Origin: Candidatus Parcubacteria bacterium
GTDB lineage: Bacteria > Patescibacteriota > Minisyncoccia > Phycocordibacterales > Zambryskibacteraceae
Assembly (NCBI GenBank): GCA_019661785.1
Contig: JAIFWP010000002.1
Coordinates: 161,869-225,868 of the forward strand
Reading direction: 5' to 3'
DNA length: 64,000 nucleotides
In this document: positions 1 through 64,000 of the stretch, one piece after another
Layout of the letters: each line of letters opens with the position of its first letter
Position numbering within the stretch: position 1 is the first letter of the stretch
Notes under the pieces: model-generated
The model's input: the letters and a program-made list of their open reading frames with translations, nothing else
Told to the model about the DNA's origin: nothing
Databases searched by the model: none
Made by a program: the position numbers and the translations under genes

Positions 1-1290
1 GAAGCGGTGTTGCTCGTCGATAATAGCTAAAGCCAAGTGCTTAAACTTAACTGACTTCTGTATAAGAGCGTGTGTGCCTATGAGCACGGCTATCTCGCCG
101 CTCGCGACCCACTTCAAGAGTTGTGTACGGGAGATGTCGGTCCAGCCGCCCGGATTAACTTTGCTGGGGAACTTCCTACACCCGGCTCCAGTGATGAGGG
201 CGATGTTCACTGGCAAGTGCCTAAAGTACTTTATGAAAGAGTCGAAGTGCTGGCTCGCAAGTATCTCGGTCGGCGCCATGATAGCGGTCTGGAGAGTGCC
301 GAAGCCCTGTCCTTTAGGTTTGCTTGTTGTGACGGCATAAGCGAGAGAGGCGGCTACGGCTGTCTTGCCGCTACCTACATCACCCTCGAGCAAGCGCGAC
401 ATGGCATGCCCACGCTTGAAGTCCTCAAGCGCTCCCTCTATAGCTCGGCGCTGAGCGTTCGTTGCAGTGAAGGGGAAGCGCTCCATGAACCTTTCCATTT
501 CCTCCATGCTCTTGTCGATAACGAAGGCGCTCCGCTCCTTGAAGAGGTGTCGCGTCTTCTGCTTCTCTAGCTGGATAAAGAATATCTCCTCGAAGGCGAA
601 GCGCTTGCGAGCTGCCTCGGCGTCAGCCGCCTTCTGCGGGGCGTGTATCCAGACGAGAGCAGTGCGCAGAGTCGGGAGAGAATACTTTTTTAATATCTCT
701 TGCGGCAGAGGGTCCTCAATAGCGTCGAGGATGCCGGAGCCGAGCACAAGCTGCATCTTGTGGAAAAACCAGTTAGAGGTTACTCCGCGTGTCTCCGGAT
801 ATACAGGGTAAAGAGCGTGGATGTCAGAGTCCTTGCCAAAGAGTGATATTCCTATAGTCTGCGGCATATCACCCACATGCTCGACCTTGGGATTAGAGAA
901 ATACAATTCAGCATTCGACTTCTTCTCGCTCACTTTGCCCTCTACGCGCACTGTCGTGCCATCGTGGAGCATCTTCGCCAGGTACGGCTGGTGGAACCAG
1001 ATTATTTTTATCTTCTCTGAGCCGTCTGTGACCCAGGCCTCGGACATGGGTATTTTCTTCTTCCAGGCCTTGCTCGTCTTGAGCCCTGAGATAGTGCCGA
1101 AGACGGTGGCATGGTCGCCCTTAGCAAGGCTTGCAATGCTCGCCACCTCAGCCGTGTCGCCATAGCGAGTGGGGAAGTGATACAGGATATCCTCGACGGT
1201 CGTGAGCCCGAGCCTCTTAAGCGCCTTCTCCTGCGCGGGGAGTATGCGGAAGTGGGAGGAGAGAGGGTCAGATAGATTCATGTCGGTATT
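1..1290 (-). CDS. recG: ATP-dependent DNA helicase RecG, N-terminal about 430 aa; the ORF is open to the window edge
   Basis: Reverse-strand translation from the ATG at 1290 gives MNLSDPLS...HFPTRYGD (wedge region)...GDVGSGKT (Walker A)...IIDEQHRF (DEQH box) with no stop before position 1. It is missing from the ORF track because it has no stop inside the window. Confidence 0.85.
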
Positions 1291-1309
1291 CTACATTATA
1301 TATACGTGA

Positions 1310-1337
1310 AGCCGCCCGGAACTAGTTCCGGGCGGCG
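1310..1337. terminator. Perfect palindromic hairpin GCCGCCCGGAACT/AGTTCCGGGCGGC between recG and the small minus-strand gene
   Basis: A 13-bp perfect inverted repeat. The stop codon of ORF 1322..1516 lies in its loop. Confidence 0.5.
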
Positions 1338-1516
1338 GGGGCATCCTCGTCTGGGTGTTTGAGACGGAATTTGCCTTTCTTGTTCTGCCACTCCTCGTCG
1401 CCAATCCACTTCTGGCGGACGAGGCAGTCGTCTTTGCATCCTTCCGACTTGCAGATGATGCGTTCGTGCTGGTCATCTGGATGCCCAGTCTTGTCCTCCA
1501 CTACGTTGTGGCTCAT
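1322..1516 (-). CDS. Small Cys-containing hypothetical protein (64 aa)
   Basis: GGAGG Shine-Dalgarno 5 nt upstream of the ATG. The stop is embedded in the hairpin terminator. No recognizable family. Confidence 0.5.
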   Translation of the reverse strand: MSHNVVEDKTGHPDDQHERIICKSEGCKDDCLVRQKWIGDEEWQNKKGKFRLKHPDEDAPAARN

Positions 1517-1569
1517 GCTGCCTCCATGACAGGTGTCAGGTATGAGTATGGTTGAAATCTAGTCCGGAA

Positions 1570-1911
1570 CTACTCTACCACATCCTTCTTCTCATCCAAG
1601 CGGTCTAGATGGAGCGCCTTAAATACGAAGTATATAACAAGGGCGATGATTATGAGATTTATAAGGTTCGATACGAAGTCGCCCCACTTGAATATGACTC
1701 CATGGATGTCGAGGGTGAGCTTGCTTATGTCTCCAACTTTGCCCAAGAGTATGCCTATCACAGGGGTGAAGATGTCCTCGACTAAGGCTGTGACGGTCTT
1801 GGCCACGGCAGCGCCAATGATGAAGCCGATGGCCAGCCCGACTATGCCCTGAGTGCGGAGGAAGTGTATAAAGCCTTTCATGAGTTTAAAGACGTAAGGG
1901 AAGGGGCGCAC
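1570..1911 (-). CDS. mscL: Large-conductance mechanosensitive channel MscL; the true start is probably the internal Met near 1881 (MKGFIHFL...)
   Basis: MKGFxxFLxxGNVVDLAVGVIIGAAF-type N-terminus, two TM helices and a charged C-terminal tail. Confidence 0.8.
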   Translation of the reverse strand: MRPFPYVFKLMKGFIHFLRTQGIVGLAIGFIIGAAVAKTVTALVEDIFTPVIGILLGKVGDISKLTLDIHGVIFKWGDFVSNLINLIIIALVIYFVFKALHLDRLDEKKDVVE

Positions 1912-1927
1912 TTTCGTGCGCCCTTTG

Positions 1928-2566
1928 CTACAGCCTTTCTGCCGCCAGTATCACAGCGAGCTGCAGCTTGGCTCGATGGACCCGCATCTTCACGGTACCC
2001 ACGGTTATGCCAAGCAGCTCGGCGATCTCATTGTGGCTCAGGTCATCCATGTGGAAAAGGTAGTACGACTCACGGAGACTCGGAGTCATCTTCACCATCG
2101 CTTCGCGGAGAGTCTCTTCGGCTTGCTTTCTATCGAGTACTCTCTCGGTGCTGTTCTCCTTGTCCTCGTACACCTCTTCCTCGTCTGGTACGAGACTTAG
2201 GCTCGTCTCATTCCTGCTGCGGAAGCTTCGGATGTCGCTCACGATAAAGTTCTTGACTGCGGTGAAGAGCCAAGACCGGAGCTTGCTCTCGTCGCGGAAC
2301 ATTGGCAGATGCTTCAAGAGCTTTAGGAAGGTGTTCTGGACGATGTCCTCGGCGAGGTCTCTGTCCTGAACAATCTTGTCCGCAAAGATGACGAGTCTGA
2401 GCCAGTATCGGCGGTAGATCTCAGCACATGCGAGCGGCTCGCCCTCATTGTGGGCCTTCACCAGCTCGCCGTCGCTTAGGCGAGATAGGGACGAGGTGCT
2501 GCTCGATGCGACTGAGAGCATGTTGGAGAAGTCCCTTAAGGCGCTTCCCTTCGTATTGGCAGACAT
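1928..2566 (-). CDS. ECF (sigma-70 family) RNA polymerase sigma factor
   Basis: Region 2 (YRRYWLRLVIFADKIV...DIVQNTFLKLL) and a region 4 HTH (LSHNEIAELLGITVGTVKMRVHRAK). AAGGAG RBS 7 nt before the ATG. Confidence 0.85.
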   Translation of the reverse strand: MSANTKGSALRDFSNMLSVASSSTSSLSRLSDGELVKAHNEGEPLACAEIYRRYWLRLVIFADKIVQDRDLAEDIVQNTFLKLLKHLPMFRDESKLRSWLFTAVKNFIVSDIRSFRSRNETSLSLVPDEEEVYEDKENSTERVLDRKQAEETLREAMVKMTPSLRESYYLFHMDDLSHNEIAELLGITVGTVKMRVHRAKLQLAVILAAERL

Positions 2567-2677
2567 ATCGAAGCTCCTTTGGGGTGGGTTGAAGGACGTT
2601 CTGTGGGAGATTATGCACCTGTGTGGGCATAAATCAACTCTGCTGTATAATCAAAGTATTAGAAATTAGTTAAAAAT

Positions 2678-3064
2678 ATGCTTGCACAAATGTCCCAATA
2701 CCATGACGAAGCCTTCCTCTTGGTGAGGCTCGTAGTGGGTTACATCTTCATCTACCACGGTCTGCCTAAGCTCAGGAAGCCAGAAGGCATGGCGCAAGGT
2801 CTCGGCTGGCCTAAGGGAGCTATCATGCTCATCGGCCTTGTGGAGCTCTTGGGTGGTCTCGGCGTCGGTCTCGGTGTATACATACAAGTCTGCGCCATCC
2901 TCCTTGCTCTCGTCATGGTCGGTGCTGGTTGGATGAAGATAACTAAGTGGAAGACCCCATTCTTCACCATGACAGCTACTGGCTGGGAGTACGACCTTAT
3001 CCTCTTTGCTGTCTGCCTCTTCATCGCTGCTCATGGAGCAAGCATGTACTCCTTGATGATGTAG
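2678..3064 (+). CDS. DoxX-family membrane protein
   Basis: Four-TM DoxX-like pattern (LLRLVVGYIFIYHGLPKL...). TATAAT about 27 nt upstream. Confidence 0.7.
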   Translation: MLAQMSQYHDEAFLLVRLVVGYIFIYHGLPKLRKPEGMAQGLGWPKGAIMLIGLVELLGGLGVGLGVYIQVCAILLALVMVGAGWMKITKWKTPFFTMTATGWEYDLILFAVCLFIAAHGASMYSLMM

Positions 3065-3065
3065 T

Positions 3066-3473
3066 ATGGCGATACTCAATAGAGACAAGTCCAAGAACAC
3101 GACCCTCTTCCTACTCCGGCTTGCGGCATCCTACATATTTATCCAAAGCGGGGGACTCCTCCTCTTTGGTTGGTTTGGCGGCATGCCGGCCGGAGTACCG
3201 GTGACGACTCTCCTCACCATAGCTGGCATCCTTGAGTTGGTCGGAGGCGTAGCTATACTCCTGGGCATCTTCACTCGCCCTGTCGCCTTCATCCTCGCGG
3301 GTGAGATGGCGGTGGCGTACTTCATCGGCCACGCTATGCCTATGGGCCACATGTGGGTCCCGCTCTTGAACCAAGGTGAGCCAGCTATGCTCCTCTGCTT
3401 CATCTTCCTCTACTTTGCCGCTCGCGGCGCAGGCAGTCTCAGTCTCGACGCCAAGTTGCGAAAGGCGTACTAA
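3066..3473 (+). CDS. DoxX-family membrane protein, tandem paralog
   Basis: LLRLAASYIFIQSG...; starts 2 nt after the previous stop. Confidence 0.7.
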   Translation: MAILNRDKSKNTTLFLLRLAASYIFIQSGGLLLFGWFGGMPAGVPVTTLLTIAGILELVGGVAILLGIFTRPVAFILAGEMAVAYFIGHAMPMGHMWVPLLNQGEPAMLLCFIFLYFAARGAGSLSLDAKLRKAY

Positions 3474-3488
3474 TCCGTCTGTATCTGT

Positions 3489-3827
3489 ATGAAGATTATC
3501 CTTAGACTCCTCATCTCGGCGGGAGCTATAGCTGTGGCGGTAAAGCTCCTACCCGGCGTGCATGTGAGCGGGGGATGGCAGACTTACCTCATCCTCGCTA
3601 TAGTCCTCGCGGCTATCAACTTCTTCATTAAGCCTGTTCTTTTGCTTCTGACTCTACCGCTTAGCATACTCACGCTCGGGCTCTTCACGGTTGTGCTCAA
3701 TGCTGCGCTTGTCTTCCTTGCGACAAAGATTGTCCCAGGCTTTACCGTGGACTCCTTCCTCTACGCAGTCTACTTCGGTGTCGTACTAGCAATAGTAAAC
3801 GGCGTACTAAAGCGCCTCGACGACTAG
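3489..3827 (+). CDS. YvlD / phage-holin-4_2 (PF04020-like) four-TM membrane protein
   Basis: LLPGVHVSG.W...LPLSILTLGLFTVVLNA...VPGFTVD matches the family consensus. Confidence 0.7.
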   Translation: MKIILRLLISAGAIAVAVKLLPGVHVSGGWQTYLILAIVLAAINFFIKPVLLLLTLPLSILTLGLFTVVLNAALVFLATKIVPGFTVDSFLYAVYFGVVLAIVNGVLKRLDD

Positions 3828-4127
3828 CTACCAGACCTTATATATCTCGCGGCCACCGGAGACGTACATGTCGTTCATGTCCTTCCACTTGTCCTGCTCC
3901 TCTTTGCTCACCTCAGAGTAATCCTTCTCCATCTCCTTACGCATAGCCTCTTCGAACTCGGCGAGGTTATTGTAGTTATGAATCATGATGACGCGGTGCC
4001 ATTGGCCTGTCATGTCGGTGAGTATGTAAGGACCCTTTACTGGGTCGAAGGGCATGGTCTTCATGAGCTTGGCTATCTTCGAGGCATTGCCGGGCTTACA
4101 GACGAATGTGTTGTGTACTTGGATCAT
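3828..4127 (-). CDS. Hypothetical protein (99 aa), possibly a small alpha/beta-barrel protein
   Basis: Clean ORF overlapping the next gene by 4 nt, which suggests an operon. No confident family. Confidence 0.5.
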   Translation of the reverse strand: MIQVHNTFVCKPGNASKIAKLMKTMPFDPVKGPYILTDMTGQWHRVIMIHNYNNLAEFEEAMRKEMEKDYSEVSKEEQDKWKDMNDMYVSGGREIYKVW

Positions 4128-4384
4128 CCCGTTAGAGTTAGGAAGCGCTTAATTCTATTGTTAATAAATCGTTTACCCATGCCAGATTTTAAATATTTTT
4201 CTCTGGCCCTAGCGTCATCTTCATTATGACACGCTTCGCAGTATATAACGTAAAAAGGACCACGACCTTTCGTATATGTTGACTTACCATTGTTGTGCTG
4301 CCATAAGCGCTTCCGTAAACTATTCGTGATGCCTGTGTACCACTTACCGTCTTTCTTGCTCTTTAGTACGTAGTTGTACCACAT
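4124..4384 (-). CDS. GIY-YIG nuclease family protein (UPF0213-like)
   Basis: YNYVLKSKKDGKWYTGITNSLRKRLWQHNNGK...KYLKSG matches the GIY-YIG core. Confidence 0.8.
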   Translation of the reverse strand: MWYNYVLKSKKDGKWYTGITNSLRKRLWQHNNGKSTYTKGRGPFYVIYCEACHNEDDARAREKYLKSGMGKRFINNRIKRFLTLTG

Positions 4385-4442
4385 AACAGAGTGAACTCTA
4401 ACGGGATCATAAATTGTTATTAAGAATTATTTTAGGTATGCG

Positions 4443-4625
4443 TTATGCCGGATGGCGCTCAAGGAAGTCTTCAATCATCGCTTCCTGCTTATCTTTGAAT
4501 TCCGGCAGGTTTTGCTCCTCGATAAACTTGCGGAGGAAGCCAACCTCAGCGCGGAGGGCCATGACTGTGCCTCGCTCCTCTCCAAACCGCCCGATGAGCT
4601 CTTGTATGAATTCTGGATAAGTCAT
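4443..4625 (-). CDS. Small hypothetical protein (60 aa)
   Basis: ORF only. A competing plus-strand ORF 4452..4667 looks less protein-like. Confidence 0.3.
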   Translation of the reverse strand: MTYPEFIQELIGRFGEERGTVMALRAEVGFLRKFIEEQNLPEFKDKQEAMIEDFLERHPA

Positions 4626-4700
4626 TTTAGTTTGCGAGTGCTATTAAGAGGAGTGCGATACTTATGACGGCGTAGGTGCCCAAAGTCTTAGTAAAGAGCC

Positions 4701-4940
4701 TTACTCCTTAGTCTCGTAGGCCTTGCGGACGTTAGCTTGGATAAAGTCGCTTAGCCCCTGGCCTGCTTCAGCTAGCTCCTTCATCTGCGCGACATTGTCT
4801 GCCCCGGCGCTCGCGTTCGTATACTTATATGTATAGAACCCGCTTCGGCTTGGGGTCTTGAACTTCACAATGATAAAGTCCTCGCCTATCTCATAGCTCT
4901 CGACGGGGGACTGCCCACTCACATTTTTGTATTCCTGCAT
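4701..4940 (-). CDS. KTSC-domain protein
   Basis: VESYEIGEDFIIVKFKTPSRSGFYTYKYTN...FIQANVRKAYE resembles the KTSC domain (PF13619). Confidence 0.55.
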   Translation of the reverse strand: MQEYKNVSGQSPVESYEIGEDFIIVKFKTPSRSGFYTYKYTNASAGADNVAQMKELAEAGQGLSDFIQANVRKAYETKE

Positions 4941-5028
4941 GGCTTTGGATTAACCTAATAATTCCGTCGGTACATTATAGCCCTTTGGATGGGAAAAACG
5001 GCCTATTTATGCTAAATTGGCCTTGTCT

Positions 5029-5120
5029 GGAGACGTGTCAGAGTGGTCTATCGTACCTCTTTGCTAAAGAGGTGTGCCCTTTAAAAGGCACCGACGGTTC
5101 GAATCCGTCCGTCTCCGCCA
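5029..5120 (+). tRNA. tRNA-Ser(GCU), class II with a long variable arm; CCA encoded
   Basis: Acceptor GGAGACG/CGTCTCC, anticodon arm CCTCT-TTGCTAA-AGAGG, variable hairpin GTGCC...GGCAC and T-arm GACGG-TTCGAAT-CCGTC. Confidence 0.85.
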
Positions 5121-5204
5121 AGTAGCCGTTCTTAGTGTTGAGTTGTTATCAACAGCTTTCAGTTTTTTGTCAAATAGTCGTTTTTTTCATGATAGTCTGA
5201 ATGT

Positions 5205-7046
5205 ATGCAATGGAACGAGCGACTTACGGAAAATATTATAAATGGCTGGCTTAATAAGGTAGGAATCACAGAAAAAGATGGTTTTTCTGTTGAGCAACAA
5301 CTTAGTTCTAATCCGAGGATAGAAAAACTTCTTAAAAATGCTAGTAAGTCTGGAAACGGTGTTGGAAAACCTGAGTTCATAATAACTAAAAATACTGAAC
5401 AGAATTTTATTTTAATAATTGAATGTAAGGCTGATCCAAAATTTCATGAGTCCAAAAATCACGATAAATACAAAGACTACGCAGTTGATGGAGTTCTGCT
5501 ATACGCTTCTTATCTCGCCAAAGAATTTAATGTCATTGCCGTAGCTGTAAGTGGACAAAAAGAAGCAGAAATTAAAATAGACACTTTTCTACATCCTCGA
5601 GGATCTCTTAGGGCAGCTCCCCTAAAAGAAGGTGCTAGAGGGACAGCAATAAGAGAGATTATATCCTGGACTGATTATATACGTCATGCCACTTATGATG
5701 AAAATCTGACTCGAGTACGTCGTGAAGATTTAGCCAGATTTTCCCGTGATCTTCATAACTACATGCGTGACTATGCAAAAATAACTGAAGCTGATAAGCC
5801 CTTGCTTGTCAGTGGTATTCTTATCGCACTAATGGATGATGGATTTAAAGTTTCCTATTCTAAGTATGAGGAAGGATCATTGGCGAAGAGAACATATGAG
5901 ACAGTTAGAGATATTATTAACTCCGCCCAACTCGGAATAAATCAGGAAGAAAAAAAAGATGCAATCATAAATTCTTTTAGCTTTATTAAGCATCATCCTG
6001 AATTAAAAAAGATAGATCCTGAAACTAAAGAATCGCCGTTGGCACATATAATTAAAGAGATTGATCTTGAGGTCAGACCTTTTACTGAGGATCATTATGA
6101 TTTTGATGTGATTGGAAGCTTCTATGCTGAATTTGTTCGTTATACTGGCGGAGACAAAAAAGGTCTTGGTATTGTACTAACACCCAAACATCTAACAGAT
6201 TTGTTTGCAGATCTTGCTGGAGTTAATAAGAACTCAACTATTTTAGATACGTGTGCTGGCACGGGGGGGTTTCTAATATCAGCCATGCAAAAGATGACCA
6301 AAAATGTCAGTGATCTTGAAAGAAAGAGAATTTTGAGTGATTCTCTTATCGGTATTGAACAAGAACCAAAAATGTTTGCCTTGGCGGTTTCTAACATGAT
6401 CCTGAGAGGAGACGGAAAGACTAATCTTTATCAAGGATCATGTTTTGACGAGGATATTATTGGTCCCCTACGTGGTAAGGCAACGGTTGGATTTATTAAT
6501 CCCCCTTATTCTCAAAAAGGAAAAGCACTTCATGAATGGAATTTTATTGAAACTTTGTTGGATTCCTTGCAAGAAAATGCTACAGGAATTGTTGTGGTGC
6601 CGATGTCTTTATCAATTGCTCCTCATCCGACTCGACAAAAAATTTTGATTAATCATAGGCTGGAAGCTGTAATGAGTATGCCGGATGATTTATTTTATCC
6701 AGTAGGTGTCGTGTCGTGTATTATGGTTTTCACGGCGCACAAACCGCACGATAGTGAGCCAAGGCACGAGAGTTGGTTTGGTTATTGGAAAGACGATGGT
6801 TTTATAAAGGATCGCTTACAAGGCAGAATTCCCACGTCTAGATGGCCACTGATACGCGAAAAATGGCTTAACACTTTTTCTAAAAGAGAAGTGATCCCAG
6901 GTTTTAGCGTACGCAAAAAAGTAGATGGAAATGATGAATGGTGCGCAGAAGCTTATCTAGAAACAGACTACTCTTCAATAAAAGAAGAGGATTTTGAAGA
7001 TTTAATTAAGAGATACATTTTATTTAAAACCCTTAGTAATAGGTAA
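5205..7046 (+). CDS. Type IIB (BcgI-like) restriction-modification enzyme: N-terminal PD-(D/E)xK endonuclease fused to a gamma-class N6-adenine DNA methyltransferase
   Basis: N-terminus GKPEFIIT...ILIIECKAD (PE...ECK nuclease motif). The C-terminal half has AdoMet motif I (LDTCAGTGGFL) and motif IV (NPPY). 613 aa is close to BcgIA. AT-rich codon usage. Confidence 0.75.
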   Translation: MQWNERLTENIINGWLNKVGITEKDGFSVEQQLSSNPRIEKLLKNASKSGNGVGKPEFIITKNTEQNFILIIECKADPKFHESKNHDKYKDYAVDGVLLYASYLAKEFNVIAVAVSGQKEAEIKIDTFLHPRGSLRAAPLKEGARGTAIREIISWTDYIRHATYDENLTRVRREDLARFSRDLHNYMRDYAKITEADKPLLVSGILIALMDDGFKVSYSKYEEGSLAKRTYETVRDIINSAQLGINQEEKKDAIINSFSFIKHHPELKKIDPETKESPLAHIIKEIDLEVRPFTEDHYDFDVIGSFYAEFVRYTGGDKKGLGIVLTPKHLTDLFADLAGVNKNSTILDTCAGTGGFLISAMQKMTKNVSDLERKRILSDSLIGIEQEPKMFALAVSNMILRGDGKTNLYQGSCFDEDIIGPLRGKATVGFINPPYSQKGKALHEWNFIETLLDSLQENATGIVVVPMSLSIAPHPTRQKILINHRLEAVMSMPDDLFYPVGVVSCIMVFTAHKPHDSEPRHESWFGYWKDDGFIKDRLQGRIPTSRWPLIREKWLNTFSKREVIPGFSVRKKVDGNDEWCAEAYLETDYSSIKEEDFEDLIKRYILFKTLSNR

Positions 7047-7047
7047 T

Positions 7048-8007
7048 ATGGAATTAACACCTCTAAACACAATTTTTGACATTGAGTATGGAAATAAATT
7101 CGATCTGAATAAAATGATTATTAAAGATAAAAGCAAGATAGCTTTTGTGGGGCGTACAGAAAAAAATAATGGTGTTACGGCGTATGTTGAAGAGGTGTCT
7201 GGGATAAGTCCATATGATCCAGGTTTCATAACTGTCGCTCTCGGCGGTGCAATTCTTGAGTCTAATCTCCAGCCATTCCCTTTTTATACGGCGCAGAATG
7301 TTGCAGTTTTAAAACCTAAAAATACAATGAGTGACGAAGAGAAACTTTTCTATGCTTTTGCTATTGAAGCTAACAAATTCAGATATGGCGCCTTTGGTAG
7401 AGAGGCTAATCGTTCCTTGAGAACGCTTCTTGTTCCGAAGTCTATTCCCAAGATGTTTATGAAGAAGAGTAATTTTGAACCATCTAATGAATCTATATTA
7501 TTCCCAAGGGAGGTGACATTTCCACCTACTTTATGGAAATCATTCAAGTACAAAGATATATTTGATATCCAAACTGGTATTGGTCCATTAGTAAAATCAA
7601 GAACAATCGAGAATGGAGCAGTCCCTTTTGTGTCTACAACATCTGAGAGTAATGGTTTCTCTTACTATTATGCTGGTCCTGCAAAACATGCCGCAAATCT
7701 CATAACCGTGAGTAATGATGGATCTGTAGGAGAAGCTTTCTATCAAGATAAACCATTTTCTGCCAGCTATAAGGTTAATATTTTAGCTCCAAAATTTGAA
7801 CTTAATTTGTATAGGGCATTATTTTTGAACGCGATCATTAGAAAAGAAAAATATCGTTATTCATACGGACGCAAGTGGGGACTAGATAGAATGAAGGAAT
7901 CAATAATGAAATTGCCAGCATGTCCAAATGGGAGTCCTGATTGGAAATATATGGAAGATTATATAAAGTCTCTGCCGTATACCAAGACTTTGCTCAGCTA
8001 CGTTTAA
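7048..8007 (+). CDS. Restriction-modification specificity (S) subunit with two TRD-like halves (BcgIB-like)
   Basis: Starts 2 nt after the RM gene. Internal duplication (FDIEYGNKF... / FDIQTGIGP...) and HsdS-like conserved linkers (LLVPKSIP..., IMKLPA). Confidence 0.65.
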   Translation: MELTPLNTIFDIEYGNKFDLNKMIIKDKSKIAFVGRTEKNNGVTAYVEEVSGISPYDPGFITVALGGAILESNLQPFPFYTAQNVAVLKPKNTMSDEEKLFYAFAIEANKFRYGAFGREANRSLRTLLVPKSIPKMFMKKSNFEPSNESILFPREVTFPPTLWKSFKYKDIFDIQTGIGPLVKSRTIENGAVPFVSTTSESNGFSYYYAGPAKHAANLITVSNDGSVGEAFYQDKPFSASYKVNILAPKFELNLYRALFLNAIIRKEKYRYSYGRKWGLDRMKESIMKLPACPNGSPDWKYMEDYIKSLPYTKTLLSYV

Positions 8008-8109
8008 ATTAAAGATTTTAATCTGTAATATTAAATTAAGTACATCAAATTTTATAAATTTCGAACGCCTTGAAAGATTAAAGGTTTTGTTGTAGTTTTG
8101 GTTGAATAA

Positions 8110-8976
8110 ATGACCTCACAACTTTTTCCAGAAGCAGCTCTCCCACAGTATCTTTTGGATATTTATTTCCAAGGGCCATCTTTTAACGGAATGATGGAGA
8201 TTGATTCCCTCGCCAAAGAGGTTCAAGGCTTAGAGACTGTGTTGAGAATTGCGTTGCATTCCCTGATAAAAAATAAAAGGCTTAATCTGAAAAGTGGGGA
8301 CTTGGAAATTTATGTTGAGGCATTTGAGAAGGGATCATTTCGAAAAAGAATAAAAGTTTTTAATAGGACAACAAAAGAATATGTGCCTCTAGTTAGTTTG
8401 GCAACATTAGTTGTCTTGATATTCCAAACGATCCCTCAATATAAAACAGAGGAGATAAAAACTTTGTCTCCAGAGCTAATTGCTTCAGTGAGAGATCAGG
8501 TAGTGTTAGAACTATTGCAGGATAAGAAGTTTTTGGGTGCAGCGGCTGATATTGTACAGCCTATATCGCTTGGAGGTGATATGTGCACTTTGTCTTCAGC
8601 CGTTGACAATAAAGCCGTGATTGATTCCGAAACTAGTAAGAAGTTTATTAATTTAACTGATTCTGCTGAGAGTTCAGTTGATGATGGGGAATATTATGAA
8701 GTATTGCAGGGAAGAATAAACAGGGTGGATCTGGATGCTTCAAGAAGGCATATAGGATTTAAGGTCAATAGTGAGGGAGCGACAATTGATGCAACATTTC
8801 AAAATAAGCCATCTCCCGAAGAAATGAAGTCTTTGCTTGGTGAGTGGGTGGAAATCAAAGGTAATGTTTCGTATATAGGCGGCCAAAGAAGTCATGTGGA
8901 TATCTCTGAATTTAATGTAATCAAACAGAGGCAATTTGATATGCATTCTGATCAATCAGATAATCCCAAAAAATAA
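8110..8976 (+). CDS. Hypothetical protein (288 aa) in the AT-rich island
   Basis: Long clean ORF with AT-rich composition like the RM genes. No recognizable motifs. Confidence 0.55.
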   Translation: MTSQLFPEAALPQYLLDIYFQGPSFNGMMEIDSLAKEVQGLETVLRIALHSLIKNKRLNLKSGDLEIYVEAFEKGSFRKRIKVFNRTTKEYVPLVSLATLVVLIFQTIPQYKTEEIKTLSPELIASVRDQVVLELLQDKKFLGAAADIVQPISLGGDMCTLSSAVDNKAVIDSETSKKFINLTDSAESSVDDGEYYEVLQGRINRVDLDASRRHIGFKVNSEGATIDATFQNKPSPEEMKSLLGEWVEIKGNVSYIGGQRSHVDISEFNVIKQRQFDMHSDQSDNPKK

Positions 8977-9007
8977 ATTAATATTACCGAGGTACACTTA
9001 AGCCCTA

Positions 9008-9388
9008 ATGTTTTTGAAATTCAGGCTTAGGCGGGGGAGAAAGACTATACGGCGGAGGCCGGCGGGGAAGTATTTGAAGTATAAGGAGGAGGCGAGGGCG
9101 CTGGTGCGGGCGAGGCTCGAGTACTTTAATGCCGAGTATGGCTTCAAGTGGAATCGTATTGCCATTAAGGACCACAAGTCGCGATGGGGTAGCTGCTCCA
9201 AGAAGGGGAATCTGAACTTTAACTACCGCATAGCCCTCATAGCGCCTCACCTTGCCGACTATATAGTAGTGCACGAGCTCTGCCACTTGGGAGAGCTTAA
9301 CCATTTAGTCGAGCGCTCTATGCCAGACTGGCGTAAGAGGCGAGACGAACTGATGAAGATAGGAGCCAACACTGCAAGTTTGATTTGA
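9008..9388 (+). CDS. DUF45/YgjP-family zinc metallohydrolase, C-terminal half only (likely 5'-truncated)
   Basis: SRWGSCSKKGNLNFNYRIALIAPHLADYIVVHELCHLGELNH (HExxH) matches the DUF45 C-terminus. About 100 N-terminal residues of the family are absent. The gene sits 31 nt after the island's last gene. Confidence 0.5.
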   Translation: MFLKFRLRRGRKTIRRRPAGKYLKYKEEARALVRARLEYFNAEYGFKWNRIAIKDHKSRWGSCSKKGNLNFNYRIALIAPHLADYIVVHELCHLGELNHLVERSMPDWRKRRDELMKIGANTASLI

Positions 9389-9583
9389 CCCATACGTCAG
9401 TAGGAGGATGAAAGAGAGCAAGAGACAAGTCAGGAACAAGGATGTGGTAAAGAATCAGCGCATGGTACACCTTTCAATACCCCCGAGGATGGAAGGTGAT
9501 ACAAAGAGCACAAGGACTAGGTCGAAGAAGAAGCCGGGTGAGATACACAAGCCACGGAAGGGGAAGTAGGCTAAAATGTATCG

Positions 9584-9838
9584 ATGAATATATGGCTCAA
9601 GCGTGAGTGGTATGTGGCCATGCATGGACAGCCGAGGAGCTTCCGCACTAAGAAGTGGATTGTGATACTCGTAGTCGCCGCAGTCCTCTATAGACTTCGT
9701 GGATGGGGTTTGGTCTTGTGGGTCTTTGCCCCGCTTGGACTCATTGGCATTTGTGCGCACTTCTACCTCAGGCATAAGACAGGTGGCTGGAGGAGGGAGT
9801 GGAAGTTTGTGAAAGCAATCCCTACCCCGTACGACTAA
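9584..9838 (+). CDS. Small two-TM hypothetical protein
   Basis: ORF with hydrophobic helices. The competing antisense ORF looks like junk. Confidence 0.3.
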   Translation: MNIWLKREWYVAMHGQPRSFRTKKWIVILVVAAVLYRLRGWGLVLWVFAPLGLIGICAHFYLRHKTGGWRREWKFVKAIPTPYD

Positions 9839-9855
9839 TAAGCTACAACACCCCC

Positions 9856-10302
9856 ATGTCAGAATATAAATCACAGTACAAAAACATCTTTGTGAATTTG
9901 CCCGTGAAGGATATTGGGAAGACCAGAGACTTCTGGACTAAGCTCGGCTTTAACTTCAACCCGCAGTTTAGCGATGAGAGGAACCTGTGCCTCGTCATCC
10001 ATGACAACATCTTTGCCATGCTCCTTAGCGAGGACTTCTTTAAAGGTTTTACTAAGGTAGAGATTGCCGATCCGAGGAAGGCGAACGAGGCCATAGTAGC
10101 TCTCTCGGCCGAGAGCAGGGAAGACGCAGATGGGCTCTTCAATAAAGCCGTAGCCGCGGGTGGAGTAGAGACGCGCCCAGCTGAGGACATGGGGTGGATG
10201 TACGGCAGAGCCTTCCAGGACCTCGACGGACATCAATGGGAGGTTGTGTGGATGGACATGGCCAAGGCGCCAGCGCATCCGGGCGAGGCTACCAATAATT
10301 AA
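9856..10302 (+). CDS. VOC (glyoxalase/bleomycin-resistance fold) family protein
   Basis: Internal ATG (MSEYKSQYKNIFVNLPVKD...) chosen over the track start at 9799. Beta-alpha-beta-beta-beta VOC pattern. Confidence 0.65.
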   Translation: MSEYKSQYKNIFVNLPVKDIGKTRDFWTKLGFNFNPQFSDERNLCLVIHDNIFAMLLSEDFFKGFTKVEIADPRKANEAIVALSAESREDADGLFNKAVAAGGVETRPAEDMGWMYGRAFQDLDGHQWEVVWMDMAKAPAHPGEATNN

Positions 10303-10310
10303 ACAAATAT

Positions 10311-10709
10311 ATGAATAGAATAGTCCACTTCGAGATACAGGCCGATGAGACAGAGCGAGCGGCCAAGTTCTACCGAGACGTCTTCAGCTGGGAGATAGAG
10401 AAGTATCCTATGCCTGACATGGAGTACTGGGGCGTCATGACTGCGCCGAAGGACTCTAAAGAGCCAGGCATCAACGGCGGGCTCTTGAAGCGTCCATGCC
10501 CAGCGCCAGCGCTCGGCCAAGGATTGAACGCCATGGTCTGCACCATACAGGTCGACGACTTCGACGCATATGCTAAGAAGATACTCGCCGCCGGAGGCCA
10601 GGTGGCTATGCCCAAGTTCGCTCTCCCAGGCATGGCTTGGCAAGGCTACTTTATCGACACTGAGGGCAACACCTTTGGCCTGCATCAGGCAGATGCTGGC
10701 GCTAAGTAA
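10311..10709 (+). CDS. VOC family protein
   Basis: VHFEIQADETERAAKFYRDVFSWE... and C-terminal GNTFGL. Confidence 0.7.
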   Translation: MNRIVHFEIQADETERAAKFYRDVFSWEIEKYPMPDMEYWGVMTAPKDSKEPGINGGLLKRPCPAPALGQGLNAMVCTIQVDDFDAYAKKILAAGGQVAMPKFALPGMAWQGYFIDTEGNTFGLHQADAGAK

Positions 10710-10738
10710 AAGCAGAATAATTCTAAACTAATAAACTT

Positions 10739-11170
10739 ATGGCAAAACCAAATCCAGTTGTGCACTTCGAGATGGGCTATAACGATAAGGAGAGAGCGAA
10801 GAAGTTCTACAATACTGTCTTCGGCTGGCAGATGCAGGAGATGGGGCCCGACATGGGCGGCTACGTCGTCGCTCAGACGGCAGTGACGGATGAGAAGGGG
10901 ATGGTACAGACCCCAGGCAATATTAATGGGGGCTTCTACCAGAAGACAGCAGACCCAGGCTCGCATGCGCCATCGGTAGTCATAGCAGTGGACGACATCA
11001 AGCAGGCCATGAAGGATGTAGAGGCAGCAGGAGGCAAGATTGCTGGCGCTATGGGCGCTGACGGCAAGCCATCCATGGAGCCGATGATGATACCTGGCGT
11101 TGGACTCTGGATATCGTTCATCGATACAGAGGGCAACAGGACGAGTTTGCTACAGCCAGTACAGAAGTAG
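10739..11170 (+). CDS. VOC family protein
   Basis: VHFEMGYNDKERAKKFYNTVFGWQ... and C-terminal GNRTSL; paralog of the previous gene. Confidence 0.7.
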   Translation: MAKPNPVVHFEMGYNDKERAKKFYNTVFGWQMQEMGPDMGGYVVAQTAVTDEKGMVQTPGNINGGFYQKTADPGSHAPSVVIAVDDIKQAMKDVEAAGGKIAGAMGADGKPSMEPMMIPGVGLWISFIDTEGNRTSLLQPVQK

Positions 11171-11204
11171 ATACGCCACTCCTGTTGTGCTAAGGTGAGA
11201 GTAT

Positions 11205-11624
11205 ATGAACAAAATAATCATCGGCATCGTAGCGCTTGTCATTATTGGCGTAGGGGCTTGGTACTTCATTAGCCACAAGGGCAATGGGGAGCAGATTGGC
11301 GGAGCAGTGACATCTTCTGCACCAGAGACCAAGTACACCGACCCTAAGCAGGGAGAGGTGGCTGTGGTGGGTGCCTGGGACTGCCTCGTGCGAACGGACG
11401 GAAGCGAGACGACCAAGGATAACTGTCTCTTCAGCCTTAAGGGTGATGATGGCAAGGTCTACGCTCTCGACCTCTCGAAGGTGGAGGTGATAGGCAAGGG
11501 CTCAGACAAGGCCGCGAAGATACGAGCTGTCGGTACGCTTGGCAAGAGCTCGGAGAGCGACTTGTCAGGAATCTTCAATTACGACGCAGTCCTCGCAGTG
11601 CGCGTGATACAGAGCGCGGAGTAG
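11205..11624 (+). CDS. Membrane-anchored hypothetical protein
   Basis: N-terminal TM helix; AAGGTGAG RBS. Confidence 0.55.
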   Translation: MNKIIIGIVALVIIGVGAWYFISHKGNGEQIGGAVTSSAPETKYTDPKQGEVAVVGAWDCLVRTDGSETTKDNCLFSLKGDDGKVYALDLSKVEVIGKGSDKAAKIRAVGTLGKSSESDLSGIFNYDAVLAVRVIQSAE

Positions 11625-11640
11625 TCTTAAACAAATAGGT

Positions 11641-11681
11641 AATAAAAATGCCCCGTTCCGACTTAGGTCGGAACGGGGCAT
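11641..11681 (-). terminator. Intrinsic terminator: 15-bp perfect hairpin ATGCCCCGTTCCGAC/GTCGGAACGGGGCAT with a U-tract on the minus strand
   Basis: Immediately follows the TAA of the minus-strand gene 11696..11926. Confidence 0.7.
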
Positions 11682-11695
11682 TGCTTGTGCCCGTG

Positions 11696-11926
11696 TTAGA
11701 TGAGGAAGAAGTGGAGGCTGTCCACGCCCTCGTCGACGGGCGACCCGCGGAAGGTGTAGCTTCTCTTCTTGCCGTCGTATCCGAAGCACCATCCCTCGGC
11801 GAAGGTCTTCTTGCCCCAGGGGCCGCCGTCGCAGGAGCAGCAGTCGGCTTCAACTGGCTGGGTGAACGTGTAATGCTGGCCGATGACGAACGCGGTGTTC
11901 GTATCGGCTTCTGCTGTGCCGGTCAT
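11696..11926 (-). CDS. Small Cys-rich hypothetical protein (76 aa)
   Basis: Strong GC3 codon bias, terminator directly after the stop, CCSCDGG motif. Confidence 0.5.
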   Translation of the reverse strand: MTGTAEADTNTAFVIGQHYTFTQPVEADCCSCDGGPWGKKTFAEGWCFGYDGKKRSYTFRGSPVDEGVDSLHFFLI

Positions 11927-12038
11927 GAGGGTCTCACTGCTGAGGTTGACTTGGTCTACTAAGTATTATACACCTTTGCCTAGCTTTGTCAAGTACTGAT
12001 AGGGTAGGCAGAATCATATAGAAAAACCATGTTTCGCC

Positions 12039-12713
12039 TCAGTGGGCTATGGCTAGACAAAGGATTTTGCACGCGTCCGCAGAGCGGAGCGCGCGCCTAG
12101 CCTCGGCGAAAGTAGCTCCGGTGGTAGTGACATCATCGAGAAGGATTATATTCTTGCCCCTCACAAATTCGGGGCCTGCGACCGTCATAGAATTCTCAAG
12201 ATTCCGGAGTCTCAACTTTTTATTGACGGTCTTGGTCTGGCTCTCGGTATGGCTGTGCTTGGACAAGATGTTTGGCGAGTATTCAAATAAGTTTTCCACA
12301 TCAAGTTTTTTGATTTCCTCACACAGCACTTCGGTCTGGTTCCAGCCTCGCTCGCTCCGACGTTTGTCCGACATGGGCATGGGTACTAAGAGAGGCTCTA
12401 TGAAGTTGTCGAAGAGCGCTCGCTCGGCTAGCTCGTGGCACAGCACGTCGTATACGATAGTTGCGAGGGTCGAGGCTATCTTCACATTCTTCCTGTATTT
12501 GAGCTCCCAGACTAGGTCTCGCACACGAGGGTCAGTGTAGGAGAAGATGGCAATAGTGTCGGGCCCCACGTCGCCAAGGCTATGCGGGGCCGAAAGCCTC
12601 GTGACGAGTTCTCCAGGGGATAGGGTTTCCAATTCGAGAACTCCCAAGGCCTTCGGGAACAAAAAGTCCACAAAACCCTCAAATGTAGCCTTTAGACTCA
12701 TGTATAATGACAT
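12039..12713 (-). CDS. comF: ComF-family competence protein (phosphoribosyltransferase domain)
   Basis: C-terminal PRTase motif IILLDDVTTTGATFAEA. Confidence 0.8.
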   Translation of the reverse strand: MSLYMSLKATFEGFVDFLFPKALGVLELETLSPGELVTRLSAPHSLGDVGPDTIAIFSYTDPRVRDLVWELKYRKNVKIASTLATIVYDVLCHELAERALFDNFIEPLLVPMPMSDKRRSERGWNQTEVLCEEIKKLDVENLFEYSPNILSKHSHTESQTKTVNKKLRLRNLENSMTVAGPEFVRGKNIILLDDVTTTGATFAEARRALRSADACKILCLAIAH

Positions 12714-12716
12714 TAT

Positions 12717-13829
12717 ATGTCACTCTTTGGCTCCACTTTCGGCAACCTTTTTGGCAAGAAGGAGGTTCCGAGCGTACTCGGTGTGGACATCGGCTCCTCG
12801 GCTATAAAGATAGTCCAACTAAGGAAGAAGAACGGTCAAGCCGTGCTCGAGACCTACGGCGAGCTCGCTCTTGGTCCGTATGGCGCGTCCGCCATCGGCC
12901 AGTCGGTGCAATTGCCGACGGAGAAGATTATTGAAGCTCTCTCAGACCTTATGAAGGAGAAGGAGGTCAACGTCACAACGCGCCTCGCCGGACTCTCCAT
13001 ACCCTTCAGCTCCTCGCTCATGTCGGTCATCGAGCTCCCGGCAGTCTCCGACAAGCAGCTCGCGACCATGGTCCCTCTCGAGGCCCGCAAGTATATACCC
13101 GTACCGATAAACGAAGTCATGCTCGACTGGTCAGTTATCCCTAAGACCGACAGCAGAGACGATGACGCAGTCGCTGAAGGGATGCAAAAGAAGGTTGAGG
13201 TCCTCGTCGTCGCCATCCACAACGACACCATATCCAAGTACCAGCAGATTGTGGAGAAGACGGGTCTCCAGGCAGGCTTCTTCGAGATAGAGATATTCTC
13301 CACTATGCGCTCCGTAGTCGAGGAGAGTCTGACGCCAACTATGATAATGGACTTTGGCGCGGCGTCGACCAAGCTATACATCATTGAGCGCGGGGTTATC
13401 AAGTCATCGCACACTGTTAACCGCGGCTCGCAAGACATCACTGCGGCCATAGCGGGCTCACTCGGCATACCAGTAGAGCGAGCAGAGATGATGAAGCGCG
13501 AGGTCGGCGCAAGCGGCTCGGACCAAACATTGCGTCAGATTATTACTCTCGTCCTCGACTACATCTTTGCCGAGGCTAATCGCTCTCTCTTAGGATTTGA
13601 GAAGAAGTACAATAGGACAGTGGGCAAAGTAATACTCGTCGGCGGAGGAGCCTCGCTCAAGGGTCTAGCAGAGCTCGCCAAGAACGCCTTCAAGACCGAG
13701 GCCGTGCAAGGCAACCCCTTCGGCAAGCTATCGACCCCGGCATTTATAGAGAAGGTCCTCCGCGAGACTGGTCCTGAGTTCGCCGTCTGCATCGGCGCCG
13801 CTTTAAGGAAGCTCCAAGACGAAGGATAA
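12717..13829 (+). CDS. pilM: Type IV pilus assembly protein PilM (actin-like ATPase)
   Basis: N-terminus FGKKEVPSVLGVDIGSSAIKIVQL is typical of PilM; 370 aa. Confidence 0.85.
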   Translation: MSLFGSTFGNLFGKKEVPSVLGVDIGSSAIKIVQLRKKNGQAVLETYGELALGPYGASAIGQSVQLPTEKIIEALSDLMKEKEVNVTTRLAGLSIPFSSSLMSVIELPAVSDKQLATMVPLEARKYIPVPINEVMLDWSVIPKTDSRDDDAVAEGMQKKVEVLVVAIHNDTISKYQQIVEKTGLQAGFFEIEIFSTMRSVVEESLTPTMIMDFGAASTKLYIIERGVIKSSHTVNRGSQDITAAIAGSLGIPVERAEMMKREVGASGSDQTLRQIITLVLDYIFAEANRSLLGFEKKYNRTVGKVILVGGGASLKGLAELAKNAFKTEAVQGNPFGKLSTPAFIEKVLRETGPEFAVCIGAALRKLQDEG

Positions 13830-13834
13830 CTATT

Positions 13835-14743
13835 ATGCACTGGTTCTTTATTGCCCTGGCGGCACCGGCTTTGTGGAGTGTCTCAAACCATATTGATAAG
13901 TTTGTCATAAGCAACTATTTCTCAGGCAAGGGAGTTGGATCTCTTGTGCTTTTTACAGCTCTTGGCGGAAGTTTGGTGGCTATCCTTATAGCGATATTTA
14001 GTAATGCGTCCTTCAACCTCGGAAGCGCACATATTTTAGTCATTGCTCTAAGCGGGGCGATTCTCGTTGCTGCATTTATTCCGTATCTCCATGCGCTTGA
14101 GATTGATGAAGCCTCCTATGTTACAGCGCTCTTCCAGATGATTCCTGTGTTCGGCTATGTTTTAGCGTTTCTATTTTTAGGGGAGAATCTCAGTGTCGCT
14201 CAGACAATTGGTTCAGCCTTAATCATTGGGGCATCAATCTTCATGTCGCTCGACTTGTCTGAGCACATACGCATCAGGATGAAGCCGCTTCTTCTCATGA
14301 TGCTCTCGTCCTTGATGATATCCCTTAACGCTTTGTTGTTTAAAGTTATTGCTCTGGATGAGAGTTTCTGGGGCACGGCATTCTGGGAGTATGTAGGTGC
14401 CGGAGTGTTCGGCCTGTTGCTCTTCGTGCTGTACCCGCTCTACAGGACTCAATTTCTCGCAACTCTCACGCGAAGTCGCTTTACGGTTTTAGGGTTGAAC
14501 ACATTTTCTGAATGTTTGAACATCGGCGCGAAGTTGTTGGCCAACTTTGCGAGTCTCCTTGCTCCTCTTGCCCTCGTGTGGGTCGTCAACGGTTTCCAGC
14601 CGCTTATCGTATTTCTGTACGGAGTTATTCTCACATTATTCATACCGAAATGGGGGACTGAAAATCTCAGCGCTAAAGTAATTTTGCAAAAATTGACCGG
14701 GATGGCGGTCATCTTTGTCGGAGTGGCCTTGCTCTTCGCCTAG
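13835..14743 (+). CDS. DMT/EamA-like 10-TM transporter
   Basis: Ten predicted TM helices in two EamA-like halves. Confidence 0.6.
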   Translation: MHWFFIALAAPALWSVSNHIDKFVISNYFSGKGVGSLVLFTALGGSLVAILIAIFSNASFNLGSAHILVIALSGAILVAAFIPYLHALEIDEASYVTALFQMIPVFGYVLAFLFLGENLSVAQTIGSALIIGASIFMSLDLSEHIRIRMKPLLLMMLSSLMISLNALLFKVIALDESFWGTAFWEYVGAGVFGLLLFVLYPLYRTQFLATLTRSRFTVLGLNTFSECLNIGAKLLANFASLLAPLALVWVVNGFQPLIVFLYGVILTLFIPKWGTENLSAKVILQKLTGMAVIFVGVALLFA

Positions 14744-14858
14744 AGTGTAAATACTTTTGTGCCCGCAAGCTCCAAGACGAAGGTTGACAGGTGACTAACT
14801 AAGTGCTATTACATAAGCGGATTGTTTCATCTGGCAACTTCTCACTGGAGAGTGCGTA

Positions 14859-15389
14859 ATGCGTATCCGAAGCTTTTTGGGTTCAGCCGCGCTGGTTCTT
14901 CTCGCGGCAGCGGCCGAAGGGCAGGCATTGCCTGCGGGTGTCATACTTGGCGCTGCGCAGCGTAAGGCGCAGAAGATGGCTGAGGCCGCGCCTGTGCACA
15001 GGGATACCGTGGCTGTGAAGGGCGGTCTCATGCTCGTCTGCGATGTGCAGCAGGCTGTCATAGCCGTGACCGGGTATCAGTATGCGGACGGTTCCAAGAT
15101 TCTGGCGAGTGCGTCGGCGGGCATCACCTTCCTTCTCGTTGTGGACTCGGCCGGCAAGAGGCTCACTCTGCTCTCGCCCAAACCTATCCCCGTATGGAAG
15201 AATTCCGTGTACGCGGTGACTTATCATCCGCGAAGTGCAGTCGATCCGCTCGAGCTCATCGAGATATCGTCGCTCGTGTTTGATTTGAAAAGCCAAGGCA
15301 CCATCTTCGTCAATGGTATTTTGATGGGTGCCACGAGTATCGACGCAAAGGCCGATGCCATTATCCAGAAGGGAAGGTCTTGCCGTTAA
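14859..15389 (+). CDS. Secreted hypothetical protein (signal peptide); high-GC cassette gene
   Basis: GGAGAG RBS, signal peptide MRIRSFLGSAALVLLAAAA and visibly higher GC than its neighbors. Confidence 0.55.
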   Translation: MRIRSFLGSAALVLLAAAAEGQALPAGVILGAAQRKAQKMAEAAPVHRDTVAVKGGLMLVCDVQQAVIAVTGYQYADGSKILASASAGITFLLVVDSAGKRLTLLSPKPIPVWKNSVYAVTYHPRSAVDPLELIEISSLVFDLKSQGTIFVNGILMGATSIDAKADAIIQKGRSCR

Positions 15390-15399
15390 GTTCTCTGTA

Positions 15400-15431
15400 C
15401 CCGCCCCGATGAAAATCGGGGCGGTTCTTCA
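15400..15431 (+). terminator. Intrinsic terminator CCCGCCCCGAT-GAAAA-TCGGGGCGG plus a T-tract (copy 1)
   Basis: A GC-rich hairpin of at least 10 bp followed by TTCTTC. An identical copy sits at 16136. Confidence 0.7.
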
Positions 15432-15520
15432 TAAATTTGATTTCTTTTATCCAAAAGCGCATAGTCAGAGCGCGGGCGAAAGATAGTACCCCGTGTGTAC
15501 CTTTAGTATAGGAGCTGACC

Positions 15521-16132
15521 ATGTCTACAGGCATGCTCGGCAGGGTGTCGCTCTCTGACCTTCAGGGACCGATGAATGATTTGATGGAAAAGTTGGCGGG
15601 GCCAAATGGTCATCGGTGGCTGAGGGAACTGAACAGATTCCTCAGGCGGCAGGGGACCTGGACCTCGCTCTTGCCTCTCGTTGTCGAGTCCGATGGCAAC
15701 TCGGGAGAGGACTACATCCGCTATCTTGCGCGTAACTGGGAGCTTAACAATCACGCCAAGCAGGCGATTCTCTCACCTGAGTTTGTCGTCACCAGAGACG
15801 TGAAGTATGAGATTCAGCTTCTGATGCGCTCTGACTTCGACGTCTTGCCCACTAGCAAGAGTGTCTATCAGGTAGCGGCGGGGCGTGGCTACAAGCCTGC
15901 GCCGCTTGAAGTTGGCCCCCTGCTCAGGAGCATGATGAGGCGGAACGATTTCAAGAAGCTCGGCATCCAATGCATCGTCGTCATGCAGCCCGAGGAGATA
16001 CTGACGGCTCGGTTCTATATCGGTATGGACGATACCCTGAGCGTGGTCGCGCCGGGAGCTGAAAAGAGATGGTCCAACGATACTGCCTGGGCGTTCGTCG
16101 CTCCGGAAGAAGATGTGTACGTGCATGCGTAA
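15521..16132 (+). CDS. Hypothetical cytoplasmic protein (203 aa); high-GC cassette gene
   Basis: TAGGAG RBS and high GC; no family recognized. Confidence 0.55.
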   Translation: MSTGMLGRVSLSDLQGPMNDLMEKLAGPNGHRWLRELNRFLRRQGTWTSLLPLVVESDGNSGEDYIRYLARNWELNNHAKQAILSPEFVVTRDVKYEIQLLMRSDFDVLPTSKSVYQVAAGRGYKPAPLEVGPLLRSMMRRNDFKKLGIQCIVVMQPEEILTARFYIGMDDTLSVVAPGAEKRWSNDTAWAFVAPEEDVYVHA

Positions 16133-16135
16133 GCC

Positions 16136-16167
16136 CCCGCCCCGATGAAAATCGGGGCGGTTCTTTG
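16136..16167 (+). terminator. Intrinsic terminator, identical 30-nt copy of the 15400 element
   Basis: CCCGCCCCGATGAAAATCGGGGCGGTTCTT repeated exactly. Confidence 0.7.
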
Positions 16168-16222
16168 TATCTGTGTATATATAGATAGAAGTATTGGGGA
16201 ATCTCTTCTATAATTAAGCTAG

Positions 16223-16951
16223 ATGCAACCCCAGTTTCAATCATCATTCATCCCTAAAGGTCCGGTAGCTACTACTGGCACGGCCACTCGTGTCTCGCAA
16301 GGCGCAGACAGGAGCCTCCTTGGCACTCTAGCTGTCCTTGTTTTCGTTATATCGGTAGTCCTCTCCGTTGGCGTCTTCGGCTATGAGAAGTATCTTGACT
16401 CGCGCATCAACGCCATGAACGGCGACCTCGCCGCCGCCCGCGCGACGCTTAAGCCAGAAGTCATCACGGACATCTCCCGCCTCGACCAGCGACTCGTAGC
16501 AACGCAGGTGCTCCTCAATAAGCACATCGTCCTCTCGCCACTCTTCGACTACCTTGAGAACGCCACCTTGAAGGGTGTGCGCTTCACCGAGTTCCAATAT
16601 CTCACTACAGAACAGGGCCTCACTCTCAACATGCGCGGAGAGGCTAAGGGATACGCGGCAGTCTCCTTGCAGGCACAGGTCTTCAACAAGAGCCCTTACA
16701 TGAAGCAGCCTATCTTCTCTGACCTCGACCTCGACGACAAGGGCAATGTGACCTTCTCCTTCAAGGTGAAGCTCGACCCAAGCATCGTCTCGTACAAGAA
16801 GCTCGTTAACGATGTGCCTGCTGTCACACAAGTGCTCGTACCTGTCTCTCAGCCAGTGACAACTGTTGCGACTACGACTACCGATAAGACAACACAGAAG
16901 CAGACAGCCGCTTCGACCACAGCTTCAACAACGAAGAAGACAAGCCAATAG
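16223..16951 (+). CDS. pilN: PilN-like type IV pilus assembly protein (TM plus coiled coil plus Thr-rich tail)
   Basis: Single TM helix followed by a periplasmic domain; lies between pilM and pilO. Confidence 0.6.
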   Translation: MQPQFQSSFIPKGPVATTGTATRVSQGADRSLLGTLAVLVFVISVVLSVGVFGYEKYLDSRINAMNGDLAAARATLKPEVITDISRLDQRLVATQVLLNKHIVLSPLFDYLENATLKGVRFTEFQYLTTEQGLTLNMRGEAKGYAAVSLQAQVFNKSPYMKQPIFSDLDLDDKGNVTFSFKVKLDPSIVSYKKLVNDVPAVTQVLVPVSQPVTTVATTTTDKTTQKQTAASTTASTTKKTSQ

Positions 16952-16958
16952 AAAACGT

Positions 16959-17498
16959 ATGAAAAACTCCACCTCACTCATCCTGCTCCTCATCTCAATC
17001 GGCCTCTTCTACACCTTCATCTCGCCGCATTACGATACAGTCGGCACCTTGCGCGCCCAGTCGGGTAAGTACGAAGACATCCTCGCGAGCGTCTCAGCCC
17101 TCACTGCCACTCGCGATGACCTCTCGGTGAAGCTCGCCAACATGCCTCCCACAGAGGTAGCCAAGCTCGAGAAGATACTTCCTGACAACGTAGACACAGT
17201 GAATCTCGCTATGACCTTTGACTCCATAGCCGCTCGCTATGGCATATCCATCAAGTCGGTACGTACCGTCGAGGTAAAGACTGATACAGGCACAGGCATC
17301 GTCCAGGCGAGCGCCAATCCGTATGAGAAGGTGACCGTATCCTTCTCCTTCGTATCTACGTATCCTAACTTCCGCAAGTTCATGGCTGACATCGAGCAGA
17401 GCCTGCGCATCATCGATGTGAAGTCGGTGACCTTCCAGGCTACGGACTCTGGCCTCTACGAGTATCAGGTCTCGGTCGACACCTATTGGCTAAAATAA
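16959..17498 (+). CDS. pilO: PilO-like type IV pilus assembly protein
   Basis: Internal ATG (MKNSTSLILLLISIGLFY...) chosen. N-terminal TM, coiled coil and C-terminal alpha/beta domain. Confidence 0.6.
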   Translation: MKNSTSLILLLISIGLFYTFISPHYDTVGTLRAQSGKYEDILASVSALTATRDDLSVKLANMPPTEVAKLEKILPDNVDTVNLAMTFDSIAARYGISIKSVRTVEVKTDTGTGIVQASANPYEKVTVSFSFVSTYPNFRKFMADIEQSLRIIDVKSVTFQATDSGLYEYQVSVDTYWLK

Positions 17499-17502
17499 CG
17501 AC

Positions 17503-17793
17503 ATGCAGTATATCCAAAAGAACAAGTCGATACTCATAGCCATAGCTCTCTTTGCTCTCGTTATCTGGGCTTATGGAGCTTTCATCAAAGGCCCTTCCAC
17601 GAGCGTAGCGACGAACCAATCCGCACAGAAGGTGGGCGGAGACGTGCTCGACCTCTACTCCTCGCTCAAGGCAGTGTCTCTCGACCAGACGCTCTTCTCA
17701 ACAGCTTTGTACAGGCACTTGCAGGACTTCTCCTCTGATATACCGCTACAGCCAGTCGGCCGCACGAACCCCTTTGACGTCATAGGCAGATAG
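17503..17793 (+). CDS. Small membrane-anchored pilus-cluster protein (96 aa)
   Basis: N-terminal TM helix; located between pilO and pilB. Confidence 0.45.
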   Translation: MQYIQKNKSILIAIALFALVIWAYGAFIKGPSTSVATNQSAQKVGGDVLDLYSSLKAVSLDQTLFSTALYRHLQDFSSDIPLQPVGRTNPFDVIGR

Positions 17794-17812
17794 AGTTTTA
17801 AATCACGAATGA

Positions 17813-19543
17813 ATGTCAATCCTCGACTTACTCAAAGATAAGAAGGTCATAAAGCCTGAGGATATTGCTGCCATAGAGGCTGAGGCGCAGGGGAGCGGCC
17901 TCTCTCTTGAGCAAGTGCTCGTCACTCGCGGCATAGCGCCGGAGACAATACTTGAGGCCAAGGGCCAAGAGCTCGACATACCAACGAGGAGCTTGAAGGA
18001 TTTGAACGTGCCGTCAAAAGTCCTCGGCTACATACCAGAGGAGTCGGCCGAGCACTATAAGGTTCTACCATTAGGGGTCAAAGACGGCGTACTTGAAGTG
18101 GGCATCGTCGACCCAGACGACATCGAGGCTCGCGATGCGCTCAACTTCATCTCGGCGAAGATAGGTATGCCGTACAAGCTCTTCCTCGTCTCGGCGGCTG
18201 ACTTTGGCAATGTCGCTACTCTATATAAGGGCATCACCGGAGAGGTGAACGAGGCTCTCTCCGAACTCGACACCGAACTCGCTGAGAAGCAGGAATCAAG
18301 AAAGAGCAAGCAGAAGGACAAGATAGACGAGGTCGAGCTTGGTCTGACTGAGACGAAGATTGTTGAGGACGCTCCGGTAACGAAGATTGTCGCCACTATC
18401 CTCTCATATGCTACCGAGGGTAACGCGTCAGATATTCATATCGAACCTCAACACGACAACATCCGCGTGCGCTTCCGAGTTGACGGTGTGCTTAATACTT
18501 CGCTTGTGCTGCCTATCAAGGTCCACTCGGCTGTGGTAGCGCGCATCAAGATACTCTCGAACATGCGCCTCGACGAGAAGAGGAAGCCTCAGGATGGCCG
18601 CTTCAGCGCGAAGATGGAGAGCCGCCGCATAGACTTCCGCGTATCGACCTTCCCAACTTACTATGGCGAGAAGGTGGTGATGCGTATCCTCGACCAAGAG
18701 AAGGGAGTTAGGAAGCTCTCTGAACTAGGCCTCTCGAAGGAGAACCTGGCTCTCATCCTCGACGCCATCAAGCGCCCTTACGGGCTCATCCTTATATCCG
18801 GCCCGACAGGCTCCGGCAAGTCGACCACTCTCTACTCCATGCTTAACGAGGTCGACAAAGACCACAGTAACGTGCTCTCTCTCGAGGATCCGGTGGAGTA
18901 CAACATGGCCGGCGTGAGCCAGTCGCAAGTCCAGCCGGAAATCGACTACACCTTTGCCACAGGACTTCGTACGACCTTGCGCCAAGACCCAGACATCATC
19001 ATGGTCGGTGAGATACGAGACAAGGAGACGGCTCAGCTCGCCATACAAGCGGCGCTTACCGGACACTTGGTGCTCTCGACCATACACACGAACAACGCTC
19101 TCGGCGTTATCCCGCGCCTCATTGACATGGGCGTCGACCCTTACCTCATAGCTCCGACTCTCATACTCGCCATGGCTCAGCGCTTGGTGAAGACTCTCTG
19201 CGAGGGCGGCGGCAAGGCCATCCCGGTCGAGGACTCTATCAAGCTCATGCTCGACAAGCAGTTTGCCGACTTGCCGCCGGAGTTCAAGAAGTCGATACCC
19301 TTCGGCAAGGAGGTCTACGAGCCGTCACCAACTGCTACCTGTCTCTCCGGTGTCGCTGGACGCACTGCAGTTATGGAAGTGCTCGCCATGGACAAGGATA
19401 TTGAGCAAGTGATACTCAAGAATCCGACCGAGCCTGAGCTCATGAAGATAGCTCGCGCCAAGGGCATGCTCACTATGAAGGAGGACGCTATCTTGAAGGC
19501 CTTCCAGAAGGTCATTCCATTCGCTGAGGTAAATACGCTATAA
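17813..19543 (+). CDS. pilB: Type IV pilus assembly ATPase PilB (GspE family)
   Basis: N-terminal GSPII-E domain; Walker A GPTGSGKSTTLY; Asp and His boxes. Confidence 0.9.
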   Translation: MSILDLLKDKKVIKPEDIAAIEAEAQGSGLSLEQVLVTRGIAPETILEAKGQELDIPTRSLKDLNVPSKVLGYIPEESAEHYKVLPLGVKDGVLEVGIVDPDDIEARDALNFISAKIGMPYKLFLVSAADFGNVATLYKGITGEVNEALSELDTELAEKQESRKSKQKDKIDEVELGLTETKIVEDAPVTKIVATILSYATEGNASDIHIEPQHDNIRVRFRVDGVLNTSLVLPIKVHSAVVARIKILSNMRLDEKRKPQDGRFSAKMESRRIDFRVSTFPTYYGEKVVMRILDQEKGVRKLSELGLSKENLALILDAIKRPYGLILISGPTGSGKSTTLYSMLNEVDKDHSNVLSLEDPVEYNMAGVSQSQVQPEIDYTFATGLRTTLRQDPDIIMVGEIRDKETAQLAIQAALTGHLVLSTIHTNNALGVIPRLIDMGVDPYLIAPTLILAMAQRLVKTLCEGGGKAIPVEDSIKLMLDKQFADLPPEFKKSIPFGKEVYEPSPTATCLSGVAGRTAVMEVLAMDKDIEQVILKNPTEPELMKIARAKGMLTMKEDAILKAFQKVIPFAEVNTL

Positions 19544-19550
19544 TACTCAT

Positions 19551-19940
19551 ATGAAGAAGGCCTACACAGTGCTCCTAGTAGACGATGACAAATTCCTCCT
19601 GGAGATGTATCAGAAGAAGTTCGACAAGTACGGCATCAAGGCCGAGATGTGTGTTGGTCCAGAAGAAGCTCTAGGCAAGCTCCGTGGAGGCGCCATCTAC
19701 GACATACTCGTCTTCGACATCATCATGCCCAGCATGGACGGCATTGAACTCCTAAGGACCGTGAAGAAAGAGAAGCTCTCTCCCCAGGCCATAGTAGTCA
19801 TGCTCACGAACGAGAGCGGCTCCGAGAGGATAGAAGAGGCCAAGACTCTCGGCGCAGCGGGATACATAGTCAAGGCAACCTCCATACCTTCGGAGGTGGT
19901 CGAGGAGATTATCAAGATTGCCGACGCTAACGCTAAGTAG
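19551..19940 (+). CDS. Single-domain response regulator (CheY-like receiver)
   Basis: LLVDDD...DILVFDIIMPSMDG...AAGYIVK. Confidence 0.8.
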   Translation: MKKAYTVLLVDDDKFLLEMYQKKFDKYGIKAEMCVGPEEALGKLRGGAIYDILVFDIIMPSMDGIELLRTVKKEKLSPQAIVVMLTNESGSERIEEAKTLGAAGYIVKATSIPSEVVEEIIKIADANAK

Positions 19941-19951
19941 GATATTTATAC

Positions 19952-21013
19952 ATGGGAGCTGCGACCTTACTCGACGAACTCGTCGACATAGTCATGAAGG
20001 AGAGCGCGTCCGACCTGCATCTGGCCGAGGGTCGGCATCCTATCATCCGCGTTTCGGGCTTTCTCATACCGCTTGAGAAGTATGCTCCGCTCACAGCCGA
20101 GGACATTAAAGGCTTCTTTGCGCTTTTCTTGCCGCCAGAGAGCCAGCAAGAGTTCCTGAAGAAGAAAGAGTCCAACTTCGCCTACGCGCACAAGTCTGGT
20201 TCGCGCTTCCGCGGGAACCTCTTCGAGTCCATTGGCCGCAGGGCCATAGCGCTTCGTCTCATACCGACCCGCATTAAGACCTTCGAGGAGCTTAACCTTC
20301 CTCCAGTCCTGGCTGAGTTCTCAGGCCGCCAACAGGGCTTCTTCCTCGTAGTGGGTCCGGCCGGACAGGGCAAGTCTACGACTCTGGCCTCCATGATAGA
20401 GCTCATAAACCAAGAGAGACTAGAGCACATCATCACCATCGAGGACCCAATAGAGTTTCTCTTCACGCCGGCTAAATCCATCATCGACCAGCGCGAGGTG
20501 AAGACCGATACACCCGACTTCCATACCGCACTCTGGGGAGTCTTCCGCCAAGATGCGGATGTTATCATGGTAGGGGAGATGCGCGAGCCCGACACTGTGG
20601 CTGCGGCAGTGACGGCGGCCGAGACGGGACACCTTGTGCTCTCGACTCTCCACACCAACACGGCGGCTCAGACGGTGGACCGCATCATTGACTCTTTCCC
20701 AGCTGAGAGCCAGGAGCAGATACGCATACAGCTATCGAGCTCGCTTATAGGCATCTTCTCCCAGCGGTTGGTGCCGAGAGTGAAGGGGGGCCTCATCCCG
20801 GCCTACGAGCTACTCTTGAACAACAACGCCGTGGCAAACCTCATAAGAGAGAAGCGCACTCACGAGTTGAACGCCGTCATAGAGACCTCGAGCGAAGCTG
20901 GGATGATAGACTTCAACCGCTCGCTTGCGGAGCTAGTGAGGAAGGGGGAGATAACTCCGGAGAACGCTACCCAGTACTCGACCAACCCCCGCGCGCTCGA
21001 ACGCATGATATAA
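19952..21013 (+). CDS. pilT: Twitching-motility ATPase PilT
   Basis: GPAGQGKSTTLASM Walker A; PilT length. Confidence 0.9.
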   Translation: MGAATLLDELVDIVMKESASDLHLAEGRHPIIRVSGFLIPLEKYAPLTAEDIKGFFALFLPPESQQEFLKKKESNFAYAHKSGSRFRGNLFESIGRRAIALRLIPTRIKTFEELNLPPVLAEFSGRQQGFFLVVGPAGQGKSTTLASMIELINQERLEHIITIEDPIEFLFTPAKSIIDQREVKTDTPDFHTALWGVFRQDADVIMVGEMREPDTVAAAVTAAETGHLVLSTLHTNTAAQTVDRIIDSFPAESQEQIRIQLSSSLIGIFSQRLVPRVKGGLIPAYELLLNNNAVANLIREKRTHELNAVIETSSEAGMIDFNRSLAELVRKGEITPENATQYSTNPRALERMI

Positions 21014-21025
21014 ATATAAGTACCA

Positions 21026-22234
21026 ATGCTCTATAAATACAAAGCCCTTGAACAGTCTGGAGCCGAAAAGGCGGGTTCCATAGAAGCCGTATCTCTCGAG
21101 GTAGCCATCGATAGTCTGCAGAAGCGCGGTCTTATCATAGCTAACATAGACTCGGCCGATAAGGAGTCGTGGCTTTCACAGTTCTCCTTAGGACAGAAGG
21201 TTTCGACCAAGGACATAGTTATCCTCTCCCGCCAGATTGCCACTCTCTTCAACGCCTCGGTCTCGGCACTAAAAATCTTCTCCCTCCTTGCGGCCGAGGT
21301 GGAGAACAAGCACCTGAGGCGCTCAATGTCGGAGATTACCGACGACATCCAAGCTGGCAGCAGCATCTCTAAGGCTATGAGCAAGCACCCAGACGTCTTC
21401 TCTGAGTTCTATGTGAACATGGTCAAGTCCGGAGAGGAGACAGGGAAGCTCAATGAAACCTTCGAGTATCTCGCCGACTATCTAGATAGGAACTACGAGG
21501 TCGTCTCGAAGGCCAAGAACGCGCTCATATACCCCGCCTTCGTCGTCGGAGTCTTCGTTGCCGTGATGATACTCATGTTCACCGTCATCATCCCGAAGAT
21601 ATCCGTCATTCTCCTCGACTCCGGGCAGCCGATACCTTTCTATACAGCTATTGTCTTTGGCTTCTCTAACTTCCTTATCTCGTACGGCATCATCCTGCTC
21701 GCTGCGCTCGTGGTCTTAGGCTTCCTCTTGGCGAGATTTCTCAACACCGACGAAGGACGCACAGCCTTTGCCCATTTTAGGCTCGAGGTACCTTACATCG
21801 GCGGCCTCTACAGGAAGCTCTATCTCTCGGTCATCTCTGACAATCTTTCGACCATGATACTCTCGGGCATACCGATGGTCCGCGCTCTCGAGGTTACGGC
21901 AAGCGTGGTGGGGAATGATGTTTATGAGACCATCGTGAGCGACAGCGTGGCCGCGGTCAAGGGCGGCAGCGCTCTCTCTCAGTCGCTCTCTCAATACGAG
22001 GAGATACCAGCCATGCTCATACAGATGATAAAGGTCGGCGAGGAGACAGGCGAGCTCGGAGACATCCTTAAGACCATGGCCCACTTCTACCAGCGCGAGG
22101 TGGTGAACGCCGTGGACACCCTGGTGGGCCTCATAGAGCCAGTTATGATAGTGCTCCTCGGCCTCGGAGTCGGTACTTTGCTCGCCTCGGTGCTTATCCC
22201 CATCTATAACATAGCTAACTCGGCTGGTGTATAA
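21026..22234 (+). CDS. pilC: Type IV pilus platform protein PilC (GspF family)
   Basis: Two GspF repeats and three TM segments. Confidence 0.85.
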   Translation: MLYKYKALEQSGAEKAGSIEAVSLEVAIDSLQKRGLIIANIDSADKESWLSQFSLGQKVSTKDIVILSRQIATLFNASVSALKIFSLLAAEVENKHLRRSMSEITDDIQAGSSISKAMSKHPDVFSEFYVNMVKSGEETGKLNETFEYLADYLDRNYEVVSKAKNALIYPAFVVGVFVAVMILMFTVIIPKISVILLDSGQPIPFYTAIVFGFSNFLISYGIILLAALVVLGFLLARFLNTDEGRTAFAHFRLEVPYIGGLYRKLYLSVISDNLSTMILSGIPMVRALEVTASVVGNDVYETIVSDSVAAVKGGSALSQSLSQYEEIPAMLIQMIKVGEETGELGDILKTMAHFYQREVVNAVDTLVGLIEPVMIVLLGLGVGTLLASVLIPIYNIANSAGV

Positions 22235-22241
22235 TAATCCT

Positions 22242-22676
22242 ATGAAGAAATACACCCGCGGCTTCACCTTGATTGAGCTCCTAGTCGTTATCGCTATCAT
22301 CGGTATCTTGTCTTCGGTCGTGCTTGCTTCGCTCAACTCTGCTAGAGGCAAGGGCAATGATGCTAAGACTAAGGCCCAGCTCTCCGGACTTCGTGCAGCT
22401 GCCGAGATATATTACGACGACCACGGCGACTACAGCTCGTCAGCATCTTGTGGCGCAGGCATGTTTGCCGATGCCAACTCCGGCATGAGCGCCTACACTA
22501 CCTCGTCTAACTATCCCGCTAACACTAACTTGAAGTGCAATGCTAGTGGCACTGCTTATGCCGTCTCTGGAGCTTTGACTGGTACAGCTGGCAAGTTCTG
22601 GTGTGTTGACTCGACTGGCGCCTCAAGACAGGTGAGCTCTGACCCAGGTGCAGTGACGGTTTGCCCAGCATCGTAA
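22242..22676 (+). CDS. pilA: Type IV major pilin (prepilin N-terminal methylation domain)
   Basis: MKKYTRGFTLIELLVVIAIIGIL leader and hydrophobic helix. Confidence 0.85.
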   Translation: MKKYTRGFTLIELLVVIAIIGILSSVVLASLNSARGKGNDAKTKAQLSGLRAAAEIYYDDHGDYSSSASCGAGMFADANSGMSAYTTSSNYPANTNLKCNASGTAYAVSGALTGTAGKFWCVDSTGASRQVSSDPGAVTVCPAS

Positions 22677-23398
22677 TTTTTCTCATACGTTTCGTATTCG
22701 GGGCTATTATAGGCAGCTTTCTTAATGTCGTAGGACTCCGATATCGCTCGGGACTCACGCTCGGCGGACGCTCGGCTTGCGCATCATGCGCGAGGACCCT
22801 TAAGTGGTATGAGCTAGTGCCCATATGGAGCTACTTCGCTCTGCGCGGCAGATGCAGTACATGCAAGGTGAGGATATCTTGGCTCTACCCGGGCATGGAG
22901 ATACTCACTGGGCTCATATTTGCCACGGTGCTTCCAGGCTACTGGCCCGCCTTTGCCATATATGTAGTCATTTTCATCTATGACCTTAGGCACAAGATTA
23001 TCCCCGACAGCTTGGTCTATGCATCTATAGGCTATGCGCTCGTTGTAAGACTTCTCTTCTTCCACTCCTCCCTCGCCGACTGGCTTGCGGGCCCGGTCCT
23101 CTTTGCTCTCTTCGCCCTGGGGTGGCTCCTCTCGCGGGGAAGAGCGCTAGGATTTGGCGATGCCAAGCTCGCTCTATCGATAGGGCTCTTGCTCGGCGCC
23201 TCCATGGGACTATCGGCCATAGTGCTCTCCTTCTGGATAGGCACGGCTATTACGCTCCCGGTCATGTTCTTCTCCATGTTTTTTTCGCAAAAAAAGCTTA
23301 CAATGAAGTCTGAGATACCCTTTGCCCCATTCATCATCTTGGGCGCTTGGGGCAGTCTACTTTTCCATCTTGATCTCTTTCATCTCACATCGTTTTAA
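22661..23398 (+). CDS. pilD: Prepilin peptidase PilD (A24 family)
   Basis: N-terminal CxxC...CxxC zinc-binding region and eight TM segments; TTG start as in the track. Confidence 0.8.
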   Translation: MPSIVIFLIRFVFGAIIGSFLNVVGLRYRSGLTLGGRSACASCARTLKWYELVPIWSYFALRGRCSTCKVRISWLYPGMEILTGLIFATVLPGYWPAFAIYVVIFIYDLRHKIIPDSLVYASIGYALVVRLLFFHSSLADWLAGPVLFALFALGWLLSRGRALGFGDAKLALSIGLLLGASMGLSAIVLSFWIGTAITLPVMFFSMFFSQKKLTMKSEIPFAPFIILGAWGSLLFHLDLFHLTSF

Positions 23399-24023
23399 AA
23401 GATTTTTCGCTTCGCGCCGAGGATTTACCATCGTCGAGCTCATGGTCTCGGTCGGCATCATGGTGACCCTCTCAGGCCTCATCGCCTTCAACCAGTCGCA
23501 CTACACCTCAGGCGCTGAACTAAGGAACTTGGCCAACGACCTCTCGCTCTCGCTCCGCCAGGCTCAGGTCTATGGCATCTCGGTCAAGGAAGTCTCGCCT
23601 GGGTCAAATATCTTCAATGTCGGCTATGGGGTCGAGTTCAACATAACGAGCAACGGGAGCAATAGCTCTTATATCTTCTTCGCCGACAGAGGGGTGAAGA
23701 ACAGACTATACGACGATGGCTGGTCTTGCCCTATCGGAAGCGGTCTGGAGTGTCTCGACAAGGTAAGCATCTCCGGGGGCAACTATATAGAGTCACTTTG
23801 CGCCATAAGCGCTGGCGGAGCTAAGGTCTGCGGTTCTAGCAGGCTCGACATCACCTTCGTCCGTCCGGCGACGGAAGCGCATATAATATTTGACGGGGAT
23901 GCGGCAGGCTCGGCTGGATTAAGCGGAGCTTGCATCAAACTCACCTCGACCGAGGGTAAGTCGCACTGGGTGTCCGTCTTCGTGACGGGCCAGATATCGG
24001 TCGATAGCCCCGCCTGCATATGA
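23322..24023 (+). CDS. Minor pilin / pseudopilin (start uncertain; may be an internal TTG)
   Basis: RRGFTIVELMVSVGIMV prepilin motif. Confidence 0.7.
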   Translation: MPHSSSWALGAVYFSILISFISHRFKRFFASRRGFTIVELMVSVGIMVTLSGLIAFNQSHYTSGAELRNLANDLSLSLRQAQVYGISVKEVSPGSNIFNVGYGVEFNITSNGSNSSYIFFADRGVKNRLYDDGWSCPIGSGLECLDKVSISGGNYIESLCAISAGGAKVCGSSRLDITFVRPATEAHIIFDGDAAGSAGLSGACIKLTSTEGKSHWVSVFVTGQISVDSPACI

Positions 24024-24580
24024 CACACACGAAAGGCTTCACTCTTATAGAGATTATGACCTCGGTGGCGGTCTTTGCTGTGGTTATGGTCATATCCATG
24101 GGCTCTATTCTCTCCGTGCTCCAGGCCAACAGGAAGTCCGAGTCCTTGAAGACCGTCATGGATAACCTGAACCTATCTGTGGAGAGCATGTCGCGCGAAA
24201 TGCGCTTTGGCATGAACTACAATGGCGGCCTTGTGGGCGACATATACTCTCCGCATAATTGCTCTGATGGATGCGACACAGTGGCCTTCCTCGCTAACGA
24301 CAGGCGTACAGAGATAGTCTATCGCTCCCTCTCTGGCTCGGGGAAAATAGAGAAGTCGACCGATGCTGGCACGACGTATGTGCCGGTGACCGCGCCGGAG
24401 ATAACCATAGAGGACTTGAAGTTCTATGTTTTAGGAGCCCTGCCATCCGCGCAAGAGTCTACTCCTCTCCAGCCGAAGATACTGATAAAGATTAAGGGCT
24501 CGGCTGGCACCAAAGCGAGTGAGAAAACGAACTTCACTGTGGAGACCTTGGTCTCGCAGCGCGTCCTAGACAACCAATGA
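24020..24580 (+). CDS. Minor pilin / pseudopilin
   Basis: MTHTKGFTLIEIMTSVAVFAVV. Confidence 0.75.
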   Translation: MTHTKGFTLIEIMTSVAVFAVVMVISMGSILSVLQANRKSESLKTVMDNLNLSVESMSREMRFGMNYNGGLVGDIYSPHNCSDGCDTVAFLANDRRTEIVYRSLSGSGKIEKSTDAGTTYVPVTAPEITIEDLKFYVLGALPSAQESTPLQPKILIKIKGSAGTKASEKTNFTVETLVSQRVLDNQ

Positions 24581-25117
24581 GTAAAATGACCAAAGCCAGA
24601 AAAATAAACAGAGGCTTCACTCTCATAGAGACTCTCATAGCCATATCCATCCTTGTCATGGCCGTGACAGGAGCCTTTGCCGCAGCGCAGAACGGCATAT
24701 CCTCGGCCACCTTCTCGAAGGACCAGATAGTGGCCTTCTATCTCGCTGAGGAGGGGATAGAAGAGATACGCAACCTAAGGGACCAGAACGGTCTCGCCGG
24801 AGTCGGGTGGCTCGCGGGTATAGCTTCGTCGGGCAGCGACCCATGCTACTTCGGCAGTGTCTGTATGGTCGACGCGGTCTCGAGCACAGATGTCATATCT
24901 AAGTGCGGCCTCGAAGCAGGCTCATGCCCTGTTCTCAAACAAGACCCTGATACAGGCTTCTTTGGCTATGACTCTGACTGGGATAACTCGCCCTTCCGCC
25001 GCGAGGTACAAATCGCCGAGGTCACGCCGGGCAACACACACGAGGTCACTATTATAGTCACTGTCACCTGGTCGAAGGGACTGCTTCAGAGACAGTTCAG
25101 AGCGAAGGAGAATATAT

Positions 25118-25131
<14 letters not shown>
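24577..25131 (+). CDS. Minor pilin / pseudopilin
   Basis: RGFTLIETLIAISILVMAV. Confidence 0.75.
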
Positions 25132-27635
<2,504 letters not shown>

Positions 27636-27639
27636 CCAT

Positions 27640-27924
27640 ATGAATAAGGAGGAAGTCTTGAAATTGGCCAAATTGGCTAGGGTTGGGATAGGCGAGGATG
27701 AAGCAGACAAGCTCTCACACGAGTTCGATGCGATTTTGAAGTATGTGGGCGAGATAAAAGGAGCACAAATGACCAATGACCAAATCCCAAACTCCAAACC
27801 AGATTTAAGGAACATAATGAGGGAAGACTCTAACCCCCATGAGGCTGGTATATACACCGAAGCTATTTTGAGCCAGGCGCCACAGAGAGAAGGCAACTTC
27901 CTAAAGGTAAAGAAGATACTCTAA
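27640..27924 (+). CDS. gatC: Glu/Asp-tRNA amidotransferase subunit C
   Basis: 94 aa with the GatC pattern. Confidence 0.8.
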   Translation: MNKEEVLKLAKLARVGIGEDEADKLSHEFDAILKYVGEIKGAQMTNDQIPNSKPDLRNIMREDSNPHEAGIYTEAILSQAPQREGNFLKVKKIL

Positions 27925-29348
27925 TGATAGACATTTCTAAATTAACAATAGTCTCTGCGAGGGAAGCTCTGAAGAAGGGTGAGTTCACCTCGCGCGAGCT
28001 TACCCAGGCTTGCATTGATGCTATTAAATCTAAAGACGGAGAGATTCATGCCTTCCTCGAAGTCTTCAGCAATGCTCTGGCTCAAGCCGACGAAGCCGAT
28101 AAGCAGATTAAGAACGGGGTGGACCTACCCCTCCTCGGCATACCTGTAGCACTCAAGGACAATATCTTGGTTAAGGGGGAGAAGGCGAGCGCTGGGTCGA
28201 AGATACTGGAGAACTTCATTGCTCCATACGACTCCACTGCTACACAGAAGCTGCAGCAGGCAGGGGCAGTCATCGTCGGCCGTACCAACTGCGACGAGTT
28301 TGCCATGGGCTCCTCTACAGAGAATAGCGCTTATGGTCCGACTAAGAATCCTTTAGATACCTCTCGCGTTCCTGGAGGCTCATCTGGCGGCTCGGCCGCT
28401 GCGGTTGCTGCTGGGTTTGTGATTGCCGCGCTTGGCTCGGACACAGGAGGCTCTATCCGTCAGCCAGCAGCCTTCTGCGGTATCGTTGGCATGAAGCCGA
28501 CTTATGGTCGCGTGTCGCGCAATGGCCTCATAGCTATGGCGAGCTCTCTAGACCAGATAGGACCTTTCACCAAAACGGCCGAGGATGCAGAGATTATATA
28601 TAACGTAATAAAAGGTCAGGATAGAATGGATTCCACTACGCTCGATGGGAAGACTTTTCCTGCTCACGGTCATGAGGGAAATTCGCGAGAAAAGTCTTCC
28701 CATCTCACTATTGGGGTACCACGCAGCTTCTTCGAATCCTCACTCGACAAGGCAGTGCTAGAGAATTTCAACCAAGCGGTAAAGAAGTTCGAGTCTCTTG
28801 GATATAAGACTAAGGATATCGAGCTCCCGACTCTCAAGTACTCGCTTGCCGTGTACTACATCCTTATGCCAGCCGAAGTGTCCTCGAACCTGGCCCGCTT
28901 TGACGGAGTGAAGTATGGACTCCATGTCGACGGAGTTAACTCCATCGATGATTACTTTAAGACTAGGGGAGAGGGCTTCGGTCCCGAGACTCGCCGACGT
29001 GTCATCCTCGGCACATATGTGCTCTCCTCAGGCTACTATGACGCCTATTACGGAACCGCAGTGAATATGAAGGCTGCTATCACTAAGGAACTCCGTGAGG
29101 CTTTCAAGGACGTTGACCTCATCCTCACGCCCACGACTCCAACTCCGGCATGGAAGTTCGGTGAGAAGTCAGACCCACTCTCCATGTACCTCGCGGATAT
29201 CTTCACTGTGCCGGCAAACATCTCTGGCTGCCCTTCGATGTCCTTGCCTAGCGGCGAGGTAGATGGCTTGCCGCTCGGAGCGCTACTCACCGCGGACTTG
29301 GGCAATGAGACTGCGCTCTTTGAAGCGGGAAAATCTTTTCAGGGTTAA
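27924..29348 (+). CDS. gatA: Glu/Asp-tRNA amidotransferase subunit A
   Basis: Amidase signature GGSSGGSAAAVAAG. Confidence 0.9.
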   Translation: MIDISKLTIVSAREALKKGEFTSRELTQACIDAIKSKDGEIHAFLEVFSNALAQADEADKQIKNGVDLPLLGIPVALKDNILVKGEKASAGSKILENFIAPYDSTATQKLQQAGAVIVGRTNCDEFAMGSSTENSAYGPTKNPLDTSRVPGGSSGGSAAAVAAGFVIAALGSDTGGSIRQPAAFCGIVGMKPTYGRVSRNGLIAMASSLDQIGPFTKTAEDAEIIYNVIKGQDRMDSTTLDGKTFPAHGHEGNSREKSSHLTIGVPRSFFESSLDKAVLENFNQAVKKFESLGYKTKDIELPTLKYSLAVYYILMPAEVSSNLARFDGVKYGLHVDGVNSIDDYFKTRGEGFGPETRRRVILGTYVLSSGYYDAYYGTAVNMKAAITKELREAFKDVDLILTPTTPTPAWKFGEKSDPLSMYLADIFTVPANISGCPSMSLPSGEVDGLPLGALLTADLGNETALFEAGKSFQG

Positions 29349-29357
29349 GATATATAC

Positions 29358-29993
29358 ATGCCTCCAAGGAAAGAAGAACCGAAGAAGGACCATTTCGTCG
29401 AGTGGGGATTCGTCCTCCTCGTCATCGGCATCCTCATCCTCCTCTGGTCATACATCCTGCGCTCCTTCTATGTCGTGAGCTTGTGGAATGCCATTGTCTA
29501 CTGGTTCCTCCACTTTATATGGCCAATACTCGTGGTGCTCTCTATCATCCTTGCTGTACTCGCGATACTAGGCACTATTTACAACATCCGTCGATTGAAC
29601 GCCATCCTGGAGGAGGAGAAGAAGATATACGGTCCACTCCCTGACGAGGAGCCGCTGCCTGCCGAGCCTGTAGTAGAGAAGAACGACAAATGGGAGCGGG
29701 TCATGGCTCATGCCAACTCCGCCAATGCCTCTGATTGGCGACAAGCTATCATCGAGGCTGATGTCATGCTTGGCGAGATATTGCGCACTGAGGGATACCA
29801 CGGCGACTCTGTCGGAGAGATGCTCCGAGGGGTGGATCGTATCGAACTCCTCTCCCTAGACGCTGCTTGGGAGGCGCACAAAGTGCGCAATGAGATAGCC
29901 CATGCTGGCGGCGATTATGAATTGAACGAACGCAACACAAGGCGCGTCATCCTCCTCTACGAAAGCGTATTCAAGGAACTGAAGGTTATCTAG
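29358..29993 (+). CDS. Membrane hypothetical protein (two TM plus a C-terminal soluble domain)
   Basis: ORF only. Confidence 0.5.
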   Translation: MPPRKEEPKKDHFVEWGFVLLVIGILILLWSYILRSFYVVSLWNAIVYWFLHFIWPILVVLSIILAVLAILGTIYNIRRLNAILEEEKKIYGPLPDEEPLPAEPVVEKNDKWERVMAHANSANASDWRQAIIEADVMLGEILRTEGYHGDSVGEMLRGVDRIELLSLDAAWEAHKVRNEIAHAGGDYELNERNTRRVILLYESVFKELKVI

Positions 29994-30148
29994 TCTATCC
30001 ACCTATATCATTGTTGCGGGTGCCCGATTTGCACGGACGCCTACAGGTTATGAGCCTGTCGAGGTACTGCTCCTCCAACCCGCTAAGACAGGTATTATAA
30101 CGTACAGGACTGACAAAATCAACGAAAAATAGTATAGTGTTTCCCATC

Positions 30149-30221
30149 GTCGGGGTAGCTCAGTCGGTAGAGCACAGGACTCATAAGCCTGGGGTCGTGG
30201 GTTCGATCCCCACCTCCGACA
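30149..30221 (+). tRNA. tRNA-Met(CAU), elongator-type or Ile2-type
   Basis: G1-C72 acceptor, anticodon loop CTCATAA, canonical T-arm GTGGG-TTCGATC-CCCAC. The antisense translation shows the classic GSNPRP tRNA artefact. Confidence 0.8.
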
Positions 30222-30245
30222 CCTGCCCCGATGGGGGAAAATAAT

Positions 30246-30317
30246 GCGGCTGTAGCTCAACGGTAGAGCACTCCCCTGTCACGGGAGAGGCCGTGGGGTC
30301 AGCACCCATCAGCCGCG
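30246..30317 (+). tRNA. tRNA-Asp(GUC) with a non-canonical T-loop (GTCAGCA)
   Basis: Acceptor GCGGCTG/CAGCCGC, D-arm GCTC-AACGGTA-GAGC, anticodon arm CTCCC-CTGTCAC-GGGAG. Confidence 0.6.
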
Positions 30318-30396
30318 CAGAAATAGTTAAATACAAAAGAAATCGCAAAAAATGTCGAGCCTCAGACTCGGCATTTTTTGCTAAAATAGCAGCACT

Positions 30397-32472
30397 GTGA
30401 AGCACCTTAAGTTCTTTTGGGCTCCTTTCCTTACATTAGTCCTTATAGCCAACCCGCTCTTTGCCGTCGCAGAGACTCAGGTCTTATCTATAGATACAGC
30501 AGAGCTTACCGAGGCTACGACTACTCCAGATACACAGGAGATAATAGTGAAGTATAAGGACTCAGACGACATACAAATCGTCGAGGCGGAGAGTCCTGCA
30601 CAAGTAGACGAGACTATACAAAGCATTGAGTCTAACCCCAGTGTGGACTACGCTGAGCCCAACTTCAGCCGAGATATCTTCGCCATAGACTCAAACGATA
30701 CTCACCGTGCTCTCGAGTGGGGCCTAGACAACACTGGTCAGACCATCCTTGGCACAGCCGGCACCTTAGATGCTGACATAGACGCGCCCGAGGCCTGGGC
30801 TATGTCTGAGGGCACTAGCACTCTCGTCGCCGTCATAGATATCGGAGTCGACTACAGACATCCCGATATAGCCAATAAGATGTGGGATGGCAGCTCGTGC
30901 GTGGATGACTCTGGCGCCACAATAAGCGGGGGTTGTCTGCATGGATATGACTTCACTAATGGAGACAATGACCCTTTGCCGCCTCAGACTAGCGGAGGAG
31001 TGAACTTCCATGGCACGCACGTAGCGGGCATCATCGCGGCAGAGAAGGGCAATGGTCTTGGTATTACTGGCGTTGCGCCAAATGCGAGGATAATGGCCAT
31101 CCGCTTTGCCCTTGATGTGGCGAGCGAGGTCAGGGCTATCAACTTCGCCAAGGCGAATGGAGCTAAGATTATTAACGCTTCGTATGGAGGCAACGAGTTT
31201 TCGCAGGCAGAGTACGATGCTATAAAGAGCTTCACCGATGGGGGAGGAATCTTCGTCGCTGCGGCAGGCAACAGTGCTGCGAACAACGATGGAGGCACCC
31301 ACACTTATCCTGCAGATTACGATATTGCTAATATCGTCACAGTAGCTGCTATTAACAACCGCGACGGGCTCACATCCTTCTCTAACTACGGAGCTAGTTC
31401 AGTCGATGTCGGCGCTCCTGGTGAATCTATTTTGAGTCTCTATCCCGACTACAGCGTGCCATCGTCTCCTTCATACATATATGCTTATGCTGACGGCACC
31501 TCAATGGCCGCTCCTATGACGGCTGGAGCAGTGGCTCTCCTGTGGGGAGCATCTCCCACACTTAGCTCTGCGCAAGTAGTGAGCCTCATTACGAGTACGG
31601 GAGACTCTTTGCCCGCTCTCGCAGGCAAGACCACGAGCGGCAAGCGTATCAACGTCTACAATGCATTGCACTCTGTCCTCGCCACTTCCACAGCCGTGCT
31701 CTCTGGCTTGCCGAGCGCTACCTCGACCGAGGGCATACCAAGCCTTAGCGTGACAGTCGGCGGGGACGGCATAGCTTACTATGCGTATAAACTCGATGGC
31801 AGTGCTTGGAGCGCGACGACTACTGTGGCCACTCCTATCACCGCTACGTCTCTCACGAACGGTATGCACAGCCTCTCTGTCATTGGTGGATCGGCTTACG
31901 GCGTTTGGCAAAGTGAGGCCTCGTCGACGGACTATACATGGAATGTGGTCGACACTACTGCGCCAGACGTGACTGGCCTTGCGGATGATGCTAATGGCAC
32001 ACAGTCTAAGTCTTGGAGCTGGGGCTCGTTAGACCCGACGGCCATCTTCCGCTTTGAGGTGTCTACATCCTCAGTACCGCTTGCTCTAGCCAGCACGACA
32101 TATGCGACGACGACAAGTGCAAATGTAAGCAGTCCTCTTGGCGCCGTCTATATACATGTGCAGGCAAAGGACAACAACGGCAACGAGAGCGCGGTGCGGA
32201 CCTTCTCCGCGCTTCTCGCCGAGCCTGTAGCGCCAGTCGCGCCTGCTCCTAGCGGTGGTGGAGGGGGAGGCGGCGGCGGCGGGGGTGGTGGAGGAGGTTC
32301 GAGTTCCGGTTCATCCTCTCCTACCGTGACCCAGGCTCTCTCAGGAGACGAGAATAGTGATGGCAAGGTAGACTTGCTCGACTTCAACAGCCTTATGATC
32401 CATTGGTCCTCGCGTGCGAATCCGATACTCGACTTTAATAGCTTAATGGTACACTGGTCACTCCAAGGATAA
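30397..32472 (+). CDS. Secreted subtilisin-like serine protease (S8) with a C-terminal poly-Gly linker and a dockerin-like EF-hand repeat
   Basis: Catalytic Asp (VAVIDIGVD), His (HGTHVAG) and Ser (GTSMAAP). Fifteen Gly in a row. GDENSDGKVDLLDFNSLMIHW fits the dockerin Ca-binding loop at positions 1, 3, 5, 9 and 12, and a second helix repeats (LDFNSLMVHW). Confidence 0.8.
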   Translation: MKHLKFFWAPFLTLVLIANPLFAVAETQVLSIDTAELTEATTTPDTQEIIVKYKDSDDIQIVEAESPAQVDETIQSIESNPSVDYAEPNFSRDIFAIDSNDTHRALEWGLDNTGQTILGTAGTLDADIDAPEAWAMSEGTSTLVAVIDIGVDYRHPDIANKMWDGSSCVDDSGATISGGCLHGYDFTNGDNDPLPPQTSGGVNFHGTHVAGIIAAEKGNGLGITGVAPNARIMAIRFALDVASEVRAINFAKANGAKIINASYGGNEFSQAEYDAIKSFTDGGGIFVAAAGNSAANNDGGTHTYPADYDIANIVTVAAINNRDGLTSFSNYGASSVDVGAPGESILSLYPDYSVPSSPSYIYAYADGTSMAAPMTAGAVALLWGASPTLSSAQVVSLITSTGDSLPALAGKTTSGKRINVYNALHSVLATSTAVLSGLPSATSTEGIPSLSVTVGGDGIAYYAYKLDGSAWSATTTVATPITATSLTNGMHSLSVIGGSAYGVWQSEASSTDYTWNVVDTTAPDVTGLADDANGTQSKSWSWGSLDPTAIFRFEVSTSSVPLALASTTYATTTSANVSSPLGAVYIHVQAKDNNGNESAVRTFSALLAEPVAPVAPAPSGGGGGGGGGGGGGGGSSSGSSSPTVTQALSGDENSDGKVDLLDFNSLMIHWSSRANPILDFNSLMVHWSLQG

Positions 32473-32483
32473 CTAACAGATAT

Positions 32484-33206
32484 ATGAAAAAAGCTTTACT
32501 AGCCCTCTCGTTATCGCTCGCTCTGCCCATGCTTGCTTCGGCGAGTACGGCCTACTTCACTCCGGCTACGGTCACGGTGAAGCCTGGACAGAGCGTCACC
32601 CTGAGCATCATCGTCGACCCACAAGGTGCTCAAGTCTATACTGCTAAGATCGCTGTATCTTACCCGAGTGACTTGGTGAGCGTGACATCATTTAGCCCCG
32701 CCTCTGGTTGGCTCTCGCTTAACCAGCCTGGATACGATGTCGTAGACAACGCAGCCGGCTCTCTCATAAAGACTGCTGGATATGCAGGAGGCTTTAGCGG
32801 CGTTAAGATATTTGGCACCATCACTCTCACTGCCAAAGCTTCGGGCTCTGCCACGGTCTCTATTACCGGAACCACGCAAGTGCTTGGCGCTAATAATGAG
32901 AACTCCTTCTCCTCTGGCGGACGAGCGATAGTAGTTGTCTCGACTCCGACACCAGCTACAACGGTTGTGAATCCGGCTCGACCTCTGCTCAAGAAGCCTT
33001 CCGCACCAGTAGCGAAGACTGCTTCGACTACCGCAGCCTCGTCTACAGCGAGTACCACGGCTACACCAGAGGCGAGTAGTCCCGTACCCGAGCTCGCTTC
33101 AGCTGTATCTACTGGTAGCAAGAACATGACCTTGGTTCTGGGGTTTGTAGCTGTGGCAGCTGCTTTCTTGGCGGGGATATTTATTGGCCGCCTCAAGACT
33201 GTATAA
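32484..33206 (+). CDS. Membrane-anchored surface protein with a cohesin-like beta-sandwich domain, a Thr/Ser/Ala-rich stalk and a C-terminal TM
   Basis: Signal peptide. FTPATVTVKPGQSVTLSIIVDP...AKIAVSYPSDLVSVTSF resembles cohesin-module sequence patterns. C-terminal TM helix plus RLK. Confidence 0.5.
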   Translation: MKKALLALSLSLALPMLASASTAYFTPATVTVKPGQSVTLSIIVDPQGAQVYTAKIAVSYPSDLVSVTSFSPASGWLSLNQPGYDVVDNAAGSLIKTAGYAGGFSGVKIFGTITLTAKASGSATVSITGTTQVLGANNENSFSSGGRAIVVVSTPTPATTVVNPARPLLKKPSAPVAKTASTTAASSTASTTATPEASSPVPELASAVSTGSKNMTLVLGFVAVAAAFLAGIFIGRLKTV

Positions 33207-33213
33207 TAAACAC

Positions 33214-33882
33214 ATGAATATAAAACGCGATTTATCGATACTAGCTGTAGTAGTGCTCGTGGCTATATGCGGAGGAGTCCTATACATGCGACCCGCTCTG
33301 CATCCTATTGTTACGCCGGGACCGACTGGCACAGGACAGACCCAGGTGTTGCCTTTGGACGGTACGGTAGTGCTCCACCTTGGAGAGACAGCGTCATTTA
33401 GAAATCTTACCCTCACGCCAACTCAGTTGGTCGAAGATAGCCGATGCCCACAAGACGTGCAATGCATCCAGGCCGGGACGGTAAGGGTGAAGGTAGATGT
33501 ATCTTCGGGTCTTGGCAACGCCGCTTCGATATTGAAACTGGGCGAAGTCTTCACTACAGAGAGCGAGAGGATAACGCTCACAGAAGTGTCTCCATCCAAG
33601 CTGTCTTCTGTCACTATCGCTCCTGCGGATTACCAATTCACTTTCCTCGTAGAGTCGCAGGCTAGCCACATAGACAACGGCAGCACTTCAGGCAAGTGCT
33701 ATGTCGGCGGATGCTCAAGCCAGATTTGCTCTGACGAGCCTAATGCCGTATCAACCTGCGAGTACACGGCGGCTTATGCCTGCTACAAGACAGCCAAGTG
33801 CGAGAGACAGTCTACCGGCAAATGCGGATGGACTCCATCGACCGCACTCAATATGTGCCTCAAGAACCCTCCCTCGCTCTAG
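33214..33882 (+). CDS. Membrane-anchored protein with a Cys-rich C-terminal domain (10 Cys)
   Basis: Internal ATG chosen (MNIKRDLSILAVVVLV...). No family recognized. Confidence 0.5.
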   Translation: MNIKRDLSILAVVVLVAICGGVLYMRPALHPIVTPGPTGTGQTQVLPLDGTVVLHLGETASFRNLTLTPTQLVEDSRCPQDVQCIQAGTVRVKVDVSSGLGNAASILKLGEVFTTESERITLTEVSPSKLSSVTIAPADYQFTFLVESQASHIDNGSTSGKCYVGGCSSQICSDEPNAVSTCEYTAAYACYKTAKCERQSTGKCGWTPSTALNMCLKNPPSL

Positions 33883-33915
33883 AAAGGAAGCCAGAAAGCA
33901 TACGTTTATAGACTC

Positions 33916-34131
33916 GTGCCTGGAGACTCGTTCATACACGCAGATATATTCTTCTTCGTGGCGACCATCGCTGTCGCAGTCTTCGTCGCGGTGTCTATCG
34001 TCGTGGCAGTTTATCTAGTGCGTGCGCTTAGGGCCATAGAAGAGAGGACCGAGGATATGAAGGAGAGCTTCCTATACAACTTATTATTCAAGACTCGCAA
34101 TAAATATAAAGTCGATGCCAAAGATAAATAA
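33916..34131 (+). CDS. Small single-TM hypothetical protein
   Basis: ORF plus hydrophobic helix. Confidence 0.3.
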   Translation: MPGDSFIHADIFFFVATIAVAVFVAVSIVVAVYLVRALRAIEERTEDMKESFLYNLLFKTRNKYKVDAKDK

Positions 34132-34200
34132 AGAGAAGGCTCTTATCATCGGCATGGCCGTGGCAGAGATAATCGCCTTGGCCACCGAGCTAAAAAGAGA

Positions 34201-34836
34201 ATGGAATACAGCAAGCACATCGAGCTCCAGAAGAAGCTCGCCAAGGAAGTCCGCATCGAGCCGCTCAAGGGCGAGGTAAGGCTCGTGGCCGGAGTTGACG
34301 TCTCGATGGAGCGCTTTGGCAATACTCTCTATGCGGGCATTATAGTGCTGTCTTACCCAGAGCTTCGGGTAGTTGAGGAGGTAGTGGCCAAGTCGGAGAC
34401 CGACTTCCCTTATATACCTGGGCTCTTGTCCTTCCGCGAGATACCAGCGCTCTTAGAATGCGTGAAGAAACTTTCATATAAGCCCGACGTCTACATAGTG
34501 GATGGACAGGGCATAGCTCACCCGAGGCGGCTTGGCATCGCCACGCATCTCGGCCTCATACTGGGCACGCCCACCATCGGTTGTGCCAAGAGCGTGCTTT
34601 ACGGCAGACGCTCGGGCGACAATCTTGTAGACCCCAAGACTGGAGAAGTGATAGGTCGAGTCCTCTCGACAAAGAAGGGCTCGAACCCGCTCATCGTCTC
34701 TCCCGGGCATCTCATCACTCTAGAGGAGTCGGTCGAGATAGTCCGCTCTGCTCTCAAGGGATACAAGTTGCCCGAGCCTACCCGCCGAGCGCATCTCCTG
34801 GTGAACGCCTTTCGAAAGGGTATTATCAAAAATTAA
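34201..34836 (+). CDS. nfi: Endonuclease V (deoxyinosine 3' endonuclease)
   Basis: DVS...YIPGLLSFRE...IVDGQGIAHPRRLGIATHLGL...PTIGCAKS matches EndoV motifs. Confidence 0.85.
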   Translation: MEYSKHIELQKKLAKEVRIEPLKGEVRLVAGVDVSMERFGNTLYAGIIVLSYPELRVVEEVVAKSETDFPYIPGLLSFREIPALLECVKKLSYKPDVYIVDGQGIAHPRRLGIATHLGLILGTPTIGCAKSVLYGRRSGDNLVDPKTGEVIGRVLSTKKGSNPLIVSPGHLITLEESVEIVRSALKGYKLPEPTRRAHLLVNAFRKGIIKN

Positions 34837-34851
34837 ACACCATGGCAGTAG

Positions 34852-35054
34852 AAATACAAAACAATCCTAGCGGCGGAGACAACGGCGGCAGCGCAATGAC
34901 AGCGCTCGTAGCTATCCTCGTCATCGTAGTCATCGGACTCGCTATCTGGTTTGGCTTCCGGCACACCGGCTCATCCGGCGGCACCAATGTGAACGTCTCA
35001 CTACCGACGACATCCGGCGGCACAGGCGGAGTCACAGGAGGCGCAGGATACTAA
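34852..35054 (+). CDS. Small Gly-rich single-TM protein (67 aa)
   Basis: ATG within the track ORF 34581..35054; followed by a strong hairpin. Confidence 0.35.
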
Positions 35055-35076
35055 ATTCTGTTTGGCTCAGTTTTGC

Positions 35077-35116
35077 AAAACGGCTCTAAATTAGCTAAGA
35101 TTAGAGCCGTTTTCGC
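35077..35116 (+). terminator. Hairpin AAAACGGCTCTAA/TTAGAGCCGTTTT (13-bp stem) after the small gene
   Basis: Perfect inverted repeat followed by TCG. Confidence 0.5.
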
Positions 35117-35119
35117 ATT

Positions 35120-35277
35120 GCCAAGATAGCTCAGCCCCGACGAGCGAAGCTGTCGGGGAGCCGACCTTGCGTCGGCTTTGGTAGAGTTAGATAGTATTGC
35201 CAAGATAGCTCAGCCCCGACGAGCGAAGCTGTCGGGGAGCCGACCTTGCGTCGGCTTTGGTAGAGTTAGATAGTATT
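35120..35277 (+). repeat. Two tandem 79-bp direct repeats, each starting with the first 15 nt of tRNA-Thr(GGU) and carrying two GC-rich hairpins
   Basis: Unit: GCCAAGATAGCTCAG + CCCCGACGAGCGAAGCTGTCGGGGAGCCGACCTTGCGTCGGCT + TTGGTAGAG + TTAGATAGTATT. Copies at about 35120 and 35199; the intact tRNA begins at 35278. Confidence 0.8.
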
Positions 35278-35350
35278 GCCAAGATAGCTCAGTTGGTAGA
35301 GCACATCCATGGTAAGGATGAGGTCCCCGGTTCGATCCCGGGTCTTGGCT
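35278..35350 (+). tRNA. tRNA-Thr(GGU); CCA encoded at 35351-35353
   Basis: Acceptor GCCAAGA/TCTTGGC, anticodon loop ATGGTAA, T-arm CCCGG-TTCGATC-CCGGG. Confidence 0.85.
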
Positions 35351-35372
35351 CCAGGTCTGCTATACTCAGGTT

Positions 35373-35759
35373 ATGTCACGAGAAGGCGCTCCAACCCAAG
35401 AGCAAGTAAGAGAGGCTTACATCATAGATGAACTTAGAAATACCACTCCAGAAAAGTTAATGAATATGATGCAGGCCACTTCGGCCGAAGAGATGCGGAA
35501 AAATGCTCAAGATCCTGAACAAATCAAAGAATATCTAGCTTGGGATGATGAATGGAGGAGCTTGGTTCAGGCTCTAGAGGGTGAAGAAGGCGAAAGGCAG
35601 ATTTTAAATACAGAACTTAAAAGAGCTGACCTATATATCGCGGCCGACCTAACTGCTTTAGCCAGAGAGACGCTTGAGAGCGCTAGGGACATTGCATGGG
35701 CGATGGGATTCGAGAATGTTTCTGAGGACATTGAAGGTAGACTTGAGACACTCGAGTAG
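35373..35759 (+). CDS. Hypothetical protein (128 aa), acidic and helical
   Basis: ORF; lower GC. Confidence 0.45.
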   Translation: MSREGAPTQEQVREAYIIDELRNTTPEKLMNMMQATSAEEMRKNAQDPEQIKEYLAWDDEWRSLVQALEGEEGERQILNTELKRADLYIAADLTALARETLESARDIAWAMGFENVSEDIEGRLETLE

Positions 35760-35800
35760 TGTTTGCATATAGCAAGATAATGCATATCATTATCTGGCAA

Positions 35801-35873
35801 GCCACCCTAGCTCAGTTGGTAGAGCACCGCTTTCGTAAAGCGGGGGTCCGCAGTTCGATTCTGCGGGGTGGCT
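35801..35873 (+). tRNA. tRNA-Thr(CGU)
   Basis: Acceptor GCCACCC/GGGTGGC, anticodon loop TTCGTAA, T-arm CGCAG-TTCGATT-CTGCG. The prfB ATG starts 2 nt after the tRNA. Confidence 0.85.
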
Positions 35874-35874
35874 C

Positions 35875-36723
35875 ATGGCGGAGAAGGAAGCTATACAAGC
35901 AAAGATAGATGCTATAGAGGCCGAGATGGCCTCGGCAGACTTTTGGAGTGACAAGAACGCCGCTCAAGCGAAGATTAAAGAACTTCAAGATTTGAAAAAT
36001 GATTTGGAGGGCGTCGGCAAGTATGACAAGGGAGATGCCATTATGAATATCTTTACTGGTGCAGGAGGGGACGACGCCGCAGATTGGTCGAAGATGCTCT
36101 TAGCCATGTATGAGAAGTACGCTGCTAAAAAAGGCTGGGCGATAAAGACTCTTGGTGAGAATCAGCTCGAAATCAGCGGCAAGAATGTCTACGGCACCCT
36201 AAAGAACGAGTCAGGCGTACACCGTCTTGTGCGCATATCACCCTTCGGAGCTAAGGGCATACGACAGACCTCCTTTAGCATGGTCGAGGTGGTGCCCAAG
36301 TTCGACAGGCCTGATGAGCTCGCTATACCGCCAGACGATATCCGCGTTGAGCTCTCCCGCTCTAGCGGCCCGGGCGGGCAAAATGTGAACAAGCGCGAGA
36401 CAGCCGTACGCGTGGTGCACATACCAACCAACCTCGCTGTGCATGTGGAGACCGAGCGCTCTCAAGCGCAGAACAAGGAGAAGGCTCTTGCCATGCTCAG
36501 CGCCAAACTTTACAAACTTCAGGATGATGAAAGGAAGGCCAAGGAGAGCGGCATGTATGTATCAAAGACGACGCAGAACGAGTGGGGGAGCCAAATACGC
36601 TCGTACGTGCTACATCCATATAAGATGGTTAAGGATCATCGCACCGATGTCGAGAGCTCTCAGCCGGACAAGGTGTTGAACGGCGACTTGGACGAATTCA
36701 TAGAGGCTGAAAGGGCTCTCTAA
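35875..36723 (+). CDS. prfB: Peptide chain release factor 2 (short form, 282 aa; no frameshift site)
   Basis: SPF tripeptide (RISPFGAKG) and GGQ motif (SGPGGQNVNK). Domain 1 is about 80 aa shorter than in E. coli RF2. Confidence 0.85.
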   Translation: MAEKEAIQAKIDAIEAEMASADFWSDKNAAQAKIKELQDLKNDLEGVGKYDKGDAIMNIFTGAGGDDAADWSKMLLAMYEKYAAKKGWAIKTLGENQLEISGKNVYGTLKNESGVHRLVRISPFGAKGIRQTSFSMVEVVPKFDRPDELAIPPDDIRVELSRSSGPGGQNVNKRETAVRVVHIPTNLAVHVETERSQAQNKEKALAMLSAKLYKLQDDERKAKESGMYVSKTTQNEWGSQIRSYVLHPYKMVKDHRTDVESSQPDKVLNGDLDEFIEAERAL

Positions 36724-36746
36724 ATATGTTAAAATAGCGGGTACGT

Positions 36747-37427
36747 ATGATTTTCTTTGATCGTGTTTCAAAGGTCTATCCGGACGACTCTGTCGCTCTC
36801 TCGGACATCACCATCACCATAGAGCCCAAAGAATTCGTCTCCATAGTCGGCCCATCAGGCGCAGGCAAGACCACTTTGCTCAAGATGCTCCTCGCAGAGG
36901 AGTACCCGACCGAGGGAGAGGTCTTCTACGAGTCAAAGAACGTGCACGACTTGAGCAAGAAGGATTTAAATGAATTGAGAAGGAAGATTGGCATGGTTTT
37001 CCAGGACTTCCGTCTCATACCGGGGAAGACCGTATACGAGAACATCGCCTTTACCATGGAGGCAGCTGGGAGGAGCGACGCAGAGATAGAGCAGGATGTG
37101 CCGCACGTCTTAGAGCTTGTCGACTTGGCGTCGAAGGTCTGGAACTTCCCCCACGAGCTCTCTGGCGGTGAGAAGCAGCGCGTAGCTATAGCCCGCGCGC
37201 TAGTGAACCAGCCCGATGTCCTCGTGGCCGACGAGCCGACAGGGAACCTCGACCCGGTGAACACTTACGACATCGTCCAAATACTCAAGAAGATTAACGA
37301 CTTCGGCACGACCGTCATCCTCACCACGCACAACAAGGGCATTATCGACTCCCTAGGCAAGCGCGTTATTGCTATGGATAAGGGCAAGGTCGTGCGCGAT
37401 GACAAGGAGGGCAAATACTTCATCTAA
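36747..37427 (+). CDS. ftsE: Cell-division ABC ATPase FtsE
   Basis: Walker A GPSGAGKTTLLK, signature LSGGEKQR, Walker B. Confidence 0.85.
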   Translation: MIFFDRVSKVYPDDSVALSDITITIEPKEFVSIVGPSGAGKTTLLKMLLAEEYPTEGEVFYESKNVHDLSKKDLNELRRKIGMVFQDFRLIPGKTVYENIAFTMEAAGRSDAEIEQDVPHVLELVDLASKVWNFPHELSGGEKQRVAIARALVNQPDVLVADEPTGNLDPVNTYDIVQILKKINDFGTTVILTTHNKGIIDSLGKRVIAMDKGKVVRDDKEGKYFI

Positions 37428-37449
37428 GATATAATACAAAGATAAACTC

Positions 37450-38376
37450 ATGTTCTGGACCAATTTCAAACGCATAGCCCGCACCGGATTCATGAACTTC
37501 TGGCGCAACGGCACTGTCTCTCTCGCCTCTGTCTTCATGATGACGGTGACCTTGCTCGTCATAGGCTTTATCCTTTTTGGCTCGGCAGTGCTCAACACCT
37601 CGCTCAACACCTTGCGCGACAAGGTCGACATCACGGTGACTTTCGTACCTACCGCGGCGGAGACTGATATATTGTCGATGAAGCACTCTCTCGAGACTCT
37701 CTCTGAGGTGTCTCTTGTCACTTACACCTCGCGCGAGGATGCTCTCACAGCCTTCACCGCTAGACATCAGAACGATCAGTCTATACTCACCGCTCTCGCG
37801 GAACTCAATGGCAATCCTCTTGGGGCCGAGCTCGACGTGAAGGCCAAGGACCCGTCTCAGTATCAGAGCATCGCGGACTTCCTCCAGAGTCAGAGCACTC
37901 TCTCAACCTCAGGAGTTTCCATCGTCGACCATGTGAACTTCTACCAGAACAAGGTTGCTATAGATCGCCTGTCCTCTATCATCCGTGCCGCAGACAAGCT
38001 CGGTCTCGCCATCGCCATCGCCTTCATCATCCTTTCGATACTCATTGCCTTCAACACTATCCGCCTCACTATATACATTGCTAGAGAGGAGATATCGGTC
38101 ATGCGTCTCGTCGGCGCTTCGACAGCATACATACAGGGACCATTTGTCACTGTTGGCATCATGTACGGACTCCTGGCGACTCTGGCGTCCCTCATCCTCT
38201 TCCTGCCTATCACATACTGGATAGGGAAGGTCACAGCAAACTTCTTCATCGGGTTGAACCTCTTCAGCTACTACCTACACAACTTCCCTCAGGTCTTCCT
38301 AGTCCTCCTTGGTTCAGGCGCCTTCATCGGAGCGGTGTCCTCACTGTGGGCAATACGCAGATACCTCAAGGTTTAG
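37450..38376 (+). CDS. ftsX: Cell-division permease-like protein FtsX
   Basis: N-terminal TM, periplasmic domain, three C-terminal TM; follows ftsE. Confidence 0.8.
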   Translation: MFWTNFKRIARTGFMNFWRNGTVSLASVFMMTVTLLVIGFILFGSAVLNTSLNTLRDKVDITVTFVPTAAETDILSMKHSLETLSEVSLVTYTSREDALTAFTARHQNDQSILTALAELNGNPLGAELDVKAKDPSQYQSIADFLQSQSTLSTSGVSIVDHVNFYQNKVAIDRLSSIIRAADKLGLAIAIAFIILSILIAFNTIRLTIYIAREEISVMRLVGASTAYIQGPFVTVGIMYGLLATLASLILFLPITYWIGKVTANFFIGLNLFSYYLHNFPQVFLVLLGSGAFIGAVSSLWAIRRYLKV

Positions 38377-38423
38377 GGCCGTATTTTAGGCCTGCTAAAC
38401 TACTCGAATCTTCTCCTTGACAA

Positions 38424-38452
38424 ATGAGCTTTTTGGGTGTATAGTTAAAGGG
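38424..38452 (+). promoter_or_regulatory. Sigma-70-type promoter TTGACA-N17-TATAGT, about 90 nt upstream of the 38541 gene
   Basis: Consensus -35 and near-consensus -10 with 17-nt spacing. Confidence 0.5.
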
Positions 38453-38540
38453 TCAGCTCGAGAGAGCTTTCCCCGTTACGTGTCTCTCCCAGGACACAAG
38501 GCACTCTGCCAGAACGGGCACGAATCTTCCAGGAGGAAGC

Positions 38541-38960
38541 ATGGGAACGTACATTCACAACCTCGCGATGTCCCTTATCGGTCAGCTTGGCCTCGAGCCT
38601 GAGGTCAATCACGGTGATAAGTTCATCCGCGTCGAGCATTTCTACGAGATCTATGCCGAGAAATTGGAACCGGCTCTCGAGGGAATGAGCCCGCAGACCC
38701 TGGGTAAGATCAGTGGCTGCGGTCTGGGTCGGTGGGACAAGGGTGGCACAAAGCTGCTCGAGATTTCAGATTTCGAGGGCTACTTGTCAGGCGGAGCAGA
38801 TGGGAAGGCTATCCTGGTGCATTTAGCTTGCATGACGGTCCTCGCAGAAGTGGCCAACATCTTCCGAGAGTGGCACCCAGATTTATTTCCTGCGTCGGAG
38901 TACCAGACTCCGGAGGAAGTGCCAGATCGTGTGATGCATCGAAGTGGTTCTGTGGGATAA
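38541..38960 (+). CDS. Hypothetical protein (139 aa)
   Basis: AGGAGG RBS 6 nt upstream; terminator downstream. Confidence 0.55.
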   Translation: MGTYIHNLAMSLIGQLGLEPEVNHGDKFIRVEHFYEIYAEKLEPALEGMSPQTLGKISGCGLGRWDKGGTKLLEISDFEGYLSGGADGKAILVHLACMTVLAEVANIFREWHPDLFPASEYQTPEEVPDRVMHRSGSVG

Positions 38961-38986
38961 GCGAGGAGACACACTTAACAAGTCTC

Positions 38987-39016
38987 GGCCGACGGAGCAA
39001 TCCGCCGGCCTTTTTT
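38987..39016 (+). terminator. Intrinsic terminator GGCCGACGG...CCGCCGGCC plus TTTTTT
   Basis: Imperfect 9-bp GC stem followed by six T. Confidence 0.55.
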
Positions 39017-39032
39017 GTAAAATTTATTGAGA

Positions 39033-39776
39033 CTAGGCCTTAATTTTTGAGAAGAGCCAAGAGCCTATGGCGAGGAAGATGAGAGAGACTACGATGAGCA
39101 CGCTCCAGTCAGTGGCATAGGAGAAGTGATGCGTGTTCACGAGGAGTCCGCGCAAGCCGTCGACGGCGTAGGTCATCGGATTCACATGCACTATATAACC
39201 GAGCACTTTCGGCAACCCTTCAACAGGGAACATGGAGCCAGAAAGGAAGAACATCGGCGTGACGATGAACTGCATGACTATAGGGAAGCCTTGCATGTCG
39301 TCTAGCACAGACGCGATGCCTGTACCTAGCGAGGTGAAGAGGATGGCCATGATGAATATGAATACCACTGCCAAGATAAGGTGCGACGTCTCAGGCCGGA
39401 AGCCGAAGATCATGGCCAAAATGATGACGAGGAGTCCTTGGACAGTAGCTACCGTAGCGCCGCCGAGAGTACGGCCGAGCATGATGTTCAAACGCGAGAC
39501 CGGCGCGACAAGCGTCTCCTTAAGGAAGCCAAACTGCTTGTCCCAGATGACTTCAATACCTCCGAAGATGGAGGTGAAGAGGATGGTCATGGCGACAACG
39601 CCAGGGGAGAGGAACTGGAGATAGTTGCCCTGTCCGGCTTGTTTGAATATCGATCCGAAGCCATATCCGAGAGCGAGGAGGTAGAAGAGAGGCTGGCCCA
39701 AGGCGCCCACTATTCTAGAGCGGCTCCTTAGGAACTTCTTCACCTGTCTCTGCCAGAGTATGTATATAGTGTTCAT
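39033..39776 (-). CDS. ABC-2 type transporter permease
   Basis: Six TM; ABC-2 pattern. Confidence 0.75.
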   Translation of the reverse strand: MNTIYILWQRQVKKFLRSRSRIVGALGQPLFYLLALGYGFGSIFKQAGQGNYLQFLSPGVVAMTILFTSIFGGIEVIWDKQFGFLKETLVAPVSRLNIMLGRTLGGATVATVQGLLVIILAMIFGFRPETSHLILAVVFIFIMAILFTSLGTGIASVLDDMQGFPIVMQFIVTPMFFLSGSMFPVEGLPKVLGYIVHVNPMTYAVDGLRGLLVNTHHFSYATDWSVLIVVSLIFLAIGSWLFSKIKA

Positions 39777-39829
39777 GCTATTTTTGATTACTCACAAGTT
39801 CGTAATTGTTAGTGTAGTGAGTTTACGAA

Positions 39830-40618
39830 CTACCTTTTACCGCCGCCCCACATCTTGGCCATGTCGCGCATCTGTCCCTCGCCGCCCTCCTCGCGCACGC
39901 TGTGGCCAGTGAGCTTGAGGAAAGCCTCTTCGAGCGAGTTAGTATCAGTCTGCTTCTTAAGCTCTTCGAACGAGCCCTCGGCCACGATAGTGCCATGGTC
40001 GATGATGGCTATCCTCTGCGCCATTTGCTCGGCCTCGTTCATGTAGTGAGTGGTGAGGAAGACGGTGATACCCTCCTTCTTGTTCAGGTCTTTGATATAA
40101 GTCCAAAGAAGATTCCTGGTCTGGGGGTCAAGGCCAAGCGTAGGCTCGTCGAGGAACAGTACCTTAGGATGATGCAAGAGTCCGCGCGCTATCTCGAGAC
40201 GGCGCTTCATCCCGCCGGAGAAGTCCTTCACCAGGTCGCCTCTGCGGTCGTAGAGCTCAACGAGCTTCATAAGCTCTTCTATGCGAGGACGGTAGAGCTC
40301 CTTCTTTAAGCCATAGAGCACAGCGTGTATCTCCATATTCTCGTATGCGGTGAGGTCGCTGTCGAGGGATGGATCTTGGAAGACGATACCAAAAGACTTG
40401 CGTACCTCATCTGGATTCTCTCTAGGGTCGAAGCCGTTCAGCATGACGGAGCCACCAGTAGGGTCGAGGAGAGTAGTAAGCATCTTGATGGTCGTGGTCT
40501 TGCCAGCCCCGTTTGGGCCAAGGAAGGCGAATATCTGCCCCTGAGGCACGTTGAAGGACACATGTTTTACCACCTCACGGTCACCGAAGGTCTTGGACAG
40601 TTGTTTGGCTTCTATCAT
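39830..40618 (-). CDS. ABC transporter ATP-binding protein
   Basis: Walker A GPNGAGKTTTIKML, signature FSGGMKRRL, Walker B LFLDEPT. Confidence 0.85.
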   Translation of the reverse strand: MIEAKQLSKTFGDREVVKHVSFNVPQGQIFAFLGPNGAGKTTTIKMLTTLLDPTGGSVMLNGFDPRENPDEVRKSFGIVFQDPSLDSDLTAYENMEIHAVLYGLKKELYRPRIEELMKLVELYDRRGDLVKDFSGGMKRRLEIARGLLHHPKVLFLDEPTLGLDPQTRNLLWTYIKDLNKKEGITVFLTTHYMNEAEQMAQRIAIIDHGTIVAEGSFEELKKQTDTNSLEEAFLKLTGHSVREEGGEGQMRDMAKMWGGGKR

Positions 40619-40682
40619 AGGGACAAGTTATAATACGCTGTATTAACAGGTGTCTTACAGGCAACAACTTAACATTTAATAC

Positions 40683-41153
40683 ATGAATAACAAAGTAGTA
40701 GCTCTTATTGCGATAGCTGTGGTCATAGTTGTCGGTTGGCTCGTCTATAGGCACAACGGCTCAAGTGTGAATTTGGACAGCGGACTGACTCTGCCTTATG
40801 GCTCGACAGACAACGGCTCTCCGGCTGCTTCAGCGCCGGCTGACAACACTCCCGTCTCGACTACTCCAGCTGCGGGAACGGTCAAGGAGTTCACAGTGAA
40901 CGGAGGAGGCTACTACTTCGCTCCTAAAACTATTACGGTAAATAAGGGGGATACTGTGAAGATTAACTTTGTGAACGCCGGAGGCATGCACGACTGGGTC
41001 TTAGATGCATTCAATGCTAAAACGCCGGTGATCCAGAGTGGACAAACGGCGTCGGTGACCTTCGTAGCAGATAAGACAGGGACCTTCGAGTACTACTGCT
41101 CAGTAGGGAACCACAGGCAGATGGGCATGGTGGGGACTCTCACTGTTAACTAG
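40683..41153 (+). CDS. Cupredoxin-like (blue-copper) membrane-anchored protein
   Basis: N-terminal TM. C-terminal YYCSVGNHRQMGM provides Cys, His and Met copper ligands, with an upstream His in GGMHDW. Confidence 0.65.
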   Translation: MNNKVVALIAIAVVIVVGWLVYRHNGSSVNLDSGLTLPYGSTDNGSPAASAPADNTPVSTTPAAGTVKEFTVNGGGYYFAPKTITVNKGDTVKINFVNAGGMHDWVLDAFNAKTPVIQSGQTASVTFVADKTGTFEYYCSVGNHRQMGMVGTLTVN

Positions 41154-41160
41154 GATAAAC

Positions 41161-41190
41161 AAAAACCCCGCCGAGTGGCGGGGTTTTTGT
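41161..41190 (+). terminator. Intrinsic terminator AAAACCCCGCC-GAGT-GGCGGGGTTTTT
   Basis: Perfect 11-bp stem plus a T-tract; palindromic, so it could act in both directions. Confidence 0.75.
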
Positions 41191-41342
41191 TATCTGATGG
41201 GGTTCTCTCCTCTGATGAGGCGGACGAGTATCATGATAATCGCCACGACGAGGAGGATGTGGATGAATCCGCCAAGCGTGAACGAGGTCACGAGGCCCAA
41301 GAGCCAGAGGATAAGAAGTATGACTGCTATGGTAACAAGCAT
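41189..41342 (-). pseudogene. lmo0937-family small membrane protein gene with a +1 frameshift in a TTT/AAA homopolymer
   Basis: Removing one A from GTGAAACG (about 41277-41281) restores a 50-aa ORF MLVTIAVILLILWLLGLVTSFTLGGFIHILLVVAIIMILVRLIRGENPIR, which matches the lmo0937 family pattern. As written the frame breaks after LVTSF. Confidence 0.6.
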
Positions 41343-41409
41343 GTTCTATTGTGTTAACGCGCACTTGCTATAAGACACACACGAGTAGACGAGCTATGGC
41401 CGCGGGCCC

Positions 41410-41937
41410 TTACAAAGTCTTGGCGTATTCTCGTATCTCGGCGGCACCGTACTTCTTGAACACATCCTTCACCGCGGCTGGGTTCAATGACTTGGCCGTA
41501 AGCAGTATGCCGCCGCGTCTGACCTTCTCCTCATAAACTCTGGCCTCGACGTCAGGCACTCCAAGCCCCGCCAAAGCTCCTACAAGCCCGCCAGCAGCGA
41601 GACCTGTCATGGCTCCGGCAGCTGTAGTAGCGGCGACGCCAGTGAGCCCTAAGGCCGCGGCGATAGGTCCAGCCACGAAGAGCGAACCAAAGCCGGGCAG
41701 TAGGCCATTGGCTACAGCAAGACCGGCTATGGCGCCCAAGACTGCTCCGGTCGTGGCTCCGCTCGCGGCCCCTTCGCCAGCTTGGTTGCCAACCTCGACA
41801 GTTTCGCCGCCTTCCTCGGCTGTGTATATATAAGATATGTCGGTGTCAGCAATACCAAGAGCGCGGAGCTCGCTTATGGCTGCGTCAGCGTCTGCGCGCT
41901 TTTCAAATATGCCTATTGTTGTAGTGTCCATAGCCAC
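41410..41937 (-). CDS. General stress protein: YflT-like N-domain plus a Gly-zipper membrane region
   Basis: IGIFEKRADADAAISELRALGIADTDISYIY followed by Gly/Ala-rich helices. Confidence 0.55.
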   Translation of the reverse strand: MAMDTTTIGIFEKRADADAAISELRALGIADTDISYIYTAEEGGETVEVGNQAGEGAASGATTGAVLGAIAGLAVANGLLPGFGSLFVAGPIAAALGLTGVAATTAAGAMTGLAAGGLVGALAGLGVPDVEARVYEEKVRRGGILLTAKSLNPAAVKDVFKKYGAAEIREYAKTL

Positions 41938-41984
41938 GAAGACGTCGCGGCGCGGCTAACATTACTGGAAAATTACTTGTGAAT

Positions 41985-42590
41985 TTATCCCAGGACCTTG
42001 TGCGCCAAACCCATCTGCACTGCTTCGTCAGCAGTGAGTATGGTATTTTTGCGCATCATCTCGAGCACTCGCTCAGGGGTGTAGCGTCCGTTAGTTGCAT
42101 CAGAGACGACACAGGCATACTGGTAGTCCTTGAGGTTGTCCTCCTTCAACATGGCCTCCATGTCCTCTACGGTGAAGCGTTTCTCTGTGCCGAAGGTGCG
42201 TCCAGCCATGTGGAAGAGGAGAGTAGTGTTCTGCGTGATGTAGCGCCTTTGCCCAGCGAGGAAGACGATAATGCCCGATGAGTCTACATCGCCGGAGCCT
42301 ATAGTCACGAGGTTTGGCTTGAGCCACGTGCGCATAGCATCGTAGAAGCTCATGCCTATGCCCGAGGCTCCTCCAAAGGAGTTCACCATGAGGTGTATCT
42401 CATCTTTGGGGCTCTCTATGAGCATGCGCTTGACCTCGTTCATGACGCTGTCGAGGTTCTGATAATTGACGCCGCCGAGCCAAGAAATAGTCCGCTCTGG
42501 TCGAGCGGAGAAGGGGGCTGCTTTGCTTCGGCTTCTGGTCTGGTTAGTAATGGTCGCGCTTGTTGTATTTATTGTATTTTTTGAATCCAC
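41985..42590 (-). CDS. ClpP-like serine peptidase (S14 family), stand-alone
   Basis: MVNSFGGASGIGMSFYDAM...GSGDVDSSGIIVFLAG...LLFHMAG align with the ClpP Ser and His regions. Confidence 0.6.
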   Translation of the reverse strand: MDSKNTINTTSATITNQTRSRSKAAPFSARPERTISWLGGVNYQNLDSVMNEVKRMLIESPKDEIHLMVNSFGGASGIGMSFYDAMRTWLKPNLVTIGSGDVDSSGIIVFLAGQRRYITQNTTLLFHMAGRTFGTEKRFTVEDMEAMLKEDNLKDYQYACVVSDATNGRYTPERVLEMMRKNTILTADEAVQMGLAHKVLG

Positions 42591-42688
42591 TTTTTTGTAT
42601 TAAATTTTCTTAACCCACATCCTATATATTTACTACACAACATGCAAGCTCATCAGTAAAGAGTTGTGTGGATAACTATTGGATATGC

Positions 42689-42714
42689 AAAAACTCCCGG
42701 AGACGGGAGTTTTT
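42689..42714 (-). terminator. Intrinsic terminator AAAAACTCCCGG-AGA-CGGGAGTTTTT
   Basis: Follows the stop of the KGG gene; palindromic. Confidence 0.7.
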
Positions 42715-42735
42715 GCTAGGATGCGCTCTCGATCA

Positions 42736-42948
42736 TTACATGTTGTTGCTGCCACCCTGATTGCCGCCCTGGTTGTTGCCGCGTGCCTGGCCGCCCTTGC
42801 GTCCAGCCTCACGTGCTTCCTCAGAGTCGAACTCATGAGCGGTACCCTTCTCGTGAGCGGCCTTGCCACCCTTCGAAGCGATCTCGCGCTGCTTGTCCTC
42901 GTCCATGCCAGCGAATCCGCGTCCGCTGTTGCTGTTGTTGTCTGCCAT
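42736..42948 (-). CDS. KGG-repeat general stress protein (YciG/GsiB-like)
   Basis: SKGGKAAHEKG...GRKGGQARG repeats. Confidence 0.7.
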   Translation of the reverse strand: MADNNSNSGRGFAGMDEDKQREIASKGGKAAHEKGTAHEFDSEEAREAGRKGGQARGNNQGGNQGGSNNM

Positions 42949-43045
42949 GTTAGTGAAATTAAAATCTAATTGCTGTTAATCTCGACCCTGCACGGAAAGA
43001 CGACGAGCTATAATCGACCTTACATTTTCTTATGGTGTAATTAAC

Positions 43046-43651
43046 TTACAGAGATTTTATATCTGAAACTAATTCTGGGAATTCTTTTTGATTGAAATGT
43101 CCTTTGTCTTTGAAAGTTCTCACAACTGCGTTTGGTATGGCTTTTGCATATTTAGCAATGTCTTTGAACGGCACCTGTTTGTCATCCTTGCTGTGATATA
43201 GGAATATCTTCCCGCCTTGTTCTTCCAGCAGCTTCAAACTTGGCGGGAGATTGAAATCAACTAGCTCATAATCCGCATCCTCTTCATCAAACGGTGCGGC
43301 AATTAGGAAAGTGCCATGTATGCGCTTGGCGAGCTTGTTCTCCGATAGATACTTGGCCAAGAATATACCGCCAAGTGAGTGTCCAACCAAGATAATCTCT
43401 TGGTCTAGAAGCGGCAGAAGCTTTTCGAACCAGATCCTCCACTCTTCATATCTGGCATTGAACTTGTTCGGCATCTCTGGACGGATGACCTTGTACTCGT
43501 CACCAAGGCTAGATTCTAAAGAGTCTTTCCAACCCTGCTTCATAAAGTACTCTAAGCTGTCTACGACAAACTCTTTGAGCGAAGCTATGTATGCCTCGTA
43601 GGTGCCATAGTTGTCTCCTCCGTGTATGACTACGACCTGCTTCTTCATCAC
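43046..43651 (-). CDS. Alpha/beta-hydrolase (serine hydrolase, YdeN/RBBP9-like)
   Basis: GHSLGG nucleophile elbow; AT-rich. Confidence 0.7.
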   Translation of the reverse strand: MMKKQVVVIHGGDNYGTYEAYIASLKEFVVDSLEYFMKQGWKDSLESSLGDEYKVIRPEMPNKFNARYEEWRIWFEKLLPLLDQEIILVGHSLGGIFLAKYLSENKLAKRIHGTFLIAAPFDEEDADYELVDFNLPPSLKLLEEQGGKIFLYHSKDDKQVPFKDIAKYAKAIPNAVVRTFKDKGHFNQKEFPELVSDIKSL

Positions 43652-43905
43652 CTCAGATAAAGGTATAAACCGGAGGCTATTATGATTTGAATGATAATCG
43701 CGACAAAAAGCTTTGAGGAGCTCTTAATGGAAGGGCCGTATAGATACGCCGCTAACGATATGGCATATAGGACTATTGCGAATCCTAAAACGATGAGCAA
43801 ATTTGGCCCTTCGGGGTCGTTAAAGAGCGCGAGCATTACTCTAGAGCATACGATAGCTGTTATGCCTAGGATTAGTAATGAAGTCTTATTTGAATGCAGA
43901 TGCAT
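43648..43905 (-). CDS. Small membrane protein (85 aa)
   Basis: Three hydrophobic helices; overlaps the neighbor by 4 nt. Confidence 0.4.
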   Translation of the reverse strand: MHLHSNKTSLLILGITAIVCSRVMLALFNDPEGPNLLIVLGFAIVLYAISLAAYLYGPSIKSSSKLFVAIIIQIIIASGLYLYLR

Positions 43906-43906
43906 G

Positions 43907-44083
43907 CTAGCTAGCTTTATGGAACTTCTTGCCTATGTAGTATGGCCAGATGATGATGGCGAGCACTCCTCTCCAGAAGGTGAGTCGAAGATATCCGATA
44001 GTGAATAGCCATCCAATAGTCCACAGTGGCCCTAAGCCGTTTCCAGTAACAATAACATTATGAAATTTATCTATGTTTTGCAT
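43907..44083 (-). CDS. Small membrane protein (58 aa)
   Basis: Below the 60-aa cutoff and so absent from the track. Its stop lies 2 nt before the next start, which points to an operon. Confidence 0.3.
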   Translation of the reverse strand: MQNIDKFHNVIVTGNGLGPLWTIGWLFTIGYLRLTFWRGVLAIIIWPYYIGKKFHKAS

Positions 44084-44254
44084 GTGTAGATTATAGCACT
44101 GACAATGAGAGGTTAAACAGTGATAAGTAGGAACAGAACGAGGAGAAGAATGCCTGGAACCATTTATCTGTGCACAAAATTATTGCGTAATATTGCTCTG
44201 ATAAATGATAGAATGTTGTCATAAGTACCATTATTAAATTAACTACCAACATAT

Positions 44255-46636
44255 TTGTATTGGACAAAAGACAATATAAAAACTTTGGCCAATATATTTA
44301 TGAATAAAGTAAAATCGGCAGCATCGGCGCTTGTCATTATCAGCATGTTCATGGGAAGTGCTCTCCCCGCATTTGCCCAGCTCGGCGGTGTCACCTCTCC
44401 GCCTGTTGAAGCGCCCTCTGCTCCCGTACCCGAGCCTGCACCAGCACCTGTAGTAGAACCGTCAGCGCCACCTGCTCCCGAAGTCGAAGGTGTGGAACCA
44501 GAAGTGCAGACAACTGTTGAAACAGGCACTCAAACAGTTACGGAAACTGTCACGCAAATAGTTGCCGCAGATACTACCGCGCCGGTCATTTCCGGAGTTG
44601 CCGATCTTTCGCTTGGCTTGAGCGAAGCCACGATCGTCTGGACTACGGACGAACTCGCTACTTCTCGTCTTGAGTACGGAACAACGGAGAGTTACGGATC
44701 ACAAGCCACTCTCGATGATACAGCCCTCTTGGCGCACACCGCGATCATTCTTGGCCTTGCACCGAATACGACATACTACTACTGTATTCATGCGACAGAC
44801 CTTTCTCACAACACCAGGAATTCATGCGGGCATTCTTTCAGGACATCGGCAGCTCAAATCATTGAAGACACCACACCGCCGGATGTGACACTCATAACGG
44901 TTGCGCCAATCACGACGACTGGAGCAACGATCAATTTCACCACGGACCAAATTGGCAATACCCGAGTTGAATACGGCACGACGGCTGGCTATGGAGAAAC
45001 GACAGCTCTCAATACAACTTTCGCAATCAATCACAGCGTCACCCTTTCCAACCTTACATCAAACACTCTCTATCACTACCGCATAATCACGAGTGACGAA
45101 ATCGGCAATGAGACCATCACCTCAGACGAGACATTTACCACTGATAGCTTGGTGGACGTTAATGCCGGCGCCACCGTTCCTGAATCGTTAAATGCTGGTG
45201 CAGGAGATACAGGAATCAGCGCATCGGTAGTTATTTCCGCTGTCGATGCGGTTTCTCTGTCTACTGGAAGCGCCACGATCACCTGGCACACCAATCTTCC
45301 TTCGGATTCTCAGATCGAATATGGCGACAGTGAGAATTTCGGATCATTAAGCATTTTAAGTACTGCTCTTACCACTTCTCATTCAGTCACCTTGAACGGC
45401 TTGGCTCAAAACACCAACTACATCTTCCGAGTCAAATCAAAACCGCTTGGAGCATCGGTTGCTACTGTGTCTCAAAACTATGAGTTCGATACGCTCAATC
45501 ATTCCATCCCAGTCGTGGCACCAGCAAACATCATTTCGGTTTCTTCGGGATCGGTAACAAATACTGGAGCGACTATAAATTGGACGACAGACAAGGGAGC
45601 AACATCGCAAGTGGAGTACGGCACTGATACCGCCTACGAATTTTCGAGTACGAATACCGAAACTCTTCTCACTTCTCACTCAGTTGCTTTGAGTAGTCTC
45701 AATTCAGGCACAGCGTATCACTATCGAGTGAAATCTGTTGATGAAGCGGGAAACATTACTTTTTCCGAGGACTATACCTTCATCACTACAGGCACCTCTT
45801 CCAATGTTTCAACACCTCCTGCACCAATCATTACGAGTGAAGGAGAAACTCCGATTGTTGATGTAGCAGGCGTTGACGGACAGGTGGTTTTTGAGATTAA
45901 TGAGGGCAATCCGGCTATCAATGAAGATGTTGTCATCGAACGAGACGAGGTTGTCATCTACGAAGGCAACAGCGAGACATTCACTGACACCAACCAGACA
46001 AATGGAGTGACTCATAATTACACTGTCTTTGCCCGTAGCTCTGGTGGAGGTTCATCAAGACCGGTTAACATCTCCATTGCTCCGGTTGCAGGAGTGCGAC
46101 AGGTGAAATTTAATGAAAGCGGCACGCTCTCCTCATCCACTCCAGCCTTCCATTTCGTCAAACAATGGCAGAAGGGCGACACGGATATCGAGATAGAGCA
46201 TTTGCAGGAGATACTCGTAGCGGACAAGGACTCATACCCTGAAAAATATGTTACTGGATATTTCGGTCCGCTCACCGAAGCCGCTCTCAAGCGTTTCCAG
46301 GCAAAGCATGGTCTCCCTCAAACAGGTGCGGTTAATGCTGCGACCCAAGAAAAACTCAATACGGTTTCCCATTCAGAAACTAAGCTCGATATCTCACATG
46401 ATTACGTCGTCTTTGCCACCGACCTAAAGCGTGGCGATCAGGGAGAATCCGTTAAAGATATCCAGCAGTACCTCATCTACGAGGGCAGTTATCAGGAAGC
46501 GATAATCTCAGGTTACTTTGGCAACTTCACTCATAATGCGGTGAAAATATTCCAAACAAAATACAATATTAATCCGGTATCGGGAATCGTTGGCCCAAAG
46601 ACTCGTCACAAGATGCAGCAGTTGGTGGGGTTATAG
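44255..46636 (+). CDS. Large secreted surface protein: four Fn3/PAP-N-like repeats plus two C-terminal peptidoglycan-binding (PG_binding_1) domains; the true start is probably the ATG at 44300
   Basis: Signal peptide MNKVKSAASALVIISMFMGSALPAFA. Repeated ...ATINWTTD..ATS.VEYGTT..YG...SHSV.L..L..NT.Y.YR. Two GYFGP/N...LK.FQ..H/Y motifs. Confidence 0.75.
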   Translation: MYWTKDNIKTLANIFMNKVKSAASALVIISMFMGSALPAFAQLGGVTSPPVEAPSAPVPEPAPAPVVEPSAPPAPEVEGVEPEVQTTVETGTQTVTETVTQIVAADTTAPVISGVADLSLGLSEATIVWTTDELATSRLEYGTTESYGSQATLDDTALLAHTAIILGLAPNTTYYYCIHATDLSHNTRNSCGHSFRTSAAQIIEDTTPPDVTLITVAPITTTGATINFTTDQIGNTRVEYGTTAGYGETTALNTTFAINHSVTLSNLTSNTLYHYRIITSDEIGNETITSDETFTTDSLVDVNAGATVPESLNAGAGDTGISASVVISAVDAVSLSTGSATITWHTNLPSDSQIEYGDSENFGSLSILSTALTTSHSVTLNGLAQNTNYIFRVKSKPLGASVATVSQNYEFDTLNHSIPVVAPANIISVSSGSVTNTGATINWTTDKGATSQVEYGTDTAYEFSSTNTETLLTSHSVALSSLNSGTAYHYRVKSVDEAGNITFSEDYTFITTGTSSNVSTPPAPIITSEGETPIVDVAGVDGQVVFEINEGNPAINEDVVIERDEVVIYEGNSETFTDTNQTNGVTHNYTVFARSSGGGSSRPVNISIAPVAGVRQVKFNESGTLSSSTPAFHFVKQWQKGDTDIEIEHLQEILVADKDSYPEKYVTGYFGPLTEAALKRFQAKHGLPQTGAVNAATQEKLNTVSHSETKLDISHDYVVFATDLKRGDQGESVKDIQQYLIYEGSYQEAIISGYFGNFTHNAVKIFQTKYNINPVSGIVGPKTRHKMQQLVGL

Positions 46637-46665
46637 TCAAACCCTCCGTTTCGAAGAGGGTTCGG

Positions 46666-47001
46666 TCACAAATTATTGTTAATGAGATTCAGTTTCTTTT
46701 CACGTCGCCAGCCCTTCAATTCCAACTCTCTTTGCTTCGCTTCTTTCAGAGTTTGGAATATCTCTTTGTATCTTAACTCAACTGGTCTGCGGATCTTCGT
46801 ATAATATGCTCCCCACTTGGAGTCATTGTGTTGATGTAACCTCCTTTCAAGATTATTTGTACACCCTACATATAAGGACTTATCTGCGCATTCGAGAATA
46901 TAGACGAAGAATGACACATTCAAATAATACCACTTCGCTCTACTGAGCTCAGTGCCTTCGTCGACCTTGTGAAATACGGTCGAAGACCCTGAGGAGCACA
47001 A
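46666..47001 (-). CDS. GIY-YIG nuclease family protein
   Basis: FFVYILECADKSLYVGCTNNLERRLHQHN...; the start is uncertain. Confidence 0.7.
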   Translation of the reverse strand: MCSSGSSTVFHKVDEGTELSRAKWYYLNVSFFVYILECADKSLYVGCTNNLERRLHQHNDSKWGAYYTKIRRPVELRYKEIFQTLKEAKQRELELKGWRREKKLNLINNNL

Positions 47002-47012
47002 GCGACGAAGGG

Positions 47013-47083
47013 CTGCCGATCAGGGACTCGAACCCCAATTAACCGCTCCAGAGGCGGTCGTCCTACCATTAGACGAATCGGCA
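47013..47083 (-). tRNA. tRNA-Gln(CUG)
   Basis: Reverse-strand U1-A72 acceptor TGCCGAT/ATCGGCA, anticodon arm ACCGC-CTCTGGA-GCGGT, T-loop TTCGAGT. Confidence 0.7.
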
Positions 47084-47141
47084 ATACAGGCCAAGAATAG
47101 CTCAAAAGCGAGCTATTTTCAATCTTGATATACTTACTGCT

Positions 47142-47579
47142 ATGAAAACCATAGCCCCAGAGGCACTTGAGTATTTGAAGACACAGAGAGTGGGGACGCT
47201 CGCTGTGGAGATGCTCGATGGGTCGCCGCATGCGGCGACGGTGCACTTTGCCCATACTGAGGAGCCCTTAGCCTTCTATATACAGACGGGTACAGATTGT
47301 CGCAAGAGTGAAGCGCTTTTGAAGAACGGCTCTACCCGAGCAAGTTTCGTCGTTGGCTCAGACGAGAGCAACATGAAGACTCTCCAGCTCGATGGCGTAG
47401 CCAAGGTCGCGAATGAAGGGGAGGAGGACCACTTCATGGAGATCTACTTGGGCAAGTTCCCTTCGAAGGAAGGCAAGGTCAAGGACCCCGAGGCTTTATT
47501 TATAATATTTACCCCTACCTGGTGGCGCTTCACTGACTGGAAGACAGCCGAAGGCAAGAAGATCTGGATTTCAGAATAG
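47142..47579 (+). CDS. Pyridoxamine 5'-phosphate oxidase-like FMN-binding family protein
   Basis: Split-barrel pattern (VGTLAVEMLDGSPHAATVHF). Confidence 0.55.
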   Translation: MKTIAPEALEYLKTQRVGTLAVEMLDGSPHAATVHFAHTEEPLAFYIQTGTDCRKSEALLKNGSTRASFVVGSDESNMKTLQLDGVAKVANEGEEDHFMEIYLGKFPSKEGKVKDPEALFIIFTPTWWRFTDWKTAEGKKIWISE

Positions 47580-47603
47580 CTTCAACACAACGTCGTACTT
47601 GTT

Positions 47604-47801
47604 ATGCCAAGAAAGTACAGTAAAAAGTCACAGCAGAAGGTGGAGAAGGTCATGCACGAGTATAAGGAAGGGAAACTTAAGAGTGGACGAAGCGGCAAGA
47701 AGGTTAAGAGCCGCAAGCAAGCTATAGCCATAGGGCTCTCAGAGGCTCGTCGTGCTGGAGCCAAAATCCCTCCTCCTAAGAAGAAGCCTCGCGCTCGATA
47801 A
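47604..47801 (+). CDS. Small basic Lys-rich protein (65 aa)
   Basis: ORF; pI highly basic. Confidence 0.45.
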   Translation: MPRKYSKKSQQKVEKVMHEYKEGKLKSGRSGKKVKSRKQAIAIGLSEARRAGAKIPPPKKKPRAR

Positions 47802-47803
47802 CT

Positions 47804-48718
47804 TTAATGCGATTTTGTGCTGGCATTAGCTTGTGGTGAGACAGAGGATTCTCCACCGGTATTAACTGCTGTAAGCCAGTAATGGTAGCTAGTGTTGGGT
47901 TTTAGCCCAGTATCGTTTTTGGTTGTCGCAGATATGCCAGAGTAGGTAGGGGTAGCGGGCCTCGTGTTGGTGGTGCTCCTATATATGTTGTAAGTAACAG
48001 CACCGCTCACTGCCTTCCAGCTCAAGTCTATCTCAATCGAAGAGCGGACGGTTAGAGTTGGCGCAGATGGAGTGGCTGGTGCCGTTACGACCAGTGCTGG
48101 CGTCACAGGTTCTGCAACTGTCTGTGCCGTAGAGTCATCTGACGAATTGCTGTCGCTTGCGGGCTGGCTTAGCGAGGAGTCTTCTCCACTCGTATTGGTA
48201 GTGTCGCTGTCTTCCATTAAGAGGGCTTCAGACGTAGTAGCTAAGCCAAGGAGCCTCGACTCCTCAGGAAAGTAGGTATCTCCGAGCCGCATACGGTTTA
48301 TGACAATGGTGAAGATACTCTCAAGAGTCTCTCGGTCTACTACGCCTGTCACCTTGAGCTGGAATCCTTCTTGGAAGACGCTAACCGCGCCTTGCGTAGT
48401 CGGACCGTAGTATCCGGAGACAGACTCTTGGTCGAGGAATTCGATATTAGCTAGGAGCTCTTGAAGGCGCTTCACAGAATCTCCGCTCACGCCGAGTGTC
48501 ATGGGCTTTGGCAAGGGCACTAGAATCTCTAACTTATCGCGCTCAAGCCCCGCACGCAGGTCGGTTATCTTGTAGTGAAGGCTGGTTGAAAGCTCCTCGG
48601 CTGTGGAGGGGCCAGGATCTTCCGTAGGGACATCGGCAGGCGATGGCACAGTCAAACCAAGGAATGCTGTCGCGCTAAGCGCAATCGAAGCTGCCCATTT
48701 GCCGAGCAGGGAGAGCAT
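47804..48718 (-). CDS. Secreted protein with a PG_binding_1 domain and a C-terminal Fn3 domain
   Basis: Signal peptide; GDSVKRLQELL...YYGPTTQGAVSVFQ; Fn3-like LTVRSSIEIDLSWKAV...YRS. Confidence 0.65.
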   Translation of the reverse strand: MLSLLGKWAASIALSATAFLGLTVPSPADVPTEDPGPSTAEELSTSLHYKITDLRAGLERDKLEILVPLPKPMTLGVSGDSVKRLQELLANIEFLDQESVSGYYGPTTQGAVSVFQEGFQLKVTGVVDRETLESIFTIVINRMRLGDTYFPEESRLLGLATTSEALLMEDSDTTNTSGEDSSLSQPASDSNSSDDSTAQTVAEPVTPALVVTAPATPSAPTLTVRSSIEIDLSWKAVSGAVTYNIYRSTTNTRPATPTYSGISATTKNDTGLKPNTSYHYWLTAVNTGGESSVSPQANASTKSH

Positions 48719-48730
48719 CGGCGGGAGAAT

Positions 48731-49003
48731 TTACTTCGTACCTGCGGCGGTCTTCTGAGCAGCTGGGCTCAAAGGCAATGGCTTTGCAACTGCACCAACC
48801 TTGGATGCGCGTGTCTGGCGTGCCTTGAGGCGGGCGTTGAGCTGGTCGATCTTAACCTGGTTGGTAGCTGGGGAAGAGAGGATGGCTGCGGCCTCAGTCT
48901 CGAAGGATTCAGCTGATGCGACAGAACCCCTACCATAGTTCATATATAGAGCTATGAGGATGATAACGACTACGATGACGATACCGACAATTGGCTTTTT
49001 CAT
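48731..49003 (-). CDS. Single-TM hypothetical protein (start set at the internal MKKPIVG)
   Basis: TM helix at the N-terminus. Confidence 0.45.
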   Translation of the reverse strand: MKKPIVGIVIVVVIILIALYMNYGRGSVASAESFETEAAAILSSPATNQVKIDQLNARLKARQTRASKVGAVAKPLPLSPAAQKTAAGTK

Positions 49004-49134
49004 TGATTTGATTATATTTATACTACCCGTTGAATTAAGTGGGTTATATATAAGTTTAGCTCTAAGCTCATCGAATAGCTCATCGGCTATCCCCATAGGA
49101 AAGCATAAAGTAGCCAGCACGTTACAATATAGAT

Positions 49135-50073
49135 ATGAAGAGACCCTTGCTTCTAGCCATCCCTATAGTCGTAGCACTAGCCCTAGTGGTGAAGCATGAG
49201 TCTTTGCGCCCTGTAACCACGCCCCAGATACCTGATACTGGCCTTACCGCCACCGCTACCGGAGCCAATACAGTAGCCAGTGTAACTATGTCTGTGTTGC
49301 CTAAGGTCGTACTTCAAGGCGACCCAGCTCTTATAGCCATAGATGGCATAGACAATGCCTCTGCGGTGAAGTCTCTAGTGTGGAATGGCAAGCCAATAGG
49401 AGTATTAATGCTCCATGGCAAGCCATCGGCCTTCGTCGGTGTGGACTTGAGGATGAAGCCTGGTACATACCCTATCACTCTCACGCTTAACGACGGCCGA
49501 GTAGTGAAAAAGGATTTGGTCGTGGGCACTCGCGAGATTGCCAAGGCCCCGCTCGGCATACCGGAGAGCCTCGGAGGCAATACGCCCGAAGCAGAGAAGC
49601 AGCTAGTGTCAGAACTGGCTAAGGAGAACGCCATTATCTCGTCTGTGCCCACGTCCAGCTCGGCTTTGTGGAGTGAGGACTTCGTCTTCCCGCTTAAAGG
49701 CGAGCTCGTTATAACAGATCCGTATGGATACACTCGGCTCACTGGTGCCTCGACCATAAGCCACAAGGGTACCGACTTCCGCGCTGCTACTGGCACTCCT
49801 GTCTACGCCATGAACTCAGGAACGGTGCGGATAGCTAGGAACTTCACCGACTACGGCGGCACCATTATCCTTGACCACGGCCTCGGACTCCAAACCCTTT
49901 ATATGCACTTAAGCGAGCTAGATGTGAAGGTGGGCGACACGGTAGTCGCAGGCGAGCTCATAGGCAAGAGTGGTCAGACTGGCTATGCCGAAGCTCCGCA
50001 TCTCCATATATCAGTGAAGATTGGTGGAGTCTCTATAGACCCGATGAAATTTATGAAGCTGGGAAGTTTATGA
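49135..50073 (+). CDS. M23-family (LytM) peptidoglycan endopeptidase
   Basis: HKGTDF...D.G...H.GL.TLYMHLS...GQTGYAEAPHLHISV. Confidence 0.85.
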   Translation: MKRPLLLAIPIVVALALVVKHESLRPVTTPQIPDTGLTATATGANTVASVTMSVLPKVVLQGDPALIAIDGIDNASAVKSLVWNGKPIGVLMLHGKPSAFVGVDLRMKPGTYPITLTLNDGRVVKKDLVVGTREIAKAPLGIPESLGGNTPEAEKQLVSELAKENAIISSVPTSSSALWSEDFVFPLKGELVITDPYGYTRLTGASTISHKGTDFRAATGTPVYAMNSGTVRIARNFTDYGGTIILDHGLGLQTLYMHLSELDVKVGDTVVAGELIGKSGQTGYAEAPHLHISVKIGGVSIDPMKFMKLGSL

Positions 50074-50283
50074 TGCTTGCGGGACAAAACCGTTAGAGCC
50101 ATTGTCGGTAGAGGTCGAGGAGTTTGCACCTGATGCGCCGCCATTTACAGGTGACGAGAGGTCGCTCGCTGCTGTAGAGTTTGAGTTTGTGTCATCGGTA
50201 TCGCCGTTCCAATGCATGAACAGGGCTGCTCCCACTATGACGAGCGCGATGATGCCTATGATGCTTGCGGTACTGGTCTTCAT
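50068..50283 (-). CDS. Small secreted or membrane protein (71 aa)
   Basis: TM followed by a Ser/Asn-rich tail. Confidence 0.35.
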   Translation of the reverse strand: MKTSTASIIGIIALVIVGAALFMHWNGDTDDTNSNSTAASDLSSPVNGGASGANSSTSTDNGSNGFVPQAS

Positions 50284-50333
50284 GAAAGGGTTGACGTATA
50301 GGGAGCCTTAATCTGTCTTGCTATAATGTCCAT

Positions 50334-50927
50334 ATGACAAAACGGCGGGTTATCGGACTCGACTTCGACGATGTTCTCATGGATTTTCGCTATAATCTTG
50401 ACCAGTATCACAACTTTGTTTACGGCACCTCGTTTAAACGTGAGGATGCGGTAAGCCATGATCTGTGGATTCCTTGGAATTGCGCCAAGGATGAGTATGC
50501 ACAGAGAGTCTTTGATTTCTACGAATCCGATCATCATCACAACGCATCGCCTCTCGCTGGAGGACCCGAAGCTGTGAAGAAGCTGAGTCTCAATAACGAC
50601 ATAGTCATGATTACTTCAAGGCCCGACCATGTCAAAGAAGTTACTCTGAGATGGCTCGAGAAACATTATCCATATCTTATGGATCATACTTATTTCACCA
50701 ATCTGTTTGAAGGCAATGGCATCAGAAAGAAAAAATCTGAAGTATGCGCCGAGCTTGGAGTTGATATCTTTGTCGACGATTACCTAGGCTATGCTAATGA
50801 TATAGCCGAGAGCGGCAGGGAAGTTCTCCTCTTCAATGCACCATGGAACCAGACCACGGAGCTTCATCCTAAAATCACTCGAGTTAAGGACTGGGCGCAT
50901 ATATTGGAAGTCTTGGGGATGAAATAA
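50334..50927 (+). CDS. HAD-family 5'(3')-deoxyribonucleotidase-like hydrolase (NT5C-like)
   Basis: IGLDFDDVL (DxD motif) and the C-terminal FVDD. Confidence 0.7.
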   Translation: MTKRRVIGLDFDDVLMDFRYNLDQYHNFVYGTSFKREDAVSHDLWIPWNCAKDEYAQRVFDFYESDHHHNASPLAGGPEAVKKLSLNNDIVMITSRPDHVKEVTLRWLEKHYPYLMDHTYFTNLFEGNGIRKKKSEVCAELGVDIFVDDYLGYANDIAESGREVLLFNAPWNQTTELHPKITRVKDWAHILEVLGMK

Positions 50928-50936
50928 GGTAAGAGA

Positions 50937-50970
50937 AAACCCCGCAGTGACGTTACATCACTGCGGGGCT
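50937..50970. terminator. Bidirectional terminator AAAACCCCGCAGTGA-CGTTACA-TCACTGCGGGGCT between convergent genes
   Basis: 11-bp perfect stem. Confidence 0.7.
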
Positions 50971-50986
50971 CTGCCTTGGTCGACCT

Positions 50987-51688
50987 CTACAGCATTACCG
51001 AGGTCTTATCCATGAGCACGCTCTCGGGGATGTCCTTGTCGTTAAAGTGCTCGATAATCCATCCGGCGATGTCCTCGGGCTGGATGGCATCCGCACGCTT
51101 GTCGGGCGCGACCTTCGGAGTATTGATGGTCGCTGGCTGGATATCTGTCACCCTGACGCCGGTGCCCTTGAGCTCGTGCCGCAAAGCCTTCATCAAATGG
51201 AACGAAGCCGCCTTCATGGGGCCGTAGGTGAGGTTCCTCGTGAGCTCCGGCTTTACTGCCGCATGGGAAGAGATGTTCACAATGAGGCCGTGGCCCTCTG
51301 CGCGGAAGACTTGCTGGGCCACGAAGCTCGTGACGAAGCTCGTCTTGAAGAAAGCCTCGTAATGCGCGTCGGCATGAGCGGAGGCGTCCTCGACGGAGTC
51401 GTCGATGCCAACCTGAGCCCAGCTGCCAGTAGACATAACGACGGCATCAACGTTTCCAAACCTCTCGGCCGCGCGCTCGAAGACTTGCTCGACCTCCTCT
51501 GCATTGGAGGCGTCGGCCGCGACGGCCAAGGTCTGCTCGGGAGGCAGAGTATCTGCAACCAGCTGGAGTTTGCTCATTGACCGCGAGAAGAGAACGACGT
51601 TGGCTCCCTGTAGAGTAAACTCTCTGGCCAAAACTCTGGCCAGTTCTCCGCTCCCGCCGGATATTGCGATGGTTTTGTCTTTAAGCAT
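50987..51688 (-). CDS. Short-chain dehydrogenase/reductase (SDR)
   Basis: TIAISGGSGELARVLA (TGxxxGxG-like) and the Y..K catalytic motif; start moved to the ATG at MLKDK. Confidence 0.8.
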   Translation of the reverse strand: MLKDKTIAISGGSGELARVLAREFTLQGANVVLFSRSMSKLQLVADTLPPEQTLAVAADASNAEEVEQVFERAAERFGNVDAVVMSTGSWAQVGIDDSVEDASAHADAHYEAFFKTSFVTSFVAQQVFRAEGHGLIVNISSHAAVKPELTRNLTYGPMKAASFHLMKALRHELKGTGVRVTDIQPATINTPKVAPDKRADAIQPEDIAGWIIEHFNDKDIPESVLMDKTSVML

Positions 51689-51733
51689 TGAGTGATGGGT
51701 TGGGGTCCGCGTGCTATAATACACTAATATACG

Positions 51734-52843
51734 ATGAACAAAAGAGGGAAATTCGTTCTTGGATTGCTCGTTCTTTTTTGTCTATGGAGGCCGCAGGCTG
51801 CTCAGGCTGCGCTGTCTAGCCCATTTGAGGTCTCGGGTTGGATACCTTATTGGCGCTCGGCCACTGGCACGGCGGAGTTCCTCACCCACATAGACTCCTT
51901 CAAGGAGATAAATCCTTTCGCCTACACTGTTAAGAGCGATGGCACATTGGCCGACCAGATGAGCCTAACTGAAGCGCCTTGGCCTCTCTTAACGCAGCTC
52001 ACTCATCTCAAGCAGATACGCCTCGTGCCGACAGTCATGTGGTCCGACGGTCAGGCTATCGACAGGGTATTAAGGAATCCCGAACTCCGCGCCTATCATG
52101 TCCAAAATATAGTCAGGACTGTGAAGGCAAACGGCTTCGACGGCATCGACATCGACTATGAGGCCAAGCTCGCTAAGACCCAGCCATACTTCACGGAGTT
52201 TCTAAGAGAGCTTTACAAGGCTATGGGGGACAAGTGGGTCATGTGCACTATTGAAGCTCGCACGCCTGCTGACTCGCGCAGCAATCCTAACCCTGACGAC
52301 CCCAAGGATTATGCGAATGATTATAAAGCGCTCAATAAATACTGCGACCGAGTGCGCATCATGGCTTATGACCAGGCCTCGGTCGACCGCAAGCTCACAA
52401 CGACTGTCTCCGGCCCATACATACCGGTAGCAGACCCAAAGTGGGTCGACAAGGTACTCACCCTAGCGGAGAAGGATATATCGAAGAAGAAGCTCATGCT
52501 CGGCGTAGCTACTTATGGATATGAGTACAAGGTTACTCCGCTTAGTAGCGGTTATGCGTATAACCAGCAGTGGGCCTTCAACCCGAAGTATGCAACGGAT
52601 TTGGCGAGCTCTCTCAACTTAAGTCCGCAGAGGAATGTCTCTGGCGAACTCTCCTTTACTTACAAACCGGAGTCGAATACTGCCGGAGCTATCCTCGATT
52701 CATCCTTCAATATCCTCTGGTGGTCCGATGCATCGGCTATTGCTGATAAGATCGCCTTGGCCAAGCGCCACGGTATCCGAGGCATATCCATTTTCAAGAT
52801 TGATGGCGGCGCAGATCCAAACCTCTGGTCAGTGTTGAAGTAA
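51734..52843 (+). CDS. Secreted glycoside hydrolase family 18 (chitinase/PG-hydrolase-like)
   Basis: Signal peptide; catalytic DGIDIDYE. Confidence 0.8.
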   Translation: MNKRGKFVLGLLVLFCLWRPQAAQAALSSPFEVSGWIPYWRSATGTAEFLTHIDSFKEINPFAYTVKSDGTLADQMSLTEAPWPLLTQLTHLKQIRLVPTVMWSDGQAIDRVLRNPELRAYHVQNIVRTVKANGFDGIDIDYEAKLAKTQPYFTEFLRELYKAMGDKWVMCTIEARTPADSRSNPNPDDPKDYANDYKALNKYCDRVRIMAYDQASVDRKLTTTVSGPYIPVADPKWVDKVLTLAEKDISKKKLMLGVATYGYEYKVTPLSSGYAYNQQWAFNPKYATDLASSLNLSPQRNVSGELSFTYKPESNTAGAILDSSFNILWWSDASAIADKIALAKRHGIRGISIFKIDGGADPNLWSVLK

Positions 52844-52861
52844 TCCGCGCGATAATCTATA

Positions 52862-54688
52862 GTGGCCCACATGGAATCAACCGAGAAGCAAGCTCTGTCC
52901 TACCTCAACCTTTTGAACACGGAGTACCACAAGCTGCACAAGGCTTACGAGGACCTCTTTTGGACTTCGTATATGGGTGACCATAGCGTGGATAAGAGGT
53001 TAAACACCGCTCTTAAGAAGCGTGATGCTTTCCGCGCGGACGCATCTCTGGTGAAGAAGCTCGAGGGGCTTAAGGATGGGGCAAGCAAAGAGACGAAGAC
53101 GCGCATCGGATATTGGCTCTGGTTCTTCTCCTGCTATCAGACGCCTCCGGCAGGACTTGTTATAAAGGAGAAGATAGATAAGCTCGAGGGAGAGGTGCAA
53201 AGCAAGTGGTCGAAGAGGAAAGAAGGTTATATCGACCCGCACACAAAGAAGTTCGTACTCGCTTCCTCTAACAAGATGGGTACCATAATGGTAACCAATG
53301 GTGACGAGCAGGTGCGCCGGGCTTGCTTCGAGGCAAGGGAGAAATCTTCTGTGCAGTTCACTCCCGATTTGGTGAAGCTCATAAAACTGCGCAACGAGTT
53401 TGCCAGAGCAATGGGGTTCAAGGACTTCTACGACTACAAGCTCTCGACTGTCGACAGGATGACGAAGGCAGAAGTCTTCGGCCTCTTCGACAAAATATAC
53501 CAGAAGACTAAGTACGCCATCAAAAATATAGAGAAGCTCGAGAAGAAGATGCCCGGCCTCTTAAAGCCTTGGAACTTCGGTTACATGATGAGCGGGGACT
53601 TCATCAAGGAGGAGGACCCGTATCACCAGTTCAGCGAAGCGCTCCCTCGCTGGGGACGCTCCTTTGCCGCTATGGGCATTACCTTCGGCGGTGGCTCTCT
53701 CGGCCTCGACCTCCTCGAACGCAAGGGCAAGTATCACAACGGCTTCTGCCATTACCCAGACTTGGTAAGGACGGAGAAGGGGAGACTCATGCCTGGGAGC
53801 GCTAACTTCACCTGCAATATGGTGAACGGCCAAGTAGGTTCCGGATATCAGGGCTACCACACTCTCTTCCATGAGGGAGGCCATGCCGCAGACAGGCTCA
53901 ATGCCGAAACTATCGATGTCTGCGTGAATCATGAATACGCGCCAAGCTCGGTGGCATGGGCCGAGACCCAGAGCATGTTCTGCGACAGTGTCTTTGGCAG
54001 CGTGGACTGGGCTTCAAGATATGCCAAGGATGAGAAAACAGGCAAGAGTTACCCCTTCGAACTCTTCGAGCGCCAAATAAAGAAACTCCATCCAACGCGT
54101 CCGCTCGCGCTAAACGGTATTATGATGGTCACCGACTTTGAGCGGCAGGCCTATGAGATGAAGGACCTTACTGTAGATAAGTTAAAGCTCCTGGCGAGGA
54201 AGACCTATGCCAAATTCTACAAGCGTGCTGTGCCCTCGCACTACATACTCTCAATACCTCACATATACAGCTTTGAGAGCTCGGCTTACTATCACGGTTA
54301 TGGCCTCGCGGAGCTAGCGGTGTTTCAGTGGAGATATTATTTCTACAACAAATACGGATACATAGTCGATAATCCTAAGGTTGGAGAGGAGATGAAGAAA
54401 GTCTGGAGATTGTCCGCGACAAGGACATTCACTGATTTCGTGAAGATGGCGACAAAGAGGCCTATCTCTGCAGACGCATTTATCCGTGATGTGACTATGA
54501 CCATACCGCAAGTGCTCGAGCGCGCCAAGCAGAGGATAAAGAGGCTTGAGAGAGTTAAGCCATATAAAGGTCCTATAAAGCTCGACGCTAAGATACGCCT
54601 CTTGAACGGTAAGGAAGAGATAGCGAACAACAAGAAGAGTTTTGAGGATATGTCTGCGAAGTACAAGGCCTGGCTTGAAAGGAAGTAG
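52862..54688 (+). CDS. Zinc metallopeptidase, M3-like (oligoendopeptidase F-like)
   Basis: HEGGH zinc motif (TLFHEGGHAADRL) with a downstream Glu; 608 aa. Confidence 0.55.
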   Translation: MAHMESTEKQALSYLNLLNTEYHKLHKAYEDLFWTSYMGDHSVDKRLNTALKKRDAFRADASLVKKLEGLKDGASKETKTRIGYWLWFFSCYQTPPAGLVIKEKIDKLEGEVQSKWSKRKEGYIDPHTKKFVLASSNKMGTIMVTNGDEQVRRACFEAREKSSVQFTPDLVKLIKLRNEFARAMGFKDFYDYKLSTVDRMTKAEVFGLFDKIYQKTKYAIKNIEKLEKKMPGLLKPWNFGYMMSGDFIKEEDPYHQFSEALPRWGRSFAAMGITFGGGSLGLDLLERKGKYHNGFCHYPDLVRTEKGRLMPGSANFTCNMVNGQVGSGYQGYHTLFHEGGHAADRLNAETIDVCVNHEYAPSSVAWAETQSMFCDSVFGSVDWASRYAKDEKTGKSYPFELFERQIKKLHPTRPLALNGIMMVTDFERQAYEMKDLTVDKLKLLARKTYAKFYKRAVPSHYILSIPHIYSFESSAYYHGYGLAELAVFQWRYYFYNKYGYIVDNPKVGEEMKKVWRLSATRTFTDFVKMATKRPISADAFIRDVTMTIPQVLERAKQRIKRLERVKPYKGPIKLDAKIRLLNGKEEIANNKKSFEDMSAKYKAWLERK

Positions 54689-54710
54689 TTAGCGCTTCGT
54701 TAGTAGGTTA

Positions 54711-55130
54711 ATGAAGAGACTTCTAATCATTGCATCTTTATTTTCATTTATATCGCCGACGCTAAGCCTCCAAGCAGCGTCTCTCGTTGACCTAGGATAC
54801 GGCTCGTCGAGCCAGACTGGGCTCATAGAGGAAGCATCATCGACAGTCGACTACGAGAACGATAGCGTCATCATCTATCACGAGGACGAAACTCGGCTCA
54901 TGAGTCTTGTGCCAGTAGCTCTCTTGGTTAAGATAACCGCGTACCATGACGGCAGAGTAGAGTTTGATTATCCTTGGTATGGACTCTTCGCTCCTGACAA
55001 AGATGCTCTTGAGTCTAAGGTTAGGACAGCGGCTGCGGAGGTCCTTGAGATGGTCCCGACTGGAGGCTGGACAGATGACGACCGAGGAAGCCTTGCCGAA
55101 CACATAAAAGCCGCTCTGCAAGAGCTATAA
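54711..55130 (+). CDS. Secreted hypothetical protein
   Basis: Signal peptide. Confidence 0.5.
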   Translation: MKRLLIIASLFSFISPTLSLQAASLVDLGYGSSSQTGLIEEASSTVDYENDSVIIYHEDETRLMSLVPVALLVKITAYHDGRVEFDYPWYGLFAPDKDALESKVRTAAAEVLEMVPTGGWTDDDRGSLAEHIKAALQEL

Positions 55131-55137
55131 TGATAGG

Positions 55138-56163
55138 ATGTCGTTTCAAAGGCTTACTGCCTGGTACCGCAAGTACGAGAGGCCGGTCTCCTCGCTCTCT
55201 CTTATAGGCGGATTCGTATTCGACGCTCTGACTCTTCGCAGAGTAGATACCTTCTGGGAGAATTTCTGGATAATAATCCATCTCCTTGTCTCGGCCATCC
55301 TAATACTCCTCATTAACCGTAAGGGAGTGCGGGACCCAGGCGAGACCAAGGGCGAGTTCGACTTCTGGCTCTTGAACCTGCTCCAGTTCACTTATGGAGG
55401 TCTCTTGTCGGCCTTCCTTGTCTTCTACTTCCGCTCGGCGGCTCTCTCGGTCTCTTGGCCCTTCCTGCTTCTGCTTGCCCTGGCCTTCGCAGCCAACGAG
55501 CGCTTGAAGCGCCATCAAGAGAGGCTTACCTTCCAGATATCTCTCTTCTTCCTCTCGCTCTTGTCCTTTGCTATCTTCTTCGTGCCGGTGCTTGTAGGCT
55601 CCATCGGTCCCTGGGTCTTCGTCCTCGCGGGCGTGGCGTCCTTGCTCGTGATGAGGCTCTTCCTCGCCTTGCTCAAGGCTGAGAAGAAGTACTTGTGGCT
55701 CTCCATCCTCGCCATCTTTATCGCGGTGAATGTCTTGTACTTCACCGATGTCTTGCCCCCGATACCTCTCTCGCTCAAAGATGGAGGCATCTACTACTCA
55801 GTAGTGAGAGGTGCAGGCGGGGAATATATGTTAAGTAAGCCAAGTGAAAGTTTCCTCGACTATGTGACTCTTTATCCCAAGGTTGCGATTAACCCTGCTG
55901 GACAGGCACTCTATGCATATACGGCGGTGTTTAGCCCGGCACGATTCTCTACAGGCATTACTCATATCTGGCAGAGGTATGATGAGTCGACCAAGTCTTG
56001 GGTGACTACTTCGACAGTTCTCCTCTCCATCTCAGGCGGGAGGAGCGAGGGATATAGGACCTTCTCTAGTTCTCTAGTGACTCTGGGTAAATGGAGAGTG
56101 AGCGTGAAGACTCCTGGCGGACAGCTCATCGGGCGCATAGGCTTTACGGCCGTAGCTAAGTAG
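55138..56163 (+). CDS. Polytopic membrane protein, hypothetical
   Basis: About six TM plus a C-terminal extracytoplasmic domain. Confidence 0.55.
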   Translation: MSFQRLTAWYRKYERPVSSLSLIGGFVFDALTLRRVDTFWENFWIIIHLLVSAILILLINRKGVRDPGETKGEFDFWLLNLLQFTYGGLLSAFLVFYFRSAALSVSWPFLLLLALAFAANERLKRHQERLTFQISLFFLSLLSFAIFFVPVLVGSIGPWVFVLAGVASLLVMRLFLALLKAEKKYLWLSILAIFIAVNVLYFTDVLPPIPLSLKDGGIYYSVVRGAGGEYMLSKPSESFLDYVTLYPKVAINPAGQALYAYTAVFSPARFSTGITHIWQRYDESTKSWVTTSTVLLSISGGRSEGYRTFSSSLVTLGKWRVSVKTPGGQLIGRIGFTAVAK

Positions 56164-56230
56164 GGTCTAATTGTGCCCCAATAAGAAAGCGAGCCGCTTT
56201 GCGTCTAAGATGCTATAATCGACCTGACTT

Positions 56231-56767
56231 ATGAACGACAACCGCATCTCGCTCACTCTCCTCGGCATCGTACTCCTCTTCACAGCGGTCATTTTCTACG
56301 CGCGGCATGTGAGTCTCGCTAGGCAGGGCGAGCAGTCGCAGGTCCCGGTCATCGCCCACTATACGAACTATGCTTATAGAGTGAACTTGCGCTACCCGCC
56401 AGAGTGGCAGCCAGTCGGTGGATACGCTTATGACAGATATGAGGGAAACGATGGCTTCTTTGGCATCTCGGCTGGAGGTACTGGCAATGTGGCTATGGCA
56501 GACATGGTTAAGAGCGAGGTTGACCATCCCCTAAAGCCTTACGGCAAGGAACCCAGCATCCAAGACCTCCTCATAGACGGACAGAAGGCCAAGCTCATAA
56601 TGCCTTCGGCTGACCAGGATGCGTCTATGCGAGGGCAAGCTGTGCTCATCGTGACATACCCTCTACCTCTCACTATCGGGACTGAGACATACAAATACTT
56701 TGTCTTCTGGGCTGACCGAGCTCATATACAAGACATCGCAAGCTCTATCACCTTCATAAATCAATGA
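56231..56767 (+). CDS. Membrane-anchored hypothetical protein
   Basis: N-terminal TM. Confidence 0.5.
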   Translation: MNDNRISLTLLGIVLLFTAVIFYARHVSLARQGEQSQVPVIAHYTNYAYRVNLRYPPEWQPVGGYAYDRYEGNDGFFGISAGGTGNVAMADMVKSEVDHPLKPYGKEPSIQDLLIDGQKAKLIMPSADQDASMRGQAVLIVTYPLPLTIGTETYKYFVFWADRAHIQDIASSITFINQ

Positions 56768-57246
56768 TGGAGGGCAGAGAGTTGGCCACTTTCGCTATGG
56801 GATGCTTCTGGGGAGTGCAGGTTTTGTTTAAGAAAGTGCCTGGGGTGCTTAAGACTACTGTAGGCTATACTGGCGGACATGTGGAGAATCCGGGATACGA
56901 GAGAGTGTGCATGGGCACTACTGGACATGCCGAGGCCATAGAGCTTGAGTTCGACCCAAGTGTCGTCTCGTATCAGACCCTACTCGATACCTTCTTTGAG
57001 CATCATGACCCAACAACACCGAACCGCTCCGGCCCAGATGTGGGCACTCAGTACCGTTCGGCAATCTTTTATTATAATGACGCGCAGAAGAAGGCTGCAG
57101 AGGAAACTATCGATAAGCTCACGAGGACGAAGCGGTATTTGAATCCCATTGTGACTGAGGTCGCTCCGGCAGGAGCCTTCTACCGTGCTGAGGAGTATCA
57201 TCAGGACTATGCCGAGAAGAACACCTCATACGTCTGCCACATTTAA
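56764..57246 (+). CDS. msrA: Peptide methionine sulfoxide reductase MsrA
   Basis: GCFWG active site. Confidence 0.9.
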   Translation: MMEGRELATFAMGCFWGVQVLFKKVPGVLKTTVGYTGGHVENPGYERVCMGTTGHAEAIELEFDPSVVSYQTLLDTFFEHHDPTTPNRSGPDVGTQYRSAIFYYNDAQKKAAEETIDKLTRTKRYLNPIVTEVAPAGAFYRAEEYHQDYAEKNTSYVCHI

Positions 57247-57820
57247 GAAGCTTAAGAGGCTCACCACGCCGGAGAAGGTTCAAGATTTTTTGAATACGCT
57301 ACCATTCAACTTTGAGAAGAAGGGAGAGACGTACAGGTCGGTGAAGAAGGCTCTAGAAGCGGGTGAGGCGCATTGCTTCGAGGGAGCACTCATCGCTGCT
57401 GCGGCACTACAGATGCACGGACACAAACCACTCTTGCTCGACCTGCGCACATCTAATGGAGACGCTGACCATGTCGTAGCGCTTTTTAAAAAAAATAAGC
57501 ACTGGGGCGCAGTATCGAAGACGAACCATGCTGTGCTCCGCTACCGCGAGCCTGTGTATGCAAGCGTGCGCGAGCTTGCTATGAGCTACTTTCACGAATA
57601 CTTCTTACATAATGGCACGAAGACCATGAGGAAGTTCTCTAAACCTTTTGACTTATCTAAGACGAAGTTTGATTGGCTCAACTCGAATGAAGACCTCTTT
57701 GACTTAGTCAATGCCCTCGACCACTCTCCGCATGTGCCAGTTGTGCCTAAGGGTCTGAAGCTCCGCAAAGCCGAGAAGGTTGAAATCAAAGCAGGGAAGA
57801 TAGTAGAATTTAAAAGATAA
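57209..57820 (+). CDS. Hypothetical protein (possible Cys-His fold; function unknown); overlaps the msrA 3' end
   Basis: ORF; start ambiguous (GTG 57185 or ATG 57209). Confidence 0.45.
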   Translation: MPRRTPHTSATFKKLKRLTTPEKVQDFLNTLPFNFEKKGETYRSVKKALEAGEAHCFEGALIAAAALQMHGHKPLLLDLRTSNGDADHVVALFKKNKHWGAVSKTNHAVLRYREPVYASVRELAMSYFHEYFLHNGTKTMRKFSKPFDLSKTKFDWLNSNEDLFDLVNALDHSPHVPVVPKGLKLRKAEKVEIKAGKIVEFKR

Positions 57821-57831
57821 ATATAAACAAC

Positions 57832-58260
57832 ATGGACCTACACCCGATTGTCATCCACTTCCCGATAGCTTTACTCACGCTCTATGCCATATTCGAACTC
57901 GTGAGGTTTGAGAGGGTCTTGGCCAAGCCGTATTGGCATTATGTAAAGAAGGTCTTGGTGCTCGCAGGGTTTGCGGGCTCACTTGTAGCTGCATTGACCG
58001 GACTTATAACAGCCAACTTCACAATAGTCGGCCCAAGGATCTTTATGATGCATGAGTTCTTTGCTCTCGCCACCATTTTGCTTTCAGGCATCGCTAGCGG
58101 CTTCTACTTTAAAAACAACCAGCACAGGGCACTTATCGTTATCGCCATTCTTATCCTAATCTGCATCACGATCACCGGAGGACTCGGCGCAGCTATGGTG
58201 CGAGGTACTCACTTTGACCCATTCATGGCACCGATTTTCAAACTACTTGGAGTTTACTAG
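57832..58260 (+). CDS. DUF2231-like membrane protein
   Basis: HPIVIHFPIALL N-terminal motif and four TM. Confidence 0.6.
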   Translation: MDLHPIVIHFPIALLTLYAIFELVRFERVLAKPYWHYVKKVLVLAGFAGSLVAALTGLITANFTIVGPRIFMMHEFFALATILLSGIASGFYFKNNQHRALIVIAILILICITITGGLGAAMVRGTHFDPFMAPIFKLLGVY

Positions 58261-59373
58261 TCTCTTGGAGAAGCGGTTGCCGAGGAAGGCAGCTATAGCG
58301 AGGATGAAGAATATCGAAGTGAAGGGCCACAAGTGAAGAGCCAAGGCACCCACAGCCGAGCCAAGGATGAAGCCGACCGAGCGTGTTAGGCGGAAGATAG
58401 ATATGAGCCCTGTGTCCTCGCCGTCCACATGCTTGAAGAAGTAGCTCTCAGTGGTTATCTCTATAAAACTCGCTCCGACTCTAGATATGAATAATGCTAC
58501 AGCCCACTTGCCGAAGTCGTGCCCGATGTACGGCATGAAGATGAGGGAGATGGCAAGGATGCCGAAGCCCAAGGTCATTATCTCCCGCTCGCTAACCTCC
58601 TTGTCGGCAAGCGCTCCCACCGGCCACTCGAAGATGACAAATGGCAGTAGCATAATGGTGAAGATGACGCCTATCTCGTGCCAGCTGAAGCCCACATTTT
58701 GATGTAGATAAATTGGCATGTAGATGACCATCATGCCGTAGAAGAACTCGAGTATAAGGCGCGAGAGCGTGACTCGCCTAAGACTCTTCTTGCGCCACCA
58801 AGCAAGGAGGGGGAGTGAGTGGCCAGGGCGCTTGTGTAACTTCTTGTTCTTGAATCCTAAAGCGAAGAGGAAGATAGGCAGGAGTACGACTGCCGCCGCA
58901 AGATAGAACATAGAGAAGGTGTCATCAACTGTGAAGAAGGTGATGAGCACTGGACCCAAGACTATGGCCGCGTTCATGACAGTGAGGTAGAGGCCTCGGA
59001 TCTGGCCCGTCTTCCTGTTTGTCGTCATTTCTTCCACGAGCACATCGAGAGCGTAGAAGACCATGAGCGATACTGCTGCGTAGAGGAGGAAGAAGAAGGT
59101 TGCATCGATGCTGCTATGGGCAAAAGCTGCACCGACCGTGGCACCAAGAGTGAGAGCGACGAAGAGGAGGAGGAACTTCCTCACACCGAGCCAGTTCATG
59201 AGCCTGGGAGCGAGGAAGAAGAGCACGAGACTGAGGAGTGCGCCCACTACGTATAAGATACCGACAGCCCTAAGGTCGAAGAAGTGTGCGAGGAAGGAGG
59301 AGTTGATATATAACGTCGCCGCGAAGTGGAGCGAGAACAAGAACTCCGCCAAAAAGATCCAAAATAAACGCAT
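58243..59373 (-). CDS. MFS transporter
   Basis: Twelve TM; MFS pattern. Confidence 0.8.
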   Translation of the reverse strand: MRLFWIFLAEFLFSLHFAATLYINSSFLAHFFDLRAVGILYVVGALLSLVLFFLAPRLMNWLGVRKFLLLFVALTLGATVGAAFAHSSIDATFFFLLYAAVSLMVFYALDVLVEEMTTNRKTGQIRGLYLTVMNAAIVLGPVLITFFTVDDTFSMFYLAAAVVLLPIFLFALGFKNKKLHKRPGHSLPLLAWWRKKSLRRVTLSRLILEFFYGMMVIYMPIYLHQNVGFSWHEIGVIFTIMLLPFVIFEWPVGALADKEVSEREIMTLGFGILAISLIFMPYIGHDFGKWAVALFISRVGASFIEITTESYFFKHVDGEDTGLISIFRLTRSVGFILGSAVGALALHLWPFTSIFFILAIAAFLGNRFSKRLVNSK

Positions 59374-59418
59374 TGCGCTAAATTATAGCCCAACTTCGTC
59401 AAGGCTACGATGGGCAAG

Positions 59419-59453
59419 CAAAAAACCCTGCCTCTCGAGAATCGAGGGCAGGG
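59419..59453 (-). terminator. Strong intrinsic terminator on the minus strand: CCCTGCCCTCGA-TTC-TCGAGAGGCAGGG plus six U
   Basis: 12-bp stem with a single mismatch. The plus strand shows an A6 tract before the hairpin. Confidence 0.75.
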
Positions 59454-59819
59454 CGGGGTGTGTTGTCTGGATACCGGAGTGTTCACGGATGACCAGATTG
59501 GAAGTGGGGTCTCGACGGCTGGTTACGTCTCTTGCCTCACAACCCATACTTGTTATGTGGAACCGACTGAACACCTTTTTTACAATCGCTCGGGATACAG
59601 GGCTTGGTTTGCTAATGATTCACCCAGGAAACCGACGGACACGACTGCTGCCTTAGCGTTCCTGCTCGGTTGGAATAGAACCGACGGACACAGAAACAGG
59701 CCAGAATTCAGCGCTTCCTAAAGAACTGTCTTTTATTATTATACACCTACAAATACTTTTGTCAAGGAGAAAATAGATAGCAAAAAAGAGCCCTTGGTTA
59801 GGCCCTTTTTCAGCATTCT
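59454..59819 (-). other. About 370 nt between the RNase J stop and the terminator with no credible ORF: candidate structured ncRNA or long 3' UTR
   Basis: No ORF with coding character on either strand. Internal 13-nt direct repeat AACCGACGGACAC twice. Ends in the terminator. Confidence 0.25.
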
Positions 59820-61619
59820 TTAGACTCCTAGAATAACTGGGATGATGATTGGCTTCTTCATTGTCTTTTGGAAGAGGAAGCGGGCGACATCCTCGGAGAC
59901 AGCGTTCTTGGCGTAGTCGAAGTTGATGGGGTTCATGCCGACGGTCGTCGACTCTATGGCACGCTTGATGATGTGACGAGTCTCTGAGAGGAGTTCCTGC
60001 GACTCGCGGAGGTAGATGAAGCCGCGGGAGATAATGTCTGGGGATTTCTTAAGATGTCCTGACTTCTGCACCATGGCAACGACTACGACGAAGCCCTCTT
60101 CGGCGAGCATCTTCCTGTCGCGGATGAGCACCTCGGAGACATCTCCGACGGAGAAGCCTTCCACCACCATGTCCTCTGATGGAGCCTTTACTCCCAGTCT
60201 CACGAACTTAGTACCCTTGTCCTGTATCTCAATGAGGGAGCCATTGTCTGGGACGAGGATGTTCTCTCGAGGGCAGCCAAGCTGCGCGGCGAACTCGGCA
60301 TGCATCTTGAGCATGTAGTGGTGTCCGTGCACTGGCATGAAGAATTTATAAGGTATCTGCTTGTGGACCCACTCCATCTCTCCGCGCTTGGCGTGACCTG
60401 AGGTATGCACATCGGAGTCGAGGTAGGTGATGATCTTGGCATCGTTCCTAAAGAGGTTGTCTTTGAGCTTTGCTACGGCGCGCTCGTTGCCAGGGATGAT
60501 AGATGACGAGAGGATGATGGTGTCAGAGCGCTGGAGCTTCAAGAACTTGTGAGTCTTGTTCGACATGCGCATGAGAGCAGCGAACTCCTCTCCCTGAGCT
60601 CCAGTGGCTATCATCATGACCTTATTGGGAGGATACTTCTCTATCTCCTCTACGCCTATGACATGGTCGACGTCGACTAGGTTAAGGTGCTTAATAATCT
60701 CGACGTTGTTCTTCATGCTCCTACCCTCGATGACGACCTTCTTGCCGTAGCGCTTGGCCATGAGGAAGAATTCAATAATGCGCTCTACCTGGGAGGCAAA
60801 GGTGGCGATGATGACGCGGCCTGGAGCGTCCTTCACTATGGCGTCGATGTTCTTAAGTATCGAAACTTCAGAAGGGGAGAAGCCACCCTTCTCAATACCC
60901 GTTGAGTCCATGGTAAAGAGGAGGACGTTCCTATCTTTGAACATCTTGTACTGCTCGATCTCCTTAGGAGCTATGACTCCGTTCTCGTTCTCAACGCGGA
61001 CGTCTCCGGTGTTTACTATGTCGCCAAAGGGGGTTTCGATGATGACTCCAGTAGAGTCAGGTATCGAGTGCGTCAAGCCGAAGAAGCGGACCTTCAAGTT
61101 TGGAGTGATGGCTATCGACTTGTCGTCCTTGTCGACAACGCGGATGTCGAGGGCTGGCATGTGCGGGAACTCCTCTTGGCGCTTCTTGATAAGGAGGGCG
61201 CCGAACTCTCTCACGTAGAGAGGCGGGTTGCCTATGCGGTTCATGATATAAGGTATGCCGCCGATGTGGTCGAGGTGTCCGTGGGTAATAACCATGGCGC
61301 GGACTTTGCTCTTCCTTTCCTCGATGTACTTAGTGTTCGGCAATATATAGTCGACGCCTGGAGTCTCTGCGTCGGTGAACTGGATACCGCAGTCTACAAC
61401 GATGATGTCATCGCCAAACTCAATGGCAGTACAGTTGCGTCCGACCTCCTCCACTCCTCCCAAGGGGACAATACGAATGACGCCCTCGGCTATAGGAGGG
61501 ATGACGTCAGGGGCCTTCTTCTGAGGGATGGCTCGATCGGAGCCTCGGCGCATGCTCTTGCCTCTCATGCCGCGCTTGAAGTTGCCTCGTGGTGCTTGGG
61601 GGGAGTTGGTTGGGTTCAT
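59820..61619 (-). CDS. rnj: Ribonuclease J (metallo-beta-lactamase / beta-CASP)
   Basis: VITHGHLDHIGG motif, beta-CASP region and a basic N-terminal extension. Confidence 0.9.
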   Translation of the reverse strand: MNPTNSPQAPRGNFKRGMRGKSMRRGSDRAIPQKKAPDVIPPIAEGVIRIVPLGGVEEVGRNCTAIEFGDDIIVVDCGIQFTDAETPGVDYILPNTKYIEERKSKVRAMVITHGHLDHIGGIPYIMNRIGNPPLYVREFGALLIKKRQEEFPHMPALDIRVVDKDDKSIAITPNLKVRFFGLTHSIPDSTGVIIETPFGDIVNTGDVRVENENGVIAPKEIEQYKMFKDRNVLLFTMDSTGIEKGGFSPSEVSILKNIDAIVKDAPGRVIIATFASQVERIIEFFLMAKRYGKKVVIEGRSMKNNVEIIKHLNLVDVDHVIGVEEIEKYPPNKVMMIATGAQGEEFAALMRMSNKTHKFLKLQRSDTIILSSSIIPGNERAVAKLKDNLFRNDAKIITYLDSDVHTSGHAKRGEMEWVHKQIPYKFFMPVHGHHYMLKMHAEFAAQLGCPRENILVPDNGSLIEIQDKGTKFVRLGVKAPSEDMVVEGFSVGDVSEVLIRDRKMLAEEGFVVVVAMVQKSGHLKKSPDIISRGFIYLRESQELLSETRHIIKRAIESTTVGMNPINFDYAKNAVSEDVARFLFQKTMKKPIIIPVILGV

Positions 61620-61642
61620 GTAGATATTTCTGTATTAGGTGA

Positions 61643-63403
61643 TTATCTTTTGGCGAATATATTCCAAACGGAGTTTGTCTCTATGTACCAGTCCCGTACG
61701 CTCTCAAAGCGGTCTTGCGGTGTAGACAGGTCGCCGAGCGTGAGCCCGTGGACGGTCTTTGGCACCACATAGAGGAAGCTCGGTGTGTACAGGAAGACGG
61801 CCGGGAGGTCGAACTTCACTAGGCTGTTGAAGGCCTTGTAGTCAGCGGCACGCTTGTCCTGGTCGCTCTGCGAGCGCGCATCCGAGAGGAGCTTGTCGGC
61901 TTGGCTCGATACGTAGAGAGCGATGTTTAGCCCTGGGTCGCTACGCTCTGACGAGTGCCAGAAGGGGTATACGTCCGCATCGCGTCCGACAACTTCTCCG
62001 AAGAGGAGAGCCTGGTAGCGGCGGGGACGGATGACGTTCTGGTTTAAGTCACCCTGCTCATAGACATTCACAGTTATGTCAGCTCCTAGCTTAGACCAGG
62101 CTGACTTCAACATATCCGCCACCGCCCGGAGTTCCGGGTTGTCAGATGTGGAGAGAGTGAACGACAACTTGATGGTATCAGTTTTGGATTTTTTTTCAAG
62201 TATGCCGGTTTCTGCATTCTTCACCCAGCCGTTCCTTGCAAGTAGGGCTGTGGCGTCGAGGAGATTCTTCTCCATGTCTCTATTTGTAACTGAGTTGTCG
62301 ATATCCTCGAAGAGTCCTGGAGGGAGAGGGCCGTCTATGGCCGTGCCGTAGCCGAAGAGAACTTTGTTCACAATGTCTTGCTTAGGTGCGGTCATGTCGA
62401 GAGCCAGTCTCACCGACTTATCGAGGAGAGATTTATTGGTACTCTGGTTGAAGAAGACTCCAAAGACTCTCGGCAAAGGCGAGGAGAGGATGTTTTGGCC
62501 TGACTTCTTTAAGCCTGCGGCTTCGGCCGGAGAGATGCCGGAGAGGCTGTCTATGTCGCCGCCGTCGAGGGCGCTCAAGAGGTCTTGTTCGCTAGGGTAG
62601 AACTTGAAGACGTAATGCTTAATGTATGGAGCTCTGCCCACAGCCTTATCGAAGGGGGTGAGGTCGTAGTAGTTAGGTATGCCGCCCGAGTCTCTAGTAA
62701 CATTTGCCACTTCATAGGGACCGGAGCCTACCGGAAGGATGTTCCACTGGCTGAAGGAGAACTCGTCGTTGGTAACTGAGGACCAGACATGCTTTGGCAG
62801 GATGCCGACAGTGAGGTTCGCTCTGAAGGGGGCATATGGCTGGCGGAGAGTGAAGCTCACTGTGCTCGAGTCGACTTTGGAAATGGACACTCCGGCGAAG
62901 TCGCCAAAGAGAGGACTCTTCACATCGGGGTCGAGTATCTTGTCTATGGTGAAGACAACATCATCGGCCATTACTGGTGTGCCGTCCTGGAAGTAAGCAT
63001 CAGGACGGATCTTCAAAGTATAAGTAAGACCGTTTGGCGATACAGTGAGGCTCTCGGCGAGGTCGTTTACCAGAGTGCCGTCGGCTCCGTACTTGAGGAG
63101 GCCTGAGTAGACTAAGGCGGAGAGGTTCTTGTCTGCCTCCGAAAGTGCCAGGACCGGGTTTATGAAGCGCGGATTGCCCACGACGCCCTCGGTGAGAGTG
63201 CCTCCGCGGAGCGGTACATCCGTAAGGTAAGCGCTATTCACCTTATATAGAAGGCTGAGCGAACAGAGTATGAATAGGAAGGTGAAGAAGTAGAAGACCG
63301 ACTTCTCAGCCAAGGTGAGTCTCCGGAGGGCTCTCTCAATGGAGCGTTCTAGAGGCAGATGGAAGCGCTTAGTAGAGAGCGCGCGTAGCTTTTGATAGTT
63401 CAT
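61643..63403 (-). CDS. ABC transporter substrate-binding protein, family 5 (Opp/Dpp-like), membrane-anchored
   Basis: SBP_bac_5 pattern; N-terminal TM anchor. Confidence 0.8.
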   Translation of the reverse strand: MNYQKLRALSTKRFHLPLERSIERALRRLTLAEKSVFYFFTFLFILCSLSLLYKVNSAYLTDVPLRGGTLTEGVVGNPRFINPVLALSEADKNLSALVYSGLLKYGADGTLVNDLAESLTVSPNGLTYTLKIRPDAYFQDGTPVMADDVVFTIDKILDPDVKSPLFGDFAGVSISKVDSSTVSFTLRQPYAPFRANLTVGILPKHVWSSVTNDEFSFSQWNILPVGSGPYEVANVTRDSGGIPNYYDLTPFDKAVGRAPYIKHYVFKFYPSEQDLLSALDGGDIDSLSGISPAEAAGLKKSGQNILSSPLPRVFGVFFNQSTNKSLLDKSVRLALDMTAPKQDIVNKVLFGYGTAIDGPLPPGLFEDIDNSVTNRDMEKNLLDATALLARNGWVKNAETGILEKKSKTDTIKLSFTLSTSDNPELRAVADMLKSAWSKLGADITVNVYEQGDLNQNVIRPRRYQALLFGEVVGRDADVYPFWHSSERSDPGLNIALYVSSQADKLLSDARSQSDQDKRAADYKAFNSLVKFDLPAVFLYTPSFLYVVPKTVHGLTLGDLSTPQDRFESVRDWYIETNSVWNIFAKR

Positions 63404-63441
63404 CCCTATTAGAGATTAAGGAGATAGTTTAAGAGCGAGGT

Positions 63442-63669
63442 TTAGGAGCGGAAGAAGAGGGAAATGAAGGCGGTAGCAGCGAACAAGATGGCAGTGATTA
63501 TTGTACCAATGAATAGGAATCGTTCAAAGCCGCGCCTAGCATAGCGGGTAGCGTTCATACCATCCGCGCCAAAGGCTGCACCGAGGCCGGCTTCGGAGCG
63601 CTGGAGGAGTATCCCTCCGATGAGGAGGATAGATAGCACTAGCTGGATGTAGGGCAGTAGGGAAGCCAT
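63442..63669 (-). CDS. secG: Preprotein translocase subunit SecG
   Basis: LLIGGILLQRSEAGLGAAFG is the SecG signature region; two TM. Confidence 0.8.
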   Translation of the reverse strand: MASLLPYIQLVLSILLIGGILLQRSEAGLGAAFGADGMNATRYARRGFERFLFIGTIITAILFAATAFISLFFRS

Positions 63670-63766
63670 AATCTACAGGAGGTAAGGATAACACGTAAGG
63701 TTTCTACTTTCAATGCGTTTGTGGTAGCTTAGAAATAGCCCTAGGTTGTCCCTTTTTGGAGGTTTT

Positions 63767-63955
63767 ATGCTCCTCAGAATCCAGATATGGTTCGAGCTTC
63801 GAAAGGAAAAGAAGCGTAACCAGCTTCGCCAACGAGTGTGTGAGCTCAAGTTGCTTCGCAGCTCGAGCTTGCGCGCCGACGATATGGCGAAAGTGGAACG
63901 GCTTTACGTAGAGGAGCGTATTTTGTGTAACAAGCTCCTGTGGTTGAATAGTTGA
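63767..63955 (+). CDS. Small coiled-coil hypothetical protein (62 aa)
   Basis: GGAGG Shine-Dalgarno 4 nt before the ATG; terminator hairpin right after the stop. Confidence 0.5.
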   Translation: MLLRIQIWFELRKEKKRNQLRQRVCELKLLRSSSLRADDMAKVERLYVEERILCNKLLWLNS

Positions 63956-63965
63956 GCGTGAGGTA

Positions 63966-63995
63966 GGGCCCCGATTCGTCGGGGCCCTTTCATTT
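63966..63995 (+). terminator. Intrinsic terminator GGGCCCCGA-TTCG-TCGGGGCCC plus a T-rich tract
   Basis: Perfect 9-bp GC stem. Confidence 0.65.
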
Positions 63996-64000
63996 GACAA

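Follow-up and report, generated by a model that had tools for sequence, protein, structure and literature searches.

The interval between a tRNA-Ser(GCU) gene and a native, short-form DUF45 gene is very likely a variable defence hotspot, and it holds a cassette from a low-GC donor with a BcgI-type Type IIB restriction-modification (RM) system and a separate, RM-linked accessory gene. In the window, by which we mean the whole 64-kb stretch of DNA analysed, the left anchor of this interval is the tRNA gene at 5029-5120 (+ strand), identified by ARAGORN and by Rfam RF00005 (45.2 bits). It is followed on the same strand by four ORFs, at 5205-7046 (613 aa), 7048-8007 (319 aa), 8110-8976 (288 aa) and 9008-9388 (126 aa), which agree with those described in an earlier note on this DNA. 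The first three make up the cassette, and the fourth is the DUF45 gene that forms the right anchor.

The GC content across 5121-9007 was 0.366, compared with 0.521 in the remainder of the window, and the drop corresponds to approximately 6 standard deviations of the 1-kb windows outside the island (mean 0.522, sd 0.026). Change points of composition were located at approximately 5230 and 9030, and the edges are sharp, coinciding with the 3′ end of the tRNA on one side and the ATG of the DUF45 gene on the other. The GC at third codon positions (GC3) gave the same picture. The three island genes score 0.28, 0.30 and 0.33, and of the eight other flanking genes scored, seven lie at 0.61-0.75, the exception being a GIY-YIG ORF at 4124-4384 (0.44). 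The AT-rich stretch that had been noted earlier from the tRNA to about 9000 was thus confirmed, and horizontal acquisition of this 3.9-kb island is supported by its GC and GC3 composition as well as by the different cargo at the same place in a relative, described below. The donor of the cassette was probably another Patescibacterium with low GC.

The hotspot reading is based on one syntenic relative, the Parcubacteria locus L114, and two broader scans returned no further syntenic genome. Genes on both sides of the interval are syntenic between L114 and the window (55-83% amino-acid identity), and L114 shares the tRNA-Ser and DUF45 genes, the latter encoding a 134-aa orthologue at the same position. 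Between them, however, L114 carries a different cargo, one of the outcomes for which the earlier note had proposed checking related genomes, namely a DpnII-MboI endonuclease (1.9e-41) and a D12 Dam methylase (1.3e-20), and a HEPN-like gene lies beyond the tRNA. The GC3 of these three cargo genes is 0.29-0.30, against 0.64 for the DUF45 gene of L114. The orthologous tRNA includes a conserved upstream element, TATGCTAAAT, and the homology stops at the tRNA 3′ end.

A foreign-composition insert that starts right at a tRNA 3′ end, as it does here, and low-GC DNA adjoining the tRNA 3′ end in L114 as well, are what would be expected of a classic tRNA-targeting element, that is, a genomic island or prophage integrated into the 3′ end of tRNA-Ser by a tyrosine integrase, which later decayed and lost the integrase and one att site. 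Nevertheless, we consider this history unlikely. No integrase- or recombinase-like ORF was found between 3500 and 11500, nor an integrase in L114, and a repeat search of the whole 64-kb window, allowing up to 3 mismatches, found the tRNA 3′ end just once, which upholds what had been noted by eye. In addition, the tRNA of L114 is inverted, and its RM cargo lies on the 5′ side of the tRNA and still abuts DUF45; therefore, the tRNA 3′ end is not the sole junction. The earlier preference for a defence hotspot over an integrative element is consistent with the presence of a different low-GC RM system at the same spot in a genome where an integrase was likewise not found. In such a hotspot, turnover of the cargo would most likely proceed by recombination in the conserved flanks and not by site-specific integration.

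The DUF45/YgjP-like metallopeptidase gene (9008..9388, + strand) matches Pfam PF01863 (2.9e-29) and keeps the zinc-binding HExxH motif of the C-terminal half as HELCH (aa 89-93, 9272-9286, + strand). Since the match covers just positions 108-205 of a 207-position model, and the cassette stops 31 nt short of the DUF45 ATG, the gene had been described as truncated and could be taken for the C-terminal stump of an earlier, Type I RM locus that was replaced by the present cassette. Examination of homologues contradicted the truncation. The 11 closest homologues, at 62-81% identity, have lengths of 126-134 aa, and their alignment with the window protein starts at Met1 and runs through the basic N-terminus; short forms (111-158 aa) account for about half of the best 80 genomic relatives. 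Model positions 1-107 are missing from the window gene, from all 11 closest homologues and from about half of the 80 relatives, indicating a natural short form and not a truncation. Moreover, the gene is compositionally native (GC3 0.67), no coding remnant of an N-terminal half was found upstream in any frame, and the intact 134-aa copy of L114 adjoins a different RM system. The suggested association of DUF45 with Type I loci was in itself real, HsdR being encoded directly upstream of DUF45 in 7 of 80 Patescibacteria loci, but ORF sizes indicate that the long form, of about 190 aa, is the one involved. The replacement scenario thus appears extremely improbable, and the DUF45 gene lies outside the cassette, whose arrival did not truncate it. 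The window copy does show a 6-residue in-frame deletion (junction 9304/9305, + strand), as it has lost the conserved SxxFWx that follows HELCHLGELNH, and it alone lacks these residues when set beside its closest homologues.

The first gene of the cassette (5205..7046, + strand) encodes the 613-aa RM subunit, a fusion of nuclease and methyltransferase of the BcgI type. The REBASE-derived PADLOC profile REase_MTase_IIG matches it nearly from end to end (aa 7-609, E 2.8e-113). An AlphaFold2 (AF2) model (pLDDT 83.4) predicts the domain order nuclease, helical connector, methylase and C-terminal helix. The predicted PD-(D/E)xK-type nuclease domain (aa 1-150, 5205..5654, + strand), assigned from conserved residues and predicted topology, has the order alpha-beta-beta-beta-alpha-beta, in which the PE pair (P56-E57, 5370-5375, + strand) begins one strand and the ExK motif (E73-C74-K75, 5421-5429, + strand) ends the next. 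In an alignment of 39 RM homologues with 61-69% identity, P56, E57, F58, E73, C74 and K75 were invariant and E31 nearly so. The connector (aa 155-312, 5667..6140, + strand) is entirely helical in the model, and profile alignment matched aa 214-380 of the RM subunit with residues 248-428 of the BsaXI RM protein (E 2.8e-8), in which the connector comprises residues 193-348 (PMC11997821).

The methyltransferase core, of the gamma class of N6-adenine enzymes (aa 328-545, 6186..6839, + strand; Pfam PF02384), carries motif I DTCAGTGGF (aa 348-356, 6246-6272, + strand) and motif IV NPPY (aa 432-435, 6498-6509, + strand), the residues of which are likewise invariant in the 39 homologues. The spacing of motif I and NPPY is 76 aa, with no intervening target recognition domain (TRD), and the HsdM structure PDB 2okc matches the methylase at 3.5e-15. 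At the end of the model is a lone helix (aa 594-610, 6984..7034, + strand). It would be the docking helix for the conserved regions of the S subunit, because the BcgI-type architecture has such a helix (PMC11997821). The motifs quoted in the earlier note, PEF (aa 56-58), ECK, DTCAGTGGF and NPPY, are all present at these places, and the fusion of a nuclease with a gamma-class methylase that they suggested is borne out by the invariance of PE and ExK, the full-length profile match and the predicted core topology.

The second gene (7048..8007, + strand) encodes the 319-aa specificity (S) subunit, and a gap of one base separates its ATG from the stop codon of the RM gene (TAA, 7044-7046). PADLOC Specificity_II profiles match it along its entire length (PDLC03594, 7.4e-54; PDLC03591, 5e-28), and Pfam Methylase_S matches it in two stretches (1.4e-25), in line with the two TRD halves recognized previously, at approximately aa 6-125 and 163-309. 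End to end it shares 38% identity with the product of the partner gene of a plasmid RM homologue, and the pair as a whole also occurs on plasmids from several phyla. Neither the island proteins nor the flanking ORFs showed a helicase or ATPase domain, and the lack of an ATP-dependent translocase separates the system from Types I, III and ISP. An HsdR-like ORF was found neither in nor near the island, and the locus does not classify as Type I RM. From sequence and model, the assignment of the first two genes as a BcgI-type Type IIB pair is supported; the earlier reading to this effect draws on the full-length REase_MTase_IIG match, the Specificity_II match, the invariant motifs, the lack of a translocase and the structural similarity to HsdM and BsaXI. 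Such pairs constitute a very common, mobile family, and the find is an ordinary one.

Still, sequence comparison of the nuclease domain on its own with Pfam and PDB gave nothing significant, the PD-(D/E)xK Pfam families staying below threshold, so that no named nuclease family is significantly matched. In NCBI records the labels are just 'N-6 DNA methylase' or 'SAM-dependent methyltransferase', for the RM protein as well as for its homologues. Both points would suit a methyltransferase alone, an orphan M and S pair resembling Type I with a non-catalytic N-terminal domain, serving epigenetic regulation or as an anti-restriction decoy. This is very unlikely considering that PE...ExK is invariant in the 39 homologues and located on the expected strands of the predicted core, that the IIG nuclease-methylase profile covers the N-terminus too, and that BsaXI needs the equivalent residues for catalysis (PMC11997821). 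If it works like BcgI and BsaXI, the Type IIB enzyme would be built of two RM subunits and a single S subunit, recognise a bipartite site and methylate one adenine per half-site in a SAM-dependent manner. Unmethylated DNA would be cut in both strands at both flanks of the site, in a reaction that would need Mg2+ but no ATP. Both the (RM)2S stoichiometry and the double-sided cleavage are expected here because of family membership.

The sole part of the island that is not ordinary is the third gene (8110..8976, + strand), a candidate RM-linked gene. Its 288-aa product had been called an orphan, and this description does not hold, as the protein belongs to a conserved, rare family, linked to RM loci, of 89 clusters among 1.84 billion proteins. 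The protein is acidic (pI 5.3), with a hydrophobic helix (aa 91-110, 8380-8439, + strand) and a predicted C-terminal OB fold (aa 190-272, 8677-8925, + strand), and domain and profile searches found no recognisable catalytic domain or toxin motif. The family is distantly related to several apparently overlapping models, the PADLOC phage-defence candidate PDC-S42, NCBIfam NF053583 LAPAL_fam, PHROG 3243 and Pfam DUF7946. PDC-S42 is matched by 15 of 61 family members (best 2e-17), across aa 18-208 in the member P0170, and the window protein matches it weakly (E 1.7e-4, aa 16-96). LAPAL_fam, named 'putative phage structural protein', is matched by 26 of the 61 members (best 3e-22), and the window protein reaches 27.7 bits (1.7e-6), short of the 60-bit cut-off. 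The function-unassigned phrog_3243 is matched by distant relatives in the family (best 8e-20). With profiles of 292-302 positions, the PDC-S42 and LAPAL-type models are similar in length to the 288-aa protein, but its match to them is weak and partial. A 'guilt-by-embedding' screen, which looked for genes inside Type I RM, BREX and DISARM loci (bioRxiv 10.1101/2024.01.29.577857), is the source of the PDC models, and homologues of the 288-aa protein do lie embedded in Type I RM loci. No experimental data on the family were found in the searchable literature.

Genomic context was compared in ten cases picked by the size of the contig, in which some of the homologues are mutually close. In six contexts of this sample, RM genes (Type I, IIB, II or ISP) shortly precede the family gene. 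The RM gene is directly upstream and co-directional in five distinct ones (the window, L001-4, L009/10, L096 and L097), and in the sixth, L005/6, one helicase gene intervenes. In L001-L004 and L096 the homologue is located between hsdM and hsdS, in L097 directly after hsdM, and in the window after the Type IIB pair. In three independent loci it overlaps hsdM by 4 nt in an operon-like manner. A DNA methylase or RM gene is present within two genes in eight of the ten contexts, and the neighbours in non-RM contexts include HEPN-Toprim, M78/DUF4411 and CYTH genes.

The third gene would thus be a separate accessory gene that recurs beside RM systems of four types, and from this context it is most likely a single-gene module of second-line defence or abortive infection. 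As a more specific and tentative proposal, it may be an uncharacterised single-gene immune module, found mainly in CPR/Patescibacteria, that plugs into RM loci of any type (I, II, IIB or ISP). In both versions the OB fold would recognise nucleic acid, in the first as a bound ligand and in the second as a signal that infection has occurred or RM has failed. The N-terminal domain with the conserved hydrophobic helix would act as the effector and, in the second version, bring about growth arrest or membrane damage. Possibly the gene has instead no defence function, being a hitch-hiker of mobile or phage origin of the LAPAL/phrog_3243 type, or a regulator or accessory of RM such as a restriction modulator. 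The LAPAL_fam and phrog_3243 matches, the two contexts of ten without RM, and the acidic protein devoid of catalytic domain or toxin motif fit such a role. Against a phage origin, the family members tried gave no match among 50,697 phage records or in IMG/VR, and the 4-nt overlaps with hsdM do not suggest a hitch-hiker. A dedicated regulator of any one RM system is disfavoured by the four mechanistically different types accompanied, and the genes nearby in the non-RM contexts are of kinds usually seen in defence islands.

Among known systems, the pair is closest in organisation to BcgI, in which A is the RM subunit of about 637 aa and B the S subunit of about 341 aa, and whose group takes in BveI, Hso63250II and HpyUM (PMC11997821). 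The likeness, which was judged by the REBASE-derived PADLOC profiles and the solved BsaXI, consists of two genes, an RM subunit with the order nuclease, helical connector, gamma-class m6A methylase and lone C-terminal helix, an S subunit of about 320 aa with two TRDs, the lack of an ATPase, and sizes (613 and 319 aa) near those of BcgI; the difference is that the host of the window system is a CPR bacterium. BsaXI, a Type IIB enzyme of a 916-aa RM and a 476-aa S protein (PMC11997821) with cryo-EM structures 8w0p, 8w2p and 8w2q, differs in that the window RM subunit is 300 aa shorter and lacks the C-terminal 'knob' and 'paddle', and the S subunit is far smaller. The RM and S proteins can also be compared with the Type I methyltransferase core (HsdM2-HsdS; 2okc, 5ybb, EcoKI, EcoR124I), but the window system has no HsdR translocase/nuclease subunit and carries its nuclease as an N-terminal fusion to M.

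For the third gene, the comparison is with PrrC and RloC, latent anticodon nucleases whose genes are embedded in Type I RM loci and which are guarded by the RM enzyme. The likeness is one of context only, a single gene between hsdM and hsdS or after an RM system with a predicted nucleic-acid-binding module; the 288-aa protein, unlike PrrC, has neither an ATPase nor a nuclease domain and shows no sequence or fold similarity. As for the locus, core defence hotspots have been described in Pseudomonas and Vibrio, with conserved genes or tRNAs at their borders. The present case differs in that two genomes are compared, that the tRNA is inverted between them and that the lineage is CPR, and it resembles those hotspots in that a conserved tRNA-Ser and DUF45 flank foreign and mutually unrelated defence cargo in the two genomes.

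The interval that follows tRNA-Ser(GCU) (5029-5120) has a GC content of 0.366 across 5121-9007 vs 0.521 for the remaining window, about 6 sd under the 1-kb windows outside the island (mean 0.522, sd 0.026). It holds genes of 613 aa (5205-7046), 319 aa (7048-8007) and 288 aa (8110-8976), and is closed by a DUF45 gene of 126 aa (9008-9388). The tRNA, the four ORFs and the composition described in the earlier note were all found in the sequence. When GC3 was calculated, the three island genes gave 0.28-0.33, against 0.61-0.75 in 7 of the 8 other flanking genes scored, the sole exception being a GIY-YIG ORF at 4124-4384 (GC3 0.44). The compositional edge coincides with the DUF45 start codon, and GC3 of the DUF45 gene is 0.67; this gene is therefore compositionally native. 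Both measures agree with the AT-rich island proposed after the tRNA, and the view that it is of foreign origin is right. The window belongs to a Candidatus Parcubacteria (CPR/Patescibacteria) genome. NCBI entries identical to the 288-aa (locus tag KW800_01655) and 613-aa proteins lie on a 236-kb contig, and exact-sequence look-ups with the RM subunit (the 613-aa protein) and DUF45 proteins of the window found nothing on record. The number of promoters predicted by scanning was close to chance (13 found, 12.6 expected) and is therefore uninformative on operon structure.

Two further compositional features were observed in the window. The GIY-YIG ORF (86 aa, minus strand, Pfam 6e-15) has GC 0.40 and GC3 0.44, compared with 0.50-0.52 and 0.61-0.75 in its neighbours, and is exactly enclosed by a 17-nt inverted repeat (4123-4139 and 4394-4410, 94%). 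It has no counterpart in L114, a syntenic Parcubacteria locus, and the ORF with its repeat resembles an independent mobile insertion of small size. A milder second low-GC patch at 43000-44350 (GC 0.32-0.46), in which defence genes are not apparent, contains a 201-aa alpha/beta-hydrolase-like ORF (43046-43651) and an 85-aa hydrophobic ORF (43648-43905), both on the minus strand.

Among DUF45 homologues on long contigs, the closest lies in L114 (GCA_019658995.1). This locus is syntenic with window 1-22,000, with flanking proteins 55-83% identical and a blastn identity of 68-77%. Its tRNA-Ser(GCU) is orthologous, including the upstream TATGCTAAAT element, but is inverted relative to DUF45, which is 134 aa there. 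Between tRNA-Ser and DUF45, L114 encodes a DpnII-MboI-type endonuclease (1.9e-41) together with a D12 Dam-type methylase (1.3e-20). Beyond the tRNA, on its opposite flank, comes a HEPN_AbiU2-like gene whose match (9e-6) falls slightly short of the Pfam cut-off. GC3 is 0.29-0.30 in each of these three cargo genes vs 0.61-0.73 in their neighbours; across L114 7001-10405, low-GC cargo lies on both sides of the tRNA, the HEPN_AbiU2-like gene 3′ and the endonuclease and methylase 5′.

The earlier note had read the tRNA-Ser/DUF45 interval as a defence hotspot and proposed alignment with relatives as its test. Gene order in the interval is not conserved between the window and L114 and the cargo is different, which is the outcome that the test called for. 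The two loci share the tRNA-Ser and DUF45 flanks and carry unrelated RM cargo, and this one comparison supports the assignment of the interval as a probable defence hotspot. The absence of an integrase and of a duplicated tRNA 3′ end agrees with our search, in which no integrase was found in the window or L114 and no att-like repeat in the window. Foreign DNA reaches the DUF45 start codon in both loci, with a 31-nt gap in the window (8977-9010) and a TAATG overlap in L114 (9990-10003), where the methylase stop overlaps the DUF45 ATG; transcription of DUF45 may come from read-through out of whatever RM system is inserted. Broad scans returned only distant, non-syntenic relatives. A scan of genome contigs with DUF45 gave 80 Patescibacteria loci of at most 62% identity, with tRNA-Ser(GCU) nearby in 0 of the 60 scanned, and these loci, therefore useless for synteny, served for statistics on ORF lengths and neighbours. 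Scanning metagenomes with the 79-aa protein of the left flank gave 16 loci, with no tRNA nearby in those scanned. A conserved type IV pilus block (PilM, PilO, two T2SSE ATPases, T2SSF and a response regulator) lies at window 12717-21400 and L114 12858-20405, a few kb from the hotspot, and may have a bearing on how CPR bacteria take up DNA. CRISPR is largely absent from CPR bacteria, which are thought to depend on compact RM systems. As a pair, the two genomes, in which common flanks enclose unrelated RM systems and no integrase was found, cleanly illustrate a defence hotspot in this group, a point of modest value.

The DUF45 gene had been described as truncated, and its Pfam match indeed covers only positions 108-205 of 207. 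Nothing similar to a remnant of the N-terminal half was found upstream in any frame, and at 126-134 aa the 11 closest homologues, which share 62-81% identity, are equally short and can be aligned from Met1 through the basic N-terminus, which argues against truncation. ORF lengths of the best 80 genomic relatives, all Patescibacteria, form two classes, one of about 111-158 aa and the other of 170-222 aa. Judging from these sequences, the short form is the normal state of the clade to which the window gene belongs. Short DUF45 genes in Patescibacteria are a natural form and not pseudogene stumps, which corrects a tempting misreading. The window copy has lost six conserved residues (SxxFWx) in frame right after HELCHLGELNH (window 9299-9310, junction 9304/9305); the residues are kept in 29 of 29 aligned homologues, and the loss, unique to the window copy among the sequences examined, may mark the onset of decay or stem from an assembly error.

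The proposed association of DUF45 with Type I RM stood in part. Of the 80 best Patescibacteria loci, seven (L034, L049, L052, L056, L073, L077 and L089) have HsdR as one of the two genes next upstream, and these HsdR proteins are Type I, about 910-970 aa, and encoded directly upstream of DUF45. Judged by ORF size, however, the linked genes are of the long form (about 190 aa), and short-form loci have mixed neighbours. DUF45 as a general flank of low-GC islands was rejected, with an upstream GC dip in just 2 of 64 loci. Directly downstream of DUF45 in the window (9799-11170) are consecutive ORFs of 167, 132 and 143 aa, of which the first matches Pfam Glyoxalase/VOC (1.2e-09) and the last is 55% identical to the single Glyoxalase-type gene of L114.

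The 288-aa gene had been called an orphan, a label that does not hold: it has 32 homologues in a collection of 5.8 billion proteins, none annotated, and an exhaustive profile search recovered the family in just 89 representative clusters among 1.84 billion. The family is strongly conserved, with motifs GPSFxGxMEI, AFEKGSFRK and GRINRVDLDAxxRHIGFK. Single-sequence matches of the 288-aa protein to named models are weak. Scans of 61 family members show that the family is continuous with several such models: 26 match NCBIfam LAPAL_fam (best E 3e-22), 26 PHROG 3243 (8e-20), 15 PADLOC PDC-S42 (2e-17) and 5 Pfam DUF7946 (4.7e-05). The PDC models derive from genes that lie nested within loci of Type I RM, BREX and DISARM systems (bioRxiv 10.1101/2024.01.29.577857); neither PDC-S42 nor DUF7946 was found in the searchable literature or in the PDC paper supplements searched. 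Sequence and profile searches of the PDB with the family gave nothing significant. The idea that the DLDA motif in the OB domain is catalytic was dropped, since the motif is not retained in distant members.

Ten distinct contexts of 288-aa homologues were examined, and RM systems of four kinds precede the family repeatedly. In L001-4, L096 and L097 the homologue overlaps a preceding hsdM by 4 nt (further genes and then hsdS lie beyond it in L001-4 and L096); elsewhere it follows a Type II M and R pair in L009/10, a Type ISP enzyme and PIF1 helicase in L005/6, and the Type IIB pair in the window. A DNA methylase is within two genes in L007/8 and L011/12; in L013/14 the homologue lies between CYTH and HEPN-Toprim genes, and in L015 a defence neighbour is not evident. 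No constant downstream partner gene was found in these contexts, and we conclude that the protein is a self-contained module tied to RM loci. From this context, our best guess is a second-line defence or abortive-infection gene. The main rival is that it is a hitch-hiker derived from a phage or mobile element, or else modulates RM; the links to LAPAL and PHROG keep this alive, as does the absence of a recognisable effector domain. Against it, IMG/VR contigs and phage records gave no match for any member tried: a viral-contig scan with an alignment of the family gave no confirmed match, and tblastn found none for the window protein and three distant members in phage records, or for one protein in plasmids. 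We regard this rare and well-conserved family, with its confident model and OB fold, as a specific candidate for an accessory gene of defence embedded in RM loci, likewise of modest value. Nothing else here is of real interest, and the role of the family is one that we infer.

The RM pair, in contrast, is an ordinary member of a well-known, abundant kind and nothing new in kind. The RM family gives more than 7,000 matches at E < 1e-20, is common in Patescibacteria, and has two forms, one of 613 aa and a longer one, about 790 aa, to which one TRD is fused. In the latter (785-795 aa or so; P0037, P0041, P0049 and others, 62-68% identical to the window protein) a single Methylase_S TRD is fused C-terminally, whereas the 613-aa form uses a separate two-TRD S subunit. 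Plasmids that are conjugative or mobilizable carry the pair too, in Actinomycetota, Bacillota and Pseudomonadota (RM 46-49%, S 38% identity). Plasmid cassettes adjoin relaxase genes in Pseudarthrobacter plasmid pC (L115, 3992-6815) and an E. coli IncK2/Z plasmid (L116, 3995-5884), where they are annotated only as 'N-6 DNA methylase' and 'hypothetical protein'.

Residues 7-609 of the RM subunit align with profile positions 10-610 of 614 of the PADLOC REBASE-derived nuclease-methylase model PDLC03608 (E 2.8e-113), and three sister models also match. Pfam recognises the N6_Mtase half only (aa 301-606), and when PDB and Pfam were searched with just the N-terminal nuclease region, all PD-(D/E)xK matches stayed below threshold. 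Across 39 aligned homologues that are 61-69% identical, there is no variation at P56-E57-F58, E73-C74-K75, motif I (D348...G352-T353...F356) or N432-P433-P434, and hardly any at Y435. The 319-aa protein, whose ATG lies 1 base past the RM stop codon, matches PADLOC Specificity_II (7.4e-54) and Pfam Methylase_S in two stretches, and no ATPase or helicase gene is encoded within the island. The AlphaFold model (pLDDT 83.4) predicts an alpha-beta-beta-beta-alpha-beta N-terminal domain, in which PE starts one strand and ExK ends the next, followed by an all-helical connector (aa 155-312), a Rossmann-type methylase and a lone C-terminal helix (594-610). On the profile matches, invariant motifs, modelled layout, S partner and lack of ATPase or helicase, we accept the BcgI-like assignment made in the earlier note, the pair being most probably a Type IIB system by comparison with the published layout; its cleavage would presumably follow the Type IIB pattern. 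Cleavage needs the equivalent E/D/ExK residues in BsaXI (PMC11997821), and the order of R, connector, M and C-terminal helix given there for the BcgI group is common to the RM subunit of the window.

Follow-up and report, generated by a model that had tools for sequence, protein, structure and literature searches.

A 17-nt direct repeat marks the insertion of a transporter gene at the 3' end of pilM in a Parcubacteria pilus cluster

Why does the end of a pilus gene occur a second time, beyond a transporter gene that follows it? In a genome of Candidatus Parcubacteria, the last codons of pilM recur in this way, and the repeat raises the question of how the transporter gene came to lie there and by which process. 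The locus was analysed within a stretch of 64,000 nucleotides of one contig, here called the window.

The repeated sequence, AAGCTCCAAGACGAAGG, lies on the + strand at 13809-13825 and 14767-14783. An earlier note on this DNA had reported that the 17 nt at the end of pilM recur, with an in-frame stop, after an EamA-like gene, and these coordinates hold. There are two exact copies in the 64-kb window and no others in it, even when up to 2 mismatches are allowed. The expectation by chance is 0.01 matches, and two copies were present in 0 of 100 shuffles. The whole window has only three exact direct repeats of at least 17 nt within 5 kb, and 50 Markov simulations produced none. Besides the 17-mer, these are a tandem array associated with tRNA-Thr and a 30-mer located 600 nt beyond the 17-mer. 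The features of the locus are as follows.

12717 to 13829, + strand: pilM, 370 aa, intact (Pfam PilM_2, PF11104, E=7e-38)
13809 to 13825, + strand: 17-mer copy 1, the working pilM codons for K L Q D E G
13826 to 14766, + strand: insert 1, 941 bp, with a 9-nt leader, the EamA/DMT gene and a 23-nt trailer, with the 17-mer on either side
13835 to 14743, + strand: EamA/DMT transporter gene, 302 aa (Pfam PF00892, E=1e-8, above cut-off)
14767 to 14803, + strand: probable old pilM end, a relic, with copy 2 (14767-14783), T and TGA (14784-14787), then CAG GTGACTAACTAAG
14859 to 15389, + strand: ORF176, predicted to be secreted, with a hydrophobic signal-like N-terminus and a coding-like GC1/2/3 pattern
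15400 to 15429, + strand: copy 1 of a 30-nt repeat, a terminator-like hairpin past ORF176
15430 to 16135, + strand: insert 2, 706 bp, a 91-nt leader with TAGTAT and GGAG, then ORF203
15521 to 16132, + strand: ORF203, of an unannotated family of ~200-aa proteins
16136 to 16165, + strand: copy 2 of the 30-nt hairpin repeat, 3 nt past the ORF203 stop
16172 to 16222, + strand: native spacer between pilM and pilN, ortholog of the whole spacer of the relative L001, counted from the L001 pilM stop
16223 to 16951, + strand: pilN (Pfam), followed by pilO, a 96-aa ORF and pilB
17813 to 19543: pilB (Pfam)

The two copies differ in their role. Copy 1 belongs to the working gene, in the context AALRKLQDEG* with a TAA stop at 13827-13829. 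Copy 2 begins 23 nt past the EamA stop and reads in frame as ARKLQDEG*, with a TGA stop at 14785-14787. Extended through the stop, the copies stay alike over 20 of 22 nt. The codons at the edges of the 17-mer are AGG in copy 1 against CGC in copy 2 (Arg), GGA against GGT (Gly) and TAA against TGA (stop), followed by a common C. By chance, an Arg codon and an in-frame stop would occur together with a probability of ~0.005. Such purely synonymous differences would be explained no less well by two pilM alleles that have diverged. Within the 17-mer, synonymous sites vary across relatives, and L001 differs at 3 of 17 positions.

Whether the DNA between the copies is an insertion can be judged from related genomes. 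Searches with PilM in one-genome-per-species and metagenome collections gave relatives among CPR/Parcubacteria (Zambryskibacteria-like) with PilM 63-74% identical. Eleven distinct loci carry both pilM and pilN, in the order phosphoribosyltransferase (−), pilM, pilN, pilO, 96-aa ORF, pilB, with pilM and pilN 51-445 nt apart; L009 and L021, a duplicate of it, lie on the same contig. The statement that pilM, pilN and pilO are contiguous in many genomes thus agrees with these loci. None of the eleven has EamA, ORF176 or ORF203 at the pilM-pilN junction. Since all relatives with both genes lack EamA between them, EamA is an insertion, and the interval comparison that the earlier note had proposed comes out on its side. 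No relative carries the transporter in the same place without repeats, the arrangement it had named as contrary to its reading.

The junction is empty (51-180 nt) in six loci, L001, L003, L004, L008, L010 and L011, a count that omits L005, whose spacer is partly N-masked, and L023. In others it is filled differently. L006, L012/L018 and L017 each have a different small ORF with a terminator hairpin behind it. In L020 the place of pilN after pilM is taken by a 205-aa ORF, which precedes an IS200-like gene and housekeeping genes. The flanking genes are therefore conserved while the cargo differs among relatives, as at a hot spot. Repeats flanking the relatives' insertions are weak only (10 nt at 90% in L017, 16 nt at 81% in L012). 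Scans with PilM and EamA of genome, metagenome and viral collections gave no closer relative or empty site, nothing exceeding 74% PilM identity, and no adjacency of pilM and EamA; look-ups of the exact EamA protein of the window turned up no recorded contig. As the closest relative is merely 74% identical in PilM, no true empty site has been seen.

The inserted transporter is a multi-pass membrane protein of ~300 aa with an EamA domain and 60% hydrophobic residues, and its full-length homologs carry the NCBI name EamA. A 100% match lies in the source genome itself, a Parcubacteria MAG; with it set aside, these homologs are 60-65% identical, uniformly 302 aa long, and all from CPR. Orthologs in five relatives lie in five different neighbourhoods, so the gene moves as one unit. 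Around those other copies, flanking repeats reach at most 9 nt, which is chance level. The 64-kb window contains neither a second EamA copy nor the usual neighbours NUDIX and MacB. Neither a promoter nor a terminator is present in insert 1, which also lacks terminal inverted repeats; the motif GAAGGA in copy 1, 9 nt upstream of the EamA ATG, resembles a Shine-Dalgarno sequence.

Composition was considered as proof of a foreign origin of EamA and rejected. The gene has a GC content of 0.47, a GC3 of 0.55 (z -0.6) against 0.67-0.73 in the pil genes, and a codon typicality of z -1.2. Its orthologs have GC contents of 0.47-0.48 within loci of 0.50-0.53 and are equally GC-poor relative to their surroundings, so low GC is a property of the family. 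The codon-usage comparison suggested for the transporter therefore reveals no foreign origin, in codon usage or in GC, and the cargo genes resemble the rest of the window in composition.

The insertion left the target gene intact. The third base of the last Gly codon of pilM and its stop (A TAA) are the opening bases of the inserted DNA. With both supplied in this way, PilM is unaltered; its C-terminus, ALRKLQDEG*, is identical to that of L001, the closest relative. Removing one 17-mer together with insert 1 gives ...GAC GAA GGT TGA and an identical PilM.

The second copy reads as the former end of pilM, now a dead relic. After its stop, GTGACTAACTAAG resembles the start of the L001 pilM-pilN spacer, TGTGTATAACTAAG. 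In a position-constrained test, the 30 nt past the copy-2 stop (CAGGTGACTAACTAAG...) match the 30 nt past the L001 stop (TGTGTATAACTAAG...) with p=0.003-0.005; an unconstrained local alignment of the sequence after copy 2 with the L001 spacer is not significant (p=0.11). A pilM end with a native-looking right side fits DNA inserted to its left. The duplication model accordingly makes the exact sequence before the insertion predictable: AGG AAG CTC CAA GAC GAA GGT TGA CAG GTGACTAACTAAG. In an empty site, ...GACGAAGG would be joined straight to TTGACAGGTGAC.

EamA is one part of a larger addition. The extra DNA between the pilM stop and the native spacer amounts to 2,342 bases with three genes, EamA, ORF176 and ORF203. 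The proposal of a roughly 950-bp insertion into the 3' end of pilM thus holds for the 941-bp EamA insert, which is just one of three nested additions totalling 2,342 bp. The gene pilN, which had been taken as the gene after the second repeat, starts at 16223, 1.4 kb farther on, with ORF176 and ORF203 intervening.

ORF203 is bracketed by CCCGCCCCGATGAAAATCGGGGCGGTTCTT, a perfect 30-nt repeat at 15400 and 16136. It forms a hairpin with a 10-bp GC-rich stem, a GAAA loop and a T-rich tail, and includes a 24-nt perfect palindrome. It has two copies in the window and is absent from the relatives; the other strong hairpins of the window are all unique. A dispersed REP-like element was also considered for it and rejected. 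The 17- and 30-nt perfect repeats both lie within the extra DNA, and each brackets exactly one gene with sharp edges. A 14-mer over a stop codon at 50069/50257 was tried as a second case and set aside: chance alone would give ~1.2 repeats of this kind, and its copy 2 falls within a minus-strand ORF.

Two segments, 14791-14803 and 16172-16188, flank ORF176 together with the DNA upstream of it, and each resembles the spacer start of L001. Compared with each other, the segments are not significantly similar (p=0.87), so this third bracket rests on the resemblance of each to L001. The flanks of ORF176 may represent an older, decayed bracket.

ORF176 has no detectable homolog. PHROGs and NCBIfam scans gave no match for the cargo proteins, the inserted DNA has no similarity to phages or plasmids, and paralogy was found neither between ORF176 and ORF203 nor among the relatives' small cargo ORFs. 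The 205-aa ORF of L020 was considered as a relative of ORF203, which hhalign leaves unsupported (probability 3%).

Downstream of the extra DNA the native arrangement resumes. The spacer has TGTGTATA at 16172-16179 and TATAAT at 16209-16214, 8 nt before the pilN ATG, and the window at 16166-16222 aligns with the whole 51-nt spacer of L001 (p=0.0015). In all relatives TATAAT is kept 8-16 nt ahead of pilN. This conservation suggests that pilN has its own promoter, and the pilM/pilN junction thus appears to divide two transcription units. Beyond pilB, Pfam identifies a response regulator, a PilT-like ATPase, PilC, pilins and a prepilin peptidase. With a PilM_2 domain and neighbours of the pilN, pilO, pilB, pilT, pilC, pilin and prepilin peptidase families, the locus is a type IV pilus cluster.

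The 17-mer pair is the scar of the insertion of EamA at the 3' end of pilM. The insertion duplicated its target and preserved pilM; it encodes no enzyme for its own movement, and the same junction has been filled repeatedly in relatives. A duplication generated by the insertion itself, through host processes, has a probability of about 0.6. In this model, a promoterless 941-bp segment with one gene would have been joined into the last codons of pilM, with 17 bp of the target duplicated. It would be one of a series of illegitimate insertions made without a recombinase, in which host repair acted at offset nicks or breaks and then filled them in. Offset nicks followed by fill-in would give target duplications of varying length. 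Two further additions lie at this locus. For ORF203 the bracket is the terminator of ORF176, duplicated perfectly over 30 bp. ORF176 would be the older addition, with two diverged copies of the spacer start as its bracket.

The additions would be tolerated because they fall where one transcription unit ends and the next begins, pilN having its own TATAAT. The cargo would ride on read-through from pilM and end at the hairpin, so that pilN is not cut off. Both the break-and-fill-in mechanism and the order of events are what we infer from the junctions. To our knowledge, no bacterial host pathway has been documented that gives 17-30-bp duplications around foreign DNA.

The main rival, itself unlikely, is an import from a closely related strain assisted by homology, either through natural transformation with a single homologous anchor in pilM, known as homology-facilitated illegitimate recombination, or through an imprecise double crossover. 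The donor would already have had EamA next to the present pilM 3' end, and copy 2 would be the leftover pilM end of the recipient. The 17 nt would then be a stretch conserved between two alleles instead of a duplication made by insertion. This model accounts well for the edges of the 17-mer, where the flanking bases differ solely in synonymous or stop-preserving ways (joint chance ~0.005) and where CGC is the Arg codon found at that position in most relatives. The locus itself is moreover a cluster of the pilus/competence type, and CPR bacteria carry pilus and competence machinery (background in PMC6744442). However, the import requires a donor with a native pilM-EamA adjacency, which no relative or metagenome contig shows. 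An identity of 17/17 beside 4 mismatches in 8 flanking bases is also odd for allelic divergence, since synonymous sites within the 17-mer vary (3 of 17 in L001). Finally, the sharp 30-nt bracket is left without an explanation.

A very unlikely alternative is an enzyme acting in trans: a recombinase with the 17-mer as att core, or an IS1634/IS1549-like transposase that moved a non-autonomous element. As with integrative elements, the repeat rebuilds the end of the target gene; copy 1 with the start of the insert encodes KLQDEG*, and copy 2 encodes the same with its own stop. IS1549 and IS1634 make direct duplications of variable length, 8-514 bp (PMC2266710). An IS200-like gene is found just downstream of pilM in L020, but elements of the IS200 type produce no target duplication. 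Against an enzyme in trans, a Pfam search of 66 ORFs of the window, the three inserted genes included, found no transposase, integrase or reverse transcriptase, and no tyrosine or serine recombinase lies in or near the element within the 64 kb. Neither insert has terminal inverted repeats, the best end-to-end inverted alignments scoring 11 and 10, equal to background. The two inserts share no conserved ends. A one-gene element of 941 bp would further need its own copy of a pilM-specific 17-mer, and around the EamA copies elsewhere no flanking repeat exceeds 9 nt.

The term target-site duplication, used for the repeat in the earlier note, is therefore apt in one sense only. Seventeen base pairs of the target are indeed duplicated. 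The transposon sense does not apply: there is no transposase, there are no terminal inverted repeats, the element has one copy, and 17 bp is outside the usual lengths. Classical target-site duplications are specific to a family, fixed and short (2-14 bp). Here the brackets are 17 and 30 bp, EamA is single-copy, and each repeat has two copies in the 64 kb.

Elements of the IS1634/IS1549 type, the only ones known to produce long duplications of variable length, offer the nearest comparison in length. Both they and this locus have target DNA duplicated on both sides, with long lengths that differ per event (17 and 30 bp here). However, such elements are 1.5-2 kb long and have their own large DDE transposase and terminal repeats (PMC2266710). 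In the window there is neither a DDE transposase nor a terminal inverted repeat, the cargo is a single-copy gene, and the insert ends are unshared.

Integrative elements that target the 3' ends of tRNA or protein genes are similar in that the repeat overlaps the 3' end and stop of the target, the product is unaltered and one copy remains as a relic. They differ in that the insert here has no integrase, is less than 1 kb long with one cargo gene, and has no sign of an element having brought the 17-mer.

Integron cassette arrays are another likeness. Here too promoterless single genes lie in one orientation downstream of a promoter, and two are followed by identical hairpin repeats. However, the hairpin resembles a terminator, being perfectly palindromic over 24 nt and ending in a T tail, and differs from a 55-140-nt attC with R''/R' boxes, there is no IntI or attI, and the EamA unit has no hairpin. 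As an integron attC (R''/R' GTTRRRY), the 30-nt hairpin was rejected on its perfect 10-bp stem, GAAA loop and T tail.

Horizontal-transfer hot spots and islets are intervals between core genes that are filled by transformation and recombination without mobile-element genes. The pilM-pilN junction resembles them in its conserved flanks, lineage-specific cargo and lack of mobility genes. It differs in its two perfect brackets, as a classical double crossover leaves no target duplication.

Retro-insertion of an mRNA was tried as well. Only 9 nt separate the start of insert 1 from the ATG, which places it close to the transcription start expected from orthologs. Insert 2 has 91 nt of upstream DNA with a -10-like box, and there is no A-tail and no reverse transcriptase, so this origin is unsupported.

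It is highly improbable that the repeat is an assembly artefact, in which strain variants stitched at a shared word gave a false duplication. The genome was assembled from a metagenome, where strain mixtures are common. However, assembler k-mers are normally longer than the 17 nt of identity, all ORFs are intact, the junctions are gene-precise, the cargo is window-like in composition, and the contig is long (236 kb). A chance repeat, or a regulatory or ribosome-binding motif unrelated to insertion, as the Shine-Dalgarno-like GAAGG upstream of the EamA start might suggest, is effectively refuted already by the repeat statistics (expected count 0.01) and by the comparison that identifies the intervening DNA as an insertion, and downstream of copy 2 there is no start codon that opens a usable ORF.

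A more far-reaching idea, quite unlikely at present, is that CPR/Parcubacteria have an undescribed route that installs single promoterless genes, duplicating 15-30 bp of the target without an enzyme encoded by the element. If so, it would imply a nuclease/ligase acting in trans or an integration route coupled to uptake. The pilM-pilN boundary would then serve as a small platform for cassettes, used three times here and independently in four relatives.

CPR genomes are tiny and have few recognised mobile elements, so gene gain in them is poorly documented. The locus described here keeps a readable series of gene gains with the junctions intact. The target gene is unharmed, the cargo would join a transcript already in place, and the pilM/pilN boundary is a recurrent variable spot in the conserved pilus cluster of this lineage. 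It is a neat though rather commonplace trace of gene gain, an event of a known kind with unusually long perfect target duplications and no mobile element. If many bracketed single-gene insertions occur in CPR genomes, they would indicate a specific route of integration; otherwise the locus would stand as a clean example of illegitimate insertion.

Both pilM and pilN have a TATAAT shortly before the start codon, and the native spacer between them carries a motif that is shared with relatives. The features concerned are as follows.

Window 9799-11170: three tandem glyoxalase/bleomycin-resistance-like genes
Window 12703-12719: TATAAT and start codon of pilM
Window 16209-16225: TATAAT and start codon of pilN
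Window 16172-16180 and 7120-7128 of L001, the closest relative: DnaA-box-like motif in the pilM-pilN spacer
1025-4604 of L020, another relative's pilM locus: interrupted pilus cluster

In both genes, TATAAT lies 8 nt upstream of the start codon, and there is no Shine-Dalgarno sequence. This arrangement suggests that the pilM and pilN transcripts are leaderless or near-leaderless. Only 3 nt separate the pilM start from that of the divergent phosphoribosyltransferase gene, and the glyoxalase-like genes are found upstream of the pilus cluster.

The DnaA-box-like motif (TTATNCACA) is conserved in relatives' spacers, where it can occur in either orientation. It is present in the window (TGTGTATAT), L001 (TGTGTATAA), L003, L004 and L011 (all GTTATAAACAC), L012 (AGTTATCCACG), L006, L008, L009, L010 and L017.

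In L020, the pilus cluster is interrupted exactly 3' of pilM. The place of pilN is taken first by an ORF of 205 aa with high GC content, next by a Y1_Tnp (IS200-like) gene that is encoded on the other strand, and then by adk, map and ndk.

Three further sites in the window adjoin tRNA genes.

Window 35117-35353: region of two 79-nt tandem units, directly 5' of tRNA-Thr(GGT)
Window 46666-47084: GIY-YIG nuclease-domain protein and tRNA-Gln
Window 5029-9388: tRNA-Ser (5029-5120) and adjoining low-GC3 genes

The two 79-nt units are perfect repeats. Each consists of the first 15 nt of tRNA-Thr (GCCAAGATAGCTCAG), a 43-nt double-hairpin insert, and the D-arm continuation (TTGGTAGAG). The units are partial copies of the 5' part of tRNA-Thr with an interrupted D-loop.

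The GIY-YIG protein is small (111 aa); its gene directly adjoins tRNA-Gln, within a run of lower-GC3 genes at 43-47 kb.

The three genes after tRNA-Ser code for the type I restriction-modification proteins HsdM and HsdS and for a 288-aa unknown protein, and are followed by a truncated YgjP-like ORF. Their GC3 is 0.28-0.33, compared with a window mean of 0.61. This gene group is clearly a foreign island adjoining tRNA-Ser.

Follow-up and report, generated by a model that had tools for sequence, protein, structure and literature searches.

The diversity-generating retroelements (DGRs) of the Candidate Phyla Radiation (CPR) have been described as 'clade 2' cellular DGRs (Roux et al. 2021, PMC8144416) and as a CPR set with unclassified classes of variable region (VR) (Wu et al. 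2018, PMC5758913). They typically have a single adjacent target, remote targets having been found only in another lineage (PMC5758913). Remote targets are known, and surveys miss them (PMC8144416; PMC5758913). Guo et al. (2011, PMC3240598) gave a hairpin consensus for the DGR target site, in which a GC-rich stem of 7-10 bp carries a 4-nt GRNA loop on the sense strand and the distance to the VR is 4-34 bp. Changing this loop from GAAA to CTTT abolishes DGR homing (PMC3240598).

The locus described here is a block of two genes, ORFA and ORFB, that lies inside a type IV pilus locus, each gene being followed by the same 30-nt hairpin. From its sequence, ORFB is a member of a Patescibacteria family of DGR variable proteins, and it stands alone in the DNA around it. 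Searches of the genome covered a 64-kb window (the whole stretch of DNA that was analysed), which is part of a 236-kb contig of a metagenome-assembled genome (MAG).

Organization and composition of the ORFA-ORFB block

The original prediction had described two ORFs with their own ribosome-binding sites, an identical element after each ORF, a separate TATAAT promoter in front of pilN, and a base composition richer in GC than that of the neighboring genes. Except for the GC-richness, these features were all recovered (Table 1), with the coordinates of the repeated element corrected by one base. As for their interpretation, an accessory insertion made of separate units was supported, whereas a cassette array, an effector-immunity pair and a foreign composition were not. 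In both ORFs, frame 0 alone scores as coding, with +0.20 bits/codon for ORFA and +0.15 for ORFB; the other frames lie below -0.6 bits/codon and the antisense strand around 0. A GGAG-type ribosome-binding site is located 6-8 nt 5' of both ATGs. Scanning the window with Rfam returned tRNAs only.

Table 1. Coordinates of the features discussed in the text (positions are those of the 64-kb window)
Feature	Position	Strand	Description
pilM	12717..13829	+	Pfam PilM_2, E 6.8e-38; conserved gene that directly precedes the variable slot
Direct repeat, left copy	13809..13830	+	Real pilM 3' end (..KLQDEG*); repeat family D6
EamA-type transporter gene	13835..14743	+	Pfam EamA, E 1.1e-8; 5 nt past the pilM stop
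Direct repeat, right copy	14767..14788	+	pilM 3'-end relic, in-frame RKLQDEG-stop
ORFA (MBX4198975.1)	14859..15389	+	176-aa orphan; N-terminal signal-peptide-like segment MRIR + SFLGSAALVLLAAAA
30-mer copy 1	15400..15429	+	Rho-independent terminator-like hairpin, 10 nt past the ORFA stop
ORFB (MBX4198976.1)	15521..16132	+	203 aa, no signal peptide or transmembrane segment; predicted member of the DGR variable-protein family
ORFB segment homologous to the family VR	15998..16105	+	About residues 160-195, boundaries approximate
30-mer copy 2	16136..16165	+	Terminator-like hairpin, 3 nt past the ORFB stop
pilN -10 box TATAAT	16209..16214	+	8 nt upstream of the pilN ATG
pilN	16223..16951	+	Pfam PilN; heads the pilN-pilO-orf96-pilB-RR-pilT-pilC-pilD unit

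When the composition of the block was compared with that of the flanking genes, the claimed excess of GC and strong GC3 bias disappeared. The GC/GC3 values of ORFA (0.576/0.661) and ORFB (0.562/0.706) match those of pilM (0.553/0.698), pilB (0.549/0.700) and pilT (0.572/0.726). The composition of both ORFs is native and gives no argument for a foreign origin. The sole compositional outlier nearby is the EamA gene, at 0.470/0.548 against about 0.55/0.70 for the pil genes.

ORFA remains an orphan. A word-indexed search of 5.8 billion proteins returned only the protein itself, and no family was found in Pfam, NCBIfam, PHROGs, PADLOC or the PDB. Comparisons with the PDB and with phage genomes gave only sub-threshold Ig-like hints (E 0.03-0.4), and the single-sequence AlphaFold model was unusable (pLDDT 34). 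The N-terminus looks like an ordinary Sec-type signal, suggesting that the protein is secreted. The possibility that ORFA is a type IV pilin or minor pilin was rejected, as Pfam detected no class III signal peptide/N-methylation motif (PF07963) in it; N_methyl was found in the window in the ORFs at 24020 and 24577.

The pilM-pilN junction

The pilus genes were identified by Pfam matches (PilN, PilO, T2SSF, Peptidase_A24 and N_methyl in the pilN-pilD unit), with which synteny agrees. The comF(-)-pilM arrangement was found in 11 related loci, and the order comF-pilM-pilN-pilO-pilB-pilT is kept in close pilM relatives. In the five pilM relatives that show the junction (31-66% identity), pilN either comes next to pilM or is separated from it by a single small ORF of unrelated sequence. 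EamA, ORFA and ORFB are missing from this place in all five, in agreement with the proposed accessory insertion into the pilus locus. The EamA gene was absent from all pilM relatives examined. What the slot contains varies from locus to locus: a gap of only 60-170 nt between pilM and pilN (L132, L130 and L135), one small unrelated ORF with a GC hairpin as its own terminator (L126 and L127, whose small ORFs have no similarity to each other), or a DGR-target-like ORF right after pilM (L129).

The TATAAT box in front of pilN is found at the same position in L126, L127, L130 and L132. As pilN has its own TATAAT in most close relatives, the slot can be regarded as a permissive operon boundary, at which genes that are unrelated to each other and bring their own terminators accumulate in this clade. 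On the left side of the slot, EamA is bracketed by a direct repeat; exact direct 17-mers form no more than four groups in the 64 kb, and one of these groups lies in this repeat. We also considered that ORFB might have split the pilN promoter, part of which would then persist after the first 30-mer. This idea was rejected because the local alignment score of 14 was no better than that of random window tiles.

The repeated 30-mer

The 30-mer CCCGCCCCGATGAAAATCGGGGCGGTTCTT is present in exactly two copies in the window, with none expected in shuffled sequences. Its core is a 24-nt perfect palindrome that is predicted to fold into a 10-bp stem with eight GC pairs and a GAAA loop (dG -21.8 kcal/mol, z -4.2 to -5.4). 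The hairpin is followed by TTCTT, the tails of the two copies being TTCTTCAT and TTCTTTGT. Neither the exact 30-mer in JGI metagenome contigs nor the 24-mer in IMG/VR gave any match. When the loop was left degenerate (CCGCCCCGATNNNNATCGGGGCGG), a scan of reference genomes found the same stem in a terminator-like hairpin at at least 120 loci in many phyla; judged by this distribution, the stem is a widespread type of terminator. The two 30-mers are best read as putative intrinsic terminators, and ORFA and ORFB appear, as had been proposed, as separate units that are each terminated.

ORFB and the DGRs of its relatives

The statement that ORFB has no recognizable family held for Pfam, NCBIfam, PHROGs, PADLOC and the PDB, but not for an exhaustive HMMER phmmer scan, which found relatives in 314 clusters at E<=1e-3. 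The family surfaced only in that scan, a word-indexed protein search having returned ORFB itself and nothing else. A profile of 43 relatives matched ORFB over its full length (E 5e-61), and the start and length of ORFB agree with the family alignment. The family consists of proteins of about 200 aa; all named relatives belong to Patescibacteria and are labelled 'hypothetical.' The family is absent from Pfam, NCBIfam and the PDB; profiles built from all of it or from the C-terminal half alone matched nothing in Pfam or the PDB, and no relatives were found in viral contigs. The single-sequence AlphaFold model of ORFB was unusable (pLDDT 32.7), and neither it nor the profiles gave any indication for or against a C-type lectin or Ig-like fold carrying the VR. 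The membership of ORFB in this family of DGR variable proteins had been overlooked in the original prediction.

In relatives of ORFB, the C-terminal ~45 residues of the family are the VR of a DGR that comprises the target gene, a template repeat (TR), Avd and a reverse transcriptase (RT). Genes encoding bAvd and RVT_1 proteins adjoin ORFB homologues, VR/TR pairs were located in L121, L124/125, L137 and L138, and translated TR pseudo-ORFs match positions 165-209 of the family profile. The mismatches between VR and TR fall at TR adenines in 16/16 cases in L121, 12/12 in L137, 23/26 in L138 and 10/13 in L124. Solo genes like ORFB make up about half of the family members that were sampled (loci L122, L139/140, L141/142 and L143). 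One of these, L141/142, is syntenic with L124 but lacks Avd-RT, and L137 is decayed, with a TR and a truncated Avd and no RT.

No such element was found around ORFB. When three RTs and one Avd of relatives served as tblastn queries, no RT or Avd was detected in the 64-kb window, and Pfam did not find RVT_1 among the window ORFs of at least 150 aa. Neither blastn nor an adenine-tolerant ungapped scan of the window revealed a TR partner for positions 15900-16170, and the window contains no further member of the family.

Origin of the block and alternative explanations

The explanation that we consider probable is a lineage-specific accretion of independent genes in the pilM-pilN slot, in which ORFB is a solo gene of DGR type and the 30-mers are copied terminators. 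The slot would lie where the pilM transcript naturally ends and the pilN-pilO-pilB-pilT unit, with a promoter of its own, begins. The low-GC EamA transporter gene would have been inserted recently, bracketed by the duplicated pilM 3' end, and ORFA would be an orphan secreted protein residing in the slot. In relatives, the DGR rewrites the C-terminal ~45 residues of the family by adenine-specific mutagenesis from the TR; ORFB would be a solo copy and, most likely, a 'fossil,' a binding protein of the variable type whose diversification has ceased. The first copy of the 30-mer may end the pilM-EamA-ORFA transcript, and the second may end that of ORFB and shield the pilN promoter from read-through. 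The identity of the two 30-mers would be best explained if the terminator had been copied when ORFB was inserted, leaving ORFB between 30-bp direct repeats; for both insertions flanked by direct repeats, the mechanism is one that we infer.

An unlikely alternative is that a DGR located elsewhere in the genome still acts on ORFB as its remote target, the GAAA hairpin directing cDNA homing and the ORFA copy being a by-product or a second site. The family is DGR-diversified, the hairpin fits the published target consensus including the GRNA loop and the distance of 4-34 bp from the VR (PMC3240598), and remote targets have been overlooked before (PMC8144416; PMC5758913). However, the DGR-linked members in L121, L124, L137 and L138 share a conserved CCTTTGG-rich element after the VR, which ORFB lacks, and not a GRNA-loop hairpin. 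Four-nucleotide loops are also the norm in the window (7/9 of the strong hairpins), GAGA among them. As the 3' end of ORFA has no similarity to the VR of ORFB, ORFA cannot share a TR with ORFB. Furthermore, TR and RT are absent within -15 kb and +48 kb of ORFB, and a remote target would depart from the single adjacent target typical of CPR DGRs (PMC5758913).

A broader version, in which the position after pilM repeatedly holds DGR-type variable genes in this clade, these genes are tied to the pilus and a distant DGR rewrites ORFB through the GAAA hairpin, is about as unlikely. The locus that bears on it is L129, where the ORF in the slot is an unrelated-looking protein of 205 aa that carries the conserved DGR-target 3' element, a hint that the location of this DGR-target-like gene after pilM may not be accidental. 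Comparison of ORFB with this 205-aa ORF did not establish homology (by BLASTP, E 5.5; by hhalign, a probability of 2.6%), sharing being confined to the 3' cis element.

A small palindrome that is mobile or recombinogenic, either REP/MITE-like or the hairpin substrate of an HUH/Y1 transposase, might spread to gene ends and promote gene insertions, but it is very unlikely that the 30-mer is of this type. Perfect 30-bp direct repeats do bracket ORFB, a Ktedonobacter MAG contains a REP-like family with this stem, and a Y1_Tnp gene adjoins the pilM-adjacent DGR-target-like ORF of L129; in L141/142, another is located ~5.7 kb downstream of the target. REP/RAYT systems are recognised by many dispersed copies and a Y1 (RAYT) transposase, whereas only two copies were found here in 64 kb, next to each other; no Y1_Tnp was found in the 64-kb window, nor any integrase or transposase among its ORFs of at least 150 aa, and exact copies are missing from the JGI metagenome contigs and IMG/VR.

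The resemblance to gene cassettes that had been proposed for the block would make it an integron-like array, each ORF plus palindrome being a cassette and the palindrome a short attC. The modular alternation of ORF and identical palindrome recalls such an array, as does a slot whose gene content differs among relatives. An attC is an imperfect, bulged palindrome of 57-141 nt with R''/L''/L'/R' sites and a GTTRRRY core, and attC sites normally vary from cassette to cassette. Here, the two 30-mers are identical; they are 24-nt perfect hairpins with a T-rich tail and no attC architecture, and the flanking GGTTCTT does not fit GTTRRRY. The slot genes of relatives end in unrelated hairpins. Among the window ORFs of at least 150 aa, no tyrosine recombinase (Phage_integrase) or other recombinase was found, and no transposase or RT. 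We regard an integron origin as extremely unlikely.

It is just as unlikely that ORFA and ORFB form an effector-immunity or toxin-antitoxin pair. A secreted protein does adjoin a cytoplasmic one, and both are unannotated; nevertheless, Pfam, PADLOC and PHROGs gave no toxin, immunity or defence matches, a strong putative terminator and 91 nt separate the two genes, an ORFA-like gene was found in 0/9 distinct genomic contexts among the sampled loci of ORFB relatives, and what the ORFB family is known to be associated with is DGRs.

Finally, it is hardly credible that MAG assembly duplicated the 30-mer artificially, through a false join or a strain chimera at a short repeat, even though the source is a MAG and each sequence is known from a single contig: assemblers normally use final k-mers longer than 30 nt, both flanks are coherent coding sequence of native composition with proper ribosome-binding sites, and ORFB has the start and length expected from its family.

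Significance

The link to DGRs gives a 'hypothetical' protein, MBX4198976.1, and its family of at least 314 clusters (not in Pfam or NCBIfam) a place in a recognisable class, the DGR targets of Patescibacteria. Roughly half of the sampled members are solo copies left after loss of the retroelement, and the syntenic pair with and without Avd-RT shows such a loss directly. The identical putative terminators that first drew attention to the block are ordinary.

The less likely readings would have other consequences. Should a distant DGR rewrite ORFB, this would be the first remote-target DGR in CPR. Should the variable genes be tied to the pilus, ORFB might be, for example, a cytoplasmic or pilus-associated specificity factor for the recognition of hosts or DNA in episymbionts. 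Either remote diversification or a link between a variable protein and the pilus would bear on partner recognition by these genome-reduced organisms.

Comparison with known systems

Integron cassettes are similar to the block in consisting of single-gene modules, here looking promoter-independent and each followed by a palindrome, in a slot that varies between relatives. The block differs from them in having neither IntI nor attI (among the window ORFs of at least 150 aa) and in its short perfect hairpin; ORFA and ORFB each have their own ribosome-binding site and an apparent promoter, and the modules of relatives end in hairpins unrelated to this one.

The target-site hairpin/cruciform in the DGRs of Bordetella phage BPP-1 and other phages (PMC3240598) resembles the second copy of the 30-mer, with its 10-bp GC-rich stem, GAAA loop on the sense strand and location ~30 nt past the VR-like segment of ORFB. 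Unlike the phage element, the 30-mer has an identical copy after ORFA, which has no VR; the DGR-linked members of the ORFB family have no such hairpin at that place, and the T-rich tail of the 30-mer is among the features of the ordinary terminators of this genome.

With intrinsic terminators, the 30-mers share a stable GC-rich stem-loop that is followed by TTCTT(T) and, on the coding strand, begins within 3-10 nt of the stop codon before it. They are unusual in that two adjacent genes have copies identical at 30/30 positions, including the loop and flanks, and in that the U-tract is short and interrupted (UUCUU).

A further comparison is with the targets of the CPR DGRs introduced above (PMC8144416; PMC5758913). 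In contrast to the DGR-linked targets, ORFB has no TR, Avd or RT in the 64-kb window and lacks the element that follows the VR in its DGR-linked relatives, from which it also differs by a C-terminal extension of eight codons and by lying among type IV pilus genes. The absence of any recognisable domain, signal peptide or transmembrane segment is a trait that ORFB shares with published CPR targets (PMC8144416), and in sequence it is a full-length homologue of proteins whose C-terminal ~45 residues pair with a TR next to bAvd and RVT_1.

Two genuine genes of native composition between pilM and pilN

A high-GC two-gene block had been predicted inside the pilus operon, between pilM and pilN. The two genes themselves, ORFA and ORFB, are real: their positions and lengths match, and each has a GGAG-type ribosome-binding site. 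With a codon-usage log-likelihood score derived from 21 native genes in the window, ORFA and ORFB scored +0.20 and +0.15 bits/codon in the annotated frame and no other frame was positive (remaining frames < -0.6, antisense ORFs ~0); for comparison, pilN scored +0.44 and EamA, the transporter gene directly after pilM, +0.12. The high-GC claim, however, was wrong, as both genes resemble pilM, pilB and pilT in GC and GC3, and the local compositional outlier is EamA (see table). Elsewhere in the window, GC is about 0.53 and GC3 about 0.65 outside a low-GC island, probably acquired horizontally, that directly follows a tRNA-Ser gene.

Neither protein matched Pfam, PADLOC or PHROGs, and a word-indexed search of 5.8 billion proteins retrieved only the queries themselves (KW800_01715 and KW800_01720; MBX4198975.1 and MBX4198976.1). 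ORFA remains an orphan, with a Sec-type N-terminus predicted from its sequence and Ig-like hints that were all sub-threshold.

Features of the window and of the compared loci (L-numbers)
Feature	Position (strand)	GC	GC3	Remarks
tRNA-Ser	5029-5120
Low-GC island	5205-8976	0.36-0.38	about 0.3	type I restriction-modification methylase (N6_Mtase), specificity subunit (Methylase_S), 288-aa protein
pilM		0.553	0.698
pilM 3' end	13809-13830			repeated after EamA
EamA	13835-14743	0.470	0.548
Copy of pilM 3' end	14767-14788			17 nt exact, 20/22 overall
ORFA	14859-15389 (+)	0.576	0.661	176 aa
30-mer, first copy	15400-15429
ORFB	15521-16132 (+)	0.562	0.706	203 aa
30-mer, second copy	16136-16165
pilB		0.549	0.700
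pilT		0.572	0.726
79-nt tandem	35117-35274			perfect duplication
tRNA-Thr(GGT)	35278-35353			intact
L121, 3' element	2609-2700
L124, 3' element	8613-8700
L137, 3' element	2255-2340
L138, 3' element	8709-8800
L141, 3' element	8610-8700
L137, DGR remnant	2527-2943			TR and C-terminal half of Avd
L129, 205-aa ORF	1149-1766 (+)
L129, Y1_Tnp gene	1875-2543 (-)			IS200-like
L139/L140	9996-16606			solo ORFB relative and two very large proteins

ORFB belongs to a family targeted by diversity-generating retroelements

An exhaustive phmmer search of 1.84 billion cluster representatives returned 314 relatives of ORFB at E<=1e-3. Of these, 22 reach E<=1e-10, and almost all have a length of 200-220 aa. A conserved motif at the N-terminus (MSxxMLG...GPxxDLxEKLxGxxGxxWLxxLKRFLRKExPW) and a C-terminal end (...RW....GFVFLVP) are common to them. 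The family had no match in Pfam, NCBIfam or PDB, its named members are all Patescibacteria "hypothetical proteins", and none was found in the viral contigs searched.

Inspection of nine distinct genomic contexts of these relatives identified the family as a target of diversity-generating retroelements (DGRs). In three of the nine, the gene is followed by a pseudo-ORF, by the accessory gene bAvd, on the strand opposite to both target and reverse transcriptase (RT), and by an RVT_1 RT. The pseudo-ORF is the template repeat (TR) and pairs with the 3'-terminal 131-141 nt of the target gene, with mismatches almost confined to TR adenines: 16/16 in L121, 23/26 in L138 and 10/13 in L124/125 (the other 3 at the extreme 3' end), all full DGRs, and 12/12 in the decayed DGR of L137. 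As the translated TRs align to positions 165-209 of the family profile, the variable region (VR) is placed at about residues 160-195 of ORFB.

The retroelement can be seen to decay naturally in L137, where TR and half of Avd are kept and the RT is absent, and in L141/142, where the gene order of L124/125 (Colicin_V, TP_methylase, target, ATP synthase) is retained without TR, Avd and RT. Solo relatives with no DGR were also seen in L122, L139/140 and L143. The one in L139/140 lies 1.4 kb upstream of proteins of 614 and 3305 aa with T4SS_pilin (PF18895), Big_5 and VWA domains, which again puts a family member loosely near genes for surface filaments.

Downstream of the stop codon, DGR-linked and solo members carry a conserved non-coding element with repeated CCTTTGG/CCCTTGG motifs (..CCCGCAAGTAG..TCCTTTGGAC..CCTTTGGTC..CCCTTGG..), followed by a terminator and, in Patescibacteria DGR targets, by a conserved ATGGTAGTAGGTGAATA box before the TR. 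The element and the box are possibly the target-recognition and TR-RNA start signals of this clade.

Within the 64-kb window, ORFB is a solo copy of this family and was the sole match in a six-frame search with the family profile. No RT or Avd was found there by tblastn with three RTs and one Avd from relatives, and no TR for the ORFB 3' end by blastn and an adenine-tolerant scan; by Pfam, the window ORFs of at least 150 aa include no RT, integrase or transposase, being housekeeping and pilus genes instead. Of the family 3' element ORFB has only a weak remnant (GCTCCGGAAGAAG), followed by eight additional codons and then the 30-mer. Given the lack of RT, Avd and TR in the window and of the full 3' element, ORFB is most likely no longer diversified, the DGR parts having been sought in 64 kb of this MAG, on a contig of 236,464 bp that extends for another 172 kb.

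A permissive slot at the pilM-pilN boundary

The genomic setting was compared in eleven metagenome loci with PilM relatives, ten at 50-73% identity and L135 at 31%. In every locus reaching upstream of pilM, comF(-) adjoins it, and those reaching far enough downstream read pilN-pilO-orf96-pilB-(RR)-pilT; in the window, pilC, pilD and pseudopilins come next. EamA, ORFA and ORFB are absent from these relatives. The pilM-to-pilN gap is empty in L132 (60 nt), about 70 nt in L135 and about 170 nt in L130, and it holds a 94-aa ORF with its own GC hairpin in L127 and a 78-aa ORF with a hairpin in L126, the two ORFs having no similarity to each other. A TATAAT about 8-14 nt upstream of the pilN ATG is found in the window and in L126, L127, L130 and L132. 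This makes the junction an ancestral boundary between transcription units, one that can tolerate self-terminated genes.

In L129 (PilM 68% identical), pilM and a promoter-like site are followed by a 205-aa ORF with no Pfam match; in its 3' flank, blastn to L138 (E 9e-6) revealed the conserved DGR-target element. By this flank it would be a second DGR-target-type gene in the same slot, and comparison of the proteins did not establish homology to ORFB. The Y1_Tnp gene follows, then adk-map-ndk in place of pilN.

The window has exact direct 17-mers at no more than four groups of positions, namely the two 30-mers, the pilM 3' end with its copy after EamA, the 79-nt tandem, and the two tRNA-Thr genes. 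EamA and ORFB are single genes, each flanked on both sides by a direct copy of the signal that ends the preceding gene, which points to insertions that would have duplicated local sequence. The copy after EamA still reads RKLQDEG-stop in frame, and the duplicated pilM 3' end around this low-GC gene indicates that a single gene was recently inserted exactly where pilM ends. The former TGA stop in the copy coincides in part with a -35-like box (TTGACA) upstream of ORFA. In the tandem upstream of tRNA-Thr(GGT), each unit starts with the initial 15 nt of the tRNA and a 43-nt insert that forms two GC hairpins. The tRNA sequence then resumes for its next 9 nt (TTGGTAGAG), and a further 12 nt complete the unit. 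The intact gene directly follows, and Rfam and ARAGORN call it alone.

The permissive slot accommodates the inserted EamA, the orphan ORFA, whose product is predicted to be secreted, and ORFB as a solo representative of the DGR variable-protein family of Patescibacteria. Each ends at a predicted intrinsic terminator of the ordinary kind.

The hairpin shared by ORFA and ORFB

The identical element predicted after each ORF was confirmed as an exact pair: the window contains two copies, and no more, of the 30-mer CCCGCCCCGATGAAAATCGGGGCGGTTCTT, against zero expected in shuffles. It folds into a 10-bp stem with a GAAA loop (-21.8 kcal/mol, z -4.2 to -5.4), 10 nt from the stop codon of ORFA and 3 nt from that of ORFB, and TTCTT lies directly 3' of it. 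Across many phyla, at least 120 loci have the same stem, with varied loops, at the end of a gene, and its layout there is often that of a bidirectional terminator (A-tract/stem/T-tract). The stem CCGCCCCGAT..ATCGGGGCGG ends at least four different genes in one Saccharibacteria MAG (L033, L043, L048, L059), with a different loop each time. In the Ktedonobacter MAG DYIS01 (L017, L018, L020, L022, L064, L084, L119), a longer REP-like repeat, GATCCTCCCGCCCCGATCTGGATCGGGGCGGGAGGATC, has this stem as its core.

The main rival to an ordinary terminator is a DGR target-recognition signal. As shown by Guo et al. 2011 (PMC3240598), DGR targets depend on a hairpin/cruciform that lies downstream of the VR by 4-34 bp and combines a GC-rich stem of 7-10 bp with a sense-strand GRNA loop of 4 nt; a GAAA-to-CTTT change abolishes homing (PMC3240598). 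The 30-mer fits this description. However, the same 30-mer follows ORFA, whose 3' end is not VR-like, and the DGR-linked relatives of ORFB have another conserved element with no GRNA-loop hairpin there. Moreover, 4-nt loops are the norm for this genome (seven of the nine perfect GC-rich hairpins with stems of at least 8 bp in the 64 kb, all unique apart from the 30-mer pair). We consider a recognition signal unlikely, and give a small chance to something more interesting at the pilM slot, as the DGR-target-type gene recurring in L129 and the GAAA hairpin might suggest.

A REP-like mobile palindrome agrees poorly with only two, adjacent copies and no Y1 transposase in the window. Duplication of the 30-mer by an assembly artefact is at odds with flanks of coherent native coding sequence and with the start and length of ORFB, which are as in its family. 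What stands of the original prediction is an accessory insertion of modular, terminated genes. These are not integron-like cassettes, as no integrase (window ORFs of at least 150 aa) or attC architecture was found and the slot modules of relatives close with unrelated hairpins. Nor are they an effector-immunity pair, as neither protein has supporting domains, a strong predicted terminator separates the two genes, and no ORFA-like partner was found near the ORFB relatives of the nine contexts.

The DGR-linked ORFB family, in turn, agrees with published descriptions of CPR DGRs, of which "clade 2" is cellular, with targets that have no recognizable domains or membrane segments (PMC8144416), and which have unclassified VR classes and usually one adjacent target (PMC5758913).

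Follow-up and report, generated by a model that had tools for sequence, protein, structure and literature searches.

A probable cohesin-dockerin gene pair for surface tethering of a subtilase in a Parcubacteria bacterium

Single-cohesin anchors of cellulosomes are attached to the cell through SLH domains or by a sortase acting on an LPXTG motif. In OlpA and OlpC of C. thermocellum and ScaE of R. flavefaciens, one cell-bound cohesin captures a dockerin-bearing enzyme or scaffoldin at the surface. Cohesins and dockerins also occur outside cellulosomes on non-cellulolytic proteins, as in the toxin/glycosidase complexes of C. perfringens and in Archaeoglobus fulgidus; in C. perfringens, these modules join soluble multi-modular enzymes to one another. 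To our knowledge, CPR genomes were unavailable in 2009, the year of a survey of non-cellulosomal cohesin-dockerin modules reportedly published by Peer et al. in FEMS Microbiol Lett 291:1. Truncation of canonical dockerins often weakens or abolishes binding, and the group-2 dockerins of R. flavefaciens, which are single-repeat and resemble the C-terminal half of group-4 dockerins, have been shown by experiment to bind cohesins with a single loop (Duarte et al. 2025, PMC12270676). Our search of the literature found no paper describing a cohesin-dockerin cassette in CPR bacteria.

Here, we analyse two adjoining genes in a 64-kb stretch of DNA from Parcubacteria (CPR/Patescibacteria), referred to below as the window (Table 1). 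They very probably form a minimal surface-tethering cassette, in which one cargo protein carries a dockerin and one anchor protein carries the matching cohesin.

Table 1. Features of the cargo and anchor genes (nucleotide positions within the window; residues numbered in each protein)
Feature	Position	Strand	Basis
Cargo gene, secreted S8 subtilase, 691 aa	30397..32472	+	ORF; Pfam; orthologs
Sec-type signal peptide, residues 1-25 (...PLFAVA/ETQ)	30397..30471	+	Sequence reading; predicted cleavage site
S8 catalytic domain, residues 139-402	30811..31602	+	Pfam; motif positions
Beta-rich middle region, residues ~430-612	31684..32232	+	No Pfam match at E<=10; modules of relatives
15-Gly linker, residues 620-634, mixed GGN codons	32254..32298	+	Sequence
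Truncated dockerin, residues 650-691	32344..32469	+	Ca loop, helix 1, 7-residue connector, helix 2
EF-hand-like Ca loop DENSDGKVDLLD (D1, N3, D5, D9, D12)	32347..32382	+	Dockerin_1 profile positions 2-18
Second helix repeat ILDFNSLMVHW, without its own Ca loop	32425..32457	+	Sequence, alignment
Anchor gene, 240 aa: signal peptide, cohesin module, stalk, TM helix	32484..33206	+	
Cohesin-fold module, residues 21-155	32544..32948	+	AF2, Foldseek, Pfam in family members
Thr/Ser/Ala/Pro-rich low-complexity stalk, residues 156-214	32949..33125	+	pLDDT 51-73, no secondary structure
C-terminal TM helix, residues 215-235, then basic tail RLKTV	33126..33188	+	AF2 helix 215-237

The cargo consists of a signal peptide, a pro-region, a catalytic domain, a beta-rich middle, a poly-Gly linker and a truncated dockerin, an architecture shared by orthologs of 50-62% identity. 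Its catalytic domain scores 161.7 bits with Pfam Peptidase_S8 (cut-off 21.8 bits, E=3e-47) and contains the DIG (148), HGTH (205) and GTSMA (367) motifs with the canonical D148, H206 and S369. By its Pfam score and Asp/His/Ser triad it is an S8 subtilase with predicted activity, as a first-pass annotation of this DNA had proposed. That annotation had also described a 15-Gly linker, and the run is of exactly that length; most cargo proteins encoded at related loci likewise have a poly-Gly run ahead of the dockerin. The middle region matches no Pfam family at E<=10, and its equivalent in relatives consists of Ig-like or fn3-like modules.

Beyond the linker, the tail reads GDENSDGKVDLLDFNSLMIHW...ILDFNSLMVHWSLQG, with the helix motif repeated. 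Both observations behind the original dockerin proposal hold: the calcium ligands D, N, D, D and D lie at loop positions 1, 3, 5, 9 and 12 (D651, N653, D655, D659 and D662), and the LDFNSLMVHW repeat is present. A full dockerin is a tandem duplication of ~22 residues with two 12-residue Ca loops; in the window tail only the first, DENSDGKVDLLD, is found. A 12-column gap replaces the second loop in alignment with full relatives, while the helix of the second repeat is retained. The tail is clearly homologous to full two-repeat dockerins and, as modelled, has the helix pair packed around calcium loop sequence that characterises the fold. As read from sequence, it is a derived dockerin that has kept both helices and had its second Ca loop deleted, a form common to the S8 cargo proteins of one small clade. 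Related CPR cassettes (L007, L008, L020 and L047) have the mirror form, in which the first loop is lost. Loss of one Ca loop could leave binding weaker or abolish it.

Profile searches, the check initially suggested for this tail, gave a split result. With Dockerin_1 (PF00404), the window tail scores 13.5-14.3 bits over profile positions 2-18 of 57, below the threshold of 22.9, but its relatives do match: 14/16 tails at E<=0.1 (best E 3e-10), and 40/64 cargo proteins at E<=0.001. In PDB sequence searches with a tail profile, the best match was the dockerin of C. perfringens NagH (2jnk/2ozn). Using the 53-residue tail alone, Foldseek returned no significant match (E ~7), nor did a homolog search with a word index requiring three shared 5-mers. 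A search for further dockerin-tailed proteins had also been suggested; across all six frames of the 64-kb window, the tail motifs and dockerin occur just once.

The anchor protein is identical to the NCBI hypothetical protein KW800_01825 of Candidatus Parcubacteria bacterium. All the parts earlier ascribed to it are present: a signal peptide, a beta-rich module, a Thr/Ser/Ala stalk and a C-terminal TM helix. The architecture is uniform, as 120/139 further representatives of the family have both a signal peptide and a C-terminal TM; counting the TM alone gives 127/139, with K/R next in 125. The stalk is present across the family, and its sequence is not conserved.

The suspected resemblance of the module to cohesins is borne out by its predicted structure. 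AF2 models anchor residues ~21-155 as beta-rich with pLDDT 97-98, and the top 50 Foldseek matches in the PDB are all cohesins (E down to 3.3e-9, target-normalised TM <=0.83), spanning types I, II and III as well as non-cellulosomal examples (2jh2, 2vo8 and 2xdh). The AF2 model and these matches agree on the nine-stranded beta-sandwich (jelly-roll) typical of cohesins. Sequence comparison is less direct: the window anchor has no match to Pfam Cohesin (PF00963) at E<=10, but 19/46 homologs match at E<=0.01 (best 1e-8), and some homologs carry the NCBI label 'cohesin domain-containing protein'. We assign the module to the cohesins because of its predicted structure and these weak matches in some family members. 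Searches of PDB chains with the anchor sequence and a family profile found no solved cohesin; the weak matches that they gave (a phage tail protein V Ig domain, Fab light chains and a Hoc-like protein) cover the signal peptide or first strand only and were rejected. Ig-like Pfam identities (HYDIN/VesB-like, fn3_5 and Big_2) were also set aside in favour of the fold result, since they are sub-threshold and confined to the ~40 residues at the start of the module.

The strongest evidence for a cassette is genomic. The two ORFs lie 11 nt apart on the same strand, with AGGA at 32465-32468 ahead of the anchor start and no terminator between the genes; on these grounds they are probably co-transcribed. 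Elsewhere, the anchor gene was directly downstream in 4/4 loci of protease homologs, and a dockerin-tailed gene was directly upstream in 4/4 loci of anchor homologs. We also scanned species-level genomes, 62 of which carry the anchor. In 58 of these 62 loci, the immediately upstream ORF is on the same strand and has a dockerin at its extreme C-terminus; cutting, masking or degradation affects the remaining four. Three of the 58 (L063, L066 and L068) are in-frame fusions of cargo, dockerin, cohesin and TM, and what looks like a fourth fusion, in L040, is an artefact produced by masked Ns. While tail and anchor stay constant, the cargo varies, including S8, polysaccharide deacetylase, CHB_HEX_C_1/Fn3_assoc, beta-helix/NosD, LTD and fn3/Ig proteins. 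Both L004 and the second L015 cassette pair a dockerin subtype marked by 'DKYDF' with a cohesin of a divergent subtype, so that the L015 genome has two different dockerin-cohesin pairs. The complete CPR genome CP179889.1 contains two cassettes. Dockerin and cohesin distances are correlated (Mantel r 0.41, 0/2000 permutations), which shared phylogeny alone could explain.

Binding between dockerin and cohesin is here inferred from genomic linkage, and the dockerin might instead bind a glycan of a host cell, a cohesin encoded elsewhere in the genome, or a partner cell. The cohesin-like neighbour would then act independently, for instance as an adhesin or carbohydrate binder. There are precedents, as an essential dockerin-domain protein of Saccharibacteria has been speculated to target host glycans (PMC10633639) and dockerin-like repeats in giant proteins of Omnitrophota have been proposed as adhesins (PMC10066038). 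Same-strand adjacency in 58/62 loci despite unrelated cargo, together with the three in-frame fusions, makes this reading unlikely. It also sits poorly with the single dockerin and single cohesin of the 64-kb window adjoining each other, and with the matching of distinct dockerin subtypes to distinct cohesin subtypes, seen in L015 inside a single genome.

Another possibility is that dockerin and cohesin meet in trans, notably in the fusions, building a surface lattice or linking cells, with the protease cassette as one branch of such a system. The connector in the three fusions is ~10-20 residues and may be too short for intrachain binding, and one R. flavefaciens cohesin can hold two single-loop dockerins simultaneously (PMC12270676). 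However, fusions make up only 3/58 loci, and in the usual form the anchor is a protein of its own, monovalent and with a single TM, and the cargo has just one dockerin, which would give a 1:1 tether and no polymer; we consider self-assembly very improbable. Gly-rich C-terminal sorting domains are known in other bacteria, yet even with the sub-threshold Dockerin_1 score and an anchor that by itself matches just Ig-like Pfam families, it is scarcely credible that the tail functions in sorting, processing or wall binding next to an unrelated Ig-like surface protein, given that the protease matches no NCBIfam sorting domain (LPXTG, PEP-CTERM or GlyGly-CTERM type) and its amphipathic tail ends in ...HWSLQG without a TM segment.

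The tether originally suggested for these two proteins is thus supported by domain identities, modelled folds, anchor architecture, near-obligatory adjacency across CPR species, fusions and the range of cargo. From these we infer physical binding, its calcium dependence, the surface location and the physiological role. In the cassette as we picture it, the protease would be exported via Sec, its pro-region presumably being removed, and the flexible run of 15 glycines would serve as a leash for its small dockerin. The anchor would be a type I membrane protein fixed by its C-terminal TM helix, with the basic end cytoplasmic, and its single cohesin module would be kept off the membrane by the ~60-residue Thr/Ser/Ala/Pro stalk. 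The dockerin, its sole EF-hand-like loop probably occupied by calcium, would bind this cohesin, and the active protease would therefore be retained on the producer's own surface rather than diffusing away. There it may cleave proteins locally, as a means of scavenging nutrients or of interacting with a host.

The occurrence of this two-gene cassette with many cargos across the CPR radiation points to a general means of surface display. We lean, by a little, towards a broader reading still: a modular plug-and-socket display system found throughout CPR bacteria and so far undescribed as a system, with monovalent anchors almost always beside or fused to their own cargo. Proteases, deacetylases, beta-helix proteins and Ig/fn3 adhesin-like proteins would all serve as plugged cargo. 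A single genome could combine dockerin-cohesin pairs of orthogonal specificity, and one-loop dockerins would have arisen repeatedly by loss of either the first or the second loop. For ultrasmall CPR cells, poor in wall and in sortases, this is perhaps a principal way of arming the surface to scavenge or to contact a host.

Episymbiosis or scavenging by CPR/Patescibacteria takes place at the cell surface. If true, the cassette offers a concrete and testable mechanism by which varied enzymes and adhesin-like proteins are non-covalently plugged into a membrane socket, as well as a set of candidate surface effectors. It also supplies an easy genomic marker, as the gene upstream of an anchor would encode surface cargo. 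The cohesin-dockerin field would gain hundreds of minimal, naturally paired 1:1 modules, of which the one-loop dockerins of both polarities and the natural fusions would be useful for specificity studies and protein engineering. Even if binding failed experimentally, such strict adjacency would need explaining.

Among described systems, OlpA, OlpC and ScaE resemble the proposed cassette in their use of one cell-bound cohesin, and complexes of the OlpC and OlpA cohesins (4dh2 and 3ul4) are among the fold matches of the anchor. Unlike these anchoring scaffoldins, the window anchor has neither a Pfam SLH match nor an LPXTG motif, ending instead in a TM helix and basic tail. Whereas cellulosome anchors serve many dockerin proteins encoded genome-wide, the CPR anchor is paired, essentially 1:1, with its own adjoining cargo; this cargo belongs to a CPR bacterium and is non-cellulolytic. 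In this last respect, the cassette resembles the pairs of C. perfringens and A. fulgidus, whose cohesins are also among the fold matches (2jh2, 2vo8 and 2w1n, and 2xdh, respectively). However, C. perfringens links enzyme to enzyme, while the CPR cassette would provide a dedicated membrane socket. The naturally truncated group-2 dockerins of R. flavefaciens set a precedent for function with one loop, but they consist of a single repeat; in the window dockerin, the N-terminal loop and the two helices remain, and the loss is confined to the second loop of 12 residues.

The cargo itself can be compared with CPR S8 proteases that carry PG_binding_1, which belong to the same protease family and bacterial group and have the same layout: a signal peptide, a fervidolysin-like pro-domain, the S8 domain, an Ig-like spacer and a C-terminal retention module. 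Pfam annotates PG_binding_1 in ~54 of the best 120 S8 homologs, C-terminally in the tails inspected, while the dockerin-tailed form is a minority with 11 of the 120. As PG_binding_1 lies at the C-terminus there, it is plausible, by analogy, that a dockerin in the same position also acts as a cell-surface retention module. The two would differ in how they hold the enzyme; retention by PG_binding_1 would be through direct binding to peptidoglycan, whereas the window protease would be held in a protein socket.

The first-pass annotation claimed an S8 subtilase with a dockerin-like tail next to a cohesin-like membrane protein, and both open reading frames lie on the forward strand exactly where it placed them (see table). 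The upstream protein has a Pfam Peptidase_S8 match at residues 139-402 (E=3e-47) containing the Asp, His and Ser motifs of S8 proteases, an N-terminal signal peptide and a weak Pfam match to a fervidolysin-type pro-domain; the Pfam scan assigned no family to its beta-rich middle region. The claimed C-terminal features are also all there: a poly-Gly linker of exactly 15 Gly (residues 620-634), and a tail (GDENSDGKVDLLDFNSLMIHWSSRANPILDFNSLMVHWSLQG) with loop residues D1, N3, D5, D9 and D12 and a repeated helix, LDFNSLM(I/V)HW. These loop and helix motifs are absent elsewhere in the window in all six frames.

The second gene, here called the anchor, starts after a gap of 11 nt, with a candidate ribosome-binding site (AGGA) at 32465-32468 and no terminator-like site found between the two genes. 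Both sequence and AF2 model confirm the claimed layout: after a signal peptide come a beta module that is modelled with confidence (pLDDT 97-98 over residues ~21-155), a Thr/Ser/Ala/Pro stalk that is disordered and, at the C-terminus, a TM helix with R and K behind it. The same sequence is known as a hypothetical protein from a 236-kb contig of a Candidatus Parcubacteria bacterium.

Features of the window and of cassette-bearing loci in other genomes (locus coordinates refer to each locus)
Feature	Coordinates	Strand	Remarks
S8 subtilase gene	30397-32472	+	ORF, 691 aa
Anchor gene	32484-33206	+	ORF, 240 aa
Gene directly 3' of anchor	33184-33882	+	232 aa; overlaps anchor end by 23 nt
tRNAs just upstream of cassette	30013-30318	-, +, +	tRNA-Met, tRNA-Met, tRNA-Asp
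tRNAs downstream of cassette	35278-35874		two tRNA-Thr
tRNA-Ser	5029-5120		low-GC island starts directly after
ORFs of low-GC island	5205-7046, 7048-8007, 8110-8976		
PG_binding_1 protein gene	44255-46636	+	793 aa
Natural fusion, L063	2796-4805		dockerin-cohesin spacing in the three fusions only ~10-20 residues
Natural fusion, L066	3540-5522		
Natural fusion, L068	3873-5684		
First cassette, L015	4270-5786		dockerin positions 10/11 IL/IF
Second cassette, L015	8038-9478		dockerin positions 10/11 KY; cohesin subtype differs correspondingly
KY-type cassette, L004	280-4646		divergent cohesin

The two genes form a conserved unit, a dockerin-tailed cargo gene followed by an anchor gene (the cassette). 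Genes for protease homologs with a dockerin tail are directly followed on their strand by an anchor family member in 4/4 cases (E-values 1e-72, 7e-78, 2e-66 and a divergent 1e-18), and the gene directly upstream of independently chosen anchor homologs ends in a Gly-rich linker and dockerin tail, also in 4/4. Scanning one genome per species (GTDB representatives) for the anchor family gave 62 loci, nearly all labelled Patescibacteria/CPR (Wolfe-, Jorgensen-, Yanofsky-, Nealson-, Azam-, Vogel-, Kaiser-, Magasanik- and Brennerbacteria, Kazan, Paceibacterota and others), which we searched in all six frames with HMMs of the tail and the anchor. The immediately upstream same-strand ORF carries a dockerin at its extreme C-terminus in 58 of the 62; the remaining four are uninformative or degraded, with the anchor at the contig start (2), an N-masked upstream region (1) or a 5'-truncated anchor fragment (1). 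Every dockerin hit in these loci (68 in all) shares its strand with a cohesin gene; L054 places two cargo genes ahead of a single anchor, and the 64-kb window contains exactly one dockerin and one cohesin. L027 and L048, which carry both anchor and dockerin, sit on short contigs (2.5 and 6.4 kb) in bins assigned to Planctomycetota and Gammaproteobacteria; mis-binning of CPR DNA is the probable explanation, and we do not take them to show that the cassette extends beyond CPR.

In three of the 58 loci (L063, L066 and L068), no stop codon separates the modules, resulting in natural cargo-polyGly-dockerin-cohesin-TM fusions; this 'Rosetta-stone' evidence links dockerin and cohesin functionally. 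An apparent fourth fusion, in L040, was rejected as an N-mask artefact. Binding in the fusion proteins could occur within one chain or between chains, the latter of which would polymerise them. We consider it likely that the protease's dockerin is bound to the co-expressed membrane cohesin, keeping the active protease on the producer's surface. The dockerin could instead bind something else, with the neighbouring cohesin-like protein being independent, but this is hard to square with genes that are almost always adjacent and in some loci fused, and seems unlikely. The short connector between dockerin and cohesin in the fusions suggests self-assembly, raising the idea that the pair assembles in trans into a lattice; however, fusions are rare, and we find this improbable.

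Cohesin and dockerin are barely recognisable in the window's own sequences. A Pfam scan of the two full-length proteins gave no Dockerin_1 or Cohesin match, so that the pair does not pass the check proposed in the first-pass annotation. The isolated tail scores 13.5-14.3 bits on Dockerin_1 (cut-off 22.9), aligning to profile positions 2-18 of 57, equivalent to one calcium loop. It falls short both of the Pfam threshold and of the two loops by which type I dockerins are defined. The isolated beta module matched no Cohesin model in Pfam, only generic Ig-like families below threshold over its first ~40 residues, and sequence and profile searches of PDB chains with the anchor found no cohesin. Taken alone, these Pfam and PDB sequence searches would make a cohesin-dockerin reading look refuted.

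Homologs and fold tell otherwise. Sixty anchor homologs share a signal peptide, a ~135-aa module, a low-complexity stalk, a TM helix and a basic end; 19 of 46 individually match Pfam Cohesin (best 1e-8), and a few carry the NCBI name 'cohesin domain-containing protein'. When an AF2 anchor model built from the homolog alignment was compared with the PDB, the top 50 structure matches were all cohesins. These include type I (CaCohA2 6kgc, E 3.3e-9; 1g1k; 1aoh), type II and type III cohesins, the OlpA/OlpC anchoring cohesins (3ul4, 4dh2) and non-cellulosomal cohesins of C. perfringens (2jh2, TM 0.83; 2vo8) and A. fulgidus (2xdh), and together with the Pfam matches of homologs they bear out the suggested cohesin-like neighbour. 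When 1.84 billion cluster representatives were searched exhaustively with the family profile, 2,142 members passed E<=1e-3 and 506 passed E<=1e-30; a signal-like N-terminus and a C-terminal TM helix occur together in 120/139 new representatives (median length 253 aa). The family is large and uniform, and its sequences lie far from those of cellulosomal cohesins. The window's sequences have the predicted fold, the loop-1 calcium-ligand pattern and clear homology to full members; that the tail is a sorting signal and its neighbour a generic Ig-like protein is contradicted by these homology and fold results, and is very improbable.

The cargo is diverse. In full-length context, 40/64 cargo proteins match Pfam Dockerin_1. 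An S8 protease domain occurs in seven; CHB_HEX_C_1 (14) and Fn3_assoc (11) occur in small ~210-aa cargo, and other domains include Pur_ac_phosph_N/fn3, beta-helix/NosD, lamin-tail and Ig-like modules and polysaccharide deacetylase. As the cargo varies and the plug (dockerin) and socket (cohesin) stay constant, a general tether is favoured; the varied cargo also argues against the anchor being a partner dedicated to proteases, as an inhibitor or a chaperone would be. PG_binding_1 and dockerin appear to be alternative cell-surface retention modules, since about 54 of the best 120 S8 homologs carry PG_binding_1 (C-terminal in the tails inspected), and only 11 a dockerin. A second lower-GC stretch of the window (42000-48000) contains a gene whose product combines four Pur_ac_phosph_N/fn3-like repeats with two PG_binding_1 domains at the C-terminus and is predicted to be a surface protein retained differently, by peptidoglycan binding, in the same genome.

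The loop-2 deletion seen in the window is confined to one small clade among the S8 cargo. The mirror form, with the first calcium loop missing and the second intact, is found at cargo C-termini in five loci (L007, L008, L020, L047 and L052), indicating that loops were lost from either repeat in different cargo lineages. Natural single-calcium-loop group-2 dockerins of R. flavefaciens bind the anchoring cohesin ScaE, while artificially truncated canonical dockerins sometimes keep full affinity but often do not (Duarte et al., PMC12270676). On these results, the window's dockerin is plausibly, though not assuredly, functional, and would probably have a single binding mode.

Dockerins with KY at the canonical recognition positions 10/11 (DKYDF) occur in L004 and in L015's second cassette, each time alongside a divergent cohesin subtype; the first L015 cassette has the common subtype of both modules. 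One genome can therefore hold two different pairs, as orthogonal specificities predict, and these sequences suggest that such specificities exist. Across 65 pairs, dockerin and cohesin distances are correlated (Mantel r 0.41, reached by 0/2,000 permutations), which lends weak support to specificity, as shared phylogeny could yield the same.

The cassette is flanked by tRNA genes, with GatA amidase upstream and endonuclease V and release factor 2 downstream. This gene order is common to locus L002 and partly to L005 and L006, placing the cassette in a conserved core neighbourhood rather than a mobile island. The gene directly 3' of the anchor encodes a protein with a TM or signal segment at its N-terminus and a cluster of eight cysteines at its C-terminus, with NCBIfam matches far under the cut-offs to heavy_Cys (TIGR04289) and CGP-CTERM Cys-rich (TIGR04292); it is apparently not a conserved cassette part, as downstream genes vary among loci L001-L008. 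Elsewhere in the window, a low-GC island (4000-10000; GC 0.37-0.43 vs ~0.53 for the remainder) carries genes for the methylase (N6_Mtase, E 2.5e-24) and the specificity subunit (Methylase_S, E 1.4e-25) of a type I restriction-modification system, and looks like a horizontally acquired insertion at a tRNA.

Mechanistically, the pre-pro-protease would be exported via Sec and mature. Its dockerin, on the 15-Gly leash, would then bind the cohesin of the co-expressed, putatively type I membrane anchor, presumably in a calcium-dependent manner. Fully extended, the ~60-residue stalk could span roughly 20 nm, placing the complex outside the wall, and the active protease would stay on the surface of the producer cell. 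Homologs, predicted folds, architecture, linkage, fusions and modular cargo all support the small non-cellulosomal pair with a surface protease that was originally suggested.

A literature search of incomplete coverage found no description of the cassette in CPR bacteria, and an earlier account may exist elsewhere. Closest to it come an essential protein with a dockerin domain in a Saccharibacterium, for which a cohesin is not discussed (PMC10633639), and dockerin repeats in giant Omnitrophota proteins (PMC10066038). The cassette is most likely a minimal, operon-paired, membrane-anchored cohesin-dockerin tether widespread in Patescibacteria; in the window its cargo is an S8 protease and its dockerin a derived form with one loop. 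With its near-obligatory pairing, fusions, diverse cargo and repeatedly occurring one-loop dockerins, it offers a useful and testable way into the biology of the CPR surface.

The tether principle itself is already known. The window's anchor would act in the same way as cellulosomal anchoring proteins with a single cohesin (OlpA/OlpC, ScaE), and the pair falls within the broader class of non-cellulosomal cohesin-dockerin pairs, which is known from C. perfringens and A. fulgidus and was reportedly surveyed by Peer et al. in 2009. Unlike the known systems, however, the cassette is found in a CPR bacterium, attaches through a TM helix rather than SLH or sortase, places a monovalent socket gene next to its own cargo gene, carries cargo that is not cellulolytic and, in the window, uses a dockerin of one loop and two helices.
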